Part shown: positions 1-64,000 of the stretch, one piece after another
Numbering within the stretch: the first letter of the stretch is position 1
Layout: every line of letters begins with the position of its first letter
NCBI RefSeq assembly: GCF_964204645.1
Contig: NC_134033.1
Span: forward strand, 266,031 to 330,030
Length of the DNA stretch: 64,000 nucleotides
Origin: Tubulanus polymorphus
Taxonomy: Eukaryota; Animalia; Nemertea
Direction of reading: 5' to 3'
Position numbers and translations under genes: made by a program
Notes under the pieces: generated by a model
What the model was told of the DNA's origin: nothing
The model's input: the letters and a program-made list of their open reading frames with translations, nothing else
Database searches by the model: none

Positions 1-107
1 AAGAAGCTTCATCAGCTTAAGGATGAGGCTGATGAAGTTACTGAAAGCTCGTGCGTCTCATAGAATAGTTACAGCGACAGAACTACTCGTCTAGTTGTGA
101 ATTCAGC

Positions 108-1116
108 TCAGTAGCATCGCTTGAAGAATTCAGCCATGTCAGCCGCATATATAACTGTGGAATCGAGTCTAGAAATATTGAATTGTGGAACTTGATCAAT
201 GTAATCTATATTAACAAAAAACTTCTCCATAAATAGAGACACAATGGAGTTAGAACGTTATAAGTGTTCTACTGGCCGTGTTATAGTGTTACTGGCCGTA
301 TTCTAGTGTTACTCACCGTGTAAATCGAAAAGTTGATCATTTAGCACTTTTTTGACGAAGTTCTTTTTTTTCTGCTTGGCACTGCGAGCTTTGGATTTTA
401 TTTTTTTCACTAACAAACCCTCGAGCGCTTCGCGGTCACGTGCCGAATTATTAGACACGAGAGAGTCGAATAAATCTGTAATATCCACATCACAACAAAT
501 TCACTTTCTAATTTTCCATATTGATTTAAGGGTTTAAATTTGCATACGATTAGGTATGCACTCGTAGTTCTGATTGGTCAGTTAACCGAAGGACCACCGA
601 TACGAGCCAATCAGAGTGGATTTAACATACCTGACAATGGTAAGCTATCTCCATCAAATAACTTCTTTACTGAAGTTCTAATACCATTCGAGTCGACTTC
701 ATCCCTGATTCTATATACATTAAATCAACATGTTTTATTAGTAACTAATCATAATTTTACTGAATCGCTGAAGTCATCGAGAATGAGAAGGTCGTTGATT
801 TCAATTAATTATAATTTTACTGAATCGTTTGAAGTCATCGAGAATGAGAAGGTCGTTGATTACAATTAATTAAAATTTTGCTGAATCGCTGAAGTCATCG
901 AGAATGAGAAGGTCGTTATCGTTATTATGAAAGATGTTTATTACTAATTACTTACGCTTCGAAAGCCAGATCATCCAACTCAGGAATCTCATCGACATCG
1001 TCAGCAACCTGTTCCACGTCTATTCCTGCTGTTGTTCCAACTTGCGCATGCGCAAACACTGCTAATAAAGCTGCTATGATGAATAGCCTGTAGATGAGTC
1101 CCACTGCGTTAAACAT
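108..1116 (-). CDS. Secreted orphan protein, 165 aa, 4 coding exons (956-1116, 631-710, 317-475, 108-205)
   Basis: ATG at 1116 gives MFNAVGLIYRLFIIAALLAVFAHA (signal-peptide-like). All three introns are GT..AG with compatible phases (2,1,1), and the frame is open to TGA at 108-110 (ends ...EFFKRCY). No family recognised. Confidence 0.7.
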
Positions 1117-1185
1117 CTTTACACCGTCAAACTGAATTAGTTATTGATTTTAGACATTCACACTACAAGAGAGAGGAGAGGGAGA

Positions 1186-1391
1186 GAGGCAGAGGCAGAG
1201 GCAGAGGCAGAGGCAGAGGCAGAGGCAGAAGCAGAGGCAGAGGCAGAGGCAGAGGCAGAGGCAGAGGCAGAGGCAGAGGCAGAGGCAGAGGCAGAGGCAG
1301 AGGCAGAGGCAGAGGCAGAGGCAGAGGCAGGGCAGAGGCAGAGGCAGAGGCAGAGGCAGAGGCAGAGGCAGAGGCAGAGGCAGAGGCAGAG
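1186..1391. repeat. (GGCAGA)n hexanucleotide microsatellite
   Basis: Direct reading; produces the spurious EA/QR ORF at 1144-1437. Confidence 0.95.
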
Positions 1392-1981
1392 GAAAGAGGA
1401 GGAGAGGGTTAGTCGCGACTATAGTCGAACTAAGTGAAACCGAATCTCCATTAGTCGGAACTATAGTCCGGAAATAGTTCGGAAATAAAGCGCATTCGGT
1501 TATTAGTTCCGACCACTAGTCGACTATAGATACGAAAACCGAATTTGGCCCAGGAGGACTTGCTTGATTTATACAGCTAGGAGGACTTAGTTAGTTTTAC
1601 CTGCTAAACTCTTGGCGTCCGTTTTAACAATGACTCAACTTCTGAACTGTTTATAAATCAGTGTTTGTGCGACTGACTGATTTTGATAATTTGTTTGTCA
1701 GCTGGATTTCGGCAACTGCTGTATTTGATGTAATTATTAACGCTTTTATGAACTTTATTTACGTGTCAATCAGTTCAAACTCATATATTGATCATATACA
1801 GGGAGTTTCAGTATCAACGCTACCAGATCTAACCTTAAATTTCAAATCATATTCTTCCCATAAACCCCTTAAACTGTGTACATCACTGGAAAGCTTTAAA
1901 TTTCCGGTACTGTAAGTGGATAGTCAGCACACCTGACTGGTCACTGGTCACCACACCTGACCGGTCAAACCCGACCAATCA

Positions 1982-2058
1982 CCACCGGTCTATGGTCTAG
2001 AGGGTAGCATGCTCGGTCGGAATGCTGGAGTTGGCAGGTTCGAGTCCCGCTAGTGGCC
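1982..2058 (+). mobile_element. tRNA-derived (SINE-head-like) sequence
   Basis: A-box-like TGGTCTAGAGGG and B-box GGTTCGAGTCC at tRNA spacing, but imperfect stems. GGAGTTGGCAGGTTCGAGTCC recurs on the minus strand near 20550. Confidence 0.55.
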
Positions 2059-2374
2059 TATTATTATGAAGTATTTTTGTTCAGGTTTTTGTGAATGAAA
2101 AACGGTTTTTTAACGAAACTCGTAGTAAACAATGGTAACAATTTGCACCTGGTGTTTCACACTGCAGTCGGGTTAGAGGGATGGGAGAGTATTACTGATT
2201 ATTTCATTAATTAGACGTTTAAATATCAGCAGAAATGACACTCGACCCACCTGACACACTCACACAAACACCTGACACACTCGTGGGGAATGTTACTGGA
2301 TCAAACAGGTGTTCATTTTTTAATTAGTTCAGTAAATATAGTAGCTATTATTATTCACGGAATTATCATTTAGA

Positions 2375-2878
2375 GATCGTCAGAGAACAGCAGAGATCAG
2401 CAGAGATCAGCACAACACAGCAGAGATCAACAGAGATCAGCACAACACAGCAGAGATCAGCAGAACACAGCAGAGATCAGCAGAACACAGCAGAGATCAG
2501 CAGAACACAGCAGAGATCAGCAGAACACAGCAGAGATCAGCAGAACACAGCAGAGATCAGCAGAGATCAGCACAACACAGCAGAGATCAGCAGAACACAG
2601 CAGAGATCAGCAGAGATCAGCACAACACAGCAGAGATCAGCAGAACACAGCAGAGATCAGCAGAACACAGCAGAGATCAGCACAACACAGCAGAGATCAG
2701 CAGAACACAGCAGAGATCAGCAGAACACAGCAGAGATCAGCAGAACACAGCAGAGATCAGCAGAACACAGCAGAGATCAGCAGAACACAGCAGAGATCAG
2801 CAGAACACAGCAGAGATCAGCACAACACAGCAGAGATCAGCAGAACACAGCAGAGATCAGCAGAACACAGCAGAGATC
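2375..2878. repeat. Minisatellite, 20-bp unit CAGCAGAGATCAGCAGAACA
   Basis: Direct reading. Confidence 0.95.
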
Positions 2879-3372
2879 GGTTCATCGTACAGGACAACTA
2901 TCTGTGATGGAACTCGAAGCGTCGTGAAGGATTTAAGGAATCGTCAGTGAGATCAGGTCAAAGTTTCTTCTCATAAACTCGTCACGGATATAGAGAAGTG
3001 TGGACTTGGAAATGTCTTCTAAAAGTCCTGTTAGATATCTACAAGAGGTGAATCCAATAGGAGAGTGATTCGGCTTCGGGTGAATCATGGTCCTATAGGA
3101 GAGTGATTCGGCTTCGGGTAGGTAAAAGGGTAGCTTAGGCTGCAGATTATCTTAAACCAACTTCGACTGAATAAATTGAAACTTGTGTTCAAGCTTAAAA
3201 CATTAAGTATTAACGATGAAGTAGATGAAATGACGTGTCGTCGATATCAATTATTTCTCACAGCTGTTGCCCCCGTGTGTGCTCAATATCTGGGTTGACA
3301 AATGAAGTTGAACAACAGGGTTAAGTATTAATCAATCGTTATACAAAGAGTTCAGTTCAAACTGTTTATAAA

Positions 3373-3469
3373 ATGGAAACAATATTCCACCCTAAAGTGG
3401 AAACAATATTCCACCCTAAAGTGGAAACAATATTCCACCCTAAAGTGGAAACAATATTCCACCCTAAAG
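3373..3469. repeat. 24-bp tandem repeat x4 (TGGAAACAATATTCCACCCTAAAG)
   Basis: Direct reading. Confidence 0.9.
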
Positions 3470-3890
3470 GTTTTTTAAACATCTTACGTTTTCCTAAATT
3501 TATGAAGGATTTTTCATGAATTACCGAAAAGACGGAAAGAGTTTCCAAAACTGTTGGCTTCGGTTCATAGCATCTCAAATGTTCTCTTAAGCAGGTATCT
3601 GTCTGTACCCACAACCTCTGCGCCATCACCTCTCAAATGGTTAATGTCTGTCTAAACTTGATGGTTGTCTGTCTAAACTAATTTTCAAATAAAATGTCAG
3701 TTGTCCTGCGACAAGGGTTGTTGATACCTGGATGAATATGTTTTAGGAAAATGGCGAATCTCAGTATATTTGACAGCCGAATGCAAACTGTATTTCAACA
3801 AATATCTTAAAAAAAACTTGATTGAATGTTTTAACACTGGATCGATTCGATCTGGCATTTCTTTTGTTTTACTAACAAGCAGCATCGAGG

Positions 3891-4105
3891 TCCGCTTCGG
3901 GCTGTAATTAGGGTTTTAGGGTAAGTCAGATCCGCTTCGGGCTGTGATTAGGGTTTTAGGGTTAGTCAGATCCGCTTCGGGCTGTGATTAGGGTTTTAGG
4001 GTAAGTCAGATCCGCTTCGGGCTGTGATTAGGGTTTTAGGGTTAGTCAGATCCGCTTCGGGCTGTGATTAGGGTTTTAGAGTTAGTCAGATCTGCTTGAA
4101 GCTGT
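3891..4105. repeat. 40-bp tandem repeat x5 containing TTAGGG motifs
   Basis: Unit TCCGCTTCGGGCTGTGATTAGGGTTTTAGGGTWAGTCAGA. Confidence 0.9.
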
Positions 4106-4364
4106 GGTTTGTCTCTCATTTCAGATTGTTAGGTGAAGTATAAACATATATATATATAAACATATTGATCTGACAAGTGACAAAGCTGGTTGTATTCAAT
4201 AACTCCCCTCTCCCCACACTCCCCTCTCCCCTCTACCAACTCCCCTCTACCAACTCCCCACTCCCCTCTCCCACTCCCCTCTCCCAACTCCCCTCTCCGT
4301 GGATTCATAACTATTGCATCATATTGATTATAAAATACATTCCACATTTTGAATTGTAGGCCCT

Positions 4365-7142
<2,778 letters not shown>

Positions 7143-7162
7143 CGAGTAAACTCCATTCTTCC

Positions 7163-7400
7163 TCGAGATAGTTTAGGCGAATTTATCATCGAGAATAGAG
7201 TAGGCGAATTTATCATCGAGATGGTTTAGGCGAATTTATCTTCGAGAATAGAGTAGGCGAATTTATCATCGAGATGGTTTAGACGAATTTATCTTCGAGA
7301 ATAGTTTAGGTCAACTTATCCTCGAAAGTAGTGTAGGCGAATCTATATATCATTGTGAGTAGTTTAGGCGAATTTATCCCAGATAGTTTAGGCGAAGTTA
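7163..7400. repeat. Degenerate ~25-bp tandem repeat (TTTAGGCGAATTTATCATCGAGA..)
   Basis: Direct reading. Confidence 0.8.
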
Positions 7401-7685
7401 TCCAACGGCCTATCGTCAAAATGGTCAAAAACTCAAAGTGAAAACTGATCATAGTCAATTCCAGAGGCAGCAGTTTTATTTTCGACACGTGACTTGCAAA
7501 TAACGATAATCAAAAATCAAATACGATTTAACAGGGGGGAAATCGCCTCTATTAACAAACGTGTGGTGCCCGTGGGGGCAGGGCGTTGTTCATTGGAAAT
7601 TTTTGTTCAGAATGTAGCGTTGAGAATGTATCAATAAAATGTATCGATATATTTGAATTTGAGTTTGAGTTGTGTCTTGCGTAAA

Positions 7686-8119
7686 GAAGGAATCTGCAGT
7701 ACCGGTACAGATCGGTGAAGGAATCTGCAGTACCGGTACAGATCGGTGAAGGAATCTGCAGTACCGGTACAGATCGGTGAAGGAATCTCCAGTACCGGTA
7801 TAGATCGGTGAAGGAATCTGCAGTACCGGTACAGATCGGTGAAGGAATCTGCAGTACCGGTACAGATAGGTGAAGGAATCTGCAGTACCGGTATAGATCG
7901 GTGAAGGAATCTGCAGTACCGGTATAGATCGGTGAAGGAATCTGCAGTACCGGTACAGATCGGTGAAGGAATCTGCAGTACCGGTATAGATCGGTGAAGG
8001 AATCTGCAGTACCGGTACAGATCGGTGAAGGAATCTGCAGTACCGGTATAGATCGGTGAAGGAATCTGAAGTACCGGTATAGATCGGTGAAGGAATCTGC
8101 AGTACCGGTATAGATCGGT
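7686..8119. repeat. 31-bp minisatellite x14 (GAAGGAATCTGCAGTACCGGTAYAGATCGGT)
   Basis: Direct reading. Confidence 0.95.
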
Positions 8120-8847
8120 CTGGTAATTCATAAGTCCGTTTCCGTGTCCGCTACTTCAACGTCTCACATCGAGGATCAATAATGTTAATTTGATTTTGAC
8201 TTGAGTTCGATGGTCCGGTCCATGAGTCCGAATATCAATTCAATTTAAACTTTGTTGGAGTCATCAATTAAATAAAATTAAATTTATTCGTTATCAACCT
8301 CTGAAAGATCGTCAATAAATTGGAACGAAAGAAAGATGGGAAAACCGACAACTGTGTCAGATAGCGGTAATATCACCGAGTTCTGTTTGTCGTAATCAGT
8401 GACAGTGTAATCGCTGCTGACCTAATTCCCGATGGTAGTAATCAGCTGATCAGCTGATCAGTTGACGAAGTCGAATAGCTGCCTGATCACATGATTTTTC
8501 GAGTCTTAAACGAGTAAATTTCTTCAACGGTTTTAACAATAAAAGGTACGTGGTGTAAAATAATCGTGTCCTGAGTCTGTGTCAATAGACCTGTCACTGG
8601 CCGGGTCGAGAGTCTGGAGGAGGGACCAGGCAGGGGGGCGTAACTATCAGTCAGCTGTTCTTCTTTTCAGCTGCCCGCCTGCTGCCCCTAGGCCACCCCT
8701 ACCCCTCACAGCCACCCCACCCCAGCCCCTCGGCCATACCAAACCAACCCCTCACAGCCACCCCAGCCACTCGGCCATACCAACCCCTTAATCTCCTTGT
8801 CGTCAGTTGTAACTATTTTGTTGTGATTTATATTTTATAGATTGATA

Positions 8848-11800
8848 ATGGTGAAGTTATATCTGAGAGGTCGATGGTGCCGGACCAAACTAAAACAAGT
8901 ATTCTTCATTGTTATGATGGTAACGCTGGCCGTCGTGGTAACCAATGTAGTTTACGGGTTTATCTCGACTAATAAAACATCGACGGGAGTTGAGTCGGCG
9001 GGCTCGGCTCCCGGCGGGCCCGTCGCGGGCTCGGCTCCCGGCGGGCTCGACGCGGGCCGTCGTAGAAAACATCATAGACGCAGATTTAAAAATACGAAGA
9101 GTAATGAATTAATGCAGATTTGTCGCGTGGCGCCGTTAACTTTAAATAACAATCAGAATAAAGCTGCGTTTCAACAATTACCGCCATTAAACTGTCCCGG
9201 TCCGAGTCCTGTATTCTACCTAAAACACGGCGTGTTTCACGTGAATGAGACTAGTCTCGGGGAGCGTCTCGGGACCGCGGCTAGGACCGCGTCCCGTCCC
9301 GCGTCCAGTCATTTTAAACGCTGTGAATATCGCGCTATTTTACGCCGGAACGATAATTATCACGTTTATTCGACCGTTCATTCGAGAACCGCTAAATTCT
9401 CGCTGAAAATTCTGCACGATTTCTTCCGCGTCGGGTGCTTCCTGACGGAGCCGTCCCGTCGACGTCTCGAGATACAGGCCGGACATCGGTCGCGGGACTT
9501 GAAAGCGGCGCCGGACTCCGTTTTGGATCGCGATGAAATCGCGGACGAAAAACGTGACGATTTTAACAAGAAAATGAAAAAATCCGAATTAAAAAATCTT
9601 CTTAACGAGAGAAAAAGCGGGAAAAAAATCAATAATCAGAAAATCGAAACTTTAGAAGATGAGGAATTGGTTGCCGCGGAGATTCCAGATTTCGACCAGT
9701 TTTTCGTACAGGCTCGGCCAAATCCGAAAGTCTTCACAAGAATCGAACAACAACTGCGCGATCGCAAACAATCGTCTATCGTTACTACGGAAACTACGCG
9801 ACAGAAGATGAATGTATTGATTTTAATCGTCGATTCGATGTCTCATTTGAGTTATCAGAGAAATCTACCAAAAACTTACGCATTACTGAAAAAACTCAAC
9901 TCAGTTATAATGAATCAGTATAATATTGTAGGGGACGGTACTACTGCTAATATTGTACCATTACTCACAGGTATAAATAATAGCCCCCTCTCCCCTCCCC
10001 TCTCCTCCCCCTCTCCTCCTCCGTCTCCCCTACTGATAAGTACAGATAAAGCAAACCCCTCCAGGGTCCCCTATAACTCCTTCATTCCTTAAAAACTCTT
10101 AAATGGGAAATGCTTTAAAGTCACCCGATTGAAACTCAGTTAATTTGAGCAGAATAGCTGAAACTCCTTTAAAACTCCATCTATCCTGGGCTCACTTTCA
10201 TTAAAATGATTAAGGCCTAAATCGATTATTGAAGATAAACTGAAATTATGAAGAAATTAAATTGATTTTAAGAGTGAAACCTTTTTGTGAAACGGTGCCC
10301 AGGACCAGGACTGATCTGTAGGGACCTTGAAGCAGCAGGGTCAATGTAGACAGTCACCTCTATAATATGAGTATAGATACATGAAATCACTATAGATCTG
10401 ATGATGTCATAGGGGGAATAATGTATATAATAAATGTATTGTGTATTGTAGGTAATTTAATAGAAGAGTTACCGGAAACTCGTCCGGGAATTCCCGATAC
10501 CTCGTACGTGGATCGATATCCGTTTATCTGGAACCGTTACGAGGAACGAGGTTACGCTACTCTTTACGCCGAGGATCAACCGAATATCGGTACGTTTAAT
10601 CTACGTTTAAACGGTTTTGAGGAACCTCCCGTCGATCATTATATGCGGCCATTTTGGCAGGCGGTTGAGGACTCGTCGCTGAACGACGCCAGTCATAAAT
10701 TCTGTCTCGGATCGAAACCGAAGCACCAGTATTTGTTGGATTACGCGACGGACTTTTTCCGGAATTATCGAAACGTATCGAAATTCGCCGTGGTTTTCCC
10801 CGGAGAATTAACGCACGAGGACAACAATCCGGGTCAGTACCTTGACGACGACCTAGTTACCACGATTCTACGTCTACAACACGAGCGCCACCTGGAGAAC
10901 ACGTTGTTAATCGTAATGAGCGATCACGGCGCTCGATACGGGGGAGTACGCGATACTCCTCAAGGTCGCGCGGAGGAGCGTCTGCCGATGATGTCCTTAA
11001 CGTTCCCGCGCTGGTTCTACAAGGAACACCCGCGACTGATGAAGAATTTACGAGCGAACGCAGATCGTCTGCTGACTCCCTTCGACGTTCACGAGACTCT
11101 ACTCGACGTTCTAAATGAGAACACGGCGCAGCGTTCAATCAGGTACAATCAACGCGGTATCAGTTTACTGCAGCAGGTACCGTTAAACCGCACCTGTCAA
11201 TCAGCAGGTGTACCGATACACTGGTGCACCTGTTTACTAGGCGTAGATATCGATACGGTCGACCAGGTCGTTCAGAAATCGACCGGTTTAGTCGTCGACT
11301 CAATGAATAAATTAATTAAACCGTTTATTGATGACGATGTCTGCGATGAATTGACTCTCGATAAAATCTTGAGCGCCAGAAAATTCGCACCCATCGAACA
11401 GGTTAGTTTTACTACGAGATATTTCAGTTTGATTGTACCCAATTCCACTGTGGAACTGGATCCAGTAACTGTGGAACTGGATCCACCGCTGTGGAACTGG
11501 ATCCACTACTGTGGAACTGGATCCACTGCTGTGGAACTGGATCCACTGCTGTGGAACTGGATCCACTGCTGTGGAACTGGATCCACAACTGTGGAATCGG
11601 GAGTTGATTCATAATTAATCCAAATTCTTCCATTTTTTTTCAGCTTCTCGAATTTTTGGATAAAAACGAAAACAAGAAGAATATAAACGGTAGACGTCGA
11701 CACCAGGGGGCGTTAGCGTACCCTCACGTGACTAATTTCACCGAACGGGTTCGATTGGACAAGATGTTTTATCAGGTGACATTTCAAACAAACCCTAATA

Positions 11801-11991
11801 AAGGCTGGTACGAAGCTACAGTAGAATATGAACAATCCACAGATAAATACCGTGTACTGCCGGATATCAGTCGTATTACTAGCTACGGTAACCAGTCGCA
11901 TTGTATCGTTAAAACAGCCCCTCATTTACGTAGTTTCTGTAACTGTCGACAGGGCGCAGCACCGGTTACTAAACAATCGCAATATCATTAA
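8848..11991 (+). CDS. DUF229-family protein (alkaline phosphatase/sulfatase superfamily), type II membrane, 806 aa; exons 8848-9970, 10452-11401, 11644-11991
   Basis: N-terminal TM anchor; motifs NVLILIVDSMS, YNIVGDGTTAN, GYATLYAED, PPVDHYMRPF, ELTHED, MSDHGARYG, EERLP, NRTCQSAGVPIHWCTC and terminal SFCNC, as in DUF229 proteins. GT/AG junctions are in frame. Confidence 0.9.
11446..11597. repeat. Intronic 20-bp tandem repeat (CTGTGGAACTGGATCCACTG)
   Basis: Direct reading; the unit matches the terminal sequence of the local MITE family (cf. 38570-38585). Confidence 0.85.
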
Positions 11992-12064
11992 ATTATATTC
12001 ATTCCGTAAAGCCATGAAATATAGAGACTTTTAGCGAGAGACTTATTCAATAATAGAGTCAAAT

Positions 12065-12205
12065 TCTTTTGAGTCGTAGCTTCTTGAGTCCTAACCTCTT
12101 GAGAGTTGTAGCCTCTTTGAGTCCTAGACTTTGAGTCCTAGACTCTTGAGAGTCGTAGCCTCTTTGAGTCGTAGCCTCTTTTGAGTCCTAGACTCTGAGT
12201 CGTAG
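12065..12205. repeat. Degenerate short tandem repeat (TTGAGTCSTAGMC) downstream of the DUF229 stop
   Basis: Direct reading. Confidence 0.75.
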
Positions 12206-12682
12206 GTCTCCTACGCTGAATTGTGATATGTATGAAGTTTGTGGGATATATTTGCACCGATAGTCTTGGTATATATAGAATATTGTCTATCTCCTGTTGT
12301 GAGGTTTATTGAGGGCAATTTCAATGATAGTTGAGTTTAAAGTCTTCACAAGTCGAGAACTAGAACAAACAACAGAACAGTTCAACTATTGATTTCATCA
12401 ATGATTTATTGATTTGAAGTGATTTAAACTTTCAAGGGGAAAGGGGGTTGAGAGTCAGGGGGAGGGGGTTGAGAGTCAGGGGGAGGGGGTTGAGAGTCAG
12501 AGGGGGGATTGCGTTTTAATAGTCTCAGAAACCAGAGTAATCTATTAATGAATTACTTACATGAAGGATTTTATGTTAAAATAATTGGTGCTATTAAATT
12601 GTGTAATCAATGATTTGTATATAGAATTTATATGTATGTATAGTTTAATTGTGTCTCCCTCACTTTATTCTGCCTCAAGTCG

Positions 12683-13058
12683 CAACCTAGATCCACCCCT
12701 CCAGACCCCCTTCACGTAGGACAGACCTGGTTCAACCTAGATCCACCCCTCCAGACCCCCTTCACGTAGGACAGACCTGGTTCAACCTAGATCCACCCCT
12801 CCAGACCCCCTTCACGTAGGACAGACCTGGTTCAACCTAGATCCACCCCTCCAGACCCCCTTCACGTAGGACAGACCTGGTTCAACCTAGATCCACCCCT
12901 CCAGACCCCCTTCACGTAGGACAGACCTGGTTCAACCTAGATCCACCCCTCCAGACCCCCTTCACGTAGGATGGACCTGGTTCAACCTAGATCCACCCCT
13001 CCAGACCCCCTTCACGTAGGATGGACCTGGTTCAACCTAGATCCACCCCTCCAGACCC
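12683..13058. repeat. 50-bp minisatellite x7.5
   Basis: Unit CAACCTAGATCCACCCCTCCAGACCCCCTTCACGTAGGACAGACCTGGTT. Confidence 0.95.
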
Positions 13059-14267
13059 TGCTCACTAACTCAATTTCTAGCTTCTGCTGATTATTTTTAA
13101 TGGTTGATGAACGCTAAATCATAAATTTTTTTTAATGAAAATATTTTTGAAAAATTTATTGTAAAAATTACACAATTTTCTGATGATTTTTTGCTCAATA
13201 AAATTCTTATAACAAGTTTATTTTGTACAAAATGAGTTTTAATGTTTGTTTTCTGGCTAAAAGGAACCAGCCCCCCTCCGTTCATCCAGGCCATACGTAA
13301 TAGCAGTTTGTAGCAGCAAGGCCATCACTTGTGGTTATAGACTCACAGGGAACTTCACTGCATCAGAAAATCTGTTCGTTAAAACCGATAGTTCACTGTG
13401 TTTCATCCAGTATGAAAATAATTGAATTATCTTACTTTGGACAAGATTCTATATAAGTTATATCATTTAAAAGTGATGCAGACAATTCCTCAAAATCGGA
13501 AATATTCTCCTGAAAAAATCCTTGAAAAATCCTCCAAGTCTTGAATCGCATTCTGTTGGAATCCTTGTTTACGTAGCACAAGTAGGAAGACAAATACTGT
13601 ACAAATCATTAATACAAAAAACAGATTTCATATCAGTTTGCAAATTTTTTTTTTAATAAATGAAAAAACTAAATGACTCGTCAGCAAAATAATTATAATT
13701 GACTCAGCAGCAAAATTATAATTAATACATTATTATCAAGAATATGCCGGAAGCATAAACATGTGACTAGCGGTTAAAATAAAAGCATAAATACATTTTA
13801 TTGAAATGAAAGCATTTTTTGCGCTCTTTTACATTTTGTCGAAAAAGATGATAATTGGTGCATTTCATTGCGAGATTATGTATAATATTGGACATTATCC
13901 TTTTTGGATGTGACATGTTCTTCAAGATTGGCCTCTGGGAACACCCCCCTCCCCTACCGGGCCCTGCGCTCTCCTCATGGCTATAGATGAGTCCATCCAC
14001 CCCTGATGGTTTAGCGCCCGAGGGCTGCAGTTGCTGAAAAGTTGGTTAAAGATAACCGGCGGGTAAATACCATAGTAACAATGAACTTTGTCACTATGTC
14101 AACTATCCACTGTTAACTCTTAAACAACATAAGAGCAACTGCAGCTATTGTAGTTTTATAGAGTGGCTCCCCCTATCGGGCACATTTTGAAATACAGTAG
14201 AAAGCTGATATCTATTATACACACATGTATATATTGTGTTTATTGATTTTTACGGACGAAATTTTAT

Positions 14268-17200
14268 TCACTTTTTTTCGTTTTTGCTTCGGTCGATTGT
14301 TGAAGACAGTTGCCGCGGCGACGCCGACGAGGTATCGTTAGAATCTGAAGAAACGAACGGTAGAAATCGCTTGACGAAACACCAGACGATTCCTCCGAGC
14401 ATCCAACTCATGAGGATAAACACGAGGAATGGACGAGGTAAACTCGAGCCCGGTAACGATCTCTGAAACTCAACAATCGGTAACGTATCCACGGTTACAG
14501 CACGCGGAGGTGGAGCCGGTTCATCCTGGTAGATCTCTTCATTAACACCGTCTGAATTCAGAACCTGAAAACGATTCATTACTAGACTAACACTATTTGA
14601 AGGATGGATGAGGAAACTAACACTATTTGAAGGACGGATGGTGGCAGAAAGTAACACTATTTGAAGGACGGATCGATGCTGAAAGTAACACTATTTGAAG
14701 GACACACAGATACTGACCTCACGAGCAGCGCGTTCACCGGACTGGATCGCTCCTTCCATTGTACACATCCATTCCGTAGCTGTTTCACTGCCGGCAAAAT
14801 ACATCGCACCGTGAGGCTTTCGCAAAAAACTGTCAAATAAATAATACTCTTCAGAACCCTTCTATAGAGAATATAGGGAACGCCCCCTAGTGGAGCTATT
14901 AGATACTACATACCTGCCATATTTGGTCAAAAAGCCCGGAGGTAACACTGTATTGTATCCACCCGGACTGTATTTCTCTTTCGCCCAATTCACCTCCATA
15001 AAACCAATCGGCTAGAAATCAAATAATAATATATGAGTAGATTTTAGTTGAAGGTGGGAAATATTGTGAACCTAACACCCAGTTCCACAGTTCTAGTAAT
15101 CCACAGTTCTAGTGACCCAGTTCCACAGTTCTAGTAATCCACAGTTCTAGTGACCCAGTTCCACAGTTCTAGTAATCCACAGTTCTACTGATCCAGTTCT
15201 ACAGTTTTACGGTTCCACAGTTGTGGGTTTCAGTTGTGTGAAACTTGGTATTGAAGTAAGTTTTATAAGTACCTGATTCATGTGTTCACATTGAAATGCG
15301 TTTGAGTACTGTTCGGCTAATGCTGATCTCCTGTAACTCACAAAAACAACAATTAAACAGCATTTAAACCTTTACCATAATACGACAAACAGCTGGAATA
15401 TGAGTTAACCTTGAACTCAGCACTGAAATGTAGCCTAGTTTAATCCATCAGTAACTCTAATCCTAGCCTTGAACTCAGTACCCAAATCTAGCCCAGTTTA
15501 ATCCATCAGTAACTCTAATCCTAGCCTTGAACTCAGTACCCAAATCTAGCCCAGTTTAATATATTAGTTTCAGTAGAGAAAGAAACAGTAATAATTTGTA
15601 TCAGAAAACTGTGTTCTTTTATTTCTAGATTAGATTAGATCGTTTTTATTCCCCTGACTTCGATAGTTTAAGGAGCTTCATACAATATACATTTATATAA
15701 TATTAAAACTTGCAAAAAGAAATGGATAGAAATAATGAATTTATCTATACTGTAAGGTGCTGCCCCTACATAACTAGCGGCAAAAGTGTAAACTAACTCG
15801 ACAGTCATTCAAAAGATTATGTGAATGATTAAGTGTTGTTCTTCTATACTATCATTGATAGTGCTGCCTCCTGTGGTGAATAGAGGTGGAATAGGGTGGA
15901 ATAGAGTGGAATAAGGGTGGAATAGAGTGGAATACCTCTCATCAGGAGTTAGTTCACTGTAGTGTCTGGCATCATCTCCTACAATGAATCCAGAAATAGA
16001 CGGAGTCGTCCTAGTTGTGTCAAATGATGAAACTGCTGGACCTTTATCATCAATCAGTTTACCACTGAATCCTGCAAAACAAGAATCCATCTAATCAGGA
16101 TCCCTACAGATCAGTTAACCACTGAATCCTGCAAAACAAGAATCCATCTAATCAGGATCCTTACAGATCAGTTAACCACTGAATCCTGCAAAACAAGAAT
16201 CCATCTAATCAGGATCCTTACAGATCAGTTAACCACTGAATCCTGCAAAACAAGAATCCATCTAATCAGGATCCCTACAGATCAGTTAACCACTGAATCC
16301 TGCAAAACAAGAATCCATCTAATCAGGATCCCTACAGATCAGTTAACCACTGAATCCTGCAAAACAAGAATCCATCTAATCAGGATCCCTACAGATCAGT
16401 TAACCACTGAATCCTGCAAAACAAGAATCCATCTAATCAGGATCCCTACAGATCAGTTAACCACTGAATCCTGCAAAACAAGAATCCATCTAATCAGGAT
16501 CCCTACAGATCAGTTAACCACTGAATCCTGCAAAACAAGAATCCATCTAATCAGGATCCCTACAGATCAGTCATATTCCAGAATTCAAGGAGTTTTCAAG
16601 AACATTTCAAATTTCAAGGAATAACTTAAAGTAGGCGTAAAACCTAAAACGTTTCTAATTCTCAAAATTCAAGGAGTTTCGGGAATTTTGCTCAAATTCA
16701 AGGATATTCAAGGTAATTGAAAAACATTTATGGTTTAGTTTTCAAGGAATCAAGGAATCGTAGGGATCCTGAATTGTATGAGTAATTAAATTCTCGAGTA
16801 AGACCCGTTAAAACTGACTCCTGCGTTTCATGAAAGTTTAACTAAAATTTTGGGTGTAATTGCTATTGGTTACTTCACATGTTCTCAACGAGGACAACAA
16901 TTCAATTAACAAAACTGATTTAAGCTAAAACTTTTTCATGAAACCCTGGAGTAATTAAGGGCGTGTTACGTACCTTTATCGAGCCAGAACGGTCTATCAT
17001 AAAACAGAACCGTTTTTATAGCCAGACCTCGAGGAATATTCGTTATAAATTGACATCTTTCGACCGGGAATTTCGGAATGTAATGAATATCTTTTTGATT
17101 CGTAATCGGTAGAGCATTGATCACATGACTACACTGAAAACATATACAGATTATACATTCACTTGTCTGAAACTCTCTCCTCCCCTCCCTCATCCCCCTC

Positions 17201-19800
17201 CCTCATCCCCCTCTCTCCTCCCCTCCCTCATCCCCCTCCCTCATCCCCCTCTCTCCTCCCCTCCCTCATCCCCCTCTCTCCTCCCCTCTCTCCTCCCCTC
17301 CCTCATCCCCCTCTCTCCTCCCCTCTCTCCTCCCCTCCCTCATCCCCCTCTCTCCTCCCCTCTCTCCTCCCCTCCCTCATCCCCCTCTCTCCTCCCCTCC
17401 CTCATCCCCCTCTCTCCTCCCCTCTCTCCTCCCCTCCCTCATCCCCCTCTCTCCATTTCCCTTATGCTTGTTAAAATCCAATCAAGAGAAGTTTCACTAA
17501 ACGACCTTGACATTCATTCTACTCACCGTGAAAATCTCTCCGTCTGCTGCGGTAACCTTGATCTTATCACCGGATTGATCGACAGACGCGACCGGTTTCG
17601 AGCAGATGACCGATCCATCCAGATATTCCGCCATTTTCTCGCACAGATTTTGACTTCCGCCGACAATTTGTTTTTCCTGAAATGTAAAAATACAAAATCT
17701 AAAACGAAAGTAGTTTAAGGTCAACAGGGAACCCGCAACACCGGCTATTCCACCAGATGGCGTGATAATCAACTTTAATGTGGTATTTTTAGGCTCCCGA
17801 ATCCATAAATTTTCACAAGAAGCATAAAAAACTCATCAAATTCATTTCTCTACTCAGCGATTAGTTTCTAGTTTTCAGTGTAATTATTCAAATCGATCTA
17901 AAATTGGACACAAGACCGAGTAACTACTAGCGACACCTGGTGGATCCTTGCCTGCCACAGTAGTATTGGTGGCTCCCCATTGAGGGAAATTCAAACGATG
18001 ATTGTATAAGAAATTGAGTGAATTTACCGGGTGACCGCTGGAAGGAGTAATCAATGGACTGATAGCGTGCTGCGTGTGAACACACAACAGGAAAAACAGT
18101 TGAGACATCTCATACGGTTCAACTCCGTAATACATCTTTATTATCATTCGTAGAATCGTCTTCGAAAACCTGATAAAAAATTGGAAAAACGGAGAATATA
18201 AAAATAGACGATGAAAAATTCAGGAGATTCCGAGTTTTCACAATTTCACTTACTCAGAATAGCACAAAGAATTCATCAAATCTTCACAATTTTGACGGTC
18301 CCACTTTTTAGCGTCCGGGGCCGACCACGGCGCTTTCAATGGCACCTACACATGAATTATGTAAACAACAAATTTAGTTCAAGTTGTCGAAAGTTTCTTG
18401 TGAAGCCATGTTACAAATAGTTATTTGATAGTTACGCCTGCGGTATTTGATAGTTACGCCTGCGGTATTTGATAGTTACCTGTTGAGCCATGTTACAAAT
18501 AGTTATTTGATAGTTACGCCTGCGGTATTTGATAGTTACGCCTGCAGTATTTGATAGTTACGCCTGCGGTATTTGATAGTTACCTGTTGAGCCATGTTGT
18601 CAATAGTTATTTGATAGTTACGCCTGCGGTATTTGATAGTTACGCCTGCGGTATTTGATAGTTACCTGTTGAGCCATGTTACAAATAGTTATTTGATAGT
18701 TACGCCTGCGGTATTTGATAGTTACCTGTTGAGCCATGTTGTCAATAGTTATTTGATAGTTACGCCTGCGGTATTTGATAGTTACGCCTGCAGTATTTGA
18801 TAGTTACCTGTTGAGCCATGTTGTCAATAGTTATTTGATAGTTACGCCTGCGGTATTTGATAGTTACCTGTTGAGCCATGTTGTCAATAGTTATTTGATA
18901 GTTACGCCTGCGGTATTTGATAGTTACCTGTTGAGCCATGTTGTCAATAGTTTTAAACGTATTGTTTAAATCGAGTTGATCGAATAAACTTTCAGCGGGT
19001 AAAATATTATTCTCCACCAAATTCCTTTTACCCTGAAAAATATATCATCACAAATATCTCAATCACTCAACAGTAGCATATACAGTGATGTCATAGGCAG
19101 AATACTCACCGGTATTTTGAGAGTTATGCGATGATGTCATAGGGGGAATACTCACCAGTATTTTGAGAATATCGATAGATTCATTCATATCAATGAGACT
19201 GATATCGAATTCTCGACACAGTCGTGACACACGGTTAAAAGGTGGCGCCACAAATTCCCCTCCGAGATCCACACCTCCAAACTCACTCTATAAAACACAG
19301 AAAAATACACAGCTTAGTTTTAACCTAGACGCGAGCCCGGTAAACCTAAACCCGGTCCGGTAAATCCAGACCAGTTCCAGTAAACCTGGTCCTTGGAACG
19401 TCAAATCGTGAGTGCCCCCTAGTGGTTTGATTTAGAACTGACCTGTGCTGTATAAGTTCGGCCCCCAATTCGATCTCTTGCCTCTAGAACTACGACTGAT
19501 TTACCGCGATCCCGTAACAGTTTACCAGCGCTTAGACCTGTAAAAACAATTCACAACTATATCCAATCAGAGAGAGGAACCGATAGGGGGAGGGAGGAGC
19601 CGATATGGGGAGGGAGGAGCCGATAGGGGGAGGGAGGAGCCGATAGGGGGAGGGAGGAGCCGATAGGGGGAGGGGGGTTATTAAATCTTACCGCTCAAAC
19701 CGGCTCCTATAATCACTACATCAACATCGTTTTTGTATCCGTCTGACGCCTGGTCGCCATTAGCAACATAATCATCTAAAGTCACTGTATCAATCTCCAT
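14268..19800 (-). CDS. Flavin-containing amine oxidase (monoamine oxidase-like), 561 aa, 13 coding exons (19692-19800, 19443-19537, 19156-19287, 18928-19032, 18254-18345, 18028-18169, 17527-17676, 16974-17133, 15936-16071, 15273-15330, 14914-15011, 14718-14829, 14268-14564)
   Basis: [14 protein letters not shown] (FAD Rossmann), [28 protein letters not shown]...[38 protein letters not shown] and a C-terminal TM helix. Every junction is GT/AG and phase-compatible. Confidence 0.93.
16054..16571. repeat. 57-bp minisatellite x9 spanning an MAO-like gene splice acceptor
   Basis: On the minus strand each unit contains TTTTGCAG|GATTCAGTGG. Confidence 0.95.
17172..17455. repeat. Polypyrimidine/polypurine low-complexity tract (intronic)
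   Basis: CTCCCCTCCCTCATCCCCCT variants. Confidence 0.9.
18404..18952. repeat. Compound 60/22-bp minisatellite spanning an MAO-like gene splice donor
   Basis: On the minus strand ATGGCTCAACAG|GTAACT is repeated about 7 times. Confidence 0.9.
19575..19677. repeat. G-rich 20-bp tandem repeat x5
   Basis: GAGCCGATAGGGGGAGGGAG. Confidence 0.9.
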
Positions 19801-20459
19801 GGTTACCGTAGATACAAAACCTAATAAAAGAACGTTAAACAAGATTAGTTTTGTTTTTAAAATGAGATCTATTTCAAAAAATTTCAAATGTTCTAAATCA
19901 ACTGCGAATAATTACCCGATGCTGCCCCCTGTGAGTGATCAGTTTAAAACTGTCTAATTATTCGAATCAATCTAAAATTTGTTTCGAATGCAGATTTTGT
20001 CGCTTGCTCAGTCTAAAATCCAGGCACTACCGAGTACGACACAACTAGGACAGGGACAGAGCAATTTCTCTAAAATGTCCTCACATTCAGTGAGAATTTT
20101 ATGTAGGGAATTTAGGTCAATAATCAACTACCGGTTTTTCATTGTAAACACGATGAATAGCGGGCGCGGGACCTGCTGCACTCGTCTCACCAGCTAGTGC
20201 CCAGCCCCAGGGCAGGCCCCCGAGAGAGAGGAGCAGGTTGATTATTCCTGTGTATGTCAGCGCGCGTCTATTCACTTAAAACCTCCTCTACTGATTGTTT
20301 CATCAATCGATACATAATACCAGCACGCATAGAAATTAAATACACGCGTTAAAAACGTTAAACTTACCCGAAAAAATAGATACTGCCCGACAATAAAATC
20401 GTATATTGAATTGAATTGGTGCTGGTGCGGGGAATCCCAAGATATTCAGTTCCGGTTTA

Positions 20460-20675
20460 TGCAGGGACTCGATCCCCGAGCTCTGAGCTCACGGCGCGCC
20501 AGGATCTGGCGCTGCTAATTAACCCTAACCCTAGGGTTAACGTCTGGTCAGGACTCGAACCTGCCAACTCCGGATCACCAGGATCTGGCGCTGCTAATTA
20601 ACCCTAGGGTTAACGTTTGGTCGGGACTCGAACCCACCGACTCCAGCTCGCCACGAGGTCCGACTATCCATGGCC
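20460..20675 (-). mobile_element. Tandem tRNA-3'-half (B-box) units, SINE-like
   Basis: Three GGWTCGAGTCC motifs on the minus strand, separated by TTAACCCTAGGGTTA..TTAGCAGCGCCAGATCCTGG. Confidence 0.5.
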
Positions 20676-21918
20676 AATTTCTGGACTAAGAAAAACGTCG
20701 GTGGTTTTCCTAGTACAGTAATTAGGAGACTGACACAGTGTAGTGCACCCATCCTCGCTTGCCAGGGTTGATTGACCACACACACGCCGCAACGGCTTTA
20801 CACCCCTTTGCATGAGCTTCGCGACCGCCTGCAAACCCTGGCATGCGAGCAAAGGAGCATGCAGTACGGGTCTGATTTTCCTTCTCTTTCAAAGAAATTT
20901 ATATTCAAAAGTCGAGGTTAATTAATCGGGAACTCGTACGTGTAGTCTTGCCACACCCCCCCCCCCCCAAAAAAAAAAAAATTAAAAAAATTCTGTTAAA
21001 GAACAGTCGTTATGTGGTTACTCTACTAAACTACTTAGAAAAAAACCCGATATATTTCAGCGTTTTAAAATCAATTCTTGAAGATGTTTATTTAATTTTT
21101 CCATTCTCAAATCGTAGTTTTCGGAAAAAGGCTGGAAATTATTTACTTTTATCCAAAATCAGACCTTTTTATGAGTGAGATGATTTTTCTCGGTCCTAAA
21201 AACATCCGATTTTTTACGCGAGGCGTAGGGCGATGTGATGGGTTTAACGGATGGAATATAATTGAGTCTCTCTATTCACAGATGATAAAACCCGCAGTAT
21301 AATTTAGATCAGATGCAAACATATAAATGCAGAAAATAAAGCGATGATTATTAGTCACGAGGATCTATTAAATTCATTTACATTCACGGATGTCTTTTCA
21401 ACATTAATTGCCATTGAATATATATTTTTATACAATAGATAATCGTTTTGAATTACATCCGGGTGTTTGAATCTTACTATATACACTATATACACTACAT
21501 CACATCACCCACGCCCCCCTTAGGCCTATCTCATATTAGTTCAATAAATATCCCTACCACAAAATTAGGCAAAAACATGCACCTACGGGCTAGAATGTAG
21601 GAGAGTGGACACCACTCTCGAACATTCTTGTCTCTATAGGCTATAGGCATCCGGGTGTCATTAGTCACACATTCACGATTGATAGAACACAATATCCGCG
21701 TTGATGCGATGTAGAAAGAATCCCACAATGATAATGAAAAAGTCCGAAAATGCTAGTTTGTCTCATTACTTCTGATTTCAATTTGCAATTTATATTTATA
21801 TTCACTATTGTATCATATAAATACTCTCTGGTTTGCTTCCTTTTAATCTATTTTAGCGTGTAACTGTTTCTACATTAATTTTCCTTTAGTTTGTATCGTC
21901 TCTGATTACTTGAATTAG

Positions 21919-21957
<39 letters not shown>

Positions 21958-21977
21958 TAATTTCTGTTGTATTTCGG

Positions 21978-23430
21978 TATTCCTGAAGATGTCTATTAGG
22001 ATATAGTGGAAACGTTGAATAAACTACACTAGCTCAAGGAATACAGTATTCCTGAAGATGACTATTAGAATATAGTCGAAACGTTGAATAAACTACAGTA
22101 TTCCTGTAGATGACTATTAGAATATAGTCGAATCGTTGAATAGACTACACTAGCTCAAGGAATACAGTATTCCTGAAGATGACTATTAGGATATAGTCGA
22201 AACGTTGAATAAACTACACTAGCTCAAGGAATACAGTATTCCTGAAGATGACTATTAGGATATAGTCGAAACGTTGAATAAACTACACTAGCTCAAGGAA
22301 TACAGTATTCCTGAAGATGACTATTAGGATATAGTCGAAACGTTGAATAAACTACACTAGCTCAAGGAATACAGTATTCCTGAAGATGACTATTAGGATA
22401 TAGTGGAAACGTTGAATAAACTACACTAGCTCAAGGAATACAGTATTCCTGAAGATGACTATTAGGATATAGTCGAAACGTTGAATAAACTGCACTAGCT
22501 CAAGGAAACATTTCAGACTCTTTTTATTCTTAGTGTGCAGGGATTTTATATTATCTTTACAACACGGACTCAGAGTGTTTCATCAATGGTTATAATGAGG
22601 ACAACATCAGTATTCCTGAAGATGACTATTAGGATAAAGTCGAAACGTTGAATAAACTACACTAGCTCAAGGAATACAGCATTCCTGAAGATGACTATTA
22701 GGATAAAGTCGAAACGTTGAATAAACTACACTAGCTCAAGGAATACAGTATTCCTGAAGATCACTATCGGATATAGTCTAAACGTTGAATAAACTACACT
22801 AGCTCAAGGAATACAGTATTCCTGAAGATCACTATCGGATATAGTCTAAACGTTGAATAAACTACACTAGCTCAAGGAATACAGTATTCCTGAAGATGAC
22901 TATTAGGATAAAGTCGAAACGTTGAATAAATTACACTAGCTCAAGGAATACAGTATTCCTGAAGATGACTATTAGGATATAGTCTAAACGTTGAATAAAC
23001 TACACTAGCTCAAGGAATACAGTATTCCTGAAGATGACTATTAGGATAAAGTCGAAACGTTGAATAAACTACACTAGCTCAAGGAATACAGTATTCCTGA
23101 AGATGACTATTAGGATATAGTCTAAACGTTGAATAGACTACACTAGCTCAAGGAATACAGTATTCCTGAAGATGACTATTAGGATAAAGTCGAAACGTTG
23201 AATAAACTACACTAGCTCAAGGAATACAGTATTCCTGAAGATGACTATTAGGATAAAGTCGAAACGTTGAATAAACTACACTAGCTCGAGGAATACAGTA
23301 TTCCTGAAGATGACTATTAGGATAAAGTCGAAACGTTGAATAAACTACACTAGCTCAAGGAATACAGTATTCCTGAAGATGACTATTAGGATATAGTCTA
23401 AACGTTGAATAAACTACACTAGCTCAAGGG
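21978..23430 (+). ncRNA. Tandem array of 20 minimal type I hammerhead ribozyme motifs (69-bp unit; blocks of 8 and 12 separated by ~100 bp at 22508-22607)
   Basis: Unit: TATTC (stem I), CTGAAGA (core), T, GACTAT taggat ATAGTC (stem II), GAAA CGTT (core plus palindromic stem III), GAATA (stem I'), then AACTACACTAGCTCAAGGAATACAG. Confidence 0.82.
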
Positions 23431-23719
23431 AACATTTCGGATTCTATTTTTCATTTCTATAATTGTCAGATTTTCACACGATTTTTAGGTATTTGAGGGA
23501 CATTTAGGGTATATAAGCTAAATCTTGCGCTGCGGATTGCTGTCTTATTGGGGGCTTTATTTTCAAAAGGTTTCGGGAAAATTTCGACGTGAACACGTGT
23601 GCTCCTTGTGTTCCTGTCTCGATCCGCCCTGCAGTTAAATAGTTTTTCAAATCCAAAATCCCATTTGATTCCTCCTATAGAATTTATATCAGCATGATTT
23701 GGGAGTATTCATTTTACAG

Positions 23720-24260
23720 CTGCAATATCAGACGACAGCATAAAGCAGATATAAAACTCGCACATAAAGCGGAAGTTCTCTCCTTCTGTGAGGTGAATAC
23801 ATTTTTCTAACTGCATTTTAGTTTGGACCGCTGTGCTCCACGGGTACAGGGTATCTCGCGGAGGGGCTGTTTCAATACACTCATGGATCTCCAGCGGAGG
23901 GGCTGCTTCTGACTCATGTTTAGCCCTAGTTCAAGACTCTATATTTTATGTAACTTTAGGGCAGGTGACCAGTGATCAGTCAGGTGAGTGACCAGTGACC
24001 AGTCAGATATGGTGACTCTTCACTGACTACCCGCTATTATTCTCTGATAACAACAGTTTCTAATCAGACCTGATCTAAATTGCCGCCGCCAGTAATAAAT
24101 TAATCATTGTTATCAAAAATTGTCAGCTGAATTTGTTCTATTTTGTCAACATTGTTGTGCCGCGTCTTACCTACAGCGCCTCCTAGTGGAGGAGGAGAAT
24201 ATCCATCCTATAACCTATAAACATCCGCCATCTTACGAGGAAGCAATGAGTAGCACGTGA
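23720..24260 (+). CDS. Two putative 3'-terminal exons (23720-23792, 24177-24260) of a small protein ending in a PPxY motif; 5' part not found
   Basis: AG/GT-bounded and phase-compatible: CNIRRQHKADIKLAHKAEVLSFCE + RLLVEEENIHPITYKHPPSYEEAMSST*. Confidence 0.4.
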
Positions 24261-25649
24261 ACTCTTCACAGACACCAAAACCTGAAAGAAGTGAATTAAA
24301 TTTCATTTTGATAAGTCGTTACGTTTACATCGAAGAATTCATCTCTATTTCTGAGTCTCAGTTTGTTTCAGGCCTATTTCTAATTCAGCTACGTAATTTG
24401 AAATGGTCGTTTGGTTGAGTTTATCGTCACAACTATCACTAATTCAACAGTGAATTTTAAAACTTTGAAATCTAATTTTATCGACAACGAGAAGGTTGTG
24501 AAATTAGAGGAACTGACCTCGCGAAATTACAACACACAGAGACCTACCTAGAATCGCCGTGAGCGAAATAAAACCGCACGAAATGACTTCAAAATGATGA
24601 CTTAAAAAGCTCTATAGAATAATTGTTATAAATTGTTGAATCTAATTCTGTTTTATGTAATGAATTTCTATGTTTGCAATAAAACACTGATGTTCAATGG
24701 TACAAAAACAACCGCTTCTATTACGAGATTAATTTGAGAGGAGACCTCAAAATAACAAGGTGCGAATGATTTAAATATAATAATTATTCAATGATTTGAA
24801 TCTACAATTAAAAAACCGCGTCTTCTAAAAATATACGCGAGAAATATCGACATCAAAAACAGCGCGACCAAAATCAGTAAATTAATTCAACCAAATAAAC
24901 CAGAAACCCAGGTACCACAGGAATAGGACCCGACCGGGTGGGGTGGGTGCTGTCTGAACCTGAAACCAGTTTTTCGTAAGTAAATGTCATTTGTATTTTA
25001 TAAGAAGTAGAGTTCAACAGTTCAACTCTTCATCTTAATCAAATCACACTTAACTCACAAACTGTCAAACATTTTCAATCCAGTTCAATTGTAAATAAAT
25101 GCAACTTTTACTGTTAAAAAGTTCCACTTGAAATTACAACTGTATTTTATATTAACAGCTGAAATTATGTTCTAATTCACAGATTTATCAACTAACTATT
25201 CTAACCTAACCTATATTCGGCCTACCTATTCGGGCTCGGGTTTAGGGGTTAGGGAGGGGGATACTGAAATAGAGACATGTTATACAGGTCGCACCGGAAT
25301 TCTTCAGTCACTCTGTCATCATAATTCAACTTCAGGTTCAATCTTCTGTGACTAGGGGGTCTTGTTCTTCACACTGAAATAGAACATACAGGCCGCACCT
25401 GAATCGGGCCACTCTGTTGTGTGCTGGGGGTGAAGACACGTACTCTGTGGCCTAGTCTTCTGGGGTCTTGTCTCAGCGATGACCCTGAAATTGTCATGTT
25501 TATTTCAGCTAAACGTTTTTACATTAAAGTCGTTTTCTTATAAAATAAAAGATTCAAAAAACGGAAATTCTGAAATAAAAGGAAAACACCTGAAAATATA
25601 GAAAAACCCTGGAAATAGAAGCATAAAATACAGGATCCTAAAATAAAGA

Positions 25650-27105
25650 TATTAGGCATCAAAATAAACAGACAGCTTCTCCGTCAGACCCAGAGACCCA
25701 AAGACCCACAGGACCCTGATGCGAATAGCACCCAAATTTCTTTACTTAAACTTACACATTACACATCTAAAAACTTACTAACTCACCGAGTAAGTTCCTA
25801 AACTAACTAAACCTATAAAACATAATTTCAGCTGTTAATGTTTTTCTAACTCACAGTTTATCCAATCCTGTGTGTGTAATGTATGAATCCAGGGATCCTC
25901 GGAATATAGTCATTTAGTATCCTCGTGTTTTTGATAATAGTTCACAGTTTATTATGAGCGCAGTTTGTTGTAATATCGCAATAATCCTGATTTAATTTGA
26001 ACTCCGATTGAATCGATTCCATTCCGAATTCCGTGACGCCTGAAAAATAAAACAAAGAAGAAATTCAAACAACCATTTAGTCGAAATACCGATAAATTCA
26101 TTTCCCGGGCAAAAACCCCTCACAACTTCGCGCCTCACTGCACTCGCTTTACGGGGGTGCCCCTAGTAATCGAAAAGGTACCCCACGTATGTTGCCCCCC
26201 TCCCCTAGAAATTAATCCTGCATCTACCCTTGTATCTGAATAGTCTATAAGTAACAAGTAGAAGTTCATATACCGTTTACATTGCTGGGTTTCACACGTG
26301 TGAAAATCAACTCACTTTTTCACGTAAATATGTTGAAATTTGCGATGCGGAAATCTCGACAAACTCACCTAACAATCGCGTTCATCTTATCCGTATCAGT
26401 TTTATCGTTTCTGAATTGTTTTTTTATCGTTTAATTTCGTGTTTTATGATGTAGTTTTAAGCGCGGTGGTGACGGATTCTAATGGAGCGGGTTTCTTGCT
26501 CGCTTTGCACTCGGCTCGAGCGCGGCTGGTCATCACGGCCGGCGATTGGCCGCATAATTGATGCGGGGCGCAATTTAGTAATTCTGATTGGTCAAGTGGC
26601 GCGCATAGCTAATGATGACCTGAACTGGACAGAACCGGTTTCGGTGACCCTGATGATGATACATGTACAACTGAATTCTATATTGCGCAATACAGCCAGG
26701 CTAACCTGTTATTTATCTATTTGGCCGACAGAGACATTAGTGAAACCGTTAGTGAAAATAAATATATTAGGCATCGAAATAAACAAACTGCTTTCTGTAT
26801 CTGCAAGACCAGAGACCCAGAGACTCCACAGGACCCTGACGCAAATAGCACCCAAATTCCTTTACTTAAACTTACACATTTTATCTAAGATTGTATTAAT
26901 ATTCATGCATTTCTATAACTTACTAACTCACCGAGTAAGTTCCTAAACTAACTAAACCTATAAAACATAATTTCAGCTGTTAATGTTTTTCTAACTTACA
27001 GTTTATCCAATCCTGTGTGTGTAATGTATGAATCCAATGATAATCCTTGAGTCAATTTGAATCCTTGTGTTTTTAACAACAGTTCAGTTTATTGAGCACA
27101 GTTTA
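25650..27105. repeat. Diverged ~320-bp direct duplication (25650-25968 and 26766-27103)
   Basis: Shared block ATTAGGCATC...CTAACTCACCGAGTAAGTTCCTAAACTAACTAAACC...GTATGAATCC. Confidence 0.85.
26460..26610. promoter_or_regulatory. CpG-rich promoter-like patch with CCAAT boxes
   Basis: Local GC/CpG rise, two ATTGG motifs and a GC-box-like GGGGCG. Confidence 0.35.
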
Positions 27106-27422
27106 TATCCATCCGGAACTAGTTTGAGCGCGATTTCATTCCAAATAAATCCTGAACAAGAAAACAATTCAAATTCCATTTAATTTCCAGTAACGGCTCA
27201 GTTTTTGAGAACGGTTTATCTTGATTTCGTTTCAGCGCGATTCCATTCACAATAAATCCTAATATGTTCACAAGAGGTGTCTAATTGTTTACGGGAGACA
27301 GTTTGAGCACCTCACTGTCCAGACTGGTAAACCATACACCATCGCGATAACCTCCAGGTGGGAACATATACAAGACACCCAAATGTAATAATCTGCGCGA
27401 ACGACAAGAATTGTCGAACACA

Positions 27423-30400
27423 ATGAAGCTTCATATTTCATATTATCTAACTATTGGGGTCACTGGTCATAATCCATCTTCGCTCTATAAACTGCGCGGT
27501 GACTCTAGTGAAGATATCAATCCATTCTGAACTGCATGAAGTATATATCGGTATAAATCAAATATCTCTAATAGTAAAATGATTTAATTTGAAAATTGAA
27601 TAATTAAATTTGCCGCTAAAACCGGGTCCAGCTTCCAAAACATCCTCATTAATGATTGGACGCATAATTAGTCATACTCGTCGATGATTGGCTAATTGGT
27701 ACGAAATATGCATAATCTAAACTAGATGATTTACGCAAGTTCTCACAGGACCCGGTATTTACGCGGGAACCTTACAAATCGTTCCACTTTCTTAGGAATA
27801 AAAGTTCCATCACTTCAGTGAAAATCCACCCTCCCAAGATATGGCTGACTTCAGGCCCCGATATCTAGCGGCAATATCGTTCTTGACTCCTTGAAAGGAA
27901 TTGTCGCCCATCAGGTCAGGAAGGTCCGATGATTTTTATTCATCAAATAAATTTCACTTTTCTCTTCCGCCATTTGCTTATCTACACCATTATCAATGCA
28001 TCTAAATCTGTTAAACTTCCTCAACCAGAGAGATTGTTTTAGACATGTATATACTGGTGTAGGTGAATCAATCCTTTCTATATCACGACGATGAAGACAC
28101 GTTTGTTCTTTATAATCTGCACAGTTTTGTTGCAACTGGGAAATATATACATTACACAAACATCTGGAGCTGAAAGTAAGTTACTGCAGCCGCCATTACT
28201 AGACTTTGTAATTATATTTCAGTCAGATTTGCGAATTCGATGACGTCAGTTGTTTAATAATAGATTCACTACAGGCCCTAAATGTAATCTGACAAAAAGA
28301 ACAAACAATAAACACATCTGGACCCAGTTCCATAGTCGCGAGTTAGAGTTAACTCTGAGTTAAAGTTAGTTCATTTTCAATGAGTTAACTGAGGGTCAAA
28401 TCTTAACTCTGAACTGGACCCTGGTTGATTTAATTTCACATGAAGTTTGTATCTTGATGTCTGGTTTGATAAAAAACGAGTCGCTGATATAATCACCTCA
28501 CTTACCAGTGGCGGAGTCAGACATTTAAGTAGAGGGGTCAAGTGCACTTTTTCCCAGGTATCTCTCATATATCTCAATGAAAAATACATTCATAAAACCG
28601 TGTGCAGTAATTCCCGGCAGACACCGCGCGAAACAGAAATCGATAAAGATTTGAATCGTCGTTAATTTCATCATTAATACGATTGATGTTTATATTAATT
28701 TGTTTAAGGAATTTACGGGACGCCTCATTCCGCTCGAGATGCAAAACCCGACAATAAAACGCAAGGAGAAATGATTCGATATACTTGTAAAATAATTGGC
28801 GGAAATTCTAGAGTAATATTCCAAGAGAAGAGAAACGGTTCGGGACAATGGTTAACAGTTCCAGACGACCAGCTTAACAAAACTAAAGACAAACTGAATG
28901 TTGAGTTGGTTGAGCTAAAATTCAAAGCAGATTTCAATCGATACAATGGATCTTCATTTAGATGTCTTGTAAATGAAAGTCCAACATATCCGGAACCTCT
29001 TCAGTTTGATCTGATTGTAGTTAAACGAACTGGTAAGTTACAGTTTGTGTTGCTTATTGAAATAATCAAACAATTTAGAACATTAAAACTTGCATTCTTG
29101 GTTTTCTTAGAAATAACATAGTTAAATTGAGCTGATAAAATGTCTTATATCTGGTAGTTCGTTTTTAGCCTATTTGGGAATTTAGTCCCAGCGGGCTAGT
29201 GCGTTCACTTTTCATCCGTTGACGGAATCCAGTTATTTTGACGAAGATTCAAGACTGGCGGCCATTGTTGTCCGCCAAAATCAGTACTTTTTACACATTT
29301 TTGAAGTTTTTGAGGGAAATAAAACAATGTGGTTTAAAAGGGAAGGGCGACACGAGCGTATTTTTTCACCCGATCGCGACGATTCAATTCGCCAGCGCGA
29401 ATTTAAACGCCCGATACGAGCGGGCACACGTAGCGATTCAACCAAAATTCGGTCAGCGACTGGCACTTATCATATCTATTTTATATTCTTAACAGTAACT
29501 TTTATCAGGAACTGGACCAAGCAAAGTGAAAGAATCACTTACAAAATGTAGTTTTGTTTTTCTTATTTCAGATCATGCAGGTTCCAATCAAATCCCGACG
29601 ATTGAAACCACAACACTGGGGTGAGTTTACATTTCGAAAATAGTTAAAAATGTCCCAGGGAAAAAATCCCCGGACGATGTACGGGCTCCTGTTGTTTCGT
29701 AAAAACGGCTCGTTATGGTCGATGTTTGTTTTGTGAAATAACTTGATTTGATATCTAGCGTGTCTCATTGGCATTTAAAATCGGAATAAGAATCGGGTGC
29801 TGGTTGGTGTATGATCAATGCTTAGAGGTTTATATGTGTTGATGTCAATAAACCGAACTTGTAATAAAAACTGAGACATTCAATAATTATTCATGTCATT
29901 TTCCACAATGAACTGAAATATTCGATAACGATTTTGCTGCTAATTTATTTTAATCGTAAATTACGCCCTTTTCATTCAGAGTTCGTCGTCTGGTTATTAC
30001 TGAAAATGATGGCTCGAAAGTCAAGGTCATTATGAATTTAACTTATTATCAAACTTTCAATATGTGAAATGATAAAGTCCCCGGATGTAACGCACGGAGT
30101 CTAATTATACCCGCTTAATTCAGGGTAAAACAAAATACACTTTGGTAGATTATAATACAATATCTAAATCTGATACCATCATCAGTTTCAACTCTACATC
30201 AGGGGCCGGTTCCATAGTCATGGCTTAGACTTAAGACCAGTCTAAGACCAACTTGGTTCTATAGCCAATCTAACAACTTAAGACCAGTCTTAAGATTTAA
30301 GGCCACTTTTGGACATAAGTCACGACTGTGCAACTGGGCCCAGAGTTCGGTAAAATGGAATTATTATCATTACTCGTTTATTGTTCTCAGACTGACCCCA

Positions 30401-32045
30401 CAAACCGGCTTAAACTGGACCACACTGACTGGACCATGACGATAGTTTACATCGCTTGTGGAGTCATCGGTTTCCTCCTCATCATCATTTCTATCGTTGT
30501 TATCGTCATCGTCATCATCATTTGCAGGTATTTACTGAACAAACAGCAGATTTCTGTAGAGATTATAAATACGTTTGTCTCATTGTTCACCAACATCTAC
30601 AGTTCAATGTCAAGGTCGATTACTATTGATAAGAGGTCGTCATTAGTTCCAAGTCAAGTTTGTCAGTGACGTCATTTATAAATAATAACATATCCGCGCA
30701 CTTCGATTAGAACACGATAAAATGTGTTATTGTACATGTAGGCTTTACCGAGATAATGGCAAACAAAAAAAAAACTAGTCAAAGTTTTATTTTTATCACA
30801 ACAAATAAACGTGAAATTTTAGAATTGATAAGAGATCAGATTTTTGGAAGGAATGCCTACTGGCGGTTAATTAATTAAACTCTTCTAATTCCAATAAAGA
30901 AAGGCCCAAGTTCCAATTGACTCCACTTATTCTTCAAACTAATAATAAACTCATCACTGAACACGTGTTTTATAAGGGGCACACACCGGTTTATGCGGAG
31001 TTAAATCTTCTTTTTTTAAGAATGTTTCCTAAATGCGAGTTCTTGTGGTTAATGACCTAAAAAATTATAATCTCTACTCAAAATCTGACGTTATTTCAAC
31101 CATTTCATTTTTTTCTCGGTCGATTTTTCCACTGCTTAAATTATCAATTTTTTCAGACGCAGACGACCTATCGGTGAAGGTCGTGTGGAGACTACAACTC
31201 TGACTACAACACCGCAGCAACAACTCGAGATGTTAGATGAAGTCTATGATGAGTTGTATGATGACATAGATTCTGATAGTGACAGTAACAAACTGCACAC
31301 CAGCAATCAGAAAACTACTACAGATCCATACATTGATATGGAAGCCGGGAAGGGCAAAGATACGGCTCCTTATATTGATATGGAAGCCGGGAAGGGCAAA
31401 GATACGGCTCCTTACATTGATATGGAAGCCGGGAAGGGCAAAGATACGGCTCCTTATATGGATATGGAAGCCGGTAAGGGCAAAGATACGGCTCCTTACA
31501 TTGATATGGAAGCCGGGAAGGGCAAAGATACAACTCCTTATATGGATATGGGACCTGGAATAGAGGCAGATACATACATGAGTACTGAAGGCGCGATACG
31601 CACAGACACAACTCCCAGCGCCGGAGGAGACACAGATCAATACATGAATCCTGAAGCCTTGGAGACAAAGTATCTTCAGTTAACGGGAGATACTGATGAA
31701 CCTTTAGCAGATGATGTTTATTCTTACGCTACTGTTGAATATAAAGCTCCTTATATGGATATGAGACCCGGAATAGACGAGGATACATACACGAATACCG
31801 AAGGTGCACTGGGCAAAGATACAACTCCTTATATGGATATGGGACCCGGAATAGAGGCAGATACATACATGAGTACTGAAGGCGCGATACGCACAGACAC
31901 AACTCCCAGCGCCGGAGGAGACACAGATCAATACATGAATCCTGAAGCCTTGGAGACAAAGTATCTTCAGTTAACGGGGGATACCGATGAACCTTTGGCA
32001 GATGATGTTTATTCTTACGCTACTGTTGAATATACTTGTGATTAA
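27423..32045 (+). CDS. Ig-domain single-pass receptor with a tyrosine-motif-rich cytoplasmic tail; exons 28709-29032 (Ig), 29572-29620, 29980-30025, 30391-30527 (TM), 31157-32045; uncertain signal exon 27423-27550
   Basis: Ig exon YTC...QW...YNGSSFRCLV; TM IVYIACGVIGFLLIIISIVVIVIVIIIC followed by RRRR; phases 1-1-2-0-2 are consistent. The tail has 8 Y(I/M)DM motifs. The first exon is one base out of frame as assembled. Confidence 0.75.
28320..28420. mobile_element. MITE, PIF/Harbinger-like, CTG target duplication
   Basis: CTG|GACCCAGTTC...GAACTGGACC|CTG imperfect terminal inverted repeats. Confidence 0.65.
29164..29320 (+). mobile_element. Fragment of a dispersed repeat (Helentron/HINE-like), also at 41436 and 51195
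   Basis: Shared TTAGCC..CCCAGCGGGCTA..GCGTTCA..GACGGAATCCAGTTATTTT. Confidence 0.6.
30202..30339. mobile_element. MITE, PIF/Harbinger-like, CAG target duplication
   Basis: CAG|GGGCCGGTTCCATAGTC...GACTGTGCAACTGGGCC|CAG. Confidence 0.7.
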
Positions 32046-33369
32046 ACTCCGTTAGAGGGCGCCACTGGACTAACAACAACTGATAATACGTACACAAGAC
32101 ATAACAACGTTTTAACATCATTATTGTAATGGTTACGGCATTTGCGAACTGAACAACATTGAATTTAAACTGCAACAATAATTCATTTCATGATAATCCA
32201 CCAGGTGTCGTTAGTGTAGAGGCAGCAGACGGATATAGGTCACTACAACCCGCGCCACTGACGCAGTGCGCTGTTTCAATTACATTCAATATTTATGAAG
32301 GACATCACAACAAAATCGGTAATTTTTAGCAAATGCATACTTTCGTCGAATTGTATTCAAACTGTAAATAGAATTTCAAAAAATTAATCTACAAAAATTA
32401 ACCTTTAAAATCGTTAACTTTTTAATGAGTAAGCATGAATTCAAAATAATAGTCATTTGTAGCTAAACTAGATTTTTTTTTAGTAAGTTTTAAAAATCTT
32501 TTGTCAAAAACTCGTAACGTTTGTGAGGTAAGGATTACTTTATTTAGATAAGATATGATTCAACAAGGAAGCGCGCAATAATTGTCAATGTAAATACAGT
32601 ATTATGTACACACAGACCTCTGATAAATCATCGTGAACATTACAACTGGTGCTGAGACTATCAAAGATCCAACATTAATAAGATGAGAAAGTCGCATTCA
32701 TTGCATCTCTCACTTGCCGCAAACTCTTGACGTTTTTTGGGATATATTCGCACTATAATCATGTTTGCGGGAGCAGCATATCGACCTAGTAACCAAGAGA
32801 CATATTTTCGAAATTAGTTAAGGATTTAGTTAAAGACGCATCGATATAGTTTGGAATATCAGCAATTGGTTAAAATTTGACAAATAAAAGAAGGCAACAT
32901 ATAACGATATTCGGTAACTTTTAGTAGCAAATAACAACAGCTTTCTTTAACTCTCGTCATATTGGATAAACCTATAATGTCACCAGATGGCGTGTCAGTC
33001 GGGCACGATTTAGTTTGTGGTTTAGATTAGTTGATCTCGAGCACTATTGGATTATTTTTCCTTTTCAATTCAGTAGAGGCGCTAATGATGATTGCGCAGA
33101 AATTATTTCCGACCGGCACACGCCATCTGGTTACTTCATAGTGTTATTTATCCTATCCTTGATGGCGTGAGTTGATGAGTATGAGTACCTGAAGGGCCTC
33201 AGAGTTCATATATCAGAGAACCCTCAATAACTGGAAGCACCACAAGAGAAAGTTAAGATAGGAAACTGCACCCTTTCTCCGTAGCGCGTGAGGAACGGAA
33301 GGGCCATGCGTAAAGACGATAGTACGGTCGATACTCGAGTACTGCGGTTTATAATCAAGAGTTCAACAG

Positions 33370-33564
33370 ATAACGGGATTGCGCAACGTCACGTGATCTT
33401 TATTATCCAATAACAAGCTGTGGACGTGCAACACTTACCGCGCATGCGTGTAAAACGCCCTAAACTTGACGGCCAGTTTTTGCGATCGCTGGGTGTTATC
33501 GCCTATAGCTGAACGTTAAGAGACAAGAAGAGATCTAGAGAGACAGATAGAAATAATTAACAAG
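33370..33564 (+). promoter_or_regulatory. Probable promoter and non-coding first exon of the Ig-NLR gene
   Basis: CpG-rich patch with ATTGCGCAA (C/EBP-like), CACGTG, CCAAT and GCGCATGCG (NRF1-like), then a strong donor AAG|GTGAGT at 33564/33565; matching acceptor TTTCAAG at 36962. Confidence 0.45.
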
Positions 33565-33644
33565 GTGAGTAGTCGAATAAAACACTTTACTCCGTGTTTA
33601 CTGTAGATAAATGAAGAAGAATCACAATTCGAGTTTTATATATG

Positions 33645-34185
33645 ATATAGTTTATTATTTTGAAACCACGAAGTTTCGACTGTTGACTATTAACAGCCAT
33701 CATCGGGTGGAATCACCAGAAACAATAAACATAGCGTATTAACTTTACAGGATCCAGATCCACAGTTGTGAGGTAAGATTTGACTCTGAGTTAAAACATT
33801 GAAATTTGATTTTTAACTCAGAATTATCTCTTAACTCACAACTAGGGAACCGGGTCCCAGACAAAAACGGTGTCAGAATTAAGATAAACCGAACAATATA
33901 AACAGTTCAAAATGAATATAAATTATGTAACTATGTGAAGTGGACTGAAGTGGATGTGGAATAGCAGAGTGACACATAGTGACATTAACCAAAATCTAGT
34001 AGAGAGTTGATATGTCTGGAAAATAATTGGTTATGTGGAGAAAAACCAATATTTAGATTGGTAAAAGTTGGATTTCAAAAGTTTACAAATTAGGGCTGAT
34101 TCCACTATGCGTCTCTTATGAATATCTTCACAATGATAAATGAGTTGAGAATTTTAAAAGTCAAATTGATGGCGGTAACAATTCG
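33645..34185 (-). mobile_element. Decayed Penelope-like element 3' remnant (GIY-YIG C-terminus plus hammerhead-like motif)
   Basis: The minus strand reads HQFDF*NSQLIYHCEDIHKRRIVESALICKLL at ~34080-34175. Downstream, at 33666-33710, is CCAC CCGATGA T GGCTGTT..AACAGTC GAAACTTC GTGG. Confidence 0.6.
33751..33857. mobile_element. MITE, PIF/Harbinger-like, CAG target duplication, nested in the Penelope remnant
   Basis: CAG|GATCCAGATCCACAGTTGTGAG...CTCACAACTAGGGAACCGGGTCC|CAG. Confidence 0.6.
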
Positions 34186-34380
34186 AATTGTGGGATTTCT
34201 TCAATTGATTAACAAAGTATTTTGATGAATTTTCTGATCTTGATGTGTATATAATTATGTGATATTCACCGATGTAAGTTAGGCCTATAAAGTTACCCCT
34301 GTTGTACTGGGCCAGAGTCTGACGTGTGACCTTAACCCGCCTTATAGAATGCTTGTGGAACTGGTTCTGTCCGTGGATCC

Positions 34381-34611
34381 ATAAAATGTTACTCGATATT
34401 TTCTATACTGTGATTTTGCTGTTTTATTTTACTTCCATCTATAAGTTTTGATAATCTCTGAGCGAATGATGTATTTTTAATATAATTCTAACTCTTGAGA
34501 CTGAATGTCTGTGATATTCTCAGATCATCGCTAAATAGTAACCGGACACTTCATTCCTAGACTATTAATTTATTTTCTGTCAGATAACGATTATTTTTTG
34601 TTGTACTTTTC
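34381..34611. repeat. ~230-bp near-identical dispersed duplicate of 42336-42565
   Basis: ATAAAATGTTACTCGATATTTTC...TTGTTGTACTTTT is present at both sites with few differences. Confidence 0.9.
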
Positions 34612-35104
34612 ATCAATGCTTTTCTTATTTTCATTTTGGTTTTATTCAGGACAATATTACGATTAATAAATCCTATTTCCACCGGAAGCCATATCGAATT
34701 GGTTTATTCCACATTTAAAAAAAATGTCGCCATATTCAGTAAGAAGTTTTCACAAATCTTCCAATTTCTGCATATATAATATGTGATAGCCCAATAACGG
34801 GGTCGGTTTTGACTTTTGAATTTTTAAGGCTCTGAAATGCAATTTATGCACATTTGGCATCAAATCTATCCATCAACTAAATATGGTATTATGACTTTTT
34901 AAAGGAAATGTATTTCATATGGAAAATTGATATTGTGTAAATAACAAAAAACAACTCGGTGCAAATACGAAATTATATATTATATAGGCGTACATGTGAT
35001 GGAATTAGTGAATCAGGCTTATCTCCCTGTACAAACCGCGTCAACGCTTTACGAGATTGCGTGAAATCTTTTTTAAACGACACACATTTGAACAGTGTCA
35101 CTGA

Positions 35105-36285
35105 TGTGACTAATATTGCTTGACCGATAGTAACAGCTTTTCATCAAGAAATAAAGGTATAAAAAATGGTTACATCTTGATGGAAGGAATTCATGGAAAA
35201 TATCACGTACAGTGAAAACAACCGGTTCAAACTGGTTTTGTAGCTTAAATTTAATCGTTTCAAAATCGATTTTATCGTTTAAATGATATAATGAACAAAC
35301 ATAAAACGTCTTAAGGTCATTGTAGAAAGTTATCAAAATCAGTTGTTTATGAGCTGAGATATCGCAGTCACAGTAAAAAAAAAGCCGACTGATTGAACTG
35401 TGGTCGGTCAAAGTCACGCGAATTTGAGTGTACATGTCTGGTAGGTGCCTGGTTATACTAGGATTACAGATACTATCCAAACTACGAAATAGAAATAGTG
35501 AGACAACCACACACAATACAAATAACATCATTTATATATATATATATATATATATAGAACGCTGTGAACACGGGAGTCAACTACATCAAAACTTATTTCC
35601 TTATATTTATATATCCCTTGTGAAGCAACGCATAGTAAAAACGTCACGCGTCAAACACTGTTTTCAGATATCTATCTTATCTACAAATTCAAACAACAAG
35701 AAAATATACGGCATAAATTACGTGCGAACTAAAATATCATTCTGATAACAACACATGACTAATACACAGGCTTCGCAATATACTATACAATAAAGAAATT
35801 GGAGACAAAATGACAACAACCGAACCTGATAATCAATGCTATAACGTGCAGAATATGTCAATCATGTGACTAATATTACTTGACCGATAGTAACAGCTAT
35901 TCATCAAGAAATAAAGGTATAAAAAATGGTTATAAATTGATGCAAGGAATTCATGGAAAATATCACGCGCTGTGAAAACAACCGGTTCAATCTGGTTTTG
36001 TAGCTTAAATTTAATCGTATTAAAATCGGTTTTGTCGTTTAAATGATATAATGAACAAAACATAAAGTAAGGTCAATGATTTGACTAATATTTTTAACAG
36101 CTTTTCTTCAAGAAATAAAGATATAATACATAAGATAAAAGATATTCATGGAAAAGATCACGTAAAGCTAAAAGAACCGGTTTAAACTGGTAACCGTTTT
36201 TATATCTTATCAAAATTGAATATTTATGAGCTGAGATATCAGAGTTAAACACAGTCAAAAAAACCGCCTGACTGAACTATGGACT
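35105..36285. repeat. Diverged direct duplication (35105-35405 and 35864-36282)
   Basis: Shared ATGTGACTAATATT..TTGACCGATAGTAACAGC..GATATAATGAACAAA block. Confidence 0.8.
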
Positions 36286-36978
36286 GAACTCTGGAATTTG
36301 AGGTGTCTGGGTGGTTTGGTGATGATCTCCGTGGAGACAACCACTGCCAGGGCTGGGTGAAGGCAGAAAGGTGACAATTTCTAATGGTGTTTATTTCAGC
36401 TCGTCTATTGCAATGACTTTGCACTAAAATAAAATGCTATCGGCGAATATCAGCGAATATTCGCTAAGCTACTGTTGAAACAGCTGTAAGAAGTTTAATT
36501 TCAAACACGCATTATCATCTTTAACTGGCGTTCACTTGAATATTCCGACAATAGTTTTTCCCCAAGTCGATAAGCTCGATTAATATAAGACGCGTTCATG
36601 TTATTCTCAAAATCAGCAAAAATAACAATCTTTTCATTCCGAGTTGTTTTTATCACGTAACACGTTGATTAGCTAAATGAACAAGCGCATCAGGGCAAAA
36701 TTAAATGCAATATCTCAACATACCGTACACAAATCCAGGTCTACCAACCTCATTCCGAAAAATCAACTTCAATTATACTTAATTGAATAATTAATTAATC
36801 TTAAATCTCAAGATAAAAGATATTTTCCTGTACAAAAATGTGTCCCCAAGTTGATAACAGTGTTTCTAATGGAAACGAGAGGTAAGGCGGGGTTTAATGT
36901 AGACCTTTAAAAATGCTAAATTCGATTTCAATGATAAAAATTATGGAAACATATATTTCAAGGTATCACGTTGATGTA

Positions 36979-39900
36979 ATGAAGATGAAGAACTGGACCT
37001 GTTTGTTAATTCTACTGCTGACAATCAAGTTTTATTCAGAAGCTGCATCGGTACGAAATAAGAGAAATACCGGTGAGTTTAAATGATGTGTCTATACTGG
37101 TATCAACCATCACTAGGCGGTTACCAGAATTCAATTTCAATTTTGAAAAAACTGCTCAAGGCATCTGGACAGTGTGAATGTATTACCGGGTACAAGAATA
37201 TTACGTATATTGTGTATTTGATATTTCAGCACCTGATGGAGTTGTACTGGACAGTGTGAATGTATTACCGGGTACAAGAATATTACGTATATTGTGTATT
37301 TGATATTTCAGCACCTGATGGAGTTGTACTGGACAGTGTGAATGTATTACCGGGTACAAGAATATTACGTATATTGTGTATTTGATATTTCAGCACCTGA
37401 TGGAGCTGTACTGGACAGTGTGAATGTATTACCGGGTACAAGAATATTACGTATATTGTGTATTTGATATTTCAGCACCTGATGGAGTTGTACTGGACAG
37501 TGTGAATGTATTACCGGTTACAAGAATATTACGTATATTGTGTATTTGATATTTCAGCACGTGATGTAGTTGTACTGGACAGTGTGAATGTATTACCGGG
37601 TACAAGAATATTACGTATATTGTGTATTTGATATTTCAGCACCTGATGGAGTTGTACTGGTCAGTGTGAATGTATTACCGGGTACAAGAATATTACGTAT
37701 ATCGTGTATTTGATATTTCAGCACCTGATGGAGTTGTACTGGTCAGTGTGAATGTATTACCGGGTACAAGAATATTACGTATATTGTGTATTTGATATTT
37801 CAGCACCTGATGGAGTTGTACTGGTCAGTGTGAATGTATTACCGGGTACAAGAATATTACGTATATTGTGTATTTGATATTTCAGCACCTGATGGAGTTG
37901 TACTGGTCAGTGTGAATGTATTACCGGGTACAAGAATATTACGTATATTGTGTATTTGATATTTCAGCACCTGATGGAGTTGTACTGGACAGTGTGAATG
38001 TATTACCGGGTACACGTGTATTACTGTCGCAGGAAGGCAAAAATGTTAGTATTACCTGTAAACAGAGCAGCTCTACAGCGACTGGTGTAGAATTCCAGCT
38101 ACAAGTGAACAGTGGAGCAGGAGGGGCCTGGACTCCAATACCGCTCGGTGTATCGAAGTTGTGGAAAATTTTACCTGAGGCTGGTAAAATGTATAAATGT
38201 GTGGCCACTAATTCAGCCGGAAGGAAAGAAAGTAAAATCTACCAATCAGATGTAATCAGTGAGTATAGCGGGAACCTCGTAAATCAGTTTGTCATTAGAT
38301 AATCATTTTTTTCTTCAAAATTCGACTGAACCTAATTTAAATATTGCGGAAAGAAAATATGATGAAATAGATTACTGTCTTAGCTGAATTTCCGTCATAT
38401 ATACTTGCAAAAACCTGTGGAAACAACAGCAAGGCCTGGTTCCACAGTTGTGAGGTAAAGAGTTAACTCCGAGTTAAAGTTAGTTCATTTTCAGTGTTTT
38501 AATTAAGACTCTTTTAACTTAAGTCAAATTCCACAATTTCCACAATTTCGACTTAAGTCAGTTTCCACAACTGTGGAACTGGATCATGAGTTTTAAACCA
38601 GAAGTCAAATTTTACAATTTCTTTTATACATGTATGAATATTATCAAAAATTCATAAAGAGGATTTATCTTAGATATGATGCGTTATGTGATATCTCTAG
38701 AACCCAGTGATACCATGTGGGATCTCGGTAGAATTAGATTTAGCCTGTGCCCTCTACTGGGGCGGTAAACTGGTTACAGATCCTATAGTTACCGTAGAGA
38801 ACAATGCTAATAAATGAGAAAAAAATACGTTCCTCAGCTACGAGTATTTATTACACTCCAACCATTTCCACGGTATATGGAGGAAAAAATAGTATTCAGA
38901 ATTATTTACAAAACAGAAAATAAAATCAACTTGAACCGAAACAAACTTTATTCTTAACGTTGTATTTACGATTTATACTATTGGAGGGATTTCACATCTA
39001 GACCTAATTTGATAAATTTATTCAGATTTAAAGTTGAATTTTTTAATCCAAGGTTCCTAAAAGGGTTTAAATTTAAGTAAATTTTACGAGATTCGGTGAG
39101 TTACTAATATGAAATACGCCACGCAATCGATAGAAACTGGAACTATGATTGTGCTGGGGTTGCAATGTTAACTATTTGTAAATACACTTGTTACGGACCC
39201 AAAAATCTGAGGTCAAAATATAAACACAATCGACCTGATTACAGAGGAATTCAAACATTTCCCGTCCACCACCAATTATAGTATGATTTTCTTTATAGGT
39301 ATAAACATAAATGAAAACCCGTGTAAGATGGCTCAATTCCAATCGCTGACTTGTACTTGTAAAGCCATTAGTAAAATCGGTAATCCAAACATAACAGTTA
39401 AATGGTTTGCTGATGGATTTTCTGAAGGTGAAACTGATTTTTATGAGATTACTAAAAAACATGACGTAAATACTCCGCTAAAAGATGGAGTTATCAACAG
39501 GATTCAGAAAGATTTTCGTCTCTTGATGCACGCGACATTGACTCAATGTCGTTTGTGGGAGTATAATGGGATAAAACTACTGGAACCACCTCACAATCAA
39601 ATACAACATCAAACTCCAATGGATGTTACGTGTAAGTTGAATAAACATTGTTTTGTATTTGTTGCCCTGAGCATAGGACATTCTATTGTTAATACCACAG
39701 TTAGAGATTTAGGAGTTACTTGGATAACACTTTTACAACGACGGCTGATCGTCTCTGAGTTTCTTTCGTTTCGATATTTGGTCGCAATGAATAAATTTGC
39801 TTGTATTTATTTGCTTTGTGAAAATTTTCGAAAATCAATGAACAAATGTTTTTCGAAAATCAATGAACAAATGTTGTTGACGTGATAAGGTTCTAGACTG

Positions 39901-42900
39901 ATCAGTAAAATTGTGAAAAGAAATTAAATAATATATACATATAATCAATGATAAATCAAATCAATAATGATTAAATATGTAACAAATTCTATCCATTAAA
40001 TACATTTACATCTTTTTCTTTCAGATTTTCCTGTTGAAATTCTGACGAACGATAATTATACGGGAAAACCTGACATTAGAACACCAGGAGAAATTGTAGA
40101 ATATACTTGTAGAACAGTTGAAGGGAGGCCCGATCCTACAGTGATATACCAGCAGAAGAGAAAAGGTTCTGAACAATGGCAGCCAATTCCTGATCCACAA
40201 CCTCTTAAAGTACCTCACAAAGGGGGTTTTAACACGACCTACAAGTTTAAAGCTGATTTCAAACTGCACAATGGAACCTCATTTCGATGCGCTGTAAAGG
40301 AGAACCTTACGTTTCCAGAACCTCAGCAATTCAATCCAATCATCGTTTATTGTAAGTAACAGATTTATTTTTCTGAAATATCTTCCATAGAAATTGGCTT
40401 TGGGTTTGAGCGATGGTACAAACCTCTTGTCGTAGTAGATCTATGATCTACCCTGAACATGTCACGATGACATCAGGTTCGAATCCCTCCCGATGGATGA
40501 TGGGTCTACTATGTCAGGGTTTCAGAAACCTTAAAAACTTTTAACTTTTGCTTTTATCAGATTTTGCACCAGATTTCAAGAAAGACGGTGAAAATGAAAC
40601 ACACGCGGCGTATATTGTAACAGTTAATAGTAACCTATTGACTCAACAAGTTACATGTGACCCTCCAGCTGTCGTTCAGAAACTATCAAACTCTCAGTGG
40701 AATATAACCATACCTATCCTAAACAGTATGGTAACTGACTATAGAGGGCGCTGTTTGGCTGACGGTATTAATGAAAGGGCCATTTATGTCGCTCGTTATC
40801 ATAACGCCGGTCCAACTGATAAACCAGGTAAGATTCCGGGTCAGAACTGGATAAGTTTTATCTGAATCTGAACAACTGCTCGAAGTCATCTCCTCTTGAC
40901 CTGATGAATTGCTTCAGTCGTCATCGGAAAATTAATTATATTCAACTGAGGTCATCTCTATTTTTTGAGTTTCAAGATATTTGTGATTTAATTGACTAAG
41001 TGTAACCTATGTGTTAAAAAGTCTTATCTGAACTAGAATTCAGATCAGTTATTTTTTTCATTTTATCACGTGTCACATTTGAAATGTACCACATATATTT
41101 GATATATGCAATATTCAAAATGCTGTAACTTCTATTTAGACGCCAGTTAACCCCTGAACACGTGTTTGTTATTTCAATTGCTGATTTATTGAAATTGTAG
41201 TTGTCGATGGATGGAATGGAATAAAAGTGGCTGGTGTTGTAATCGGTATATTGATATTACTGATTCTGATTGTACTGTTTATTCTGTGGCGTCGTGGCTG
41301 CTGTAAGTTTTACATAAAACCATCATTTAATCTGAAGAAAACAATAATTTAACCATGAACGAAGTCAAAACGGAACGTGATATTCCTAAATGAACAGTAG
41401 TAGAATTGATATTGAAACAAGCAGTATTTCTGATTTTAGACACTTGGGACTTTAGTCCCAGCGGGCTATCGCGTTCATTTGTCGCCCGTCCACCCGTCCG
41501 TTCGTAGACAGAATCCAGTAATTTTTGAAGACGCTGTTTTACACATATTTCAAGTTTTCGAGGGAAATTTTGAAGACGCTTTTATTATCTTGATCATATG
41601 TATTTGTATCCCCCCAGGGCCCATCAGCATAAGAAAAAAAGGGTCAAATGGACACAAGATGACCGTCCTGTGACTTTTTTGTGCCCAAAAATGTCATCTG
41701 GTTTGTAATTTTTCATTTAAATTTGTGCTGGCTATTCTGTGGATTGGAATCTTCAATAGCTGGTACAGGTATTTTTCATCAGCCAATTATGACGCAATTG
41801 GCGGCCATCTTGGTGTCATTAGTACTCATTCGTAGGTGGGAAAAAGTTTTTCCACATTATATTGATACCTAAGCGTATTTTGTTCCAACAATCAATTGCA
41901 AAATTGTAACTCATGTCATCGTCTATGATTGTGGTGAGTTTCAAGGTCATAAGTTATTCTATACGGTTACCAGGGGGCGTTGAATATCGAAATTGTTAGG
42001 TTGTTGAGCATTTGAAACCACTTTCCAAGCAAATGGTGTCCCTGAACCCCTAGTTTAATTTACAGTCACGTGTTTGGATCCGAAACCTAAAGATGTGATT
42101 GAATTGTTGCGTTGGACAAGTGAAACCTGGTATGAAAAAGGTAAGATTCTCTCACATGATTTACTGCACATATTCTCAGATATCGGTTTGATAATTTTAG
42201 GTGTTTTTTTTTTCTTTGCAGATCATGAAAATTGGGTGAAAACACGTGACCGACCGCAGCCAGGTATTTATAGAATTATCAACCTTTTGATACTTAAAGA
42301 TATTTTAATTAAACGAAGTTCATTAGTAAATCCATATAAAATGTTACTCGATATTTTCTATACTGTGATTTTGCTGTTTTATTTTACTTCCATCTATAAG
42401 TTTTGATAATCTCTGAGCGAATGATGTATTTTTAATATAATTCTAACTCTTGAGACTGAATGTCTGTGATATTCTCAGATCATCGCTAAACAGTAATCGG
42501 ACACTTCATTCCTAGACTATTCATTTATTTTCTGTCAGATAACGATTATTTTTTGTTGTACTTTTCTTCTCATCAGATCTCATCCACTGATGCAATCAAT
42601 CATGCAATGTTGCTCATAATTCGAAATCATATCAAATAGATAATTATCCATTTAAAAACATAACAGAATTATAAGATCAGTTAATTATCACATATAAATT
42701 CGGCGGCCATCTTAGAGTCATCAGTCCTCGCTCATAAGTGAAAGAGTTTTTTTGAGGAAAATATCAACAGGTTTTTAATTTATAGTCTTGATATAAGATT
42801 ATTATTAGCACTTTAAGAGGATACGTCTCCTCACGTGAAATTGAGTTATCCGGTTGTCTATTCTAGCCACCAGGGGGAGTTGATTATTGAATCATATACG

Positions 42901-45900
42901 AATTATTTATTGGGATATTTTATCACAATCAATCGCAAACTTATAATTGTTGTGATTTTAATTTTTTGCTCGAGAAAATATAACTTAAAATTGTTCATTC
43001 ATCAAAAACTTGATTGTTTGTGACGCCAATGTCTTCATTTGAAAGCCAATTAATTATAAACAACTTTTTTATAGAAACTGTTAGAATAATAAAAGATGTT
43101 TACGGAACCGAGAATGATTGGGAGTTAACGAGAGATAAGGATAAACAAGGTAAGAGTAGTGACTGGTAAGAGAAGTGAGTGGTAAGAGTAGTGAGGGGTA
43201 AGAGTAGTGACTGGTAAGAGTAGTAAATGGTAAGAGAAGTGAGTGGTAAGAGTAGTGAGGGGTAAGAGTAGTGACTGGTAAGAGTAGTAAATGGTAAGAG
43301 AAGTGAGTGGTAAGAGTAGTGAGAGGTAAGAGGAGTGAGTGGTAAGAGTAGTGAGTGGTAAGATGAGTGAGAGGTAAGAGGAGTGAGAGGTAAGAGTAGT
43401 GAGTGGTAAGAGGAGTGAGTGGTAAGAGTAGTGAGGGGTAAGAGTAGTAAGAGGTTTAGAGTAGTGAGTGGTAAGAGGAGTGAGTGGTAAGAGGAGTGAG
43501 AGGTAAGAGGAGTGAGTGGTAAGAGGAGTGAGTGGTAAGAGGAGTGAGAGGTAAGAGGAGTGAGTGGTAAGAGGAGTGAGTGGTAAGAGGAGTGAGTGGT
43601 AAGAGGAGTGAGAGGTAAGAGGAGTGAGAGGTAAGAGGAGTGAGTGGTATGAGTAGTGAGGGGTAAGAGTAGTGACTGGTAAGAGTAGTAAATGGTAAGA
43701 GAAGTGAGTGGTAAGAGTAGTGAGTGGTAAGAGGAGTGATATAAACAATTCACAATTGAACAAATACTTTTTATATTTCATTTCAGAAAAAGGTATCAAA
43801 GAATCCGCGTTCCAACAGTTATCACGTGATCAAAGTAAGCTATAGTTTGTGTTAGTTTAAGTTCATGTACATGATTACATGCACATGTCACATAAGTGTA
43901 CATGCACATGTTTGTATTGTTTAAATGTACATATATCAGTTATGTGTGAATTCATACATGTCAGTAACATGTGAATGTGAGTTCAATTAACACGAGTTTA
44001 ATCAATATATTTTCAGACATGTTAGATTTGGTCAAAGAAATTCTAAGTAAGTTCAAGATATGACTCGGTATTTCCTCTTCAACTCGAATCTTGGATTCAA
44101 ATGTGTTTATAATTATCTATTGACAGGAAAATACTTTAGAATAAACAATTTAGAAACGAAACTATCAAATGATATCGGTAAGATTTGATTGAATACAGTT
44201 ATTGATGTATGAGTTTATTGATTATTATTCTACTGTCAACTCATTTTGTAAATGTATTACAGATACATTACTGAACAAGAAGAGGTCAATAGATGGCGCT
44301 GATGCAGTTTACAATAGAGATGAAGGTAAGTTATTATCATACACTGTTCATAGACGAAATCAATTATTCTGCTTTACTGATTAAAATGAAGCAAATCTCA
44401 TTCAAGATGGCCGCTGGGCCGCCTTTTGGCAATGTTAAAGAGGCCTATACCGATTCTGGAAAACCTTTCTGGGGGTTTCGTTTCAACCAAAATACTTCGT
44501 ATACATTCCGGAATAGTGTAATCCGTAAACCGGATTGAAGTGACCGGTTAAGAATTTGTAATCTGGAATTGATATTCCTAAACCTGAATATTTACAATCA
44601 AAACCTGTTTTGTTGCAATTTCTGGTCTAAATTCCGCATTTCATACATCGAATTTGAGATGTTTTACTCACGCGTGCCAGAATATCACTAATTCAACAGT
44701 TGTTAATAATCCATCCTTGGATTAAACAGAACTAATATAGGTACATTCAAACTCTTATTATTGTTATATGCTGATGATACGGTTATACTCGCCGAGACGC
44801 CAGAAGGACTTCAATGTGCCCTTGATAATATTTCTAATTACTGTCATGTAATGCATATCGGAATTAATTATGAAAAAACGAAAATTGTCGTCTTTAGAAA
44901 AGCTGTCAATGTAAGAAACTTTGTTTGGAAGATTGATGGACAAGTAATAGAAAGTGTAAACTGTTTTACATACTTAGGTATGGATTTCAATTTCAATGGA
45001 AAACATAATGTAACTATCAACAGTCTGGCTTCTCGGGGAGTATCAGCATAATATAATTTCAGAAAATACCTTCTGCAGTATCCAAAAGTCACACCCAGGC
45101 TAGCCATTAAATTTTTTAACAGCCTCGTGGTACCTGTCTTAACTTATGGCTGCCAAAATATGGGGTTTCAAAGAACAAAGAAAACTAGAGAGAATCCCTC
45201 TCAAATTTTATAAATACCTCCTGGGAGTTAAAAACTCAACACCTGATAACTTTGTATTTAGTGAAATTGGTAAATATCCAACACATATTCAGCAAAGAAT
45301 GTTAATTGTGAAATATTGGCTTAATATACATAAAACTAAACCCGAGAAACTAACTAAGCTGATGTACAATCAAATGTTAGATGATATCATACGTGATCAC
45401 CGTGTAATTAATAAGCTTCTTTGGTTAGAGATCTATTGAATGGCCTAGGATATGTGGAATCTATGTGGAAAGGCTTTCAATCGCCTTTGGTATATATTAT
45501 GTATTCAATGTATTTATATACTTGAATTATTTACCCGCCATACATTATCATGTAATTGTGTCATATCATTAAAAAAAATTATATTTTTTTGATATAATAA
45601 ACTAATAAATTAATATAAATCCCACAATGAGAAAGAAAAATTAGTCCGACTTACAACAACAAAATTAAAACAAAGAGCAAAGAGACTAATTGAGATATGA
45701 TATTGATTTCAATTGAACTAATTTCATCTTAATTTCTTTAATTCAGATGAAGCACATGTTAGTTTTATAACGCAATTGAATGAAGAGAAAAGACCCCTGA
45801 CAGACAAAGAGAAACAGTTCATCACAGATGGTCAGTAAAACTATGAATTATAACATAGTCTTACATTTTGAAAAAGGTGCTTCCTTTCTGAAGAGAAGCC

Positions 45901-48900
45901 ATTGCAAATAATAGAAGCCTTTGAAAATAATGTAGTTTCTTGTGAGTTTCAGATCCCCAGTAAACAGTTATAATGATGAATTTATACATTTTCAGTTGGT
46001 TCAGCAGTTGAGACTATTGTTGATTTGTTTGCTAAAATGTCCGGTAGGTTCCATAAATCATTTCAGTAAAAATACTGTGGAGTTTGTTGTGGAATCATTG
46101 AATAATTGATTGTGTTTATTTTTAATGTAGATGCTGAATTATGTGAACGAGGAATATTGAACATAAAACGTAGGTTCTAATTATCATTAATCCGTAACAG
46201 TTCACACCGTTGTTTTCACCGCTACTAAATAAGATAATTTTGAGATCTCCACGGTCGATACTTGGAGTATCCGAAAACCCGACAAAACCAACACTAAACA
46301 AGTCAGATCAAAAATATCTACGTTATAATCATTGCCAAAGATTCACTATTGTAATTATCATATTTAAACTACAAAAAATAACATAAACAATAACATAAAA
46401 ACCCACTATGTACAAATTAAAAGAGTTTTTAAAATCGAGAATTTATTTATTCAAACAATCTAAAATATAAGAACACGATGTTTCAATCTCACACAAGTGT
46501 GACGATGATCTCTAGTGTGAGATCGAAACGTCGTGTATTTCATATTCTAGATTGGTTGAATAAATAAATTCTAATAGATTAAGTTCACTGTACATTTATA
46601 TGTGAATTCTCTGTACATTAACATATGAGTTCGCTGTACATGTACATGTGAGTTCTCTGTAGTATTTGTAATTTATGTGCTAAACACTTTTTCTTTACAT
46701 TTCAGCTACTGTTGAAATTGCTGGTAAGTTATGATATTCACTATGATGTTTAAACTGATGCTGTTCAATTAAAACTGAAATATCCCTGTATCATTTTGTA
46801 GAAAACTATGTGCAAGAAATACTTAAAACAGAAGTCAAACAACAGAATGGTGAGTGTAATCTATCAGGGGGAGGGGGGAGGGGGTACTTACAACTGTAAA
46901 CTGACTACAAATTAAACACATTTTGATCAATTACAGGAAACCTCGTCACACAAATAGAAAACCAGAAAGTAACTGATGAAACAAAGACAGGTTTGTTGCA
47001 AGTTAATCTTATTATCATAATTTATCCATAATCGATTCAAATGTTAATAGTAAATTGTGTGTGATTTTTTGTCAACTGAAAAACTTAATATACAATTTTT
47101 CCCCGCAATGTCATTATGTCTGTTTTACAGAAATGAGAGTGGCTGACAGGAACCGTTCTGTAACAGTCAAATGTGGTAGGAATAAAAATGTTATCATTCG
47201 AAAATTATTTTAAAATGACAAATCGTTTTGTATAAATTGGTTCATCTTCTGAGGTTCAATAAAACCATCGGTGCCACCGATTGATGGGGAATATTTATAC
47301 GATCAAATTCATTCACTTCAATACGAGAAATGAAATATTAAATTCTAGTTTGAACTGATCCGGTCACTATTCATGTTATTCTATTCATATATTCATTTGT
47401 AGAATCAGTTTTATTGGCGTCAAGTTTGCAGAAATTAGAAGAGAACAAACATTCTACAGAACTAGATAAAAGTAAGTGTAAACTTTCTTTGTCCCTTGAG
47501 CTAAATTTAAAGAGTATTTGAGAGGCATCTGTTTTGATTCAGAACCAAGTTTTAAGTATTAAGAATGTAACTAGGTCACAGTTTGTATCGATGTGAATAT
47601 GTTTTGGACCGAGTTCATCTCAGATGATTGAAATCAGTTGTGTTTAAACACAAGAAAGTTACGCAGTATCATCGGTTCAAAATCAATCATAGCACTAGGA
47701 GCCGTCCCTTTCTCTAATGGATGGCTCCAAGAATATCCAAGAAAATCAAGCTGTATCATCGGTTCAATTGTCAGTCATCAAAAATCAATCATAGCGCGAA
47801 GACACCGTGTTTTGATTATCATATGCATATATCCAATAAAGGGTGGCTTCGACATATCCACATCACATCATCATAAGAGGATGGCTCCGTGTGGATTTCT
47901 GTCAAAATATTTTAATAAGGGAAATTATTTTCTGATTTGTTTATTTTGTTGTTCAACTGTTTTTTCAGGTATCTATGAAATAAGCCGAGATGTTTTAGGT
48001 AAGAACTAATTAGTAACAAACTATAAGTATGGTAGTTAAGGGTTAAAAGCAGAAGCTTACAAACCAATAACTAGCAGACTTTTATATCGCTAGTAGATGT
48101 AGCAAGCAATTTGTTGGATCAAATTTGTTTTCAGATATTTGAAAATTAAAAGTGTTGATGCCTCAGTATTGGATACCATGTTAGATTAAACCTAATAGTG
48201 ATTTGTGTTCTCTTTTTTCAGAGATCAAATTGAAAATTGCAGTTTTCAAATCTATCAAAGGTAAAAGAGGTCTTTATATATATTAGGCGAATTCACACGA
48301 CGGGCAAAAATTCCGTTCCAAGTTGGTCTGGTTCGAAATAGGTCCGGTCCAAATTTGGAACGGACTAAATCTGTATGGGGACAGAAACTGGTACCATGAA
48401 CCCATAAATCTATCATTTAGGTATGAACGCACTCAGATTTGGTCCGGTCCAAATTTGGACCGGACCAATGGTGCGGACCGGTTGTTTTCCATGATATTTT
48501 CTCGAATAATTTCTAGAATTGTACGCTGGGCGAGGTGAAAGATTTCAGAAACAACTCAAAGAGAAACTGAAACAAGAGGAAAATGAAGAGAGTAAAAATG
48601 AGGAGGAAATGAACAGAATAATTCACAGTTCAGTTTGTCAGGCGTTTAAATATATCACTGATATGGATGAAAGTAAATATCGATTTTATACATGTACTCA
48701 ACATGCACATGTAGTATTTTTACATGTTTCATATAGCAGGGATATGTTGTAACCATGTCAACCAATAAAAAGGGCATATATTCTTAATTCAGGGCGGAAA
48801 GGCATATCGGCAAAATTTTTGAAATTTTACAATCATTTTGGAGCTTTCTGAGCATCTCTGAGAGGCATTTAGTCAAGAAACATAGGTTATATATTTCGGA

Positions 48901-51900
48901 AAAATATCTATTGTGTATCTCAGGTGGTTACAACGGCAAATTTTGATACAGAGAAAAAAAATTCCGACCATATCGGGCAACACGGTGTAAATCAGCCCCT
49001 GTATGGGGACAAATGCTTAATGTAGTTTGATAAAACATGTTTATAGAGACATGTTCGTAAGTTATTCACATGCATTTCTATGTCACATGTTCTTGTCAAC
49101 GAACGAACGTCGAATGAATGTAACGATGATTTTTCATCACGGATTGATTTATTGCTGAATTCATGTTCAATTACTATTTGTAATTTCAGAGAAATTAAAG
49201 GAACGAGGAATCGTAGCTTATAGAAGTGAGTAACATTCATGTTTGAAGTTCAAAGTGCAAATTATATTCTACAAATAAATACGAGTTTTTTAGACTTAGA
49301 TTTAAATCAAAAGAAGTAAGAATTAGATATAGTTTAAGTTGACTGTACGAATAGACCTGCTTAGATTAACGCAATGTTAGAATTATTGTTGTTTTTTGTT
49401 TTTCAGTAAAAGATGAAACAGCGAGTAAGTACTGATAACAACTTACACGTTCGAGTCACATAAATAGATACGTGATATGTTATGAAGAGAAAAAACCCAC
49501 AATTAATATATATCTAAAATAAACTACTCTTGTTTATTCCTAATTTTTTGGGTGGAATACATCCACCAATCTTCAGAGTTTATTTGAAATATGGTTCAAT
49601 AGAAGGGAGTTGCCAAGTCACACCAGGATATTTAACAGAGAATAGGACAAAATTAGATGAAGGAAATGACGTAAGGGAAAAAACAAGAGTAGTTGTCTTA
49701 GATCTACGTATTGTGGGTTTTCCCTTCGTGACATTCAAGATTAAAAATAATCTCAACTATTTACAAATATATGTCTCAAATAATAGTGGTCCTTATTTAG
49801 TTCTAAATCCATCAACACTGTTCCGAGCAATCAACACTTAACTTTAGGAACTATTACTGTCATCAGGGTTTCGGCAAACAGTCAAGTGTTTGACTCGAAA
49901 TCAAAAGCAGCGACGTTGAACCTAAATAAACAAATCTCTGAAGATGGATAGTCTACAATTTCACTGACAGATTTTCCTCACTGGCCTTCAATATTACTGG
50001 CCTTTTATAAAACAGTAATGAATATTGATTTTCTACTAGTTAATCAACTGAATTCGTAGATGTGAAAGAAGAACATGTTTCCCTTTACCTACAGTTATCT
50101 AAAGTGTGTTTATTCTGTTTCAGTGAAGCAAATCAAACCAATTATTGCAGACAGAATCGAAACAGAATTTAAAGGTGAATAAAATGGACTTTGAGGTGTT
50201 TTGATTGAAAAATTAAAACGGTACTGAGTAAGGGTGAAGGTCAACCGGTACTGAGTAAGGGTGAAGGTCAACTGCATTTTGCTCTCCTAGTTCATGGAAA
50301 TTTATCAAAGTAGAAAATAATTCTACCGATCAAATAAGAAAGTAGCGGAATCACTTAAAAGAAATACCTTTGTACGTTGATTAATTCAATGGCAGATTTC
50401 AATTCAAAAACGAAAAACAAACTGTTATTATACTCGGCACGCCTGATGTGTATTTAGCCGAAATGTTGCTCAAAATATTCATTCTCGTCTTGATCGGGGA
50501 TGTAACAAAAATGAGGATCGATTTACCATCAATTGCATCGTTAAAGATTATATCACAATGTTAATTACTAATGTTAGTCAAATCTCGAATTCTAGATTAT
50601 ATTGTGGCATACAACATCGAGTTTGCATTTTCTAAATTTGTTTTTGCTCTCCTCATCAAATTAACTTTTATACATTATTTACATTTTTTGCAGAAAAATT
50701 AAAGACAGTTTTTGATGAGAAATATAAAAAGGCTCGCAGCAGTTCGTCACTCAAACACTGGACATACGATATATCTGGCGCGAGTAAGTTCACAGTGAAA
50801 TCAGTTTGTGATTTATAATAGAATTCTATTGTATAAAAACTCGTCTATTATTTATCACATATAGTGTCTGTACTCAGTGAATTAGCCGGTAAAACTCTAC
50901 AGACAAACACAGATTATTGGAAACGAGTCAAAGAATGTTTCGGTAAATAATAAATTCCTGTTTTACTTCGGAATTTTGTTCATGTTTTTTTTTAAATGAT
51001 TTAATTCTAAGTATTGAATACTAATTGTTTGTTTTGTTTGAATAGGAGATGAAATTAACAGTGAAACAAATAAAACTGAACTTGAAAAAATAGGTAAATA
51101 TCAATACAATAACAATTCATTATTCAATAATAAACAAAAATGTTGATTCAGAGTTAGTGGAGTTGGAACCAAATATGTAAAATCGCGGTACATTTTTAGC
51201 CCACTTGGAAGACAATTCCCAGCGGGCTATTGCGTTCACTATTCGTCCGTCGTCCGTTCGTTCATCCGTCCGTTCATCCGTCCGTAGACGGAATCCAGTT
51301 ATTTTGGGAAGTTTTGAAGACGCTTCAAGGTAACGTCTTGATATTTGTGTTACACCCTAGACACATCTTCAGCCCAAAAACTGGCCCTGTCAGATTCAAG
51401 ATGGCCGACTGGCAGCCATTGTTGTTTGCCAAAATCAGCACTTTTTACACATTTTCGAAGTTTTCGTGGGAAATTTTGAAGACGCTTTGATCAATTAGCT
51501 TGATCTTTCGGATATATTTGTAGCCCTCAAGGGCCCATCAACATAACAAAAATTGGGTCAATCGGACACAAGATGGCCATCCTATGACTTTTTTTGGCCA
51601 AAAATGCCAATTGTGACCTGAATTCTGAGTCCTGTAGCTACCTAATGGTTTGCCATTTGCAATTTGTGATCGGCATTCTTGGGAAAGGAATCTATAATAC
51701 CCGAGACAGGTATATTTGATCAGCAATTGGCGGCCATCTTGGTGTCATCAGTACTCATTCGTAGGTGGGAAAAGGTTTCAAAATCAATTGCAAAGCTGTA
51801 GCTCAATTAATTGTTAATTTTACTTTATTCAATTTTATTCTCTAAATTGCAAGGATTGAATCCAGTTTAATTTATTCATTTATTTATATATATTTTCAGT

Positions 51901-54900
51901 TGATGAGTGTTTGGATGAATGCATAAAAACAATGGGAAATGATAGTCATGGTGAGTACCTCACATGGGTACCTCACATGAAGGGTACACCTCATGTGTAT
52001 CCTCAAGGGTACATACATCTCATGAGTACCTCTCGTGAGAGGTACTCATGAGTACTTCTCATGAGTACCTCATATGCGTACTTCTTATGAGTACCCATCA
52101 TGGGGATACCTTGTAATATTAATTATTAGTACCTGATATAAGCTTCCTTGAAGTTGATTCAATGTAATGAATGAATTCTATTTTCAGGCGAATCATCAGA
52201 AATGGAAAGTCTCTTGAAAGAGGATTGGGGTAAGTAAATTATACAGTTGTCACTTTCAGATTCAAAATAGGTAAAATAGTTTGAGATAAAATTTATTGAT
52301 GCGATAAAGATGAAATTTAGTTTCATTTTCAGCCGAATTACATGTATGATAAAATGGATTAATTTGGATTACTGGGGACCTTTTTGTGATATAACTCATT
52401 CGCAAATTTAATGCAACAAGGCGCGCCGTTAAAGATTGAAATTTGCGGTAAAATTGTGAAATTTCCTGATATAAAGATCTGCATAGGGGACTCTAGAAAA
52501 CGTGTTTTGGAAGTTTGACTCGCAATTACTTAAAAACTAATAAAGATAATTGAAAACCGTAAAAAGCAAATAAGATTGATCCTGAAAACTCTGAAAATGG
52601 AGATAAATATTTGTAAGAATTACGAACTTTTGAGTGATTCATTTTCCATAGCATGATAAAGAAGGCACCCTACTAAATACTAATCCATCACACAAACTCT
52701 TCACTTATTGAGATTAATTTTTAAATATTACATTATTTCGGAGGATCCATTTTCTGTTCATTACACTATAGAATGTAATAATATTATATCATTATGGGAT
52801 GAGCAATAATTCAAGTTGAATTATCGGGAAGACTATATCAATGTTTATAACTTCACCAGCGCGCATTGTTGCATTAAATATATGAATGAGTTATATCATA
52901 AAAAAGTTAATTATCAGCTGAGTTCATCGATATTTTTACTTTGTTTCTATCTTAATCCAATCCAGAGATATGAACGAATTAAAAAAGATTAAAATGGGGA
53001 AAAAATTGGGACAAGAATTCAACAATAAGGACCCGGTGGGTAGCAAATAATGGCGCCTGGCAACTGTAAAAAGACTTATCGCGTCGCAACCGACTTACAC
53101 CCGGCTTAACATATTGAAAGAACGAATGAATTTATTTCTGAAAGAAGAAATCGAAGGAATTCTGTAAAATAATAATAATTTTCCCGCCTGATGTCATATC
53201 GGGATATCCCTTGACTTTTGCGCACCGATATGGCTGATCGGCCTTTCTAAAAAAAGTGATTCATACTCATTGAGAAGCGCCGCTACTTATTGTATTGTAT
53301 ATCCGAGGCCTAGAAACAATTTCTTGATGAAATCTAAATTAACAAAGTATATTTGGTTTACCTGCGCAAGGACATAAAACCGGCACTTCTTATGCGTGTA
53401 AGCAGCGAAGATTTGTGTTCAGAAAACCAGTTCATCGTGTATCACGTGACTAATACAGTTTTCCAATCCTCACTTCAAAAGTTAAGAACTAAATGAAATT
53501 AATTGTTGTCATCCGATTGACTCAAACTAAAATTCTGAGAAAGATGAGATTAATAAACATTTTGTGCTGTGCTGAAAATCGCAAGTTGATGCGCGGCGTA
53601 GTTTGCAGTATTTACTGCGGAGCTGTGATGATATCGCCCTCGTTTTAGTAACACGTGAAGCTCACCAAAATCAACGAAGCCGTTTATCTTTAGAATAAGT
53701 ATATTTTTAAAAAAAGGTGAAAAATCTGACTTTTTTAAAGGTGACTTTTGGAAATGTTTTCCTCGTGTAGATTGAAAATAAAGGATTTTTCCACTCGTGT
53801 AGATGGGACCTTGAATGTCTCTGATCGAACTTGTTGCTAACCCGACCCCACAGAAAGATTCTTTCTGGTGCATGTTTTGTCACCACAATTGCTAAGTTTT
53901 AGCTCACGGCATGATGTATGATTGTGGTGAGTTTCAGGTTTGTTGGTTTTTGTTTAAGGTCACTAGGGGGCGTTGAATAGCAAAATAACTCAGTGTTCCT
54001 TGGTACCTAGGCATATTTTTTAACTGCAGTCATTTTTGTGAAATTTTAGCTCATGACATTTTCTATGATTCTATGATTTTGAGGCAAAATCATCCACCAT
54101 AGAAATTGTAAAAAATCTCAAACTGATTTTATTTTCACAGATGTTGATCAAGTTCAGACGAGTCTGAAAGAAACGTATCAACAAATGATCGATGATGAAA
54201 ATTACAAAGAGGTTTGGTGGAGCGATGACGTCACCAATTTCAAAGACATCTTCACCAAAGAACACTCGAAAATTCGAGCCAAAAAAGGAAGTGAGAAGCA
54301 GTCATTGATTTTACCCGATGATTTCGAGAAACTTTTCACTAATAAAAAGCGTGCTATGAAACCCGTGTGCCTCGCGGGTGAACCCGGTATAGGTAAAACT
54401 ACTCAGATTGTTAATCAAGTGTTAACCTGGACAACATCAACAACGGAGTTTGTAGCAAAGTTTCCTATGTTATTCTATATACCGTTAAATGAACTGCCCG
54501 ATGATAACGCGTGTATTTATAAGTACATTTACGAACATCTTTTGAATCGAGTAATCGAAAAGGATCTGCTGATTGGTTTTGAGATATTCTTACGGGAAAA
54601 TGCAGAAAAATCGATATTTTTTCTAGACGGCTTCGACGAGTTGAAAAGCGATAAAGCGAAGGAATACATCATACACGTGACCAATAAATTACCGAAAGCG
54701 CATATCGTCATAACAACACGTGAGTCCGGGGGCAGCAAGATCGTCAATGATCCCAAATTCACTGTTGTATCGATATCCGGCTTCAAACGGGAAGAAGTCA
54801 TCGATATTATGAAGAGAAAATTCCCCAAGCGCGATCCATATCAGCTACTCGACAAGCTTGAAGACGCAGCGTCACCTTTATTTAACAGTATCTACTACAA

Positions 54901-57016
54901 CCCGCTGATACTTCTTATGTTTTGTTTTCTGTATATGGACGAGGAAGTAATTACGATACCATCAAAACTCACCGATATCTACATCGATTTGACATGTTTT
55001 CTGATCAATAAACGCGAGGGCTTCAGGTTATCGAAAGATTGTTTTTTCGACGACATCGGAAATTCTGAAGTGCTTAAAGTAATTTGTCAAGTCGCGTATG
55101 AGAGACTCATCGCGCATCAAAACAGCTTCACCGAAAATTATTTCAAACTCGACGAATCGAAGAGGACGGCTTTGACGTGTAAAGAGGTGTCGCCGCGACG
55201 GAAATCAGACCGCTCCGTCCAGCTACGGTTCATACACAAATCTGTGCACGAATTTCTGGCGGCGGTACACTCGGTCGTGCAATTCAACAACAGTGGTAAA
55301 ATACCCTGGAATAAATGCGCGTTTGAACAACTACAGGACGAACTTGTGAAATATGGTGAATTATACCCGAGATTCATGTCAGGGCTGCTGTATCGTTACA
55401 AGTATAACCGCGGCCTCGGTGAACTTTTCAATACTTTAATAAATGAACATTTAAAAGCAGTCACAATAATGGATAGGTTCGAGTCCTTGGTTACGTTTAC
55501 TAGGGAATGGGCAGATATGGCGCTCAACCCCGATTACGAACGCTACATCGAACTCCGATCCGAAAGAACTGTTTTATCTGATCAGTTATCTGATCAGTTG
55601 TCAATCTGCCTGAATGAAGCCGACTGGCCGGACGACGCCATTAGTGAAATAGTTCACTACATACAGAAAATGTTGTTCGTATCTGTATATAGCAGATCGC
55701 GGATAAACATGCTCGCAAAAATACTCGAACACAAACAATGTCAGATCGAGCTAGTTTACATAGAGGATTATAAGGAACTGGAACCCGACGAATGCCGCGT
55801 ATTAGAAACAGCCATAACGAGTAACACTAGTCTTCACGGTATGATAATAGATACAGACGTGTCATCAGTACGCGATCAGAACTTGACTATGTGTAAGAAG
55901 AGCAACAGTATAAACTGGTTTGTGCGGCGAGATAACGACACTGGTGAATGTTACAAGAAACTCGACAACGAATGGATTAAGACAAGTCACGTGATTGAAT
56001 CTAAAGATTACGCGCGGTTGATCAGTGGTGATACTAACACACACAATACAGTGGAGTTTCTGTTTATTAATACTAGAATTAGTGCGGAACGTTTAGGTAA
56101 TATTTTAGTCAATATTAAAAAATCGTATCCGTCCTTAAAACATCTATATCTCAGATTGCAGGAAGATCAGCTCGATAAAAATACAATCACAGGGCTGAAA
56201 AACATCATTCCGGGTTTGCAAAGCTTATATCTTGAAGTAATAATATGTTGTAAGATTTTGGTGATCGGTTCGGAGGAATGGAAAGATTTTAACAAAGCAT
56301 TAACAGATTCAGACATCGAAACATTTCAGTTCAAACTGCGTAAACGGCGCGGACTGAGCGGACCGTTCGGACTGAGCGAACTGCGCGAACATCGCGAACT
56401 GCTCGAACTGCGCGAACTGCTCGAACTGAACATACTGCGTGAACGACCCCAACTGCCCGAACTGCGCGAACTGGACGAACTGACGGCAGATCAACGTGCA
56501 GCAATCAGTGATAGCTTCGGTTCAATGCAGAAACTAAAACATCTTGTCATTTACGGAATTAATTCACAAATAAACGGCGTTCTAGTTCACCTGCCGCGGC
56601 TGACTGTGTTAGAAATAGTGTTGCATTCAGAAGCTGATGATGACGCACTTGCTCGGTATCTATCATCAGATGCGGTAAATCAGCTGATACAAGTCAGTAT
56701 TGATAGCCTTCTCGATAAACCGGAACAGAACAATCGCATCTTAAAACAACTAAATCACGTCTCATCAATTCGTTATTTGAAGTTTCGCGGTTTACTCCTA
56801 GCGCCGATTAATACACAGCACGAAATCGATTTATTCGTCAAATCAATCGTCGAATTAATCAATAATCTTCCGCATCTTTTTGACCTATATATCGGCTGCT
56901 GCAGCACCGACCCCGATACGACGAGAGATTACATCATATCAGAACTTAAAAAACTCAATAAAAGAGTGAGAGTAAAAATACGGGTCGGAGCATCTGAAGT
57001 TTCATCAGATTCATGA
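36979..57016 (+). CDS. Putative transmembrane Ig-NLR receptor, ~1855 aa, 31 coding exons: signal peptide (36979-37072), four Ig-like exons (37968-38258, 39299-39631, 40025-40351, 40561-40827), TM (41201-41302), 24 mini/microexons (42222-52229), NACHT-LRR exon (54141-57016)
   Basis: All 30 introns are GT..AG and phase 1, every internal exon length is a multiple of 3, and there is no stop between MKMKNWTCLLILLLTIKFYSEA and TGA 57016. TM is VAGVVIGILILLILIVLFILWRRGC. Confidence 0.75.
37165..38014. repeat. 82-bp minisatellite x10 spanning the acceptor of the first Ig exon
   Basis: ATTTCAG|CACCTGATGG at 37229, 37311 ... 37967. Confidence 0.95.
38432..38585. mobile_element. MITE, same family as 28320 and 33751
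   Basis: GGCCTGGTTCCACAGTTGTG...CACAACTGTGGAACTGGATC. Confidence 0.6.
41436..42060 (+). mobile_element. Non-autonomous Helentron/HINE-like element (intronic)
   Basis: 5' CCCAGCGGGCTA, TCCG-type microsatellite, CAAGATGGCC-type cores; homologous to 51195-51800 and 53910-53985. Confidence 0.55.
43145..43740. repeat. Purine-rich ~16-bp minisatellite (GAGTGGTAAGAGKAGT)
   Basis: Direct reading. Confidence 0.95.
44715..45470 (+). mobile_element. 5'-truncated, decayed non-LTR retrotransposon (RT C-terminal part) in an intron
   Basis: LLYADDTVILAE...LQCALD...INYEKTKIVVF...FTYLGMDF, then a stop and frameshift, then IWGF...KFYKYLLGV..STP...VFSEIG. Confidence 0.88.
46438..46573. mobile_element. Inverted-repeat Penelope-type terminus with a degenerate hammerhead core
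   Basis: ~57-bp imperfect arms; the + strand centre is gTGACGA T GATCTC tagtgt GAGATC GAAACGTC. Confidence 0.55.
48284..48482. mobile_element. Palindromic MITE fragment
   Basis: GGCGAATTCACACG start and internal TTGGTCCGGTCCAAATTTGGACCGGACCAA palindrome. Confidence 0.5.
51195..51805 (+). mobile_element. Non-autonomous Helentron/HINE-like element (intronic)
   Basis: Colinear homology with 41436-41910; CGTC/TCCG microsatellite. Confidence 0.6.
52380..52906. mobile_element. Non-autonomous DNA element with ~47-bp terminal inverted repeats
   Basis: CTTTTTGTGATATAACTCATTC..TTAATGCAACAAGGCGCGC versus GCGCGCATTGTTGCATTAA..GAATGAGTTATATCATAAAAAAG. Confidence 0.7.
54141..57016 (+). CDS. NACHT plus helical/winged-helix plus LRR-like terminal exon (NLR-type STAND ATPase)
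   Basis: Walker A GEPGIGKT, Walker B IFFLDGFDEL, sensor-1 IVITTR, NPLIL, FIHKSVHEFLAA, then LxxLxL repeats (LKHLYLR, LQSLYLE, LKHLVIY, LTVLEI, IRYLKF, LFDLYI). Acceptor TTTTCACAG at 54140 is in frame with the ORF. Confidence 0.93.
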
Positions 57017-57467
57017 GATAAATCTGATTCATCAGATTCATCAGATGAATCTGATTCATCAGATATATCATCGATATCGGAGTTGAGACGCAAATTAAGT
57101 AGATTAAACGATTTATACGATTCAATCGACTAACGCGCATTTTGTAAAACGTCACTTCCTAAAAACACAACAGAAACTGAACTGATATTAAACCGCAGTT
57201 TATCCTAGAGCTTATGTTCTGAGTTGTGGGTTGTTATGCATGGCATGTTACAGCTTGGCAGCCCGCATGTCGGGTAGTTCAGTGGACTTCCCTGAACACG
57301 AAAATGACCGCTGCCCAATTTTCACTGTTACCGTCGTTGCCATGGCAACCGTTTTGTATCCAAATTTCCAAAAAGTGACCATATGGTCATTGGGGCTAGA
57401 TTTTGGAATTCACATTATATATGTGTGAAATCTTATTGTCGGAAATTGAAGTAAACTTTACACGCGG

Positions 57468-57902
57468 TATCAGATTATCTCGGAAAAAATCTGCATTTGT
57501 TGAGATTTATTGCCATGGCAACCGCAAATCTTTGATTTTCTCATTTTGTGTGTGTGTTTTTCGGCAAATATAGTTGTTGCATATTTAATTAACCTCACAG
57601 GTTTTAAGCAATCTTTTTCTTAAAACATCTCCACATTATTTGGTGCATTTCGAATATAACATCGAACATGACTAGTATACCGTAGTTGAGATGGGAGGTA
57701 AAATTGATCCAAAGATTTGACCTCCTACTGTAGGATCATTAAAACCACACGTCTGAAGGGCGCAACTGCAAACATTGATTTGGACAGCACAAGTATTCAA
57801 GCCCGAATTCCATGATCCACAGTTATATTTGCCGAATGAGAAAATCAAACATTTTGCGGTCGCCATGGCAATAAATCTTAACAAATGCAGATAATCTGAT
57901 AT
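57468..57902. mobile_element. Foldback/inverted-repeat element
   Basis: ATCAGATTATCT..TGCATTTGTTGAGATTTATTGCCATGGCAACCGCAAA..TTGATTTTCTCATT is mirrored at 57835-57901. Confidence 0.65.
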
Positions 57903-58016
57903 TCACTATTTTTATCTTGCTCGCTGTAGTCAATTGTTTATATAATTGTGTATTTCGTGTCTATTTTATTGTTAACCAATGTTTATTCACTGTACGGGAC
58001 AGAGAAGGTCTCAATC

Positions 58017-58313
58017 TATATTCTGCTAAAAATAATGATCGCTTGGGGCTTGGGCAGTCCCCTCAAGCCCAATATATTCTACTGAAAATAATGATCGCTT
58101 GGGGCTTGGGCAGTCCCCTCAAGCCCAATATATTCTACTGAAAATAATGTACGCTTGGGGCTTGGGCAGTCCCCTCAAGCCCAATATATTCTACTGAAAA
58201 TAATGTACGCTTGGGGCTTGGGCAGTCCCCTCAAGCCCAATATATTCTACTGAAAATAATGATCGCTGGGGGTTTTGGCCGTGACCTCAAGCCCAATATA
58301 TTCTGCTGAAAAT
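58017..58313. repeat. 56-bp tandem repeat x5 with internal hairpin
   Basis: Unit contains GGGGCTTGGGCAGTCCCCTCAAGCCC. Confidence 0.9.
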
Positions 58314-58397
58314 AAATACGCCTCATCTAGTTTATACAAGGTTGTTGTTTGGTGTTTATTTGGAGCTGGGCATTTTTCATTGTGAGGAGATTGGACC

Positions 58398-58559
58398 ACA
58401 AGTTGCCATTTCTTTAGACTGGGCCCGGTCTAATCTTACACATGTTTCCATTTCTAAAATGGACTGGGCCCGGTCTAATCTTACACAAGTTTCCACTTCT
58501 ATGGACTGGGCCCGGTCTAATCTTACACAAGTTTCCATTTCTATGGACTGGGCCCGGTC
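58398..58559. repeat. ~42-bp tandem repeat x4
   Basis: GGACTGGGCCCGGTCTAATCTTACACAAGTTTCCATTTCTAT. Confidence 0.85.
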
Positions 58560-59189
58560 ATTTCAAAAAAATTAAATGAAATTCCTTTTCATGTTTCATA
58601 GACAAACAGTAAATGTTCTGTTTTTATTCAGATATTTTGGGTGATTTGCTTCCGCAAGGTATTGCGCACGGAACGGAACGTAAGGCTGTGAGTCACTGAG
58701 AGAGTCACCAGACTGTGTGATCTCAAATTACCATGTAAAATCGAATCAGTAATTCTGTGACGAGGCGTCCGTCGTCATCGATGTCTATGAATTTGATGAG
58801 GATTTTACCCGCGCCGAGAGTCCAGGATAGGACTAGGGTTCGGACCAGGATAGGACTAGGGTTCGGACCAGTCCGCATTAATACAGATCCCGAGACGAGA
58901 CCGTATAGTGAATTTGTATACAGACACTTTAATATACCGTCACTTCATATTGCATGATGATATTCAAACCGGTTTCGAACCTGGGACACCCTCGTGTTCA
59001 GCGTCCAAATAATCAGACAACATTAGAAACAATTTTTAAAAATCATCAAGTTTTATTTTCAATAATAAAATGACGAAATAAGTAAACAATGAACTCAGGC
59101 AAACCTAAGTACAATTACATTATCAGTGACTGGGAAATTTTAATCTAGGTCTTGACTTACATCAGTCCGACCTAGAAATAAATGGTCCC

Positions 59190-62100
59190 AGAGCCAGTCC
59201 CGGTCCCGGTCCTGAGCTAGGTTTTATACAGTCCCGGTTTCACCCAGCCAGTCCCGGTCCTGAGCTAGGTTTTGTACAGACCCGGTTTCACCCAGCCAGT
59301 CCCGGTCCTGAGCTAGGTTTTATACAGTCCCGGTTTCACCCAGCCAGTCCCGGTTTCACCCAGCCAGTCCCGGTTTCACCCAGCCAGTCCTGGTCCTGAG
59401 CTAGGTTTTATACAGACCCGGTTTCACCCAGCCAGTCCCGGTCCTGAGCTAGGTTTTATACAGTCCCGGTTTCACCCAGCCAGTCCTGGTCCTGAGCTAG
59501 GTTTTATACAGACCCGGTTTCACCCAGCCAGTCCTGGTCCTGAGCTAGGTTTTGTACAGTCCCGGTTTCACCCAGCCAGTCCCGGTTTCACCCAGCCAGT
59601 CCCGGTCCTGAGCTAGGTTTCATACAGTCCCGGTTTCACCCAGCCAGTCCCGGTTTCACCCAGCCAGTCCCGCTCCTGAGCTAGGTTTCATACAGTCCCG
59701 GTTTCACCCAGCCAGTCCCGGTCCTGAGCTAGGTTTTATACAGTCCCGGTTTCACCCAGCCAGTCCTGGTCCAGTCCCGGTTTCACCCAGCCAGTCCCGG
59801 TCCTGAGCTAGGTTTTGTACAGTCTCGGTTTCACCCAGCCAGTCCCGGTCCTGAGCTAGGTTTTGTACAGACCCGGTTTCACCCAGCCAGTCCCGGTCCT
59901 GAGCTAGGTTTCATACAGTCCCGGTTTCACCCAGCCAGTCCCGGTTTCACCCAGCCAGTCCCGGTCCTGAGCTAGGTTTCATACAGTCCCGGTTTCACCC
60001 AGCCAGTCCCGGTCCTGAGCTAGGTTTTGTACAGACCCGGTTTCACCCAGCCAGTCCCGGTCCTGAGCTGGGTTTTATACAGACCCGGTTTCACCCAGCC
60101 AGTCCTGGTCCAGTCCCGGTTTCACCCAGCCAGTCCCGGTCCTGAGCTAGGTTTTGTACAGACCCGGTTTCACCCAGCCAGTCCCGGTCCTGAGCTAGGT
60201 TTTATACAGTCCCGGTTTCACCCAGCCAGTCCTGGTCCTGAGCTAGGTTTTATACAGACCCGGTTTCACCCAGCCAGTCCTGGTCCTGAGCTAGGTTTTG
60301 TACAGTCCCGGTTTCACCCAGCCAGTCCCGGTTTCACCCAGCCAGTCCCGGTCCTGAGCTAGGTTTCATACAGTCCCGGTTTCACCCAGCCAGTCCCGGT
60401 TTCACCCAGCCAGTCCCGCTCCTGAGCTAGGTTTCATACAGTCCCGGTTTCACCCAGCCAGTCCCGGTCCTGAGCTAGGTTTTATACAGTCCCGGTTTCA
60501 CCCAGCCAGTCCTGGTCCAGTCCCGGTTTCACCCAGCCAGTCCCGGTCCTGAGCTAGGTTTTGTACAGTCTCGGTTTCACCCAGCCAGTCCCGGTCCTGA
60601 GCTAGGTTTTGTACAGACCCGGTTTCACCCAGCCAGTCCCGGTCCTGAGCTAGGTTTCATACAGTCCCGGTTTCACCCAGCCAGTCCCGGTTTCACCCAG
60701 CCAGTCCCGGTCCTGAGCTAGGTTTCATACAGTCCCGGTTTCACCCAGCCAGTCCCGGTCCTGAGCTAGGTTTTGTACAGACCCGGTTTCACCCAGCCAG
60801 TCCCGGTCCTGAGCTGGGTTTTATACAGACCCGGTTTCACCCAGCCAGTCCTGGTCCAGTCCCGGTTTCACCCAGCCAGTCCCGGTCCTGAGCTAGGTTT
60901 TGTACAGACCCGGTTTCACCCAGCCAGTCCCGGTCCTGAGCTAGGTTTTATACAGACCCGGTTTCACCCAGCCAGTCCTGGTCCTGAGCTAGGTTTTATA
61001 CAGTCCCGGTTTCACCCAGCCAGTCCTGGTCCTGAGCTAGGTTTTATACAGTCCCGGTTTCACCCAGCCAGTCCCGGTCCTGAGCTAGGTTTTATACAGA
61101 CCCGGTTGCACCCAGCCAGTCCCGGTCCTGAGCTAGGTTTTATACAGACCCGGTTTCACCCAGCCAGTCCTGGTCCTGAGCTAGGTTTTATACAGTCCCG
61201 GTTTCACCCAGCCAGTCCTGGTCCTGAGCTAGGTTTTATACAGTCCCGGTTTCACCCAGCCAGTCCCGGTCCTGAGCTAGGTTTTATACAGACCCGGTTG
61301 CACCCAGCCAGTCCCGGTCCTGAGCTAGGTTTTATACAGACCCGGTTTCACCCAGCCAGTCCCGGTCCTGAGCTAGGTTTTATACAGACCCGGTTTCACC
61401 CAGCCAGTCCCGGTTTCACCCAGCCAGTCCCGGTCCTGAGCTAGGTTTTATACAGACCCGGTTTCACCCAGCCAGTCCCGGTTTCACCCAGCCAGTCCCG
61501 GTCCTGAGCTAGGTTTTATACAGTCCCGGTTTCACCCAGCCAGTCCCGGTCCTGAGCTAGGTTTTATACAGACCCGGTTTCACCCAGCGAGTCCTGGTCC
61601 TGAGCTAGGTTTTATACAGACCCGGTTTCACCCAGCCAGTCCCGGTTTCACCCAGCGAGTCCCGGTCCTGAGCTAGGTTTTATACAGTCCCGGTTTCACC
61701 CAGCCAGTCCCGGTTTCACCCAGCCAGTCCCGGTTTCACCCAGCCAGTCCCGGTTTCACCCAGCCAGTCCTGGTCCAGTCCCGGTTTCACCCAGCGAGTC
61801 CCGGTCCTGAGCTAGGTTTTATACAGTTCCGGTTTAACCCAACCAGTCCCGGTCCTGAGCTAGGTTTTATACAGACCCGGTTTCACCCAGCCAGTCCTGG
61901 TCCTGAGCTAGGTTTTATACAGTCCCGGTTTCACCCAGCCAGTCCTGGTCGTGAGCTAGGTTTTATACAGTCCCGGTTTCACCCAGCCAGTCTCGGTTTC
62001 ACCCAGCCAGTCCCGGTTTCACCCAACCAGTCCCGGTTTCACCCAGCCAGTCCCGGTTTCACCCAGCCAGTCCTGGTCCTGAGCTAGGTTTTATACAGTC

Positions 62101-62253
62101 CCGGTTTCACCCAGCCAGTCCTGGTCCTGAGCTAGGTTTTATACAGACCCGGTTTCACCCAGCCAGTCCCGGTCCTGAGCTAGGTTTTATACAGCCCCGG
62201 TTTCACCCAACCAGTCCCGGTCCAGTCCCGGTTTCACCCAGCCAGTCCCGGTC
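59190..62253. repeat. 3-kb satellite: 48-bp unit plus 20-bp subunit, with a 746-bp higher-order duplication
   Basis: CCGGTCCTGAGCTAGGTTTTATACAGWCCCGGTTTCACCCAGCCAGTC; identical variant strings start at 60027 and 60773. Confidence 0.95.
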
Positions 62254-62341
62254 GTTTCATTCTGATGTCGACAGTTTGAAATATTGAGACAAACATTTTA
62301 TTGAGACAATTATTGATTGAATCTCGTTTGAAAGACAATCG

Positions 62342-62372
<31 letters not shown>

Positions 62373-62633
62373 TGGGCTCATATTTGTATTTACAATTAAA
62401 ACTAAGCAGTTAATTAATCATTATTAAATATTAAGTAAAATCATTAACAAAATATGGTGTGATAGATAGGCCTACTGTTCATGTAGAATTAGAAATAAAA
62501 CATTTTAAAAAACTGAAATCAACAGAATAAAATCATTGAAATAAATATTGAGAATGAATTAAAGAGATCAGAAAAACTGATAAACATCACATTCATCTTT
62601 TATATGTCATATTTTTTATAATTCAGTTACTAA

Positions 62634-62930
62634 ATGTCCCCACGGGCTACCATACAGATAACCAACATGTCCCCACGGGCTACCATACAGATAAACAACA
62701 TGTCTCCACGGGCTACCATACCGATAAACAACATGTCCCCACGGGCTACCATACAGATAACCAACATGTCCCCACGGGCTACCATACAGATAAACAACAT
62801 GTCTCCACGGGCTACCATACCGATAAACAACATGTCCCCATGGGCTACCATACAGATAACCAACATGTCCCCACGGGCTACCATACCGATAAACAACATG
62901 TCCCCACGGGCTACCATACAGATAACCAAC
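62634..62930. repeat. 33-bp minisatellite x9
   Basis: ATGTCCCCACGGGCTACCATACAGATAAMCAAC. Confidence 0.95.
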
Positions 62931-63077
62931 CCAGATGTCCCTGCGGGCTGCCATACTGCTGAATGATATGTTGTGATTGGCAGGTTCCATTTGTCGTCTT
63001 TAGAAAGTTTTGAAAATATAGATGAATTGAGGTGTCCTATATAGGAATCATTATATGAACGCTTTGAGTTCCCCTGA

Positions 63078-63225
63078 ACACCAGCGCCCCCTGCTGGATG
63101 ATCACTGTTCCTCTATATGACACCAGCGCCCCCTGCTGGACGATCAGTGTTCCTCTATGTGACACCAGCGCCCCCTGCTGGACGATCAGTGTTCCTCTAT
63201 GTGACACCAGCGCCCCCTGCAGGAT
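63078..63225 (-). promoter_or_regulatory. 42-bp repeat x4, each unit carrying a CTCF-consensus motif
   Basis: Minus strand CCAGCAGGGGGCGCTG in three units and CCTGCAGGGGGCGCTG in the fourth. Confidence 0.55.
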
Positions 63226-63231
63226 GATTTT

Positions 63232-63955
63232 CTACGTGATAGTCGGTCGAAGTTTATCTCGTAATTTGAATATTGTCGTCCTGGGAAACGACCCGGGTAA
63301 TTTAAATAGATGCTGAAATATAAACAACAGAACATCAGCGAGAGCGCCATCTAGGAAAACCAGCATTCAGCATTCAAATATCTTATATTGATAGAAAGAC
63401 AACACAGGAAGGAAAACAGCCCATATTGAAAAAGTCGGCTAATATTTTTCAAAAAAAGAATTTTTACGGGAATAAAAATCAGTAACATTTAGCCAAAAAA
63501 CGACCTTTATTTTGGTTAAAATGTTTTGGCCTGAATTAGAGCCGCTTTTGGAATGAGACGCCATATTGGTTTCTCCGACTCCACAATTGTGCTAATTACC
63601 GCCGAAAACCGTCATATCGGAGCACTCCTAACTACGGAGCACTCCGATGTGACACGCGAGATTGAGGCGATTTACACTGATCTCAGGAATGAAGAAAATG
63701 GAAGAGATCTGTCTATGGACAGAAGATTTTCCTCCCTCCCTCCCTCCCCCCCCCGTGTTTTAGAATTACCTGCATGAACTCGTGACAATTCAACGACGTT
63801 TTATCGTTAATGATTTGTTTAAAACAGTTAACGACATCCGGAAAATTCTTACAATGTAATAATTTATCCTCGTTCAGTTTAATGAGGGTGATCCCGACAC
63901 GGAACAGAATCTTACAACCTTCCAGAAATAAACAATCCCAAATACGTAGCACTGT
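63232..63955 (-). CDS. GRTP1: Growth hormone-regulated TBC protein 1-like (Rab-GAP), last two coding exons (63770-63955, 63232-63312); gene continues beyond the window
   Basis: TVLRIWDCLFLEGCKILFRVGITLIK...FKQI...CHEFMQ + HLFKLPGSFPRTTIFKLRDKLRPTIT* matches my recollection of the GRTP1/TBC1D6 C-terminus. Confidence 0.85.
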
Positions 63956-64000
63956 CTGAAATAAATAACATAAATAAATATGGCAGCAAAGCAGCGATAT

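Follow-up and report, generated by a model that had tools for sequence, protein, structure and literature searches.

A YxxM-tail gene and a putative Ig-NACHT-LRR gene lie side by side in a recurrent layout of a Tubulanus polymorphus immunoglobulin family

Two neighbouring genes on the same strand of a Tubulanus polymorphus contig carry related copies of one immunoglobulin (Ig) domain. They are probably two separate genes of an Ig family of this species, and their adjacency is then best read as the standard genomic unit of the family. The analysed window is a stretch of 64,000 nt (NC_134033.1, 266,031-330,030, forward strand), to which all window coordinates refer. Gene 1 ends in a tail rich in tyrosine motifs, and gene 2 is predicted to end in a NACHT-LRR module. 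The original prediction described the two as paired receptors with a common Ig domain and different signalling tails. Its description of adjacent same-strand genes is borne out, as are the related domain and the YxxM/tyrosine tail set against NACHT-LRR; no opposition of ITIM, ITAM or charged transmembrane (TM) residues is seen.

The shared Ig exon pair

The shared domain is encoded at 28709-29032 (324 nt) and 40025-40351 (327 nt), in exons with symmetric phase 1, AG acceptors and GTAAGT donors. The translations of the two exons are identical at 46/96 positions (48%) with an E-value of 2e-30 in BLASTP, confirming the likeness claimed in the original prediction with the right coordinates and strand. 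Both Ig peptides quoted there are recovered from the + strand at these positions as phase-1 exons, with the reading frame offset by 2. A tblastn search of the window with the upstream exon as query returns the exon at 40025-40351 as its sole match, and no other ectodomain exon of gene 2 is matched. The dS between the two shared exons is 1.14, which is saturated, and no low-dS stretch is found between them.

Gene 1, a single-Ig gene with a YxxM tail

Gene 1 (28091-32045, +) is spliced and encodes a 509-aa single-Ig membrane protein, its junction model being identical to the public protein XP_074657788.1 (P0013). Exon 1 (28091..28175, +) supplies the ATG and signal peptide (P0013 residues 1-28), ends in phase 1 and is connected to the next exon by a GT..AG joint, 28175>28709, in the RNA-like contigs of run X2. 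The shared family domain, which is the only Ig domain of the protein and has an Ig fold in AlphaFold, is encoded by exon 2 (28709..29032, +; 324 nt, phase 1-1). Exons 3 (29572..29620, +; 49 nt) and 4 (29980..30025, +; 46 nt) encode a stalk; the GT..AG joints 29032>29572 and 29620>29980 are present in X2, as are the joints of exon 4 in record 13 of that run. This record spans exons 4-5-6 at 98% identity and thereby includes exon 5 (30391..30527, +), which encodes a transmembrane helix with no charged residue. According to translation and motif scanning, exon 6 (31157..32045, +) contributes an RRRR stop-transfer signal, a 295-aa acidic tail and the stop codon.

The tail contains 23 tyrosines, including 8 YxxM, 3 YxN and 2 TKYLQL motifs, and finishes with YSYATVEY. 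The eight YxxM motifs are repeats within a 14-residue minisatellite-like unit, and the tail as a whole is very acidic. A regex scan of the tail detects the two ITSM-like TKYLQL motifs but neither an ITIM nor an ITAM, and Pfam returns nothing above threshold for the tail or for the TM exons. About 40 loci in the genome belong to the same tail family. The motif block is kept in paralogues bearing 1, 3 or 8 YxxM, and paralogues of only 55-70% identity still have the tail motifs and, at the C-terminus, YSYA(T/S)V.

All five GT..AG joints of gene 1 appear in the X2 contigs, and X2 depth is zero in its introns at 29758-29954 and 30546-31136. An RNA contig lying over the Ig exon (28732-28937) was dropped as proof of transcription of that exon. 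It is 95% identical, has paralogue residues at its four listed codon changes, shows an X1 depth 3-4 times that of neighbouring contigs and probably derives from C9 paralogues. Because of these paralogue residues, the window-specific evidence of transcription begins at joint 29032>29572. The search returned no contig records encoding P0013, and the possible RNA run X4 gave nothing. An untranscribed pseudogene upstream, the objection raised in the original prediction, is ruled out by the spliced X2 contigs, the 509 open codons and the public protein P0013; gene 1 is transcribed and spliced and is therefore no dead pseudogene.

Gene 1 is also a mosaic. Identity to the C9 genes at 4.4-5.07 Mb is 87-91% in its 5' half and only 70-76% in its 3' half, with the breakpoint at the place where the second Ig exon of the C9 genes is absent. 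Conversion or recombination is thus seen between gene 1 and these C9 genes, and not with gene 2.

Gene 2, a putative Ig-NACHT-LRR gene

Gene 2 (36979-57016, +) is laid out as a signal peptide, three Ig exons, a domain D4, a TM segment, a helical linker made of micro-exons and a NACHT-LRR exon. Exon 1 (36979..37072, +) encodes the signal peptide (residues 1-32 of the paralogue P0151), ends in phase 1 and has a GTGAGT donor. It is followed by Ig exon A (37968..38258, +; 291 nt, phase 1-1), which has splice sites, a weak Pfam Ig_2 match and 31 further copies, all on contig C6. Ig-like exon B (39299..39631, +; 333 nt, phase 1-1) likewise has splice sites and is collinear with P0151, P0006 and P0007. 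Ig exon C (40025..40351, +; 327 nt, phase 1-1) carries the shared family domain in its C-type form, with a weak Pfam C2-set_2 match. The ectodomain closes with D4 (40561..40827, +; 267 nt, phase 1-1), a membrane-proximal two-Cys domain, and the TM exon (41201..41302, +; 102 nt, phase 1-1; P0151 residues 970-1000) continues into WRRGCC.

The cytoplasmic linker corresponds to a micro-exon region (42056..52101, +) that is collinear by blastn with C6 at 21.75 Mb, where the sister genes of the C6 array are NACHT-less; P0151 and P0007 map to it piecewise. The NACHT-LRR exon (54141..57016, +) is entered in phase 1 through a CAG acceptor and corresponds to P0151 residues 1487-2390. Its open reading frame (54083-57013) matches Pfam NACHT at 1.2e-15, scoring 58.2 bits where the cutoff is 26.7, and NLRC4_HD2 and LRR_14 (LRR) are matched below threshold. 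About 20 intact NACHT paralogues are present in the genome.

No public protein model of gene 2 was found, as none of the 28 matches exceeds 85% identity with the window. P0151, a RefSeq model of 2393 aa, is collinear with gene 2 from 36985 to 56980, and the phase-1 chain is unbroken, the NACHT exon opening in phase 1 like all earlier exons. Because of this homology and phase, we infer that the Ig and NACHT exons belong to one gene and one transcript. The third Ig exon that the original prediction placed in an NLR-type gene is accordingly found as exon C, in a gene assembled from collinearity and phase.

The shared Ig domain and its family

At least 63 family Ig exons are found in the genome, six-frame searches giving 64 matches with the gene 1 exon as query and 66 with that of gene 2. 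The Ig hallmark residues Cys26, Trp47 and Cys85 are invariant in 62 copies of the family alignment. AlphaFold models the domain as a beta sandwich (pLDDT 83), and in Foldseek (probability 1.00) this model matches best, among PDB structures, Ig domains including those of MyBP-C (C1) and CD96 (D1), with TM scores of 0.6-0.66. Pfam matches are sub-threshold only, C2-set_2 reaching 18 of the 21 bits required. Judged by its conserved residues and predicted fold, the shared domain is an immunoglobulin superfamily domain.

The family tree separates a C-type clade of 24 exons from 39 others, both with 100/100 support, and the exons of gene 1 and gene 2 fall into these two deepest clades. Near-invariant polar residues are common to both clades, for example in the QQKRRGSEQW and KADFKLHNGTSFRC blocks. 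Relatives far closer than the neighbour exist elsewhere, at 82-90% identity for the gene 1 exon and 73-85% for the gene 2 exon. With the gene 1 exon as query, that of gene 2 ranks 23rd of 64, the 22 better-scoring copies lying on other contigs or megabases away; in the reverse search the gene 1 exon ranks 40th of 66. The original prediction held that similarity no greater than that to unlinked Ig genes would speak against it, and this is what the ranks give, because the similarity of the pair does not exceed that to unlinked copies. On this comparison the shared domain is a hallmark module of the family, with no private link between gene 1 and gene 2, and the evidence does not point to private exon exchange between them.

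Family proteins contain from 1 to 11 Ig domains and have at least four outputs: YxxM tails, a micro-exon helical tail, a micro-exon or short linker with NACHT-LRR, and a GPI-like C-terminus. These outputs, together with the symmetric phase-1 exons, therefore support the proposal of an invertebrate family in which phase-1 Ig exons are shuffled onto alternative outputs. Searching 1.84 billion representatives with a profile returns only 15 proteins at E<1e-30, and every name looked up is T. polymorphus. In literature searches, neither this Ig family nor an immune repertoire of T. polymorphus was found described.

Recurrence of the two-gene layout

For 18 of the 24 C-type Ig exons, the same strand carries a YxxM-tail (Y) gene at a distance of 7.4-19.4 kb upstream. 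The two-gene layout recurs about 17 times in the genome; 10/18 units are in one tandem array. The upstream Y genes span four deep Y-gene clades. A NACHT exon lies downstream of 7/24 C-type exons, corresponding to five genes only. About 10 Y genes are without a C-type partner, including the six C9 genes closest to gene 1, and about five C-type genes are without a Y gene.

The Ig exons of the Y genes diverge fast, and those of the C-type genes are homogenised, with conversion or recombination among C-type exons. Synonymous distances of the partners are uncoupled across units, the mean dS being 0.67 in Y exons and 0.19 in C-type exons, with a Spearman coefficient of -0.19; stable co-duplication of partners is therefore rejected as a general rule. 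Both trees nevertheless mirror one block duplication that lies outside the array, the Y exons 18379769/22296712 being sisters and their partners 18390357/22285287 also being sisters.

Interpretation

In the reading proposed here, the standard unit would consist of a YxxM-tail gene and, downstream of it, a C-type gene with several Ig exons. Block duplication would have multiplied this unit, with gene conversion and recombination reshaping it, and the two copies of the shared domain in gene 1 and gene 2 would have separated long ago. From motifs and domain order we infer the signalling roles of both genes. Once tyrosine-phosphorylated, the gene 1 tail could serve as an SH2 docking array, with pYxxM binding PI3K p85 and pYxN binding Grb2-like adaptors; the T. 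polymorphus genome does encode a p85 iSH2 domain. The tail motif might alternatively act as a YxxPhi endocytic signal. Gene 2 would be a surface receptor in which ligand-driven clustering operates the STAND ATPase switch.

Functional coupling could lie behind the recurrent layout. In its explicit form, the Y protein would be a dedicated co-receptor or amplifier of the neighbouring multi-Ig receptor. The two would be co-regulated and would associate in cis via a conserved surface of the Ig domain that both carry, and the two-gene unit would be kept together because both components are required. The placement of a Y gene directly upstream in the same orientation at 18/24 C-type exons, drawn from four deep Y clades, agrees with this idea, as does the mirrored duplication outside the array, and the near-invariant polar blocks common to both clades are compatible with a conserved interaction surface. 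However, block duplication alone predicts adjacency, 10/18 units form one tandem array, and the uncoupled dS of the partners and the unpaired Y and C-type genes fit poorly with a required partnership. The Ig half of gene 1 itself is a recent import from the unpaired C9 group. A dedicated co-receptor is consequently judged unlikely, while still deserving some weight. Slightly more doubtful is the broader proposal of a linked two-component surface receptor system for immunity or self/non-self recognition, in which each of about 17 units would consist of a single-Ig YxxM co-receptor that diverges fast and a multi-Ig receptor (helical micro-exon tail, with or without NACHT-LRR), acting together via the shared Ig domain. 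If true, it would wire an NLR to tyrosine-kinase/PI3K signalling at the plasma membrane.

It is improbable that turnover of the cluster left gene 1 as a by-product in decay or without function, namely a neutral chimera that has lost one Ig exon and whose tail was inflated by minisatellite slippage. Compared with the closest paralogues, its Ig exon has a dN/dS of 1.1-1.9, which is not significantly different from 1 because it is based on only 3-3.5 synonymous differences. This value, the mosaic structure with loss of the Ig2 exon and the 8 YxxM motifs, compared with 1-3 in paralogues, would suit such a history, but the 509 open codons in six exons with canonical splice sites, the spliced RNA-like contigs specific to the 3' half and the conserved tail motifs and YSYA(T/S)V block argue against it.

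Paired receptors are by definition highly alike in their extracellular parts and carry opposing motifs (PMC2832619). Apart from adjacency on one strand, one related Ig domain and very different tails, the neighbours do not fit this definition: only one of four gene 2 ectodomain exons is common to both genes, at 48% identity and a dS of 1.14; opposing signalling is not seen, with no ITIM or ITAM, an uncharged gene 1 TM segment and a NACHT-LRR end on gene 2; and conversion is found with C9 genes and among C-type exons instead of between the partners. The logic of a similar ectodomain with an opposite tail fails because closer relatives exist elsewhere and the two exons belong to the two deepest clades. 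Classical vertebrate-style pairing, with near-identical ectodomains held alike by gene conversion, one ligand and opposite outputs, is thus rejected by the sequence tests and is very improbable.

Comparison with known systems

Read as two separate genes in a standard family unit, the locus still resembles vertebrate paired receptors (KIR, LILR, Siglec-5/14, CEACAM1/CEACAM3) in its clustered Ig-superfamily genes with phase-1 Ig exons, in the joining of related ectodomain modules to different cytoplasmic outputs, and in recombination or conversion within the cluster, here represented by the mosaic gene 1 and the homogenised C-type exons. It differs in that the neighbours are 48% identical in one domain, whereas the ligand-binding regions of vertebrate pairs are near-identical, and in that the outputs are a YxxM array and a NACHT-LRR module outside the ITIM-versus-ITAM or charged-TM logic.

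The YxxM and YxN motifs of CD28/ICOS, DAP10 and CD19-type chains recruit PI3K p85 and Grb2 in vertebrates. Gene 1 is similar in having a single Ig domain, a TM segment and a YxxM-dominated tail with YxN, in a genome encoding p85 iSH2, but it has no sequence homology to these chains and its eight YxxM motifs, set in 14-residue units, also fit YxxPhi. The Hydractinia Alr complex comprises large, clustered, lineage-restricted Ig-like membrane proteins with tail tyrosine motifs, and the T. polymorphus family shares each of these properties, the domain type being different. To our knowledge, the Alr family does not include NACHT outputs.

As a rule, NLRs act as sensors in the cytosol. In the sea cucumber Apostichopus japonicus, AjNLRC4 is located at the cell surface, binds bacteria and drives phagocytosis (PMC8699970). 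Like gene 2, it combines Ig domains outside the cell with a membrane anchor and a NACHT domain inside; unlike gene 2, which has one TM segment, a micro-exon linker and LRRs, it has two TM segments and no LRR (PMC8699970), and no neighbouring YxxM gene is described for it. Since the profile search returned only T. polymorphus proteins at E<1e-30, no sequence relationship was found between the Ig domains of AjNLRC4 and those of this family. The Ig-NACHT design is therefore already known from echinoderms, and an NLR switch with an Ig ectodomain in T. polymorphus would mean that surface NLRs arose by a second, independent route. For nemerteans, the locus is a candidate system of pathogen or self recognition, and an NLR switch adjoining a receptor that has tyrosine motifs and uses the same Ig module would show exon shuffling assembling a spiralian immune-type repertoire with interchangeable outputs.

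A family of Ig exons carried on alternative outputs

The related immunoglobulin (Ig) exons of the two neighbouring genes, at 28709-29032 in the upstream gene (gene 1) and at 40025-40351 in the downstream NLR gene (gene 2), are both open in the correct reading frame on the + strand of the window, which spans 266031-330030 of contig C9. The exons are 324 and 327 nt long, respectively, and each is symmetric phase 1 with an AG acceptor and a GTAAGT donor. The original prediction quoted a peptide from each exon as visibly alike; both peptides are present at these positions, and BLASTP confirms the likeness with 46/96 identities (48%, E 2e-30). A search within the window found no match between the upstream Ig exon and the other exons of gene 2. 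Cys26, Trp47 and Cys85 are invariant among 62 aligned family copies, and AlphaFold, run from the family alignment, predicts a beta sandwich (pLDDT 83, pTM 0.75) whose closest counterparts in the PDB are Ig domains, MyBP-C C1 and CD96 D1 among them. Pfam reports C2-set and Ig_2 on the Ig exons below threshold only. The family alignment also shows near-invariance, across both deep clades, of the polar blocks QQKRRGSEQW and KADF and of an N-x-T/S sequon (HNGT or HNGS) immediately N-terminal to the F-strand Cys, a pattern suggesting that one face of the domain, glycosylated or interacting, is conserved.

Six-frame searches with the two exons as queries recover 64 and 66 copies of the domain genome-wide. 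A domain profile searched against 1.84 billion representative proteins retrieves 15 proteins at E<1e-30, followed by generic multi-Ig proteins only; those of the 15 whose names were looked up all belong to the palaeonemertean ribbon worm Tubulanus polymorphus, the species of the window. Public family members include YxxM-tail proteins with one or two Ig domains (P0009, P0013, P0014 and P0015), multi-Ig proteins with micro-exon tails and no NACHT (P0003, P0007 and others), Ig-NACHT proteins with 3, 8 or 11 Ig domains (P0006, P0151 and P0001), and P0010, in which Ig and D4 domains are followed by an Asn/Gly-rich stretch and a hydrophobic C-terminus that looks like a GPI signal. These architectures support the broader proposal that phase-1 Ig exons have been combined with alternative outputs. 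In P0012 (XP_074658331.1, 823 aa), a RefSeq model on contig C9, a ubiquitin C-terminal hydrolase domain is combined with a family Ig domain that has 82% identity to the upstream exon; the model represents either a genuine fusion or two genes merged by the prediction.

Structure of the two genes and transcription of gene 1

Contigs from sequencing run X2 behave as RNA over gene 1 because they have zero depth in the introns 29758-29954 and 30546-31136 and contain five GT..AG joints absent from the other runs (28175>28709, 29032>29572, 29620>29980, 30025>30391 and 30527>31157). From the ATG at 28091, these joints yield six exons in phases 0/1/1/2/0/2 totalling 1530 nt (509 codons), and this model matches the public protein P0013 (XP_074657788.1, LOC141910843, 509 aa) exactly. 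In order, the product comprises a signal peptide, one Ig domain, a ~32-residue stalk, a TM helix free of charged residues, RRRR and an acidic tail of 295 residues. Among the 23 tyrosines of this tail are those of eight YxxM motifs (YIDM or YMDM), three YxN and two ITSM-like TKYLQL motifs, and of the C-terminal YSYATVEY; a motif scan of the tail finds no ITIM or ITAM. Paralogous tails retain the same motif blocks, with one or three YxxM.

The X1/X2 contig over the gene 1 Ig exon probably stems from paralogues on C9, since it is only 95% identical, is covered in run X1 at 3-4 times the depth of neighbouring contigs, and has four codon changes listed (R>T, I>S, G>E and L>Q), all of which give residues of the paralogue P0002. 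Gene-1-specific transcription is demonstrated by the joint 29032>29572 and by a 374-nt contig, 98% identical, that covers exon 5 and extends into exons 4 and 6. Intron 4 contains a ~145 bp very high-copy element (30200-30344; contig depth 10^5). Most contigs have copies of it, dozens at 90-97% identity and in part tandemly arranged, and the element resembles a SINE, a MITE or the unit of a satellite.

Gene 2 begins on the + strand with a signal exon (36979-37072), followed by Ig A (37968-38258), Ig B (39299-39631), Ig C (40025-40351), D4 (40561-40827) and TM (41201-41302) exons, all phase 1-1, and by a NACHT-LRR exon on the same strand that opens at 54141 and is entered in phase 1. Pfam confirms NACHT in a 977-codon ORF at 54083-57013. 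The paralogous RefSeq model P0151 (2393 aa), comprising Ig repeats, D4, TM, micro-exons and NACHT-LRR, is collinear with 36985-56980; a protein of gene 2 itself was not found among the public protein matches. From homology and phase, we infer that gene 2 is a single gene.

About ten tandem copies of an 82-bp unit (37165-37942), directly upstream of the real Ig exon A, repeat its 3' splice site and first codons, and the array also precedes the C6 paralogues at 96-98% identity, above that of the following exon. Open frames with a reverse-transcriptase YADD motif at 44710-45436, inside the micro-exon region of gene 2, look like a retroelement fragment in an intron. A 69-bp-period satellite at 22041-23413 has a single related copy in the array unit on C6.

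Relatedness and history of the pair

The original prediction interpreted the neighbours as paired receptors, a term for "extracellularly very similar receptors" whose motifs oppose each other and whose likeness gene conversion maintains (PMC2832619). The Ig similarity is not special to the window pair. The nearest relatives of the upstream exon are six genes at C9 4.4-5.07 Mb (82-90% identity), and the NLR exon ranks 23rd among its 64 matches, behind copies on C6 and C19. Reciprocally, the nearest relatives of the NLR exon are ~23 exons on C6 (73-85%), and the upstream exon ranks 40th among its 66 matches, so that the likeness is no greater than to unlinked Ig genes. A 63-exon maximum-likelihood tree separates a tight C-type clade of 24 exons, including the NLR exon, from 39 exons of YxxM-type genes, both with 100/100 support. 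At 48% identity, with saturated synonymous divergence (dS 1.14) and placement in separate deepest clades, the two exons do not have the ectodomain likeness of a receptor pair. Vertebrate-type paired receptors are defined by near-alike ectodomains, a feature that the window genes lack.

The arrangement of the two genes does recur when the coordinates of Ig, YxxM-tail and NACHT exons are combined. A complete Y gene (family Ig plus YxxM tail) lies 7.4-19.4 kb upstream on the same strand for 18/24 C-type Ig exons; ten of the 18 are arranged as a tandem array, repeating every ~37 kb, at C6 21.75-22.09 Mb, and the remainder are located at C6 18.34, 18.38, 22.29, 22.38, 22.76 and 22.81 Mb and in the window. 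NACHT lies downstream for only 7 of the 24 C-type exons (5 genes), and C-type genes within the array show collinearity with gene 2 from 37165 to ~52100 and end without it. Approximately ten Y genes lack a C-type neighbour; the six at C9 4.2-5.07 Mb are all among them, since Ig-A-type exons occur on C6 and in the window only.

The partners mostly do not behave as a co-evolving unit. One duplication is mirrored in both trees, with Y exons 18379769 and 22296712 as sisters and their partners 18390357 and 22285287 likewise. Across nine units, mean dS is 0.67 for the Y Ig exons versus 0.19 for the C-type Ig exons, with no correlation (Spearman -0.19); given this uncoupling, the C-type exons were either homogenised or spread later.

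Gene 1 is itself a mosaic, in which recombination put an Ig-bearing 5' half onto another tail. The interval 26756-29320 is 87-91% identical to the two-Ig genes on C9, falling to only 70-76% from 29525 onward, and the gene 1 Ig exon nests inside the Ig1 clade of those genes (dS 0.044). Against C9 4.40 and 4.90 Mb, DNA identity drops from ~90% to ~73% at 29320-29525, and this breakpoint is exactly where the second Ig exon (~1.6 kb) of the C9 paralogues is absent from gene 1. The recombination was among Y genes, not between the two neighbours. The dN/dS of the gene 1 Ig exon relative to its paralogues is 1.1-1.9, on 3-3.5 synonymous differences only and not significantly above 1; that of C-type exons is about 0.5. 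A ~1 kb repeat at 26756-27729 has ~30 copies, the best (94-96% identical) on the small contigs C56, C32 and C8. These contigs also bear NACHT genes 81-86% identical to that of the window, and could represent other haplotypes or additional copies of the locus.

Proposed function and comparison with known systems

Gene 1 would encode a receptor or co-receptor of the cell surface. After tyrosine phosphorylation, its tail could dock SH2 proteins, with pYxxM recruiting PI3K p85 and pYxN recruiting Grb2-like adaptors; the genome encodes a p85 iSH2 domain at C2 27.96 Mb. The same motifs would also fit YxxPhi endocytic signals. Gene 2 would encode a surface NLR, and it appears unlikely that the two neighbours act together. 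What is new here is the recurrence of the two-gene unit and the measurement showing that its partners have independent histories; together these make the locus a variant among clustered immune-type receptor families of the IgSF, a kind already known. The Ig-TM-NACHT design is already known from echinoderms, where the closest functional precedent for gene 2 is the sea cucumber receptor AjNLRC4, which has this architecture and was shown to bind bacteria and drive phagocytosis (PMC8699970).

Follow-up and report, generated by a model that had tools for sequence, protein, structure and literature searches.

Gene Organization at the Locus

The stretch of Tubulanus polymorphus (nemertean, ribbon worm) DNA analyzed here (64,000 nucleotides; hereafter, the window) carries on its forward strand, at positions 36979–57016, an intact gene model of 33 exons. 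The coding sequence is 5712 nt in length, encodes 1903 amino acids and contains no internal stops or frameshifts across the 33 exons. All 32 introns are of the GT–AG type and in phase 1, with polypyrimidine tracts. The parts are arranged in the order signal peptide, four Ig-like domain exons, one transmembrane (TM) exon, linker, and NACHT–LRR exon. A search for further Ig–TM–NACHT architectures, proposed in an earlier sequence-only reading of this DNA, found four NCBI-annotated Tubulanus paralogs, P0007 (LOC141906709), P0012 (LOC141906642), P0030 (LOC141906641), and P0031 (LOC141906708), all named "uncharacterized protein" by NCBI. The features are listed below with paralog matches and with joints from contigs of X1, one public run whose contigs cover exons 24–33 of the gene model.

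36979..37072 (+), exon 1: ATG and predicted signal peptide; homologous to P0007 and P0012 N-termini; phase-1 gtgagt donor
37165..38014 (+), 82-bp × 10.4 tandem repeat in intron 1 (98% matches)
37968..38258 (+), exon 2: Ig-like domain 1; identity to P0007/P0012 78–82%
39299..39631 (+), exon 3: Ig-like domain 2; identity to paralogs 63–65%; Cys residues conserved
40025..40351 (+), exon 4: Ig-like domain 3; identity to paralogs 78%; multi-Ig Foldseek matches
40561..40827 (+), exon 5: Ig-like domain 4, membrane-proximal; identity to paralogs 80–83%; Cys pair conserved
41201..41302 (+), exon 6: single TM helix, then RRGC; identity to P0031 TM 71%
42066..42140 (+), exon 7 (linker): matches LLRWTSETWYEK block of P0031, P0032, and P0039; phase-1 AG/GT
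42222..42263 (+), exon 8 (linker): paralog homology, splice sites
43075..43149 (+), exon 9 (linker): identity to P0031 84%
43793..43834 (+), exon 10 (linker): alternative acceptor 6 nt upstream, 43787
44017..44046 (+), exon 11 (linker)
44127..44177 (+), exon 12 (linker)
44263..44325 (+), exon 13 (linker)
45747..45830 (+), exon 14 (linker)
45996..46043 (+), exon 15 (linker): includes the Met at which the annotation of P0009, a paralog without Ig domains, begins
46131..46169 (+), exon 16 (linker): identity to P0009 residues 3–15 92%
46706..46723 (+), exon 17 (linker): 18-nt micro-exon, located by homology to the PTVEIAE gap
46802..46849 (+), exon 18 (linker)
46937..46990 (+), exon 19 (linker)
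47131..47175 (+), exon 20 (linker): donor uncertain (47154, 47172, or 47175)
47403..47471 (+), exon 21 (linker)
47969..47998 (+), exon 22 (linker)
48222..48260 (+), exon 23 (linker)
48517..48672 (+), exon 24: largest linker exon; identity to P0031 80%; X1 joint to exon 25
49190..49225 (+), exon 25 (linker): X1 joint 48672>49190
49407..49424 (+), exon 26: 18-nt micro-exon (KDETA); X1 contigs begin/end at 49407 and 49424
50124..50174 (+), exon 27 (linker): X1 joint 50174>50694
50694..50783 (+), exon 28 (linker): X1 joint into this exon
50865..50942 (+), exon 29 (linker)
51046..51093 (+), exon 30 (linker): X1 joint 51093>51900
51900..51950 (+), exon 31 (linker): X1 joints 51093>51900 and 51950>52188
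52188..52229 (+), exon 32: last linker mini-exon, ends in KEDW; identity to P0007 residues 504–517 79%; X1 joint 51950>52188
54141..57016 (+), exon 33 (2876 nt): NACHT NTPase, helical/winged-helix domains, LRR-like repeats, stop codon
~55640–57013 (+), LRR-like region

Exons for the signal peptide (36979), the TM helix (41201–41302) and the four Cys-pair domains lie where the sequence-only reading had placed them. Its unbroken chain of phase-1 GT/AG introns without a stop also holds, but its count of 30 introns and ~1855 aa is corrected here to 32 and 1903; the difference corresponds to a few micro-exons (46706–46723, 47131–47175, 47969–47998, 49407–49424, and 50124–50174). A reduced 28-exon model is likewise open throughout (1849 aa, without a stop). 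Each upstream block homologous to paralog proteins is flanked by a phase-1 AG and a phase-1 GT. The exon chain aligns with P0031 residues 556–2390 at 1247 identical positions out of 1791 (70%), with 115 gap positions and, because it aligns end to end with this NCBI protein, is not due to chance. Continuity of the Ig/TM exons with the linker at this locus is predicted from homology and from the NCBI models of paralogs.

Several introns contain repeated or mobile sequences. The 82-bp repeat of intron 1 is a copy of the acceptor together with the initial ~42 nt of the Ig1 exon; the exon 9 donor is followed by a tandem array (43149–43739; 16 bp × 37) of donor-like GGTAAGAGTAGTGAGT units; and the 1421-nt intron after exon 13 contains a reverse-transcriptase fragment (~44710–45436).

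Predicted Domains of the Encoded Protein

The exon 1 peptide reads as a signal peptide, with a charged MKMKN start, a hydrophobic core and an SEA|A small-residue site followed by a conserved RNKR. Domain folds were modeled on paralogs 63–80% identical to the window and not on the window protein itself. In the AF2 model of a paralog, Ig-like domain 1 (pLDDT 71–88) aligns to antibody/TCR V domains, CD22, and PECAM-1 (Z 8–8.9, rmsd 2.4–3.1 Å, 85–90 residues), and its Pfam matches to Ig_2 and I-set are below threshold. Ig-like domains 2–4 are modeled with low confidence, domain 2 being beta-rich, and the C2-set_2 match in P0031, which corresponds to Ig-like domain 3, scores 20.6 bits against a cut-off of 21. 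All top 50 Foldseek matches of the paralog ectodomain are multi-Ig ectodomains, of which DSCAM is the best (7e-7). Among paralogs, domain 2 is the most variable (pairwise identity mean 0.79, minimum 0.62) and domain 4 the most conserved (0.92); mean identity is 0.79–0.80 for membrane-distal versus 0.89–0.92 for membrane-proximal Ig domains.

Only one hydropathy peak >1.8 (19-residue window) is present in the protein, at aa 441–475, and the RRGC that follows the TM helix fits the positive-inside pattern. The join 41302>42066 recreates the paralog sequence WRRGCFTCL over the junction. N-glycosylation sequons, as read from the sequence, number 2.0 per 100 aa outside versus 0.49 inside. The linker is composed of 26 mini- and micro-exons of 18–156 nt encoding 474 aa, predicted to be helical and acidic/basic, with 72% identity to P0031 when taken alone; exon 24 contributes to a predicted helix of ~75 residues (AF2 model).

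The 943-aa NACHT reading frame reported earlier, with its in-frame phase-1 acceptor, was recovered: the frame spans 54083–57013 (977 aa between stops; 943 aa when counted from ATG 54185), and cacag|AT directly precedes 54141. The Pfam NACHT match (~54362–54826) reaches 58.1 bits (cut-off 26.7; 1.2e-15), and both Walker A (GEPGIGKT, 54377–54400) and Walker B (IFFLDGFDE, 54614–54640) are intact, as claimed. The AF2 model of the NACHT–LRR part of P0031, which is 63% identical to the window exon (pLDDT 73), matches NLRC4 (Z 29.3), the NLRP3 NACHT (Z 27, rmsd 3.6 Å, 417 residues) and NOD2 (Z 27), and its LRR part matches ribonuclease inhibitor (Z 16.7). Pfam searches found no death-fold, TIR, or CARD, in line with the earlier failure to recognize a death-fold. 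A 9-bp coding minisatellite (56334–56482) lies inside the LRR-like region.

Spliced Contigs, Paralogs, and Related Proteins

Contigs of X1 skip GT..AG introns at 48672>49190, 50174>50694 (depth 520), 51093>51900, and 51950>52188, the last two having the same depth (464) with no other letters reported; judging from these joints X1, which is not on record as RNA, appears to be cDNA. Loose contig ends fit 49225>49407, 50783>50865, 50942>51046, and 52229>54141: the loose end before 49407 is the end of exon 25, that behind 50783 is the exon 29 start and that behind 50943 is the exon 30 start. The junction 52229>54141, set beforehand as a test, is seen in one contig, in which the last 11–12 letters of exon 32 stand directly ahead of the NACHT exon. 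In exons 30–33 the spliced contigs agree with the window letter for letter, and contigs at 54197–54450 are identical to it. Exon 24 contigs are common to paralogs, and part of the placed contigs are paralog-derived (a variant micro-exon 26 in X1; letters at 48593 and 48609 common to all runs).

Exon-by-exon homology, the four NCBI paralogs, the fold models and the spliced contigs that connect the 3′ half of the linker to NACHT support the architecture proposed in the sequence-only reading, and confirm the observation of a gene with signal-peptide, Ig-like, TM, linker, and NACHT–LRR parts. All four of these paralogs share this architecture and family; P0031 has a long linker like that of the window gene, whereas the linkers of P0007 and P0012 are short; P0030 and P0031 have additional Ig1–Ig2 exon copies. 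The genome has four NACHT exons besides the one at this locus with Ig exons in the same orientation 8–18 kb upstream. The NACHT–LRR exon type is also found behind short cytosolic N-termini, and in the tree the window NACHT–LRR is sister to these paralogs (support 94/99) rather than to the remaining Ig-linked ones. The ectodomain–TM cassette is also fused to helical tails without NACHT (at least 12 paralogs; P0032–P0043 stop after the helical region), and the upstream neighbor gene encodes a more distantly related Ig domain with a tyrosine-motif tail. The family is modular, its ectodomain being combined with different cytoplasmic tails, and no member turned up outside Tubulanus among the proteins searched.

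In the encoded protein, an anchor in the membrane and a long helical stalk would connect an antibody-like surface receptor with a NOD-like immune switch inside the cell, a rare design that has, as the sequence-only reading stated, a precedent in a sea cucumber protein (PMC8699970). AjNLRC4 of Apostichopus japonicus, the closest published analog, is a membrane protein whose Ig part is extracellular and whose NACHT part is intracellular; it binds bacteria and drives phagocytosis, and its cell-membrane location was demonstrated experimentally (PMC8699970; also discussed in PMC13133943). Its spacing resembles that of P0007, a paralog with a short linker (TM near residue 450–480, NACHT near residue 600). 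AjNLRC4, which belongs to a different phylum and is compared here by its published description, differs in having two Ig domains instead of four, no LRR, no long helical linker, and a second TM predicted by its authors. The two architectures likely have independent origins, because no Ig ectodomain with TM and NACHT was found outside Tubulanus among the best 150 matches of an exhaustive HMMER search. Anthozoan NLRs with 3–5 N-terminal TM domains, described from sequence only, are likewise NACHT proteins predicted to be membrane-bound (PMC5094078), but lack the combination of a signal peptide and an Ig ectodomain. Vertebrate NLRC4, NLRP3, and NOD2 share the NACHT/helical-domain/winged-helix/LRR fold (paralog model Z 27–29) and Walker A and B, but are cytosolic, have a CARD or PYD effector N-terminal to NACHT and are only 14–21% identical in sequence. 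The IL-1 receptor and Toll-like receptors are likewise type I proteins in which an Ig or LRR ectodomain is linked to an oligomerizing signaling domain in the cytoplasm; that domain is a TIR and not a STAND NTPase, and the likeness is one of logic only.

Possible Modes of Signaling

The locus probably represents one intact, transcribed gene for a type I membrane protein of ~1900 aa, most likely an outside-in receptor. The earlier interpretation is partly supported overall; its proposals of outside-in or inside-out signaling are inferences. The four Ig-like domains would face outward or into the lumen behind a cleavable signal peptide, and one TM helix would be followed in the cytoplasm by the linker, NACHT NTPase, helical/winged-helix domains, and ribonuclease-inhibitor-type LRR. 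As in NLRC4, the C-terminal LRR may keep NACHT in a closed state. When the Ig ectodomains bind a ligand or cluster, the cytoplasmic modules would become locally more concentrated, and ATP-dependent NACHT oligomerization at the membrane would recruit partners, probably via the helical linker since death-fold, TIR, and CARD are absent.

A less probable reading is that the full-length protein detects, through its LRR/NACHT part, a ligand from the cytosol or from phagosomes, the Ig–TM part merely positioning the NLR at a particular membrane or clustering secondarily (inside-out), which would be similar to how NOD2 and NLRP3 are recruited to membranes. Retention of a complete ribonuclease-inhibitor-type LRR, for which an ectodomain-driven receptor has no obvious need and which AjNLRC4 lacks, and the cytosolic, short-N-terminus nature of the nearest NACHT–LRR paralogs would fit such a sensor; however, a mere membrane anchor needs no four Ig-like domains with predicted glycosylation, and the greater variability of the distal ones fits diversification in extracellular ligand binding. 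It is rather unlikely that the locus instead yields two products, an Ig–TM–helical receptor ending before NACHT and a cytosolic helical–NACHT–LRR protein from an internal start, with the full-length form rare or absent. The NACHT-less P0032–P0043 are of the former kind, an internal start in the linker is possible given the P0009 start Met in exon 15, read-through of the exon 32 donor leads to a stop after two codons, and read placement is confined to exons 24–33. Yet the entire exon chain is open and frame-symmetric, the complete architecture is annotated in P0031, and X1 contig depth, itself a poor measure, is 8–49 in intron 32 versus ~460–520 in the flanking exon contigs. Neither an alternative terminal exon nor a NACHT-proximal first exon was found, and the 33–58 kb part of the window contains no short-N-terminus exon of the type preceding NACHT in cytosolic paralogs.

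It is very improbable that the model is an artifact of annotation or assembly, or a gene in decay whose exons are relics of duplicated modules without a functional protein. The database proteins searched do not include the product of this locus itself, and the introns carry remnants of transposons and tandem copies of splice sites, but the 5712 nt are free of stops and frameshifts over 33 exons, the splice sites are canonical, and exons 30–33 are matched exactly by spliced contigs.

Gene Structure and Reading Frame

In tblastn comparison with the window, paralog proteins give exon matches that lie in the same order along it, from the signal peptide to the NACHT exon, whose open frame spans 54083-57013 (977 codons).

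Features located in the window by tblastn with paralog proteins
From 36985, + strand, signal peptide
37964-38260, + strand, first of four domain exons
39295-39630, + strand, second domain exon
40027-40350, + strand, third domain exon
40566-40826, + strand, fourth domain exon
52187-52228, + strand, last mini-exon
From 54140, + strand, NACHT exon

The paralog P0031 (LOC141906708, 2393 aa) has the same architecture, with a linker of ~470 aa that aligns to the window in order and piece by piece, and each linker piece in the window is bordered by a phase-1 AG and a phase-1 GT. Five more small exons, two of which are 18-nt micro-exons, were located in the leftover alignment gaps. The completed model consists of 33 exons and 32 phase-1 GT-AG introns, with a CDS of 5712 nt that encodes 1903 aa and contains no internal stops; the sequence-only reading, which had given 30 introns and ~1855 aa, was essentially right. 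The model is identical to residues 556-2390 of P0031 at 1247 of 1791 positions, and the linker by itself at 72%. The joined 1903-aa model was used for frame, hydropathy, and pairwise-identity checks, and searches and fold models were run on single window exons and on paralog proteins. The gene structure and domain identities are established, except that the Ig-like identity of domains 2-4 is plausible, and the gene represents an unusually clean case of domain shuffling via frame-symmetric phase-1 exons. G+C is about 32-40% across the gene region, and the locus's own protein was not found in word-based searches of NCBI proteins.

The 13 kb between the TM and NACHT exons hold a reverse-transcriptase fragment and tandem repeats, and for this reason the linker was suspected to be spurious, with the 30-intron chain over-read. 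This was rejected because P0031 and two NACHT-less paralogs, P0032 and P0039, align collinearly to every mini-exon. AF2 predicts helices in the linker (20% acidic and 17% basic residues), one of them ~75 residues long, at low confidence. The linker matched no Pfam family, gave only chance-level matches to PDB sequences (E 0.36 or higher), and had no usable match in the protein atlas.

Ectodomain, Topology, and NACHT-LRR Module

Pfam scores for Ig domains in P0031 all lie just below the cut-off (Ig_2, 26.5 vs 27; C2-set_2, 20.6 vs 21; I-set, 21.7 vs 23.7), and a profile made from 14 paralog ectodomains and the four window exons (alignment A1) matched only Ig-superfamily chains in the PDB (MuSK, RPTP sigma and delta, IgLON5, DSCAM), with E-values that were all weak. 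In the AF2 model of residues 30-445 of the Ig+TM+NACHT paralog P0007 (LOC141906709), domain 1 is confidently all-beta (pLDDT 71-88) and domains 2-4 are beta-rich at low confidence (pLDDT 30-65). The top 50 Foldseek matches of the ectodomain model are multi-Ig ectodomains throughout, DSCAM being the best (7e-7). Domain 1 aligns with V-type and I-type Ig domains (V domains of antibodies and TCRs; CD22, PECAM-1, RAGE) at Z 8-8.9, with an rmsd of 2.4-3.1 Å over 85-90 residues. A Cys pair is kept in each of domains 2, 3, and 4 in the A1 alignment. Because of these fold-model and Cys-pair results, domain 1 can be called Ig-like on the strength of its modeled fold, and the same designation is plausible for domains 2-4. 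Domains 1 and 2 are more variable among paralogs (mean identity 0.80 and 0.79) vs domains 3 and 4 (0.89 and 0.92).

By inspection, the N-terminus begins with charged residues, followed by a hydrophobic core and a cleavage site of small residues, as in a typical predicted signal peptide, and hydropathy gives one peak only, at aa 441-475, followed by RRGC. Inspection and hydropathy thus indicate a signal peptide, one TM helix, and a cytoplasmic C-terminus, that is, a predicted type I membrane topology. Sequons number 9 per 446 ectodomain residues vs 7 per 1432 cytoplasmic residues, a ~fourfold excess on the N-terminal side. Right behind the predicted cleavage site of the signal peptide, at the end of exon 1 (window 37050-37072), lies a basic RNKR or [RL]KR site that is conserved in the gene and its paralogs and resembles a putative furin-type processing site.

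The region 54185-57013 matches PF05729 (NACHT) at 58.1 bits vs a cut-off of 26.7. Walker A (GEPGIGKT, 54377-54400) and Walker B (IFFLDGFDE, 54614-54640) are both intact, in agreement with the sequence-only reading. The fold was modeled on P0031:1194-2393, standing in for the window NACHT exon, which is 63% identical to P0031 in alignment A4 (AF2, pLDDT 73, pTM 0.68). The modeled NACHT and helical domains of this paralog match the NBD-HD1-WHD-HD2 fold of solved NLRs, aligning with NLRC4 (4kxf; Z 29.3), NLRP3 (Z 27-28), and NOD2 (Z 27); against the NLRP3 NACHT alone (7alv), the values are Z 27.0 and rmsd 3.6 Å over 417 residues. The LRR signal is weak in sequence (Pfam LRR_14, E 0.0019; ribonuclease inhibitor, E 0.14). 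In the P0031 model, the C-terminus forms alternating strand-helix repeats (pLDDT 80-96) that align with ribonuclease inhibitor (Z 16.7, rmsd 3.4 Å, 267 residues) and also with FBXL17 and RanGAP (Z 16-17), and a C-terminal LRR is clear from the predicted fold of the paralog. An N-terminal effector domain is typical of the NLR family, but not obligatory. The earlier statement that no death-fold is recognizable holds: Pfam found no death-fold (CARD, PYD, DED) or other known effector in the window exons, P0007, P0031, or P0035. The LRR-like region also contains a 9-bp coding minisatellite (window 56334-56482; ~17 copies, 70% matches) encoding ELRELLEL-type repeats; its counterparts in P0001 and P0007, two paralogs, are shorter.

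Transcript Evidence, Paralogs, and Rival Readings

The NACHT exon is present in four public runs, none of them recorded as RNA, and their contigs were compared over window 48480-54450 (exons 24-33). One run, X1, alone among the four behaves like cDNA over this interval. Its contigs have GT..AG joints at 48672>49190, 50174>50694, 51093>51900, and 51950>52188, and break also at 49225/49407 and 49424, the latter two positions being both ends of an 18-nt micro-exon; checked against the window sequence, the loose ends that follow 50783 and 50943 match the opening letters of the exon that comes next in each case. The X1 contig that begins at 54140 has AAGAGGATTGG in front, which is the exact 3' end of exon 32, and carries the window's GAT codon (Asp) at a position occupied in P0007 by Glu (GAA or GAG). 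The junction reads for 52229>54141 that the sequence-only reading had asked for were found in the form of one X1 contig, which joins the end of exon 32 to the start of the NACHT exon, and X1 contigs over 54197-54450 are identical to the window. X1 contigs are short, contig depth is an unreliable measure, and some contigs are paralog-derived (a variant micro-exon; letters at 48593 and 48609 common to all runs). A partial transcript of the gene is observed. Upstream, over exons 1-23, homology and paralog models argue for a continuous run of the Ig/TM part into the linker at this locus, because at least 12 NCBI paralog models run Ig-TM-linker unbroken and because the splice 41302>42066 restores the paralogs' WRRGCFTCL over the junction.

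The window corresponds to contig C9, 266031-330030, and the closest relatives of its NACHT frame are only Tubulanus polymorphus NCBI proteins. In the genome, intact NACHT exons of this type number at least 20 and closely related Ig cassettes ~25, with many Ig3-like exons that are more distant, and co-oriented Ig exons lie 8-18 kb upstream of four further NACHT exons (contig C6, 18.35, 18.44, 22.26, and 22.31 Mb). A tandem array at C6 21.68-22.83 Mb (period ~35-40 kb) contains at least 12 genes with Ig x4-TM and helical exons, and no NACHT exon of this type was found within it. The array proteins P0032-P0043 have a single TM and no Walker A, with up to ~four copies of the helical unit per protein. 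In other NACHT paralogs, the N-termini are short, cytosolic, and made of repeated peptides; P0001, P0003, P0008, and P0013, encoded on other contigs, begin with short repeated peptides that contain VQIG or VQMG and then NN-x-M/V. A RHIM in these N-termini was considered and rejected, the likeness being limited to the RHIM core (Pfam RHIM, E 2.8).

The reading favored here is that clustering of the ectodomain would activate the receptor, and that the LRR may autoinhibit the NACHT module, as suggested by the closed NLRC4 structure being the best structural match. A rival reading takes the protein as a cytosolic sensor that is tethered to the membrane. In an ML tree, the window NACHT-LRR is sister to short-N-terminus cytosolic paralogs (support 94/99). 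Monophyly of the Ig-linked NACHT exons was not recovered in this tree; they form no clade, but its backbone is unresolved. In another rival, the one locus gives separate receptor and NLR products. The idea of an independent N-terminal module, started separately as in the Ig-less paralog P0009, was rejected, since the P0009 N-terminus is an internal stretch of the same linker in P0031; such an internal start remains only as part of this two-product rival. As a possible alternative first exon, the closest paralogs' short N-terminus (NPGINAEN...RPAENL) was sought and not found within window 33-58 kb. For ectodomain clustering, the same genome offers natural controls (the same ectodomain with no NACHT, the same NACHT-LRR with no ectodomain, and linkers both long and short), which make STAND oligomerization driven by such clustering directly testable.

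A broader and rather doubtful reading is that these genes are phase-1-shuffled modular receptors, transmembrane and inflammasome-like, independent of the echinoderm case, in which the fused forms are a 'Rosetta stone' for cooperation in trans. If so, one variable Ig ectodomain-TM cassette would be joined to either of two cytoplasmic outputs, helical repeats alone or NACHT-LRR behind a helical linker; the neighboring gene would couple a related Ig domain to a tyrosine-motif tail; separate Ig-TM-helical receptors and cytosolic NACHT-LRR paralogs would work together in trans, and surface recognition would directly nucleate an NLR oligomer.

Known Membrane NLRs, Neighboring Gene, and Intron Contents

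NLRs are textbook cytosolic sensors. Membrane-integrated forms are already known, namely, an LRR-less sea cucumber protein and predicted multi-pass anthozoan proteins. The sea cucumber AjNLRC4 is located on the membrane of coelomocytes; it binds bacteria, and the phagocytosis that it drives depends on actin (PMC8699970). The opposite topology has been reported for another sea cucumber protein (PMC13133943), and anthozoan NLRs have 3-5 predicted N-terminal TM helices (PMC5094078). The window model and the published description of AjNLRC4 have in common the order of extracellular Ig, TM, and intracellular NACHT, and by analogy the window gene appears to follow the same logic. Compared with AjNLRC4 as described, it differs in its full LRR, long helical linker, four Ig-like domains, and phylum, and it probably arose independently. 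In an exhaustive HMMER search with P0007:1-1000, Ig+NACHT occurred only in Tubulanus among the best 150 matches, and no Ig+TM+NACHT protein from outside Tubulanus was among them. Among the matches listed, the nearest NACHT proteins outside Tubulanus come from amphioxus (DED, TRADD-N, two NACHT domains, LRR) and from Asterias rubens, a sea star (a NACHT match), each at 27% identity; the nearest Ig match outside Tubulanus is a hemicentin-like protein. A literature search found no paper connecting Tubulanus with NLRs. The window gene sets a complete NACHT-LRR in one frame with an ectodomain of four Ig-like domains, and Nemertea is the third phylum concerned.

The upstream neighbor (28091-32042, same strand as the gene) is NCBI LOC141910843. 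Its 509-aa protein, P0074, matches the window at 100% in the N-terminal exons and 96-97% in the last two, with one 23-residue stretch at 78%. P0074 comprises a signal peptide, a single Ig-like domain that shares 44-48% identity with Ig domain 3 of the gene, a TM, and a tail in which PY[IM]DMEAGKGKDT is repeated, with YxxM-type tyrosines. The protein is related but has a cytoplasmic output of quite another kind.

Several introns of the gene contain repeats. In intron 1, a unit of 82 bp occurs 10.4 times (98% identity; window 37165-38014). Every unit reproduces the acceptor (tttcag) together with the opening ~42 nt of the Ig1 exon, which code for PDGVVLDSVNVLPG; the array provides stacked decoy 3' splice sites or, possibly, extra in-frame 42-nt mini-exons. 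A 16-bp unit (GGTAAGAGTAGTGAGT), repeated ~37 times at window 43149-43739, begins exactly at the exon 9 donor and forms stacked donor-like sites; its period is not a multiple of 3, and therefore the use of a downstream copy would shift the frame. Intron 13 (1421 nt) contains retroelement reverse-transcriptase fragments on the + strand with a YADDTV motif (window 44710-45436). Intron 30 contains a very high-copy repeat (window 51080-51880), with a summed contig depth of ~490,000 in the DNA-like runs and with non-GT/AG joints to 53917-53961.

Follow-up and report, generated by a model that had tools for sequence, protein, structure and literature searches.

In the 64,000-nt window of Tubulanus polymorphus contig NC_134033.1 analysed here, a 10-kb segment very probably encodes the 26-exon tail by which a type-I Ig-superfamily receptor continues, on the cytoplasmic side, into a NACHT domain, its "linker" having been borrowed from a sister receptor family. 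Judged by homology, the stretch is the cytoplasmic tail of a T. polymorphus family of Ig-TM-tail receptors (uncharacterised LOC1419... proteins) with at least 17 loci. Exon for exon, the tail equals the C-terminal part of these paralogous loci, and in the window gene, as in a few of its relatives, the module-terminal exon is followed in phase 1 by one NACHT-LRR-like exon. An earlier note on this DNA had described 24 consecutive mini- and micro-exons that encode a linker of 426 codons. All 24 exons are real, but the true series comprises 26 exons (1428 nt, 476 codons), as one 75-nt exon (B) had been missed and another (A) was not listed (Table 1).

Table 1. Exons of the Ig-TM-tail-NACHT gene in the window (positions are those of the window).
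Feature	Position	Strand	Remarks
Ig-type ectodomain exons (4)	37968-38258, 39299-39631, 40025-40351, 40561-40827	+	AG/GT borders, multiples of 3, open, phase 1-1
TM exon, 102 nt	41201..41302	+	Phase 1-1; hydrophobic helix, then WRRGC
Tail exon A, 75 nt, juxtamembrane	42066..42140	+	Phase 1-1; acceptor ttaatttacag, donor gtaagat
e1, 42 nt	42222..42263	+	42-nt homologue with AG/GT in seven paralog loci
Tail exon B, 75 nt	43075..43149	+	Phase 1-1; acceptor ttttttatag, donor gtaagag
e2-e6	43787-43834, 44017-44046, 44127-44177, 44263-44325, 45747-45830	+	Splice sites and frame checked
e7-e11	45996-46043, 46131-46169, 46706-46723, 46802-46849, 46937-46990	+	Splice sites and frame checked
e12-e16	47131-47175, 47403-47471, 47969-47998, 48222-48260, 48517-48672	+	Splice sites and frame checked
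e17-e20	49190-49225, 49407-49424, 50124-50174, 50694-50783	+	Splice sites and frame checked
e21-e24	50865-50942, 51046-51093, 51900-51950, 52188-52229	+	Splice sites and frame checked
NACHT and weakly LRR-like C-terminus, single 3' exon	54141..57016	+	Entered in phase 1

The coordinates and reading frame proposed for the 24 exons withstood scrutiny of splice borders, frame and junction codons. Each is preceded by a pyrimidine tract and AG and followed by GT, measures 18-156 nt and is divisible by 3; offset 2 (phase 1) is the sole frame open across all of them, and no junction codon is a stop. With exons A and B included, tail exon lengths still span 18-156 nt, with a median of 48 nt and 17 of the 26 at or below 51 nt. 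Phase 1-1 is common to all 31 internal exons from Ig1 through e24 and is therefore not peculiar to the linker, the Ig and TM exons being 1-1 as well. It was also correctly pointed out that any tail exon can be skipped without a frameshift; the earlier note's own model had left out exon B unawares. A blind scan of the + strand between 42000 and 54140 for strong acceptor/donor pairs enclosing a multiple of 3 open in phase 1 returned 18 candidates, among them 15 of the 24 exons as well as exon B. Since the same scan yielded 0-4 candidates on the opposite strand and in two control regions (both strands), the exon series exceeds what chance would produce. One further candidate of the scan, 51361-51465, was discarded: it sits inside a dispersed repeat and is passed over by the RNA joint 51093>51900. 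Likewise, an extension of e13 to 47512 proved to come from the alignment running on into intron sequence (e14 has its 100% match at another place), and the alignment of a 15-aa cassette of paralog protein P0031 to 43026-43070 was spurious, this cassette being a separate 45-nt exon of paralogs that is absent here.

Exon A encodes ...LLRWTSETWYEK, which is common to the paralog proteins (86% to paralog G). Exon B, situated between e1 and e2, encodes ...VRIIKDVYGTENDWELTRDKDKQ (74% to paralog proteins) and aligns with conserved borders to all seven paralog loci of the C6 cluster. Exons A, e1, B and e2-e16 make up the stem of the tail, while e17-e24 are a single copy of a repeat module found two to three times in tail-only paralogs, e24 being a diverged version of the exon that ends the module (GELKKLGFLVEES type). 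A profile comparison of e8-e11 with e17-20 was merely suggestive (E 0.002, probability 14%). As the earlier note had it, the tail is predicted to be cytoplasmic, coming after the TM exon that ends in WRRGC and N-terminal to NACHT, to which RNA-like contigs join it.

The splicing of the distal part of the tail could be followed in X1, a sequencing run that behaves as RNA, with exon-peaked depth. Every junction from e16 to e24 is represented either by a GT..AG joint (48672>49190, 50174>50694, 51093>51900, 51950>52188) or by matching loose ends (junctions 17>18, 20>21, 21>22 and 24>NACHT), and 84% of the NACHT exon's sampled words were found in this run. For e1-e15 and exon B, inclusion in this gene is probable from homology. 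Some X1 contigs placed on the window derive from paralogs: across the e18>e19 junction, contigs and window disagree over the initial 8 nt of e19, and one contig carries an 18-nt exon of paralog C. The latter accounts for an apparent "alternative" 18-nt micro-exon between 49225 and 50124, which is the exon of paralog C and not an extra exon of this gene.

The tail marker exon e16 was located at 18 genomic sites, of which 15 fall in the C6 cluster at 21.7-22.8 Mb. Seven paralog loci contain colinear, AG/GT-bordered homologues of e1-e23, including both 18-nt exons. Exon lengths are equal across these loci except for one-codon differences that affect e12, e13, e19 and e23 in all loci or only in some (e12 measures 48 nt in the paralog loci and not 45; e13 is 66 nt in one locus). 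The alignment of protein P0032 to the window breaks at the exon borders for all of e2-e16 but e9 and e12, two exons without a separate P0032 match that have homologues in the P0045 sequence and in the paralog loci; e14 and e15 are 100% identical to P0032. Across 148 exon copies, no in-frame stop was found.

Family members combine these parts differently. Most of the at least 17 Ig-TM-tail loci are without NACHT and have the module two to three times, and the tail-only proteins P0031-P0043 lack NACHT as well. In three genes the module is kept once before NACHT. Locus G (C6:22.27 Mb) matches the window gene in its order of Ig, tail and NACHT, P0009 has the tail and NACHT in this order without the Ig part, and in P0007 and P0011 the Ig-TM part is joined to NACHT with almost no tail. 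Thus, the gain and loss of exons envisaged in the earlier note does occur between paralogs, by whole exon blocks, yet the number and order of e1-e23 are fixed across the seven loci. Variety in this family mainly reflects gene-level gain and loss of exon blocks, supplemented by a small number of single-cassette skips in NCBI isoforms of paralogs.

The whole protein has a size of ~1,900 residues as estimated from exon lengths. The four Ig exons (267-333 nt, each flanked by phase-1 introns) share 60-85% identity with paralog proteins at the N-terminus of the latter; Pfam matches remained under the gathering cut-offs both for a window ORF (Ig_2, E 0.0097) and for the paralogs (Ig_2 and C2-set_2, 3.5e-5 to 0.05). 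The 3' exon carries a NACHT domain (PF05729, E 1.2e-15, 58 bits versus a cut-off of 26.7) with the Walker A motif GEPGIGKT, and a C-terminus that matches LRR_14 under its cut-off (E 0.0019, 17.5 bits versus 40). With regard to divergence, pN was 0.08-0.12 in the tail versus up to 0.19 in Ig1-2, and pS was about 0.11 in the tail versus 0.09-0.31 across the Ig exons and 0.26 for NACHT, so that the tail exons are the least diverged part of the gene. Their dN/dS of 0.63-1.18 (near 0.8) nevertheless shows weak amino-acid constraint, which would suit a loose spacer no less than a scaffold. That the micro-exons show so little synonymous divergence, compared with introns and Ig exons, may point to gene conversion or to a densely packed splicing code.

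These data bear on whether the symmetric exons are used combinatorially, so that one gene would give rise to many linker isoforms for diversification in the style of schistosome micro-exon genes (MEGs). We judge this quite improbable, even though every tail exon is 1-1, which renders any subset frame-neutral, and NCBI isoforms of paralogs do skip, in frame, a 36-nt e17-type exon (two genes), four 45-nt cassettes, 6-7-aa exons, a 30-aa block and the TM exon (three genes). In the window gene all listed X1 joints for e16-e24 are consecutive, with no exon-skipping joint among them, although contigs can hide rare forms; the ten paralog genes examined have 2-4 annotated isoforms each, one cassette apart; and within the gene, synonymous and non-synonymous sites alike are best conserved in the tail. 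Hence, of the combinatorial isoforms suggested by the earlier note, single-cassette skipping in paralogs is what stands, whereas a special diversifying role of the segment is not supported, given the fixed e1-e23 series and its low divergence. More improbable still is that the tail and NACHT belong to separate genes and that their fusion represents read-through or a modelling artefact. Such a split could account for the NACHT exon's own in-frame ATG at 54185, for the unrelated short N-termini of some ten NACHT paralogs among the retrieved proteins, and for the closer similarity of the window NACHT to NACHT-only paralogs (76-81%) than to the NACHT of locus G (59-69%). Against it, X1 shows the loose end AAGAGGATTGG, identical to the last letters of e24, directly before 54140, and an X1 contig reads from the end of e24 into base 54141; the phases match, with junction codon GAT; neither a tail-type terminal exon nor a stop lies between 52229 and 54141; and locus G and P0009 share the tail-NACHT order.

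The tail, or its e17-e24 module, might instead be a novel folded helical effector or adaptor in the role of a CARD, PYD or death domain, e.g. if NACHT-fused and tail-only receptors bound each other homotypically. Its position N-terminal to NACHT, the two or three copies of the module in tail-only paralogs, its single copy ahead of NACHT in three genes, and the W, Y, C and G positions that are invariant across 17 module copies would all suit this reading, as would the AlphaFold2 model of the module, a bundle of five to six helices (pLDDT 56, pTM 0.39). For searches and structure predictions, annotated paralog proteins served as proxies for the window linker. Pfam found no family in the homologous tails of six paralog proteins, and thus none of the recognised NLR effector domains (CARD, PYD, death, BIR, TIR); an exhaustive HMMER search of 1.84 billion representatives returned no relatives beyond the receptor family, and the ESM Atlas no usable match. 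AlphaFold2 rendered the tail as an almost wholly helical chain at low confidence (a 623-aa paralog tail, at pLDDT 37, was left out of the fold search), and the best Foldseek match of the module model in the PDB had an E of 1.8 and a TM of 0.2, and none of the matches was similar to a death fold, HeLo, MLKL or gasdermin. The models are not confident enough for a fold to be assigned, a dN/dS near 0.8 also speaks against an effector domain, and the nearly tail-less P0007 and P0011 indicate that NACHT signalling need not depend on the tail. We consider a folded effector, the helical alternative raised in the earlier note, unlikely; the prediction is all-helical, at low confidence, and no fold matched.

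The borrowed receptor tail, which we favour, also has to be seen beside known exon arrays. In Ig-superfamily genes, the shared phase of 1-1 exons allows in-frame duplication, shuffling and skipping of domains or cassettes, and the PEVK region of titin is a length-tunable exon array, a spacer built from many short symmetric exons. Unlike in the classical Ig organisation or titin PEVK, the 1-1 rule here runs through 26 cytoplasmic exons into the NACHT exon. Schistosome MEGs resemble the tail in their runs of 10-20+ very short symmetric exons with longer introns between them, in being hard to annotate and in forming lineage-specific families (bioRxiv 10.1101/2023.06.21.545858). However, MEGs encode small secreted proteins with varied products from exons of mostly 6-81 nt (bioRxiv 10.1101/2023.06.21.545858), whereas the exons here are conserved between paralogs, form the cytoplasmic part of a far larger protein and show no skipping among the listed contig joints; besides, having most of the coding sequence in symmetric multiple-of-3 exons applies to the tail only. 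The likeness to MEGs drawn in the earlier note is therefore one of architecture and not of homology, the HMMER search having retrieved only family members.

Among NACHT proteins, the zebrafish NLR-B30.2 family is similar in that one large NACHT exon is preceded by small exons that each encode a short peptide, that repeat types have been shuffled from one NACHT group to another, and that the family is a lineage-specific expansion (Howe et al. 2016, PMC4852459). Its members are cytosolic proteins whose N-terminal repeats of ~30 aa come in one or two types each (Howe et al. 2016, PMC4852459), unlike the 26 mostly non-identical exons found here, whose tail descends from an Ig-TM receptor family, and we detected no sequence homology to them, no Fisna domain and no B30.2 domain. 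AjNLRC4 of Apostichopus japonicus, by description, is likewise a membrane receptor, with a TM helix, an Ig part outside the cell and a NACHT domain inside it (PMC8699970), yet it differs in having ~100 residues between the first TM helix (483-503) and NACHT (600-757), a second TM helix and no described micro-exon tail (PMC8699970).

As to the origin of the borrowed tail, its uniform phase would have been inherited from the 1-1 Ig exons, with the tail expanding by duplication of exon blocks. Because all exons are 1-1, the shuffling that made the fusion, the gains and losses of blocks and occasional in-frame cassette skipping would have been allowed. Functionally, the tail may act as an extended scaffold, helical for most of its length, that keeps the NACHT oligomerisation module beneath the membrane, "helical scaffold" being a statement on predicted secondary structure only, from two models of low confidence. 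Clustering of the Ig ectodomains may then drive NACHT assembly, or the tail may recruit tail-bearing partners. It is a long shot that the module represents a new homotypic signalling domain, through which tail-only and NACHT-fused receptors would co-assemble under the membrane as a surface-triggered NLR signalosome, with block gain and loss and the skipping of cassettes or the TM exon setting the coupling to NACHT.

The gene is a hard test case for annotation, with two 18-nt exons that are real and a 75-nt exon that even careful reading overlooked, without frame penalty. It offers a clear natural example, from an understudied phylum, of exon shuffling via uniform phase-1 introns, in which the tail of a surface Ig receptor, with its 26 micro- and mini-exons, has become attached to an immune NTPase that is normally cytosolic. 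Membrane receptors can thus acquire NLR-type modules by more than one route, and a family with tail-only, tail-plus-NACHT, nearly tail-less Ig-NACHT and Ig-less members provides a comparative test of what the tail does.

The 24 small exons (e1-e24, window positions 42222-52229) that the earlier note had described as a frame-symmetric, phase-1 series are real. In a sequence check, all 24 intervals were preceded by a pyrimidine-rich tract plus AG and followed by GT, each had a length divisible by three, and the sole frame open in all of them was offset-2 (phase 1), with no stop arising from the split codons at the tail junctions. The total of 24 exons and 426 aa, however, fell short: with two further exons, A and B (Table), the tail between the transmembrane (TM) exon and the NACHT exon (54141-57016) comprises 26 exons, 1428 nt and 476 codons, with a median exon length of 48 nt, 17 exons of ≤51 nt and four of ≤30 nt. 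The omission of exon B had cost no frame because this exon, too, is symmetric; B and its borders are conserved in all seven paralogous loci compared on C6 (the C6 loci). In a blind scan for strong acceptor/donor pairs 15-160 nt apart, with spacing a multiple of 3 and phase 1 open, the + strand of 42000-54140 yielded 18 candidates (15 listed exons and exon B among them), against none on the opposite strand and 3-4 on either strand of two control regions. The exon pattern is therefore not a product of chance.

Table. Tail exons added to the gene model and variable pieces in paralog isoforms
Feature	Position or genes	Strand	Description
Tail exon A	42066-42140	+	75 nt; encodes ...LLRWTSETWYEK; absent from the earlier list
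Tail exon B	43075-43149	+	75 nt; encodes ...DVYGTENDWELTRDKDKQ; between e1 and e2; absent from the earlier list
12-aa e17-type exon	two genes		skipped; NCBI isoforms
Four 15-aa cassettes			skipped; NCBI isoforms
Pieces of 6-7 aa and 30 aa			variable; NCBI isoforms
TM exon	three genes (P0051, P0057, P0060)		skipped in frame; NCBI isoforms
1-2-aa shifts			NCBI isoforms

Phase uniformity is not confined to the linker but characterises the entire gene: the TM exon and all four Ig exons are phase 1-1 as well, so that a single phase is common to all 31 internal exons. Exons of the Ig superfamily classically follow a uniform-phase rule, which this gene fits. Downstream, the ORF at 54185-57016 is a portion of the exon starting at 54141, which is preceded by ttttcacag and, like the tail exons, entered in phase 1; its product is a NACHT domain (PF05729, E 1.2e-15) with the Walker A motif GEPGIGKT, ending in a weakly LRR-like stretch. 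One reading frame encodes a signal/Ig ectodomain, the TM helix, the 476-residue tail, and NACHT with its LRR-like end.

Several repeats accompany this exon structure. A 16-bp unit, GGTAAGAGTAGTGAGT, occurs in ~37 copies at 43149-43739, in an array that starts exactly at the exon B donor and supplies 37 tandem donor-like sites; use of these decoys would usually shift the frame, 16 not being divisible by 3. The same array lies downstream of the exon B homologue in paralog A. An 82-bp tandem repeat at 37165-38014 (10.4 copies, 98% identical) includes in each copy the Ig1 exon acceptor and the first ~20 codons, every copy being matched by paralog proteins, and similar arrays are present in locus G of the C6 loci. 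Further upstream, an unrelated gene at 8842-11614 contains two ORFs with matches to Pfam DUF229 (E 1e-20 and 5e-95).

Besides, the 3' part of the tail is covered by reads. Words of the NACHT exon were present in four sequencing runs, X1 containing 84% of them, and X1 is RNA-like in that its depth peaks at exons and drops to ~0-7 in several intron bins. Within the range covered by the read evidence (48300-54299, e16 to the start of the NACHT exon), the GT..AG joints listed for X1 include 48672>49190, 50174>50694, 51093>51900 and 51950>52188; the junctions e17>e18, e18>e19, e20>e21 and e21>e22 appear as loose ends or short inserts, and AAGAGGATTGG, the end of e24, immediately precedes 54140. The e16-e24 model is therefore correct, and splicing connects the tail to NACHT, the RNA-like joints covering the last nine junctions of the gene (e16 to NACHT). 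Some X1 contigs at the window derive from paralogs, since one with a different 18-nt exon matches locus C exactly (a paralog C transcript) and those crossing e18>e19 mismatch the window within the first 8 nt of e19. None of the X1 joints listed for 48300-54299 skips an exon, although contigs are prone to lose rare forms. In the e22-e23 intron, a dispersed repeat (51100-51899) reaches very high depth in each of the four runs (maximum 4.8e5, in run X2) and shows many non-canonical joints.

All close protein matches are entries of the nemertean Tubulanus polymorphus annotated by NCBI as 'uncharacterized protein LOC1419...'. The NACHT exon retrieved 13 of them (54-76% identity), including P0009, whose 305-aa N-terminus matches e8, e13, e16, e17 and e20-e23. 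This N-terminus as query returned 13 further proteins (P0031-P0043), 12 of which lack NACHT and have a long tail behind an Ig ectodomain and TM helix; the thirteenth, P0043, has the same tail in an N-terminally shorter model. Alignment pieces between P0032 and the window break at the exon borders of the earlier note, with identities of 100% (e14, e15) and 90% (e16). At the DNA level, probes of exons plus 6 nt flanks identified colinear e1-e23 homologues in the seven C6 loci, with AG/GT borders and equal lengths, both 18-nt exons included, except for e12 (48 nt vs 45), e19 (48 vs 51), e23 (54 vs 51) and, in one locus, e13 (66 nt), all still multiples of 3; none of 148 paralog exon copies contains an in-frame stop. 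Copies of e16, the marker exon of the tail, are present at 18 sites of the 268-Mb assembly: 15 form a tandem cluster (C6:21.7-22.8 Mb), and the remainder lie at C6:18.07 Mb, on C19 and within the window itself (C9:266031-330030). NACHT exons occupy ~22 loci. The majority of tail genes lack NACHT and the majority of NACHT genes lack the tail, the N-termini of the latter being arrays of 21-32-aa peptide repeats. In P0001-P0006, P0008, P0010 and P0013 (C56, C6, C8, C32), these repeats are of the MAESNPGINAEN... type, in up to 7 copies and with copy numbers varying between isoforms, and form a second sort of small-exon array before the same NACHT exon.

Two portions make up the tail: exons A, e1, B and e2-e16 form a stem, and e17-e23, together with a terminal exon of the GELKKLGFLVEES type, form a module. 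In tail-only proteins the module occurs 2-3 times with a period of ~300 aa, and a 130-170-aa block follows their stem and also their module (hhalign E 3e-47). Exons e8-e11, which open the second half of the stem, weakly resemble e17-e20, with matching exon borders (E 0.002). Exon e16 of the window is joined directly to e17 across a 517-nt intron, as confirmed by X1, and the same holds for the homologues in P0009 and in locus G (C6:22.27 Mb). The latter region (G000:C6:22255001-22285000, loci L009-L011, minus strand) holds a second Ig-TM-tail-NACHT gene of the same exon order: Ig exons, with the Ig1-Ig2 block in three copies, the full e1-e23 series, a terminal exon and, ~2 kb further, a NACHT exon (59-69% identical to that of the window). 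Exon e24 shares its flank and first six bases with the module-terminal exon, of which it is a diverged copy, and in P0007 an e24-like exon directly precedes NACHT with almost no tail. Between e1 and B, a 45-nt cassette is intact in four paralogs, skipped in one NCBI isoform and absent from the window, as are the Cys-rich juxtamembrane cassettes of some paralogs. Given this presence and absence of blocks alongside a fixed core series, variety in exon content lies in whole blocks between genes; the proposed gain and loss of exons among paralogs thus holds for such blocks, but not for the core series, which is fixed across the seven C6 loci.

Substitution rates speak against the linker as the site where diversity arises, a role that the earlier note had suggested. 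Relative to seven paralogs, tail exons showed a pS of 0.07-0.15 (~0.11), a pN of 0.08-0.12 and a dN/dS of 0.63-1.18, against a pS of 0.09-0.31 and a pN of up to 0.19 for Ig exons, and a pS of 0.26 and a pN of 0.18 for NACHT compared with locus G (dN/dS 1.0 in its C-terminal part). No other part of the gene has diverged as little as the tail. Aligned intron positions differ by 0.17-0.20 from the paralog loci; the stronger conservation of synonymous tail sites suggests a splicing constraint on tiny exons, or could be due to gene conversion. Among the NCBI isoforms of ten tail paralogs, differences amount to single in-frame pieces (Table). Cassette skipping does happen in this family, yet the 2-4 annotated forms per gene do not amount to a combinatorial repertoire of the kind envisaged. 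The likeness to schistosome micro-exon genes extends to the symmetric micro-exon architecture and to nothing else.

Natural paralog proteins served as proxies for the window tail in fold predictions and searches. Pfam had no match on paralog tails, the ESM Atlas none for the tail, and only eight proteins, all fragments or members of the Ig-TM-tail family, emerged when 1.84 billion representatives were searched exhaustively with HMMER. AlphaFold2 predicted a 623-aa paralog tail (17 sequences) to be almost wholly helical at a pLDDT of 37, and the 138-aa P0009 module to form 5-6 helices (pLDDT 56, pTM 0.39; best Foldseek match in the PDB, E 1.8). The helical character proposed earlier is thus recovered, albeit at low confidence. 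These paralog-based models, which are too weak to exclude a fold, showed no likeness to death-fold, HeLo/MLKL or gasdermin domains.

Since positive residues follow the TM helix, tail and NACHT would lie in the cytoplasm. There, the tail may act as a long helical scaffold, also present in tail-only receptors, through which the NACHT oligomerisation module is held at the membrane, and clustering of the ectodomains could drive NACHT assembly; alternatively, contacts with tail-only receptors could be made through the module common to both. The gene probably originated by fusion, with a phase-1 NACHT exon placed after a module-terminal exon, which the uniform exon phase makes possible. The nearest precedents are the zebrafish NLR-B30.2 family, in which small exons before a large NACHT exon are shuffled among members (PMC4852459), and, for the Ig-TM-NACHT combination, sea-cucumber AjNLRC4 (PMC8699970). 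Within the family itself, skipping of the TM exon in P0051, P0057 and P0060 predicts receptor forms without a membrane anchor.
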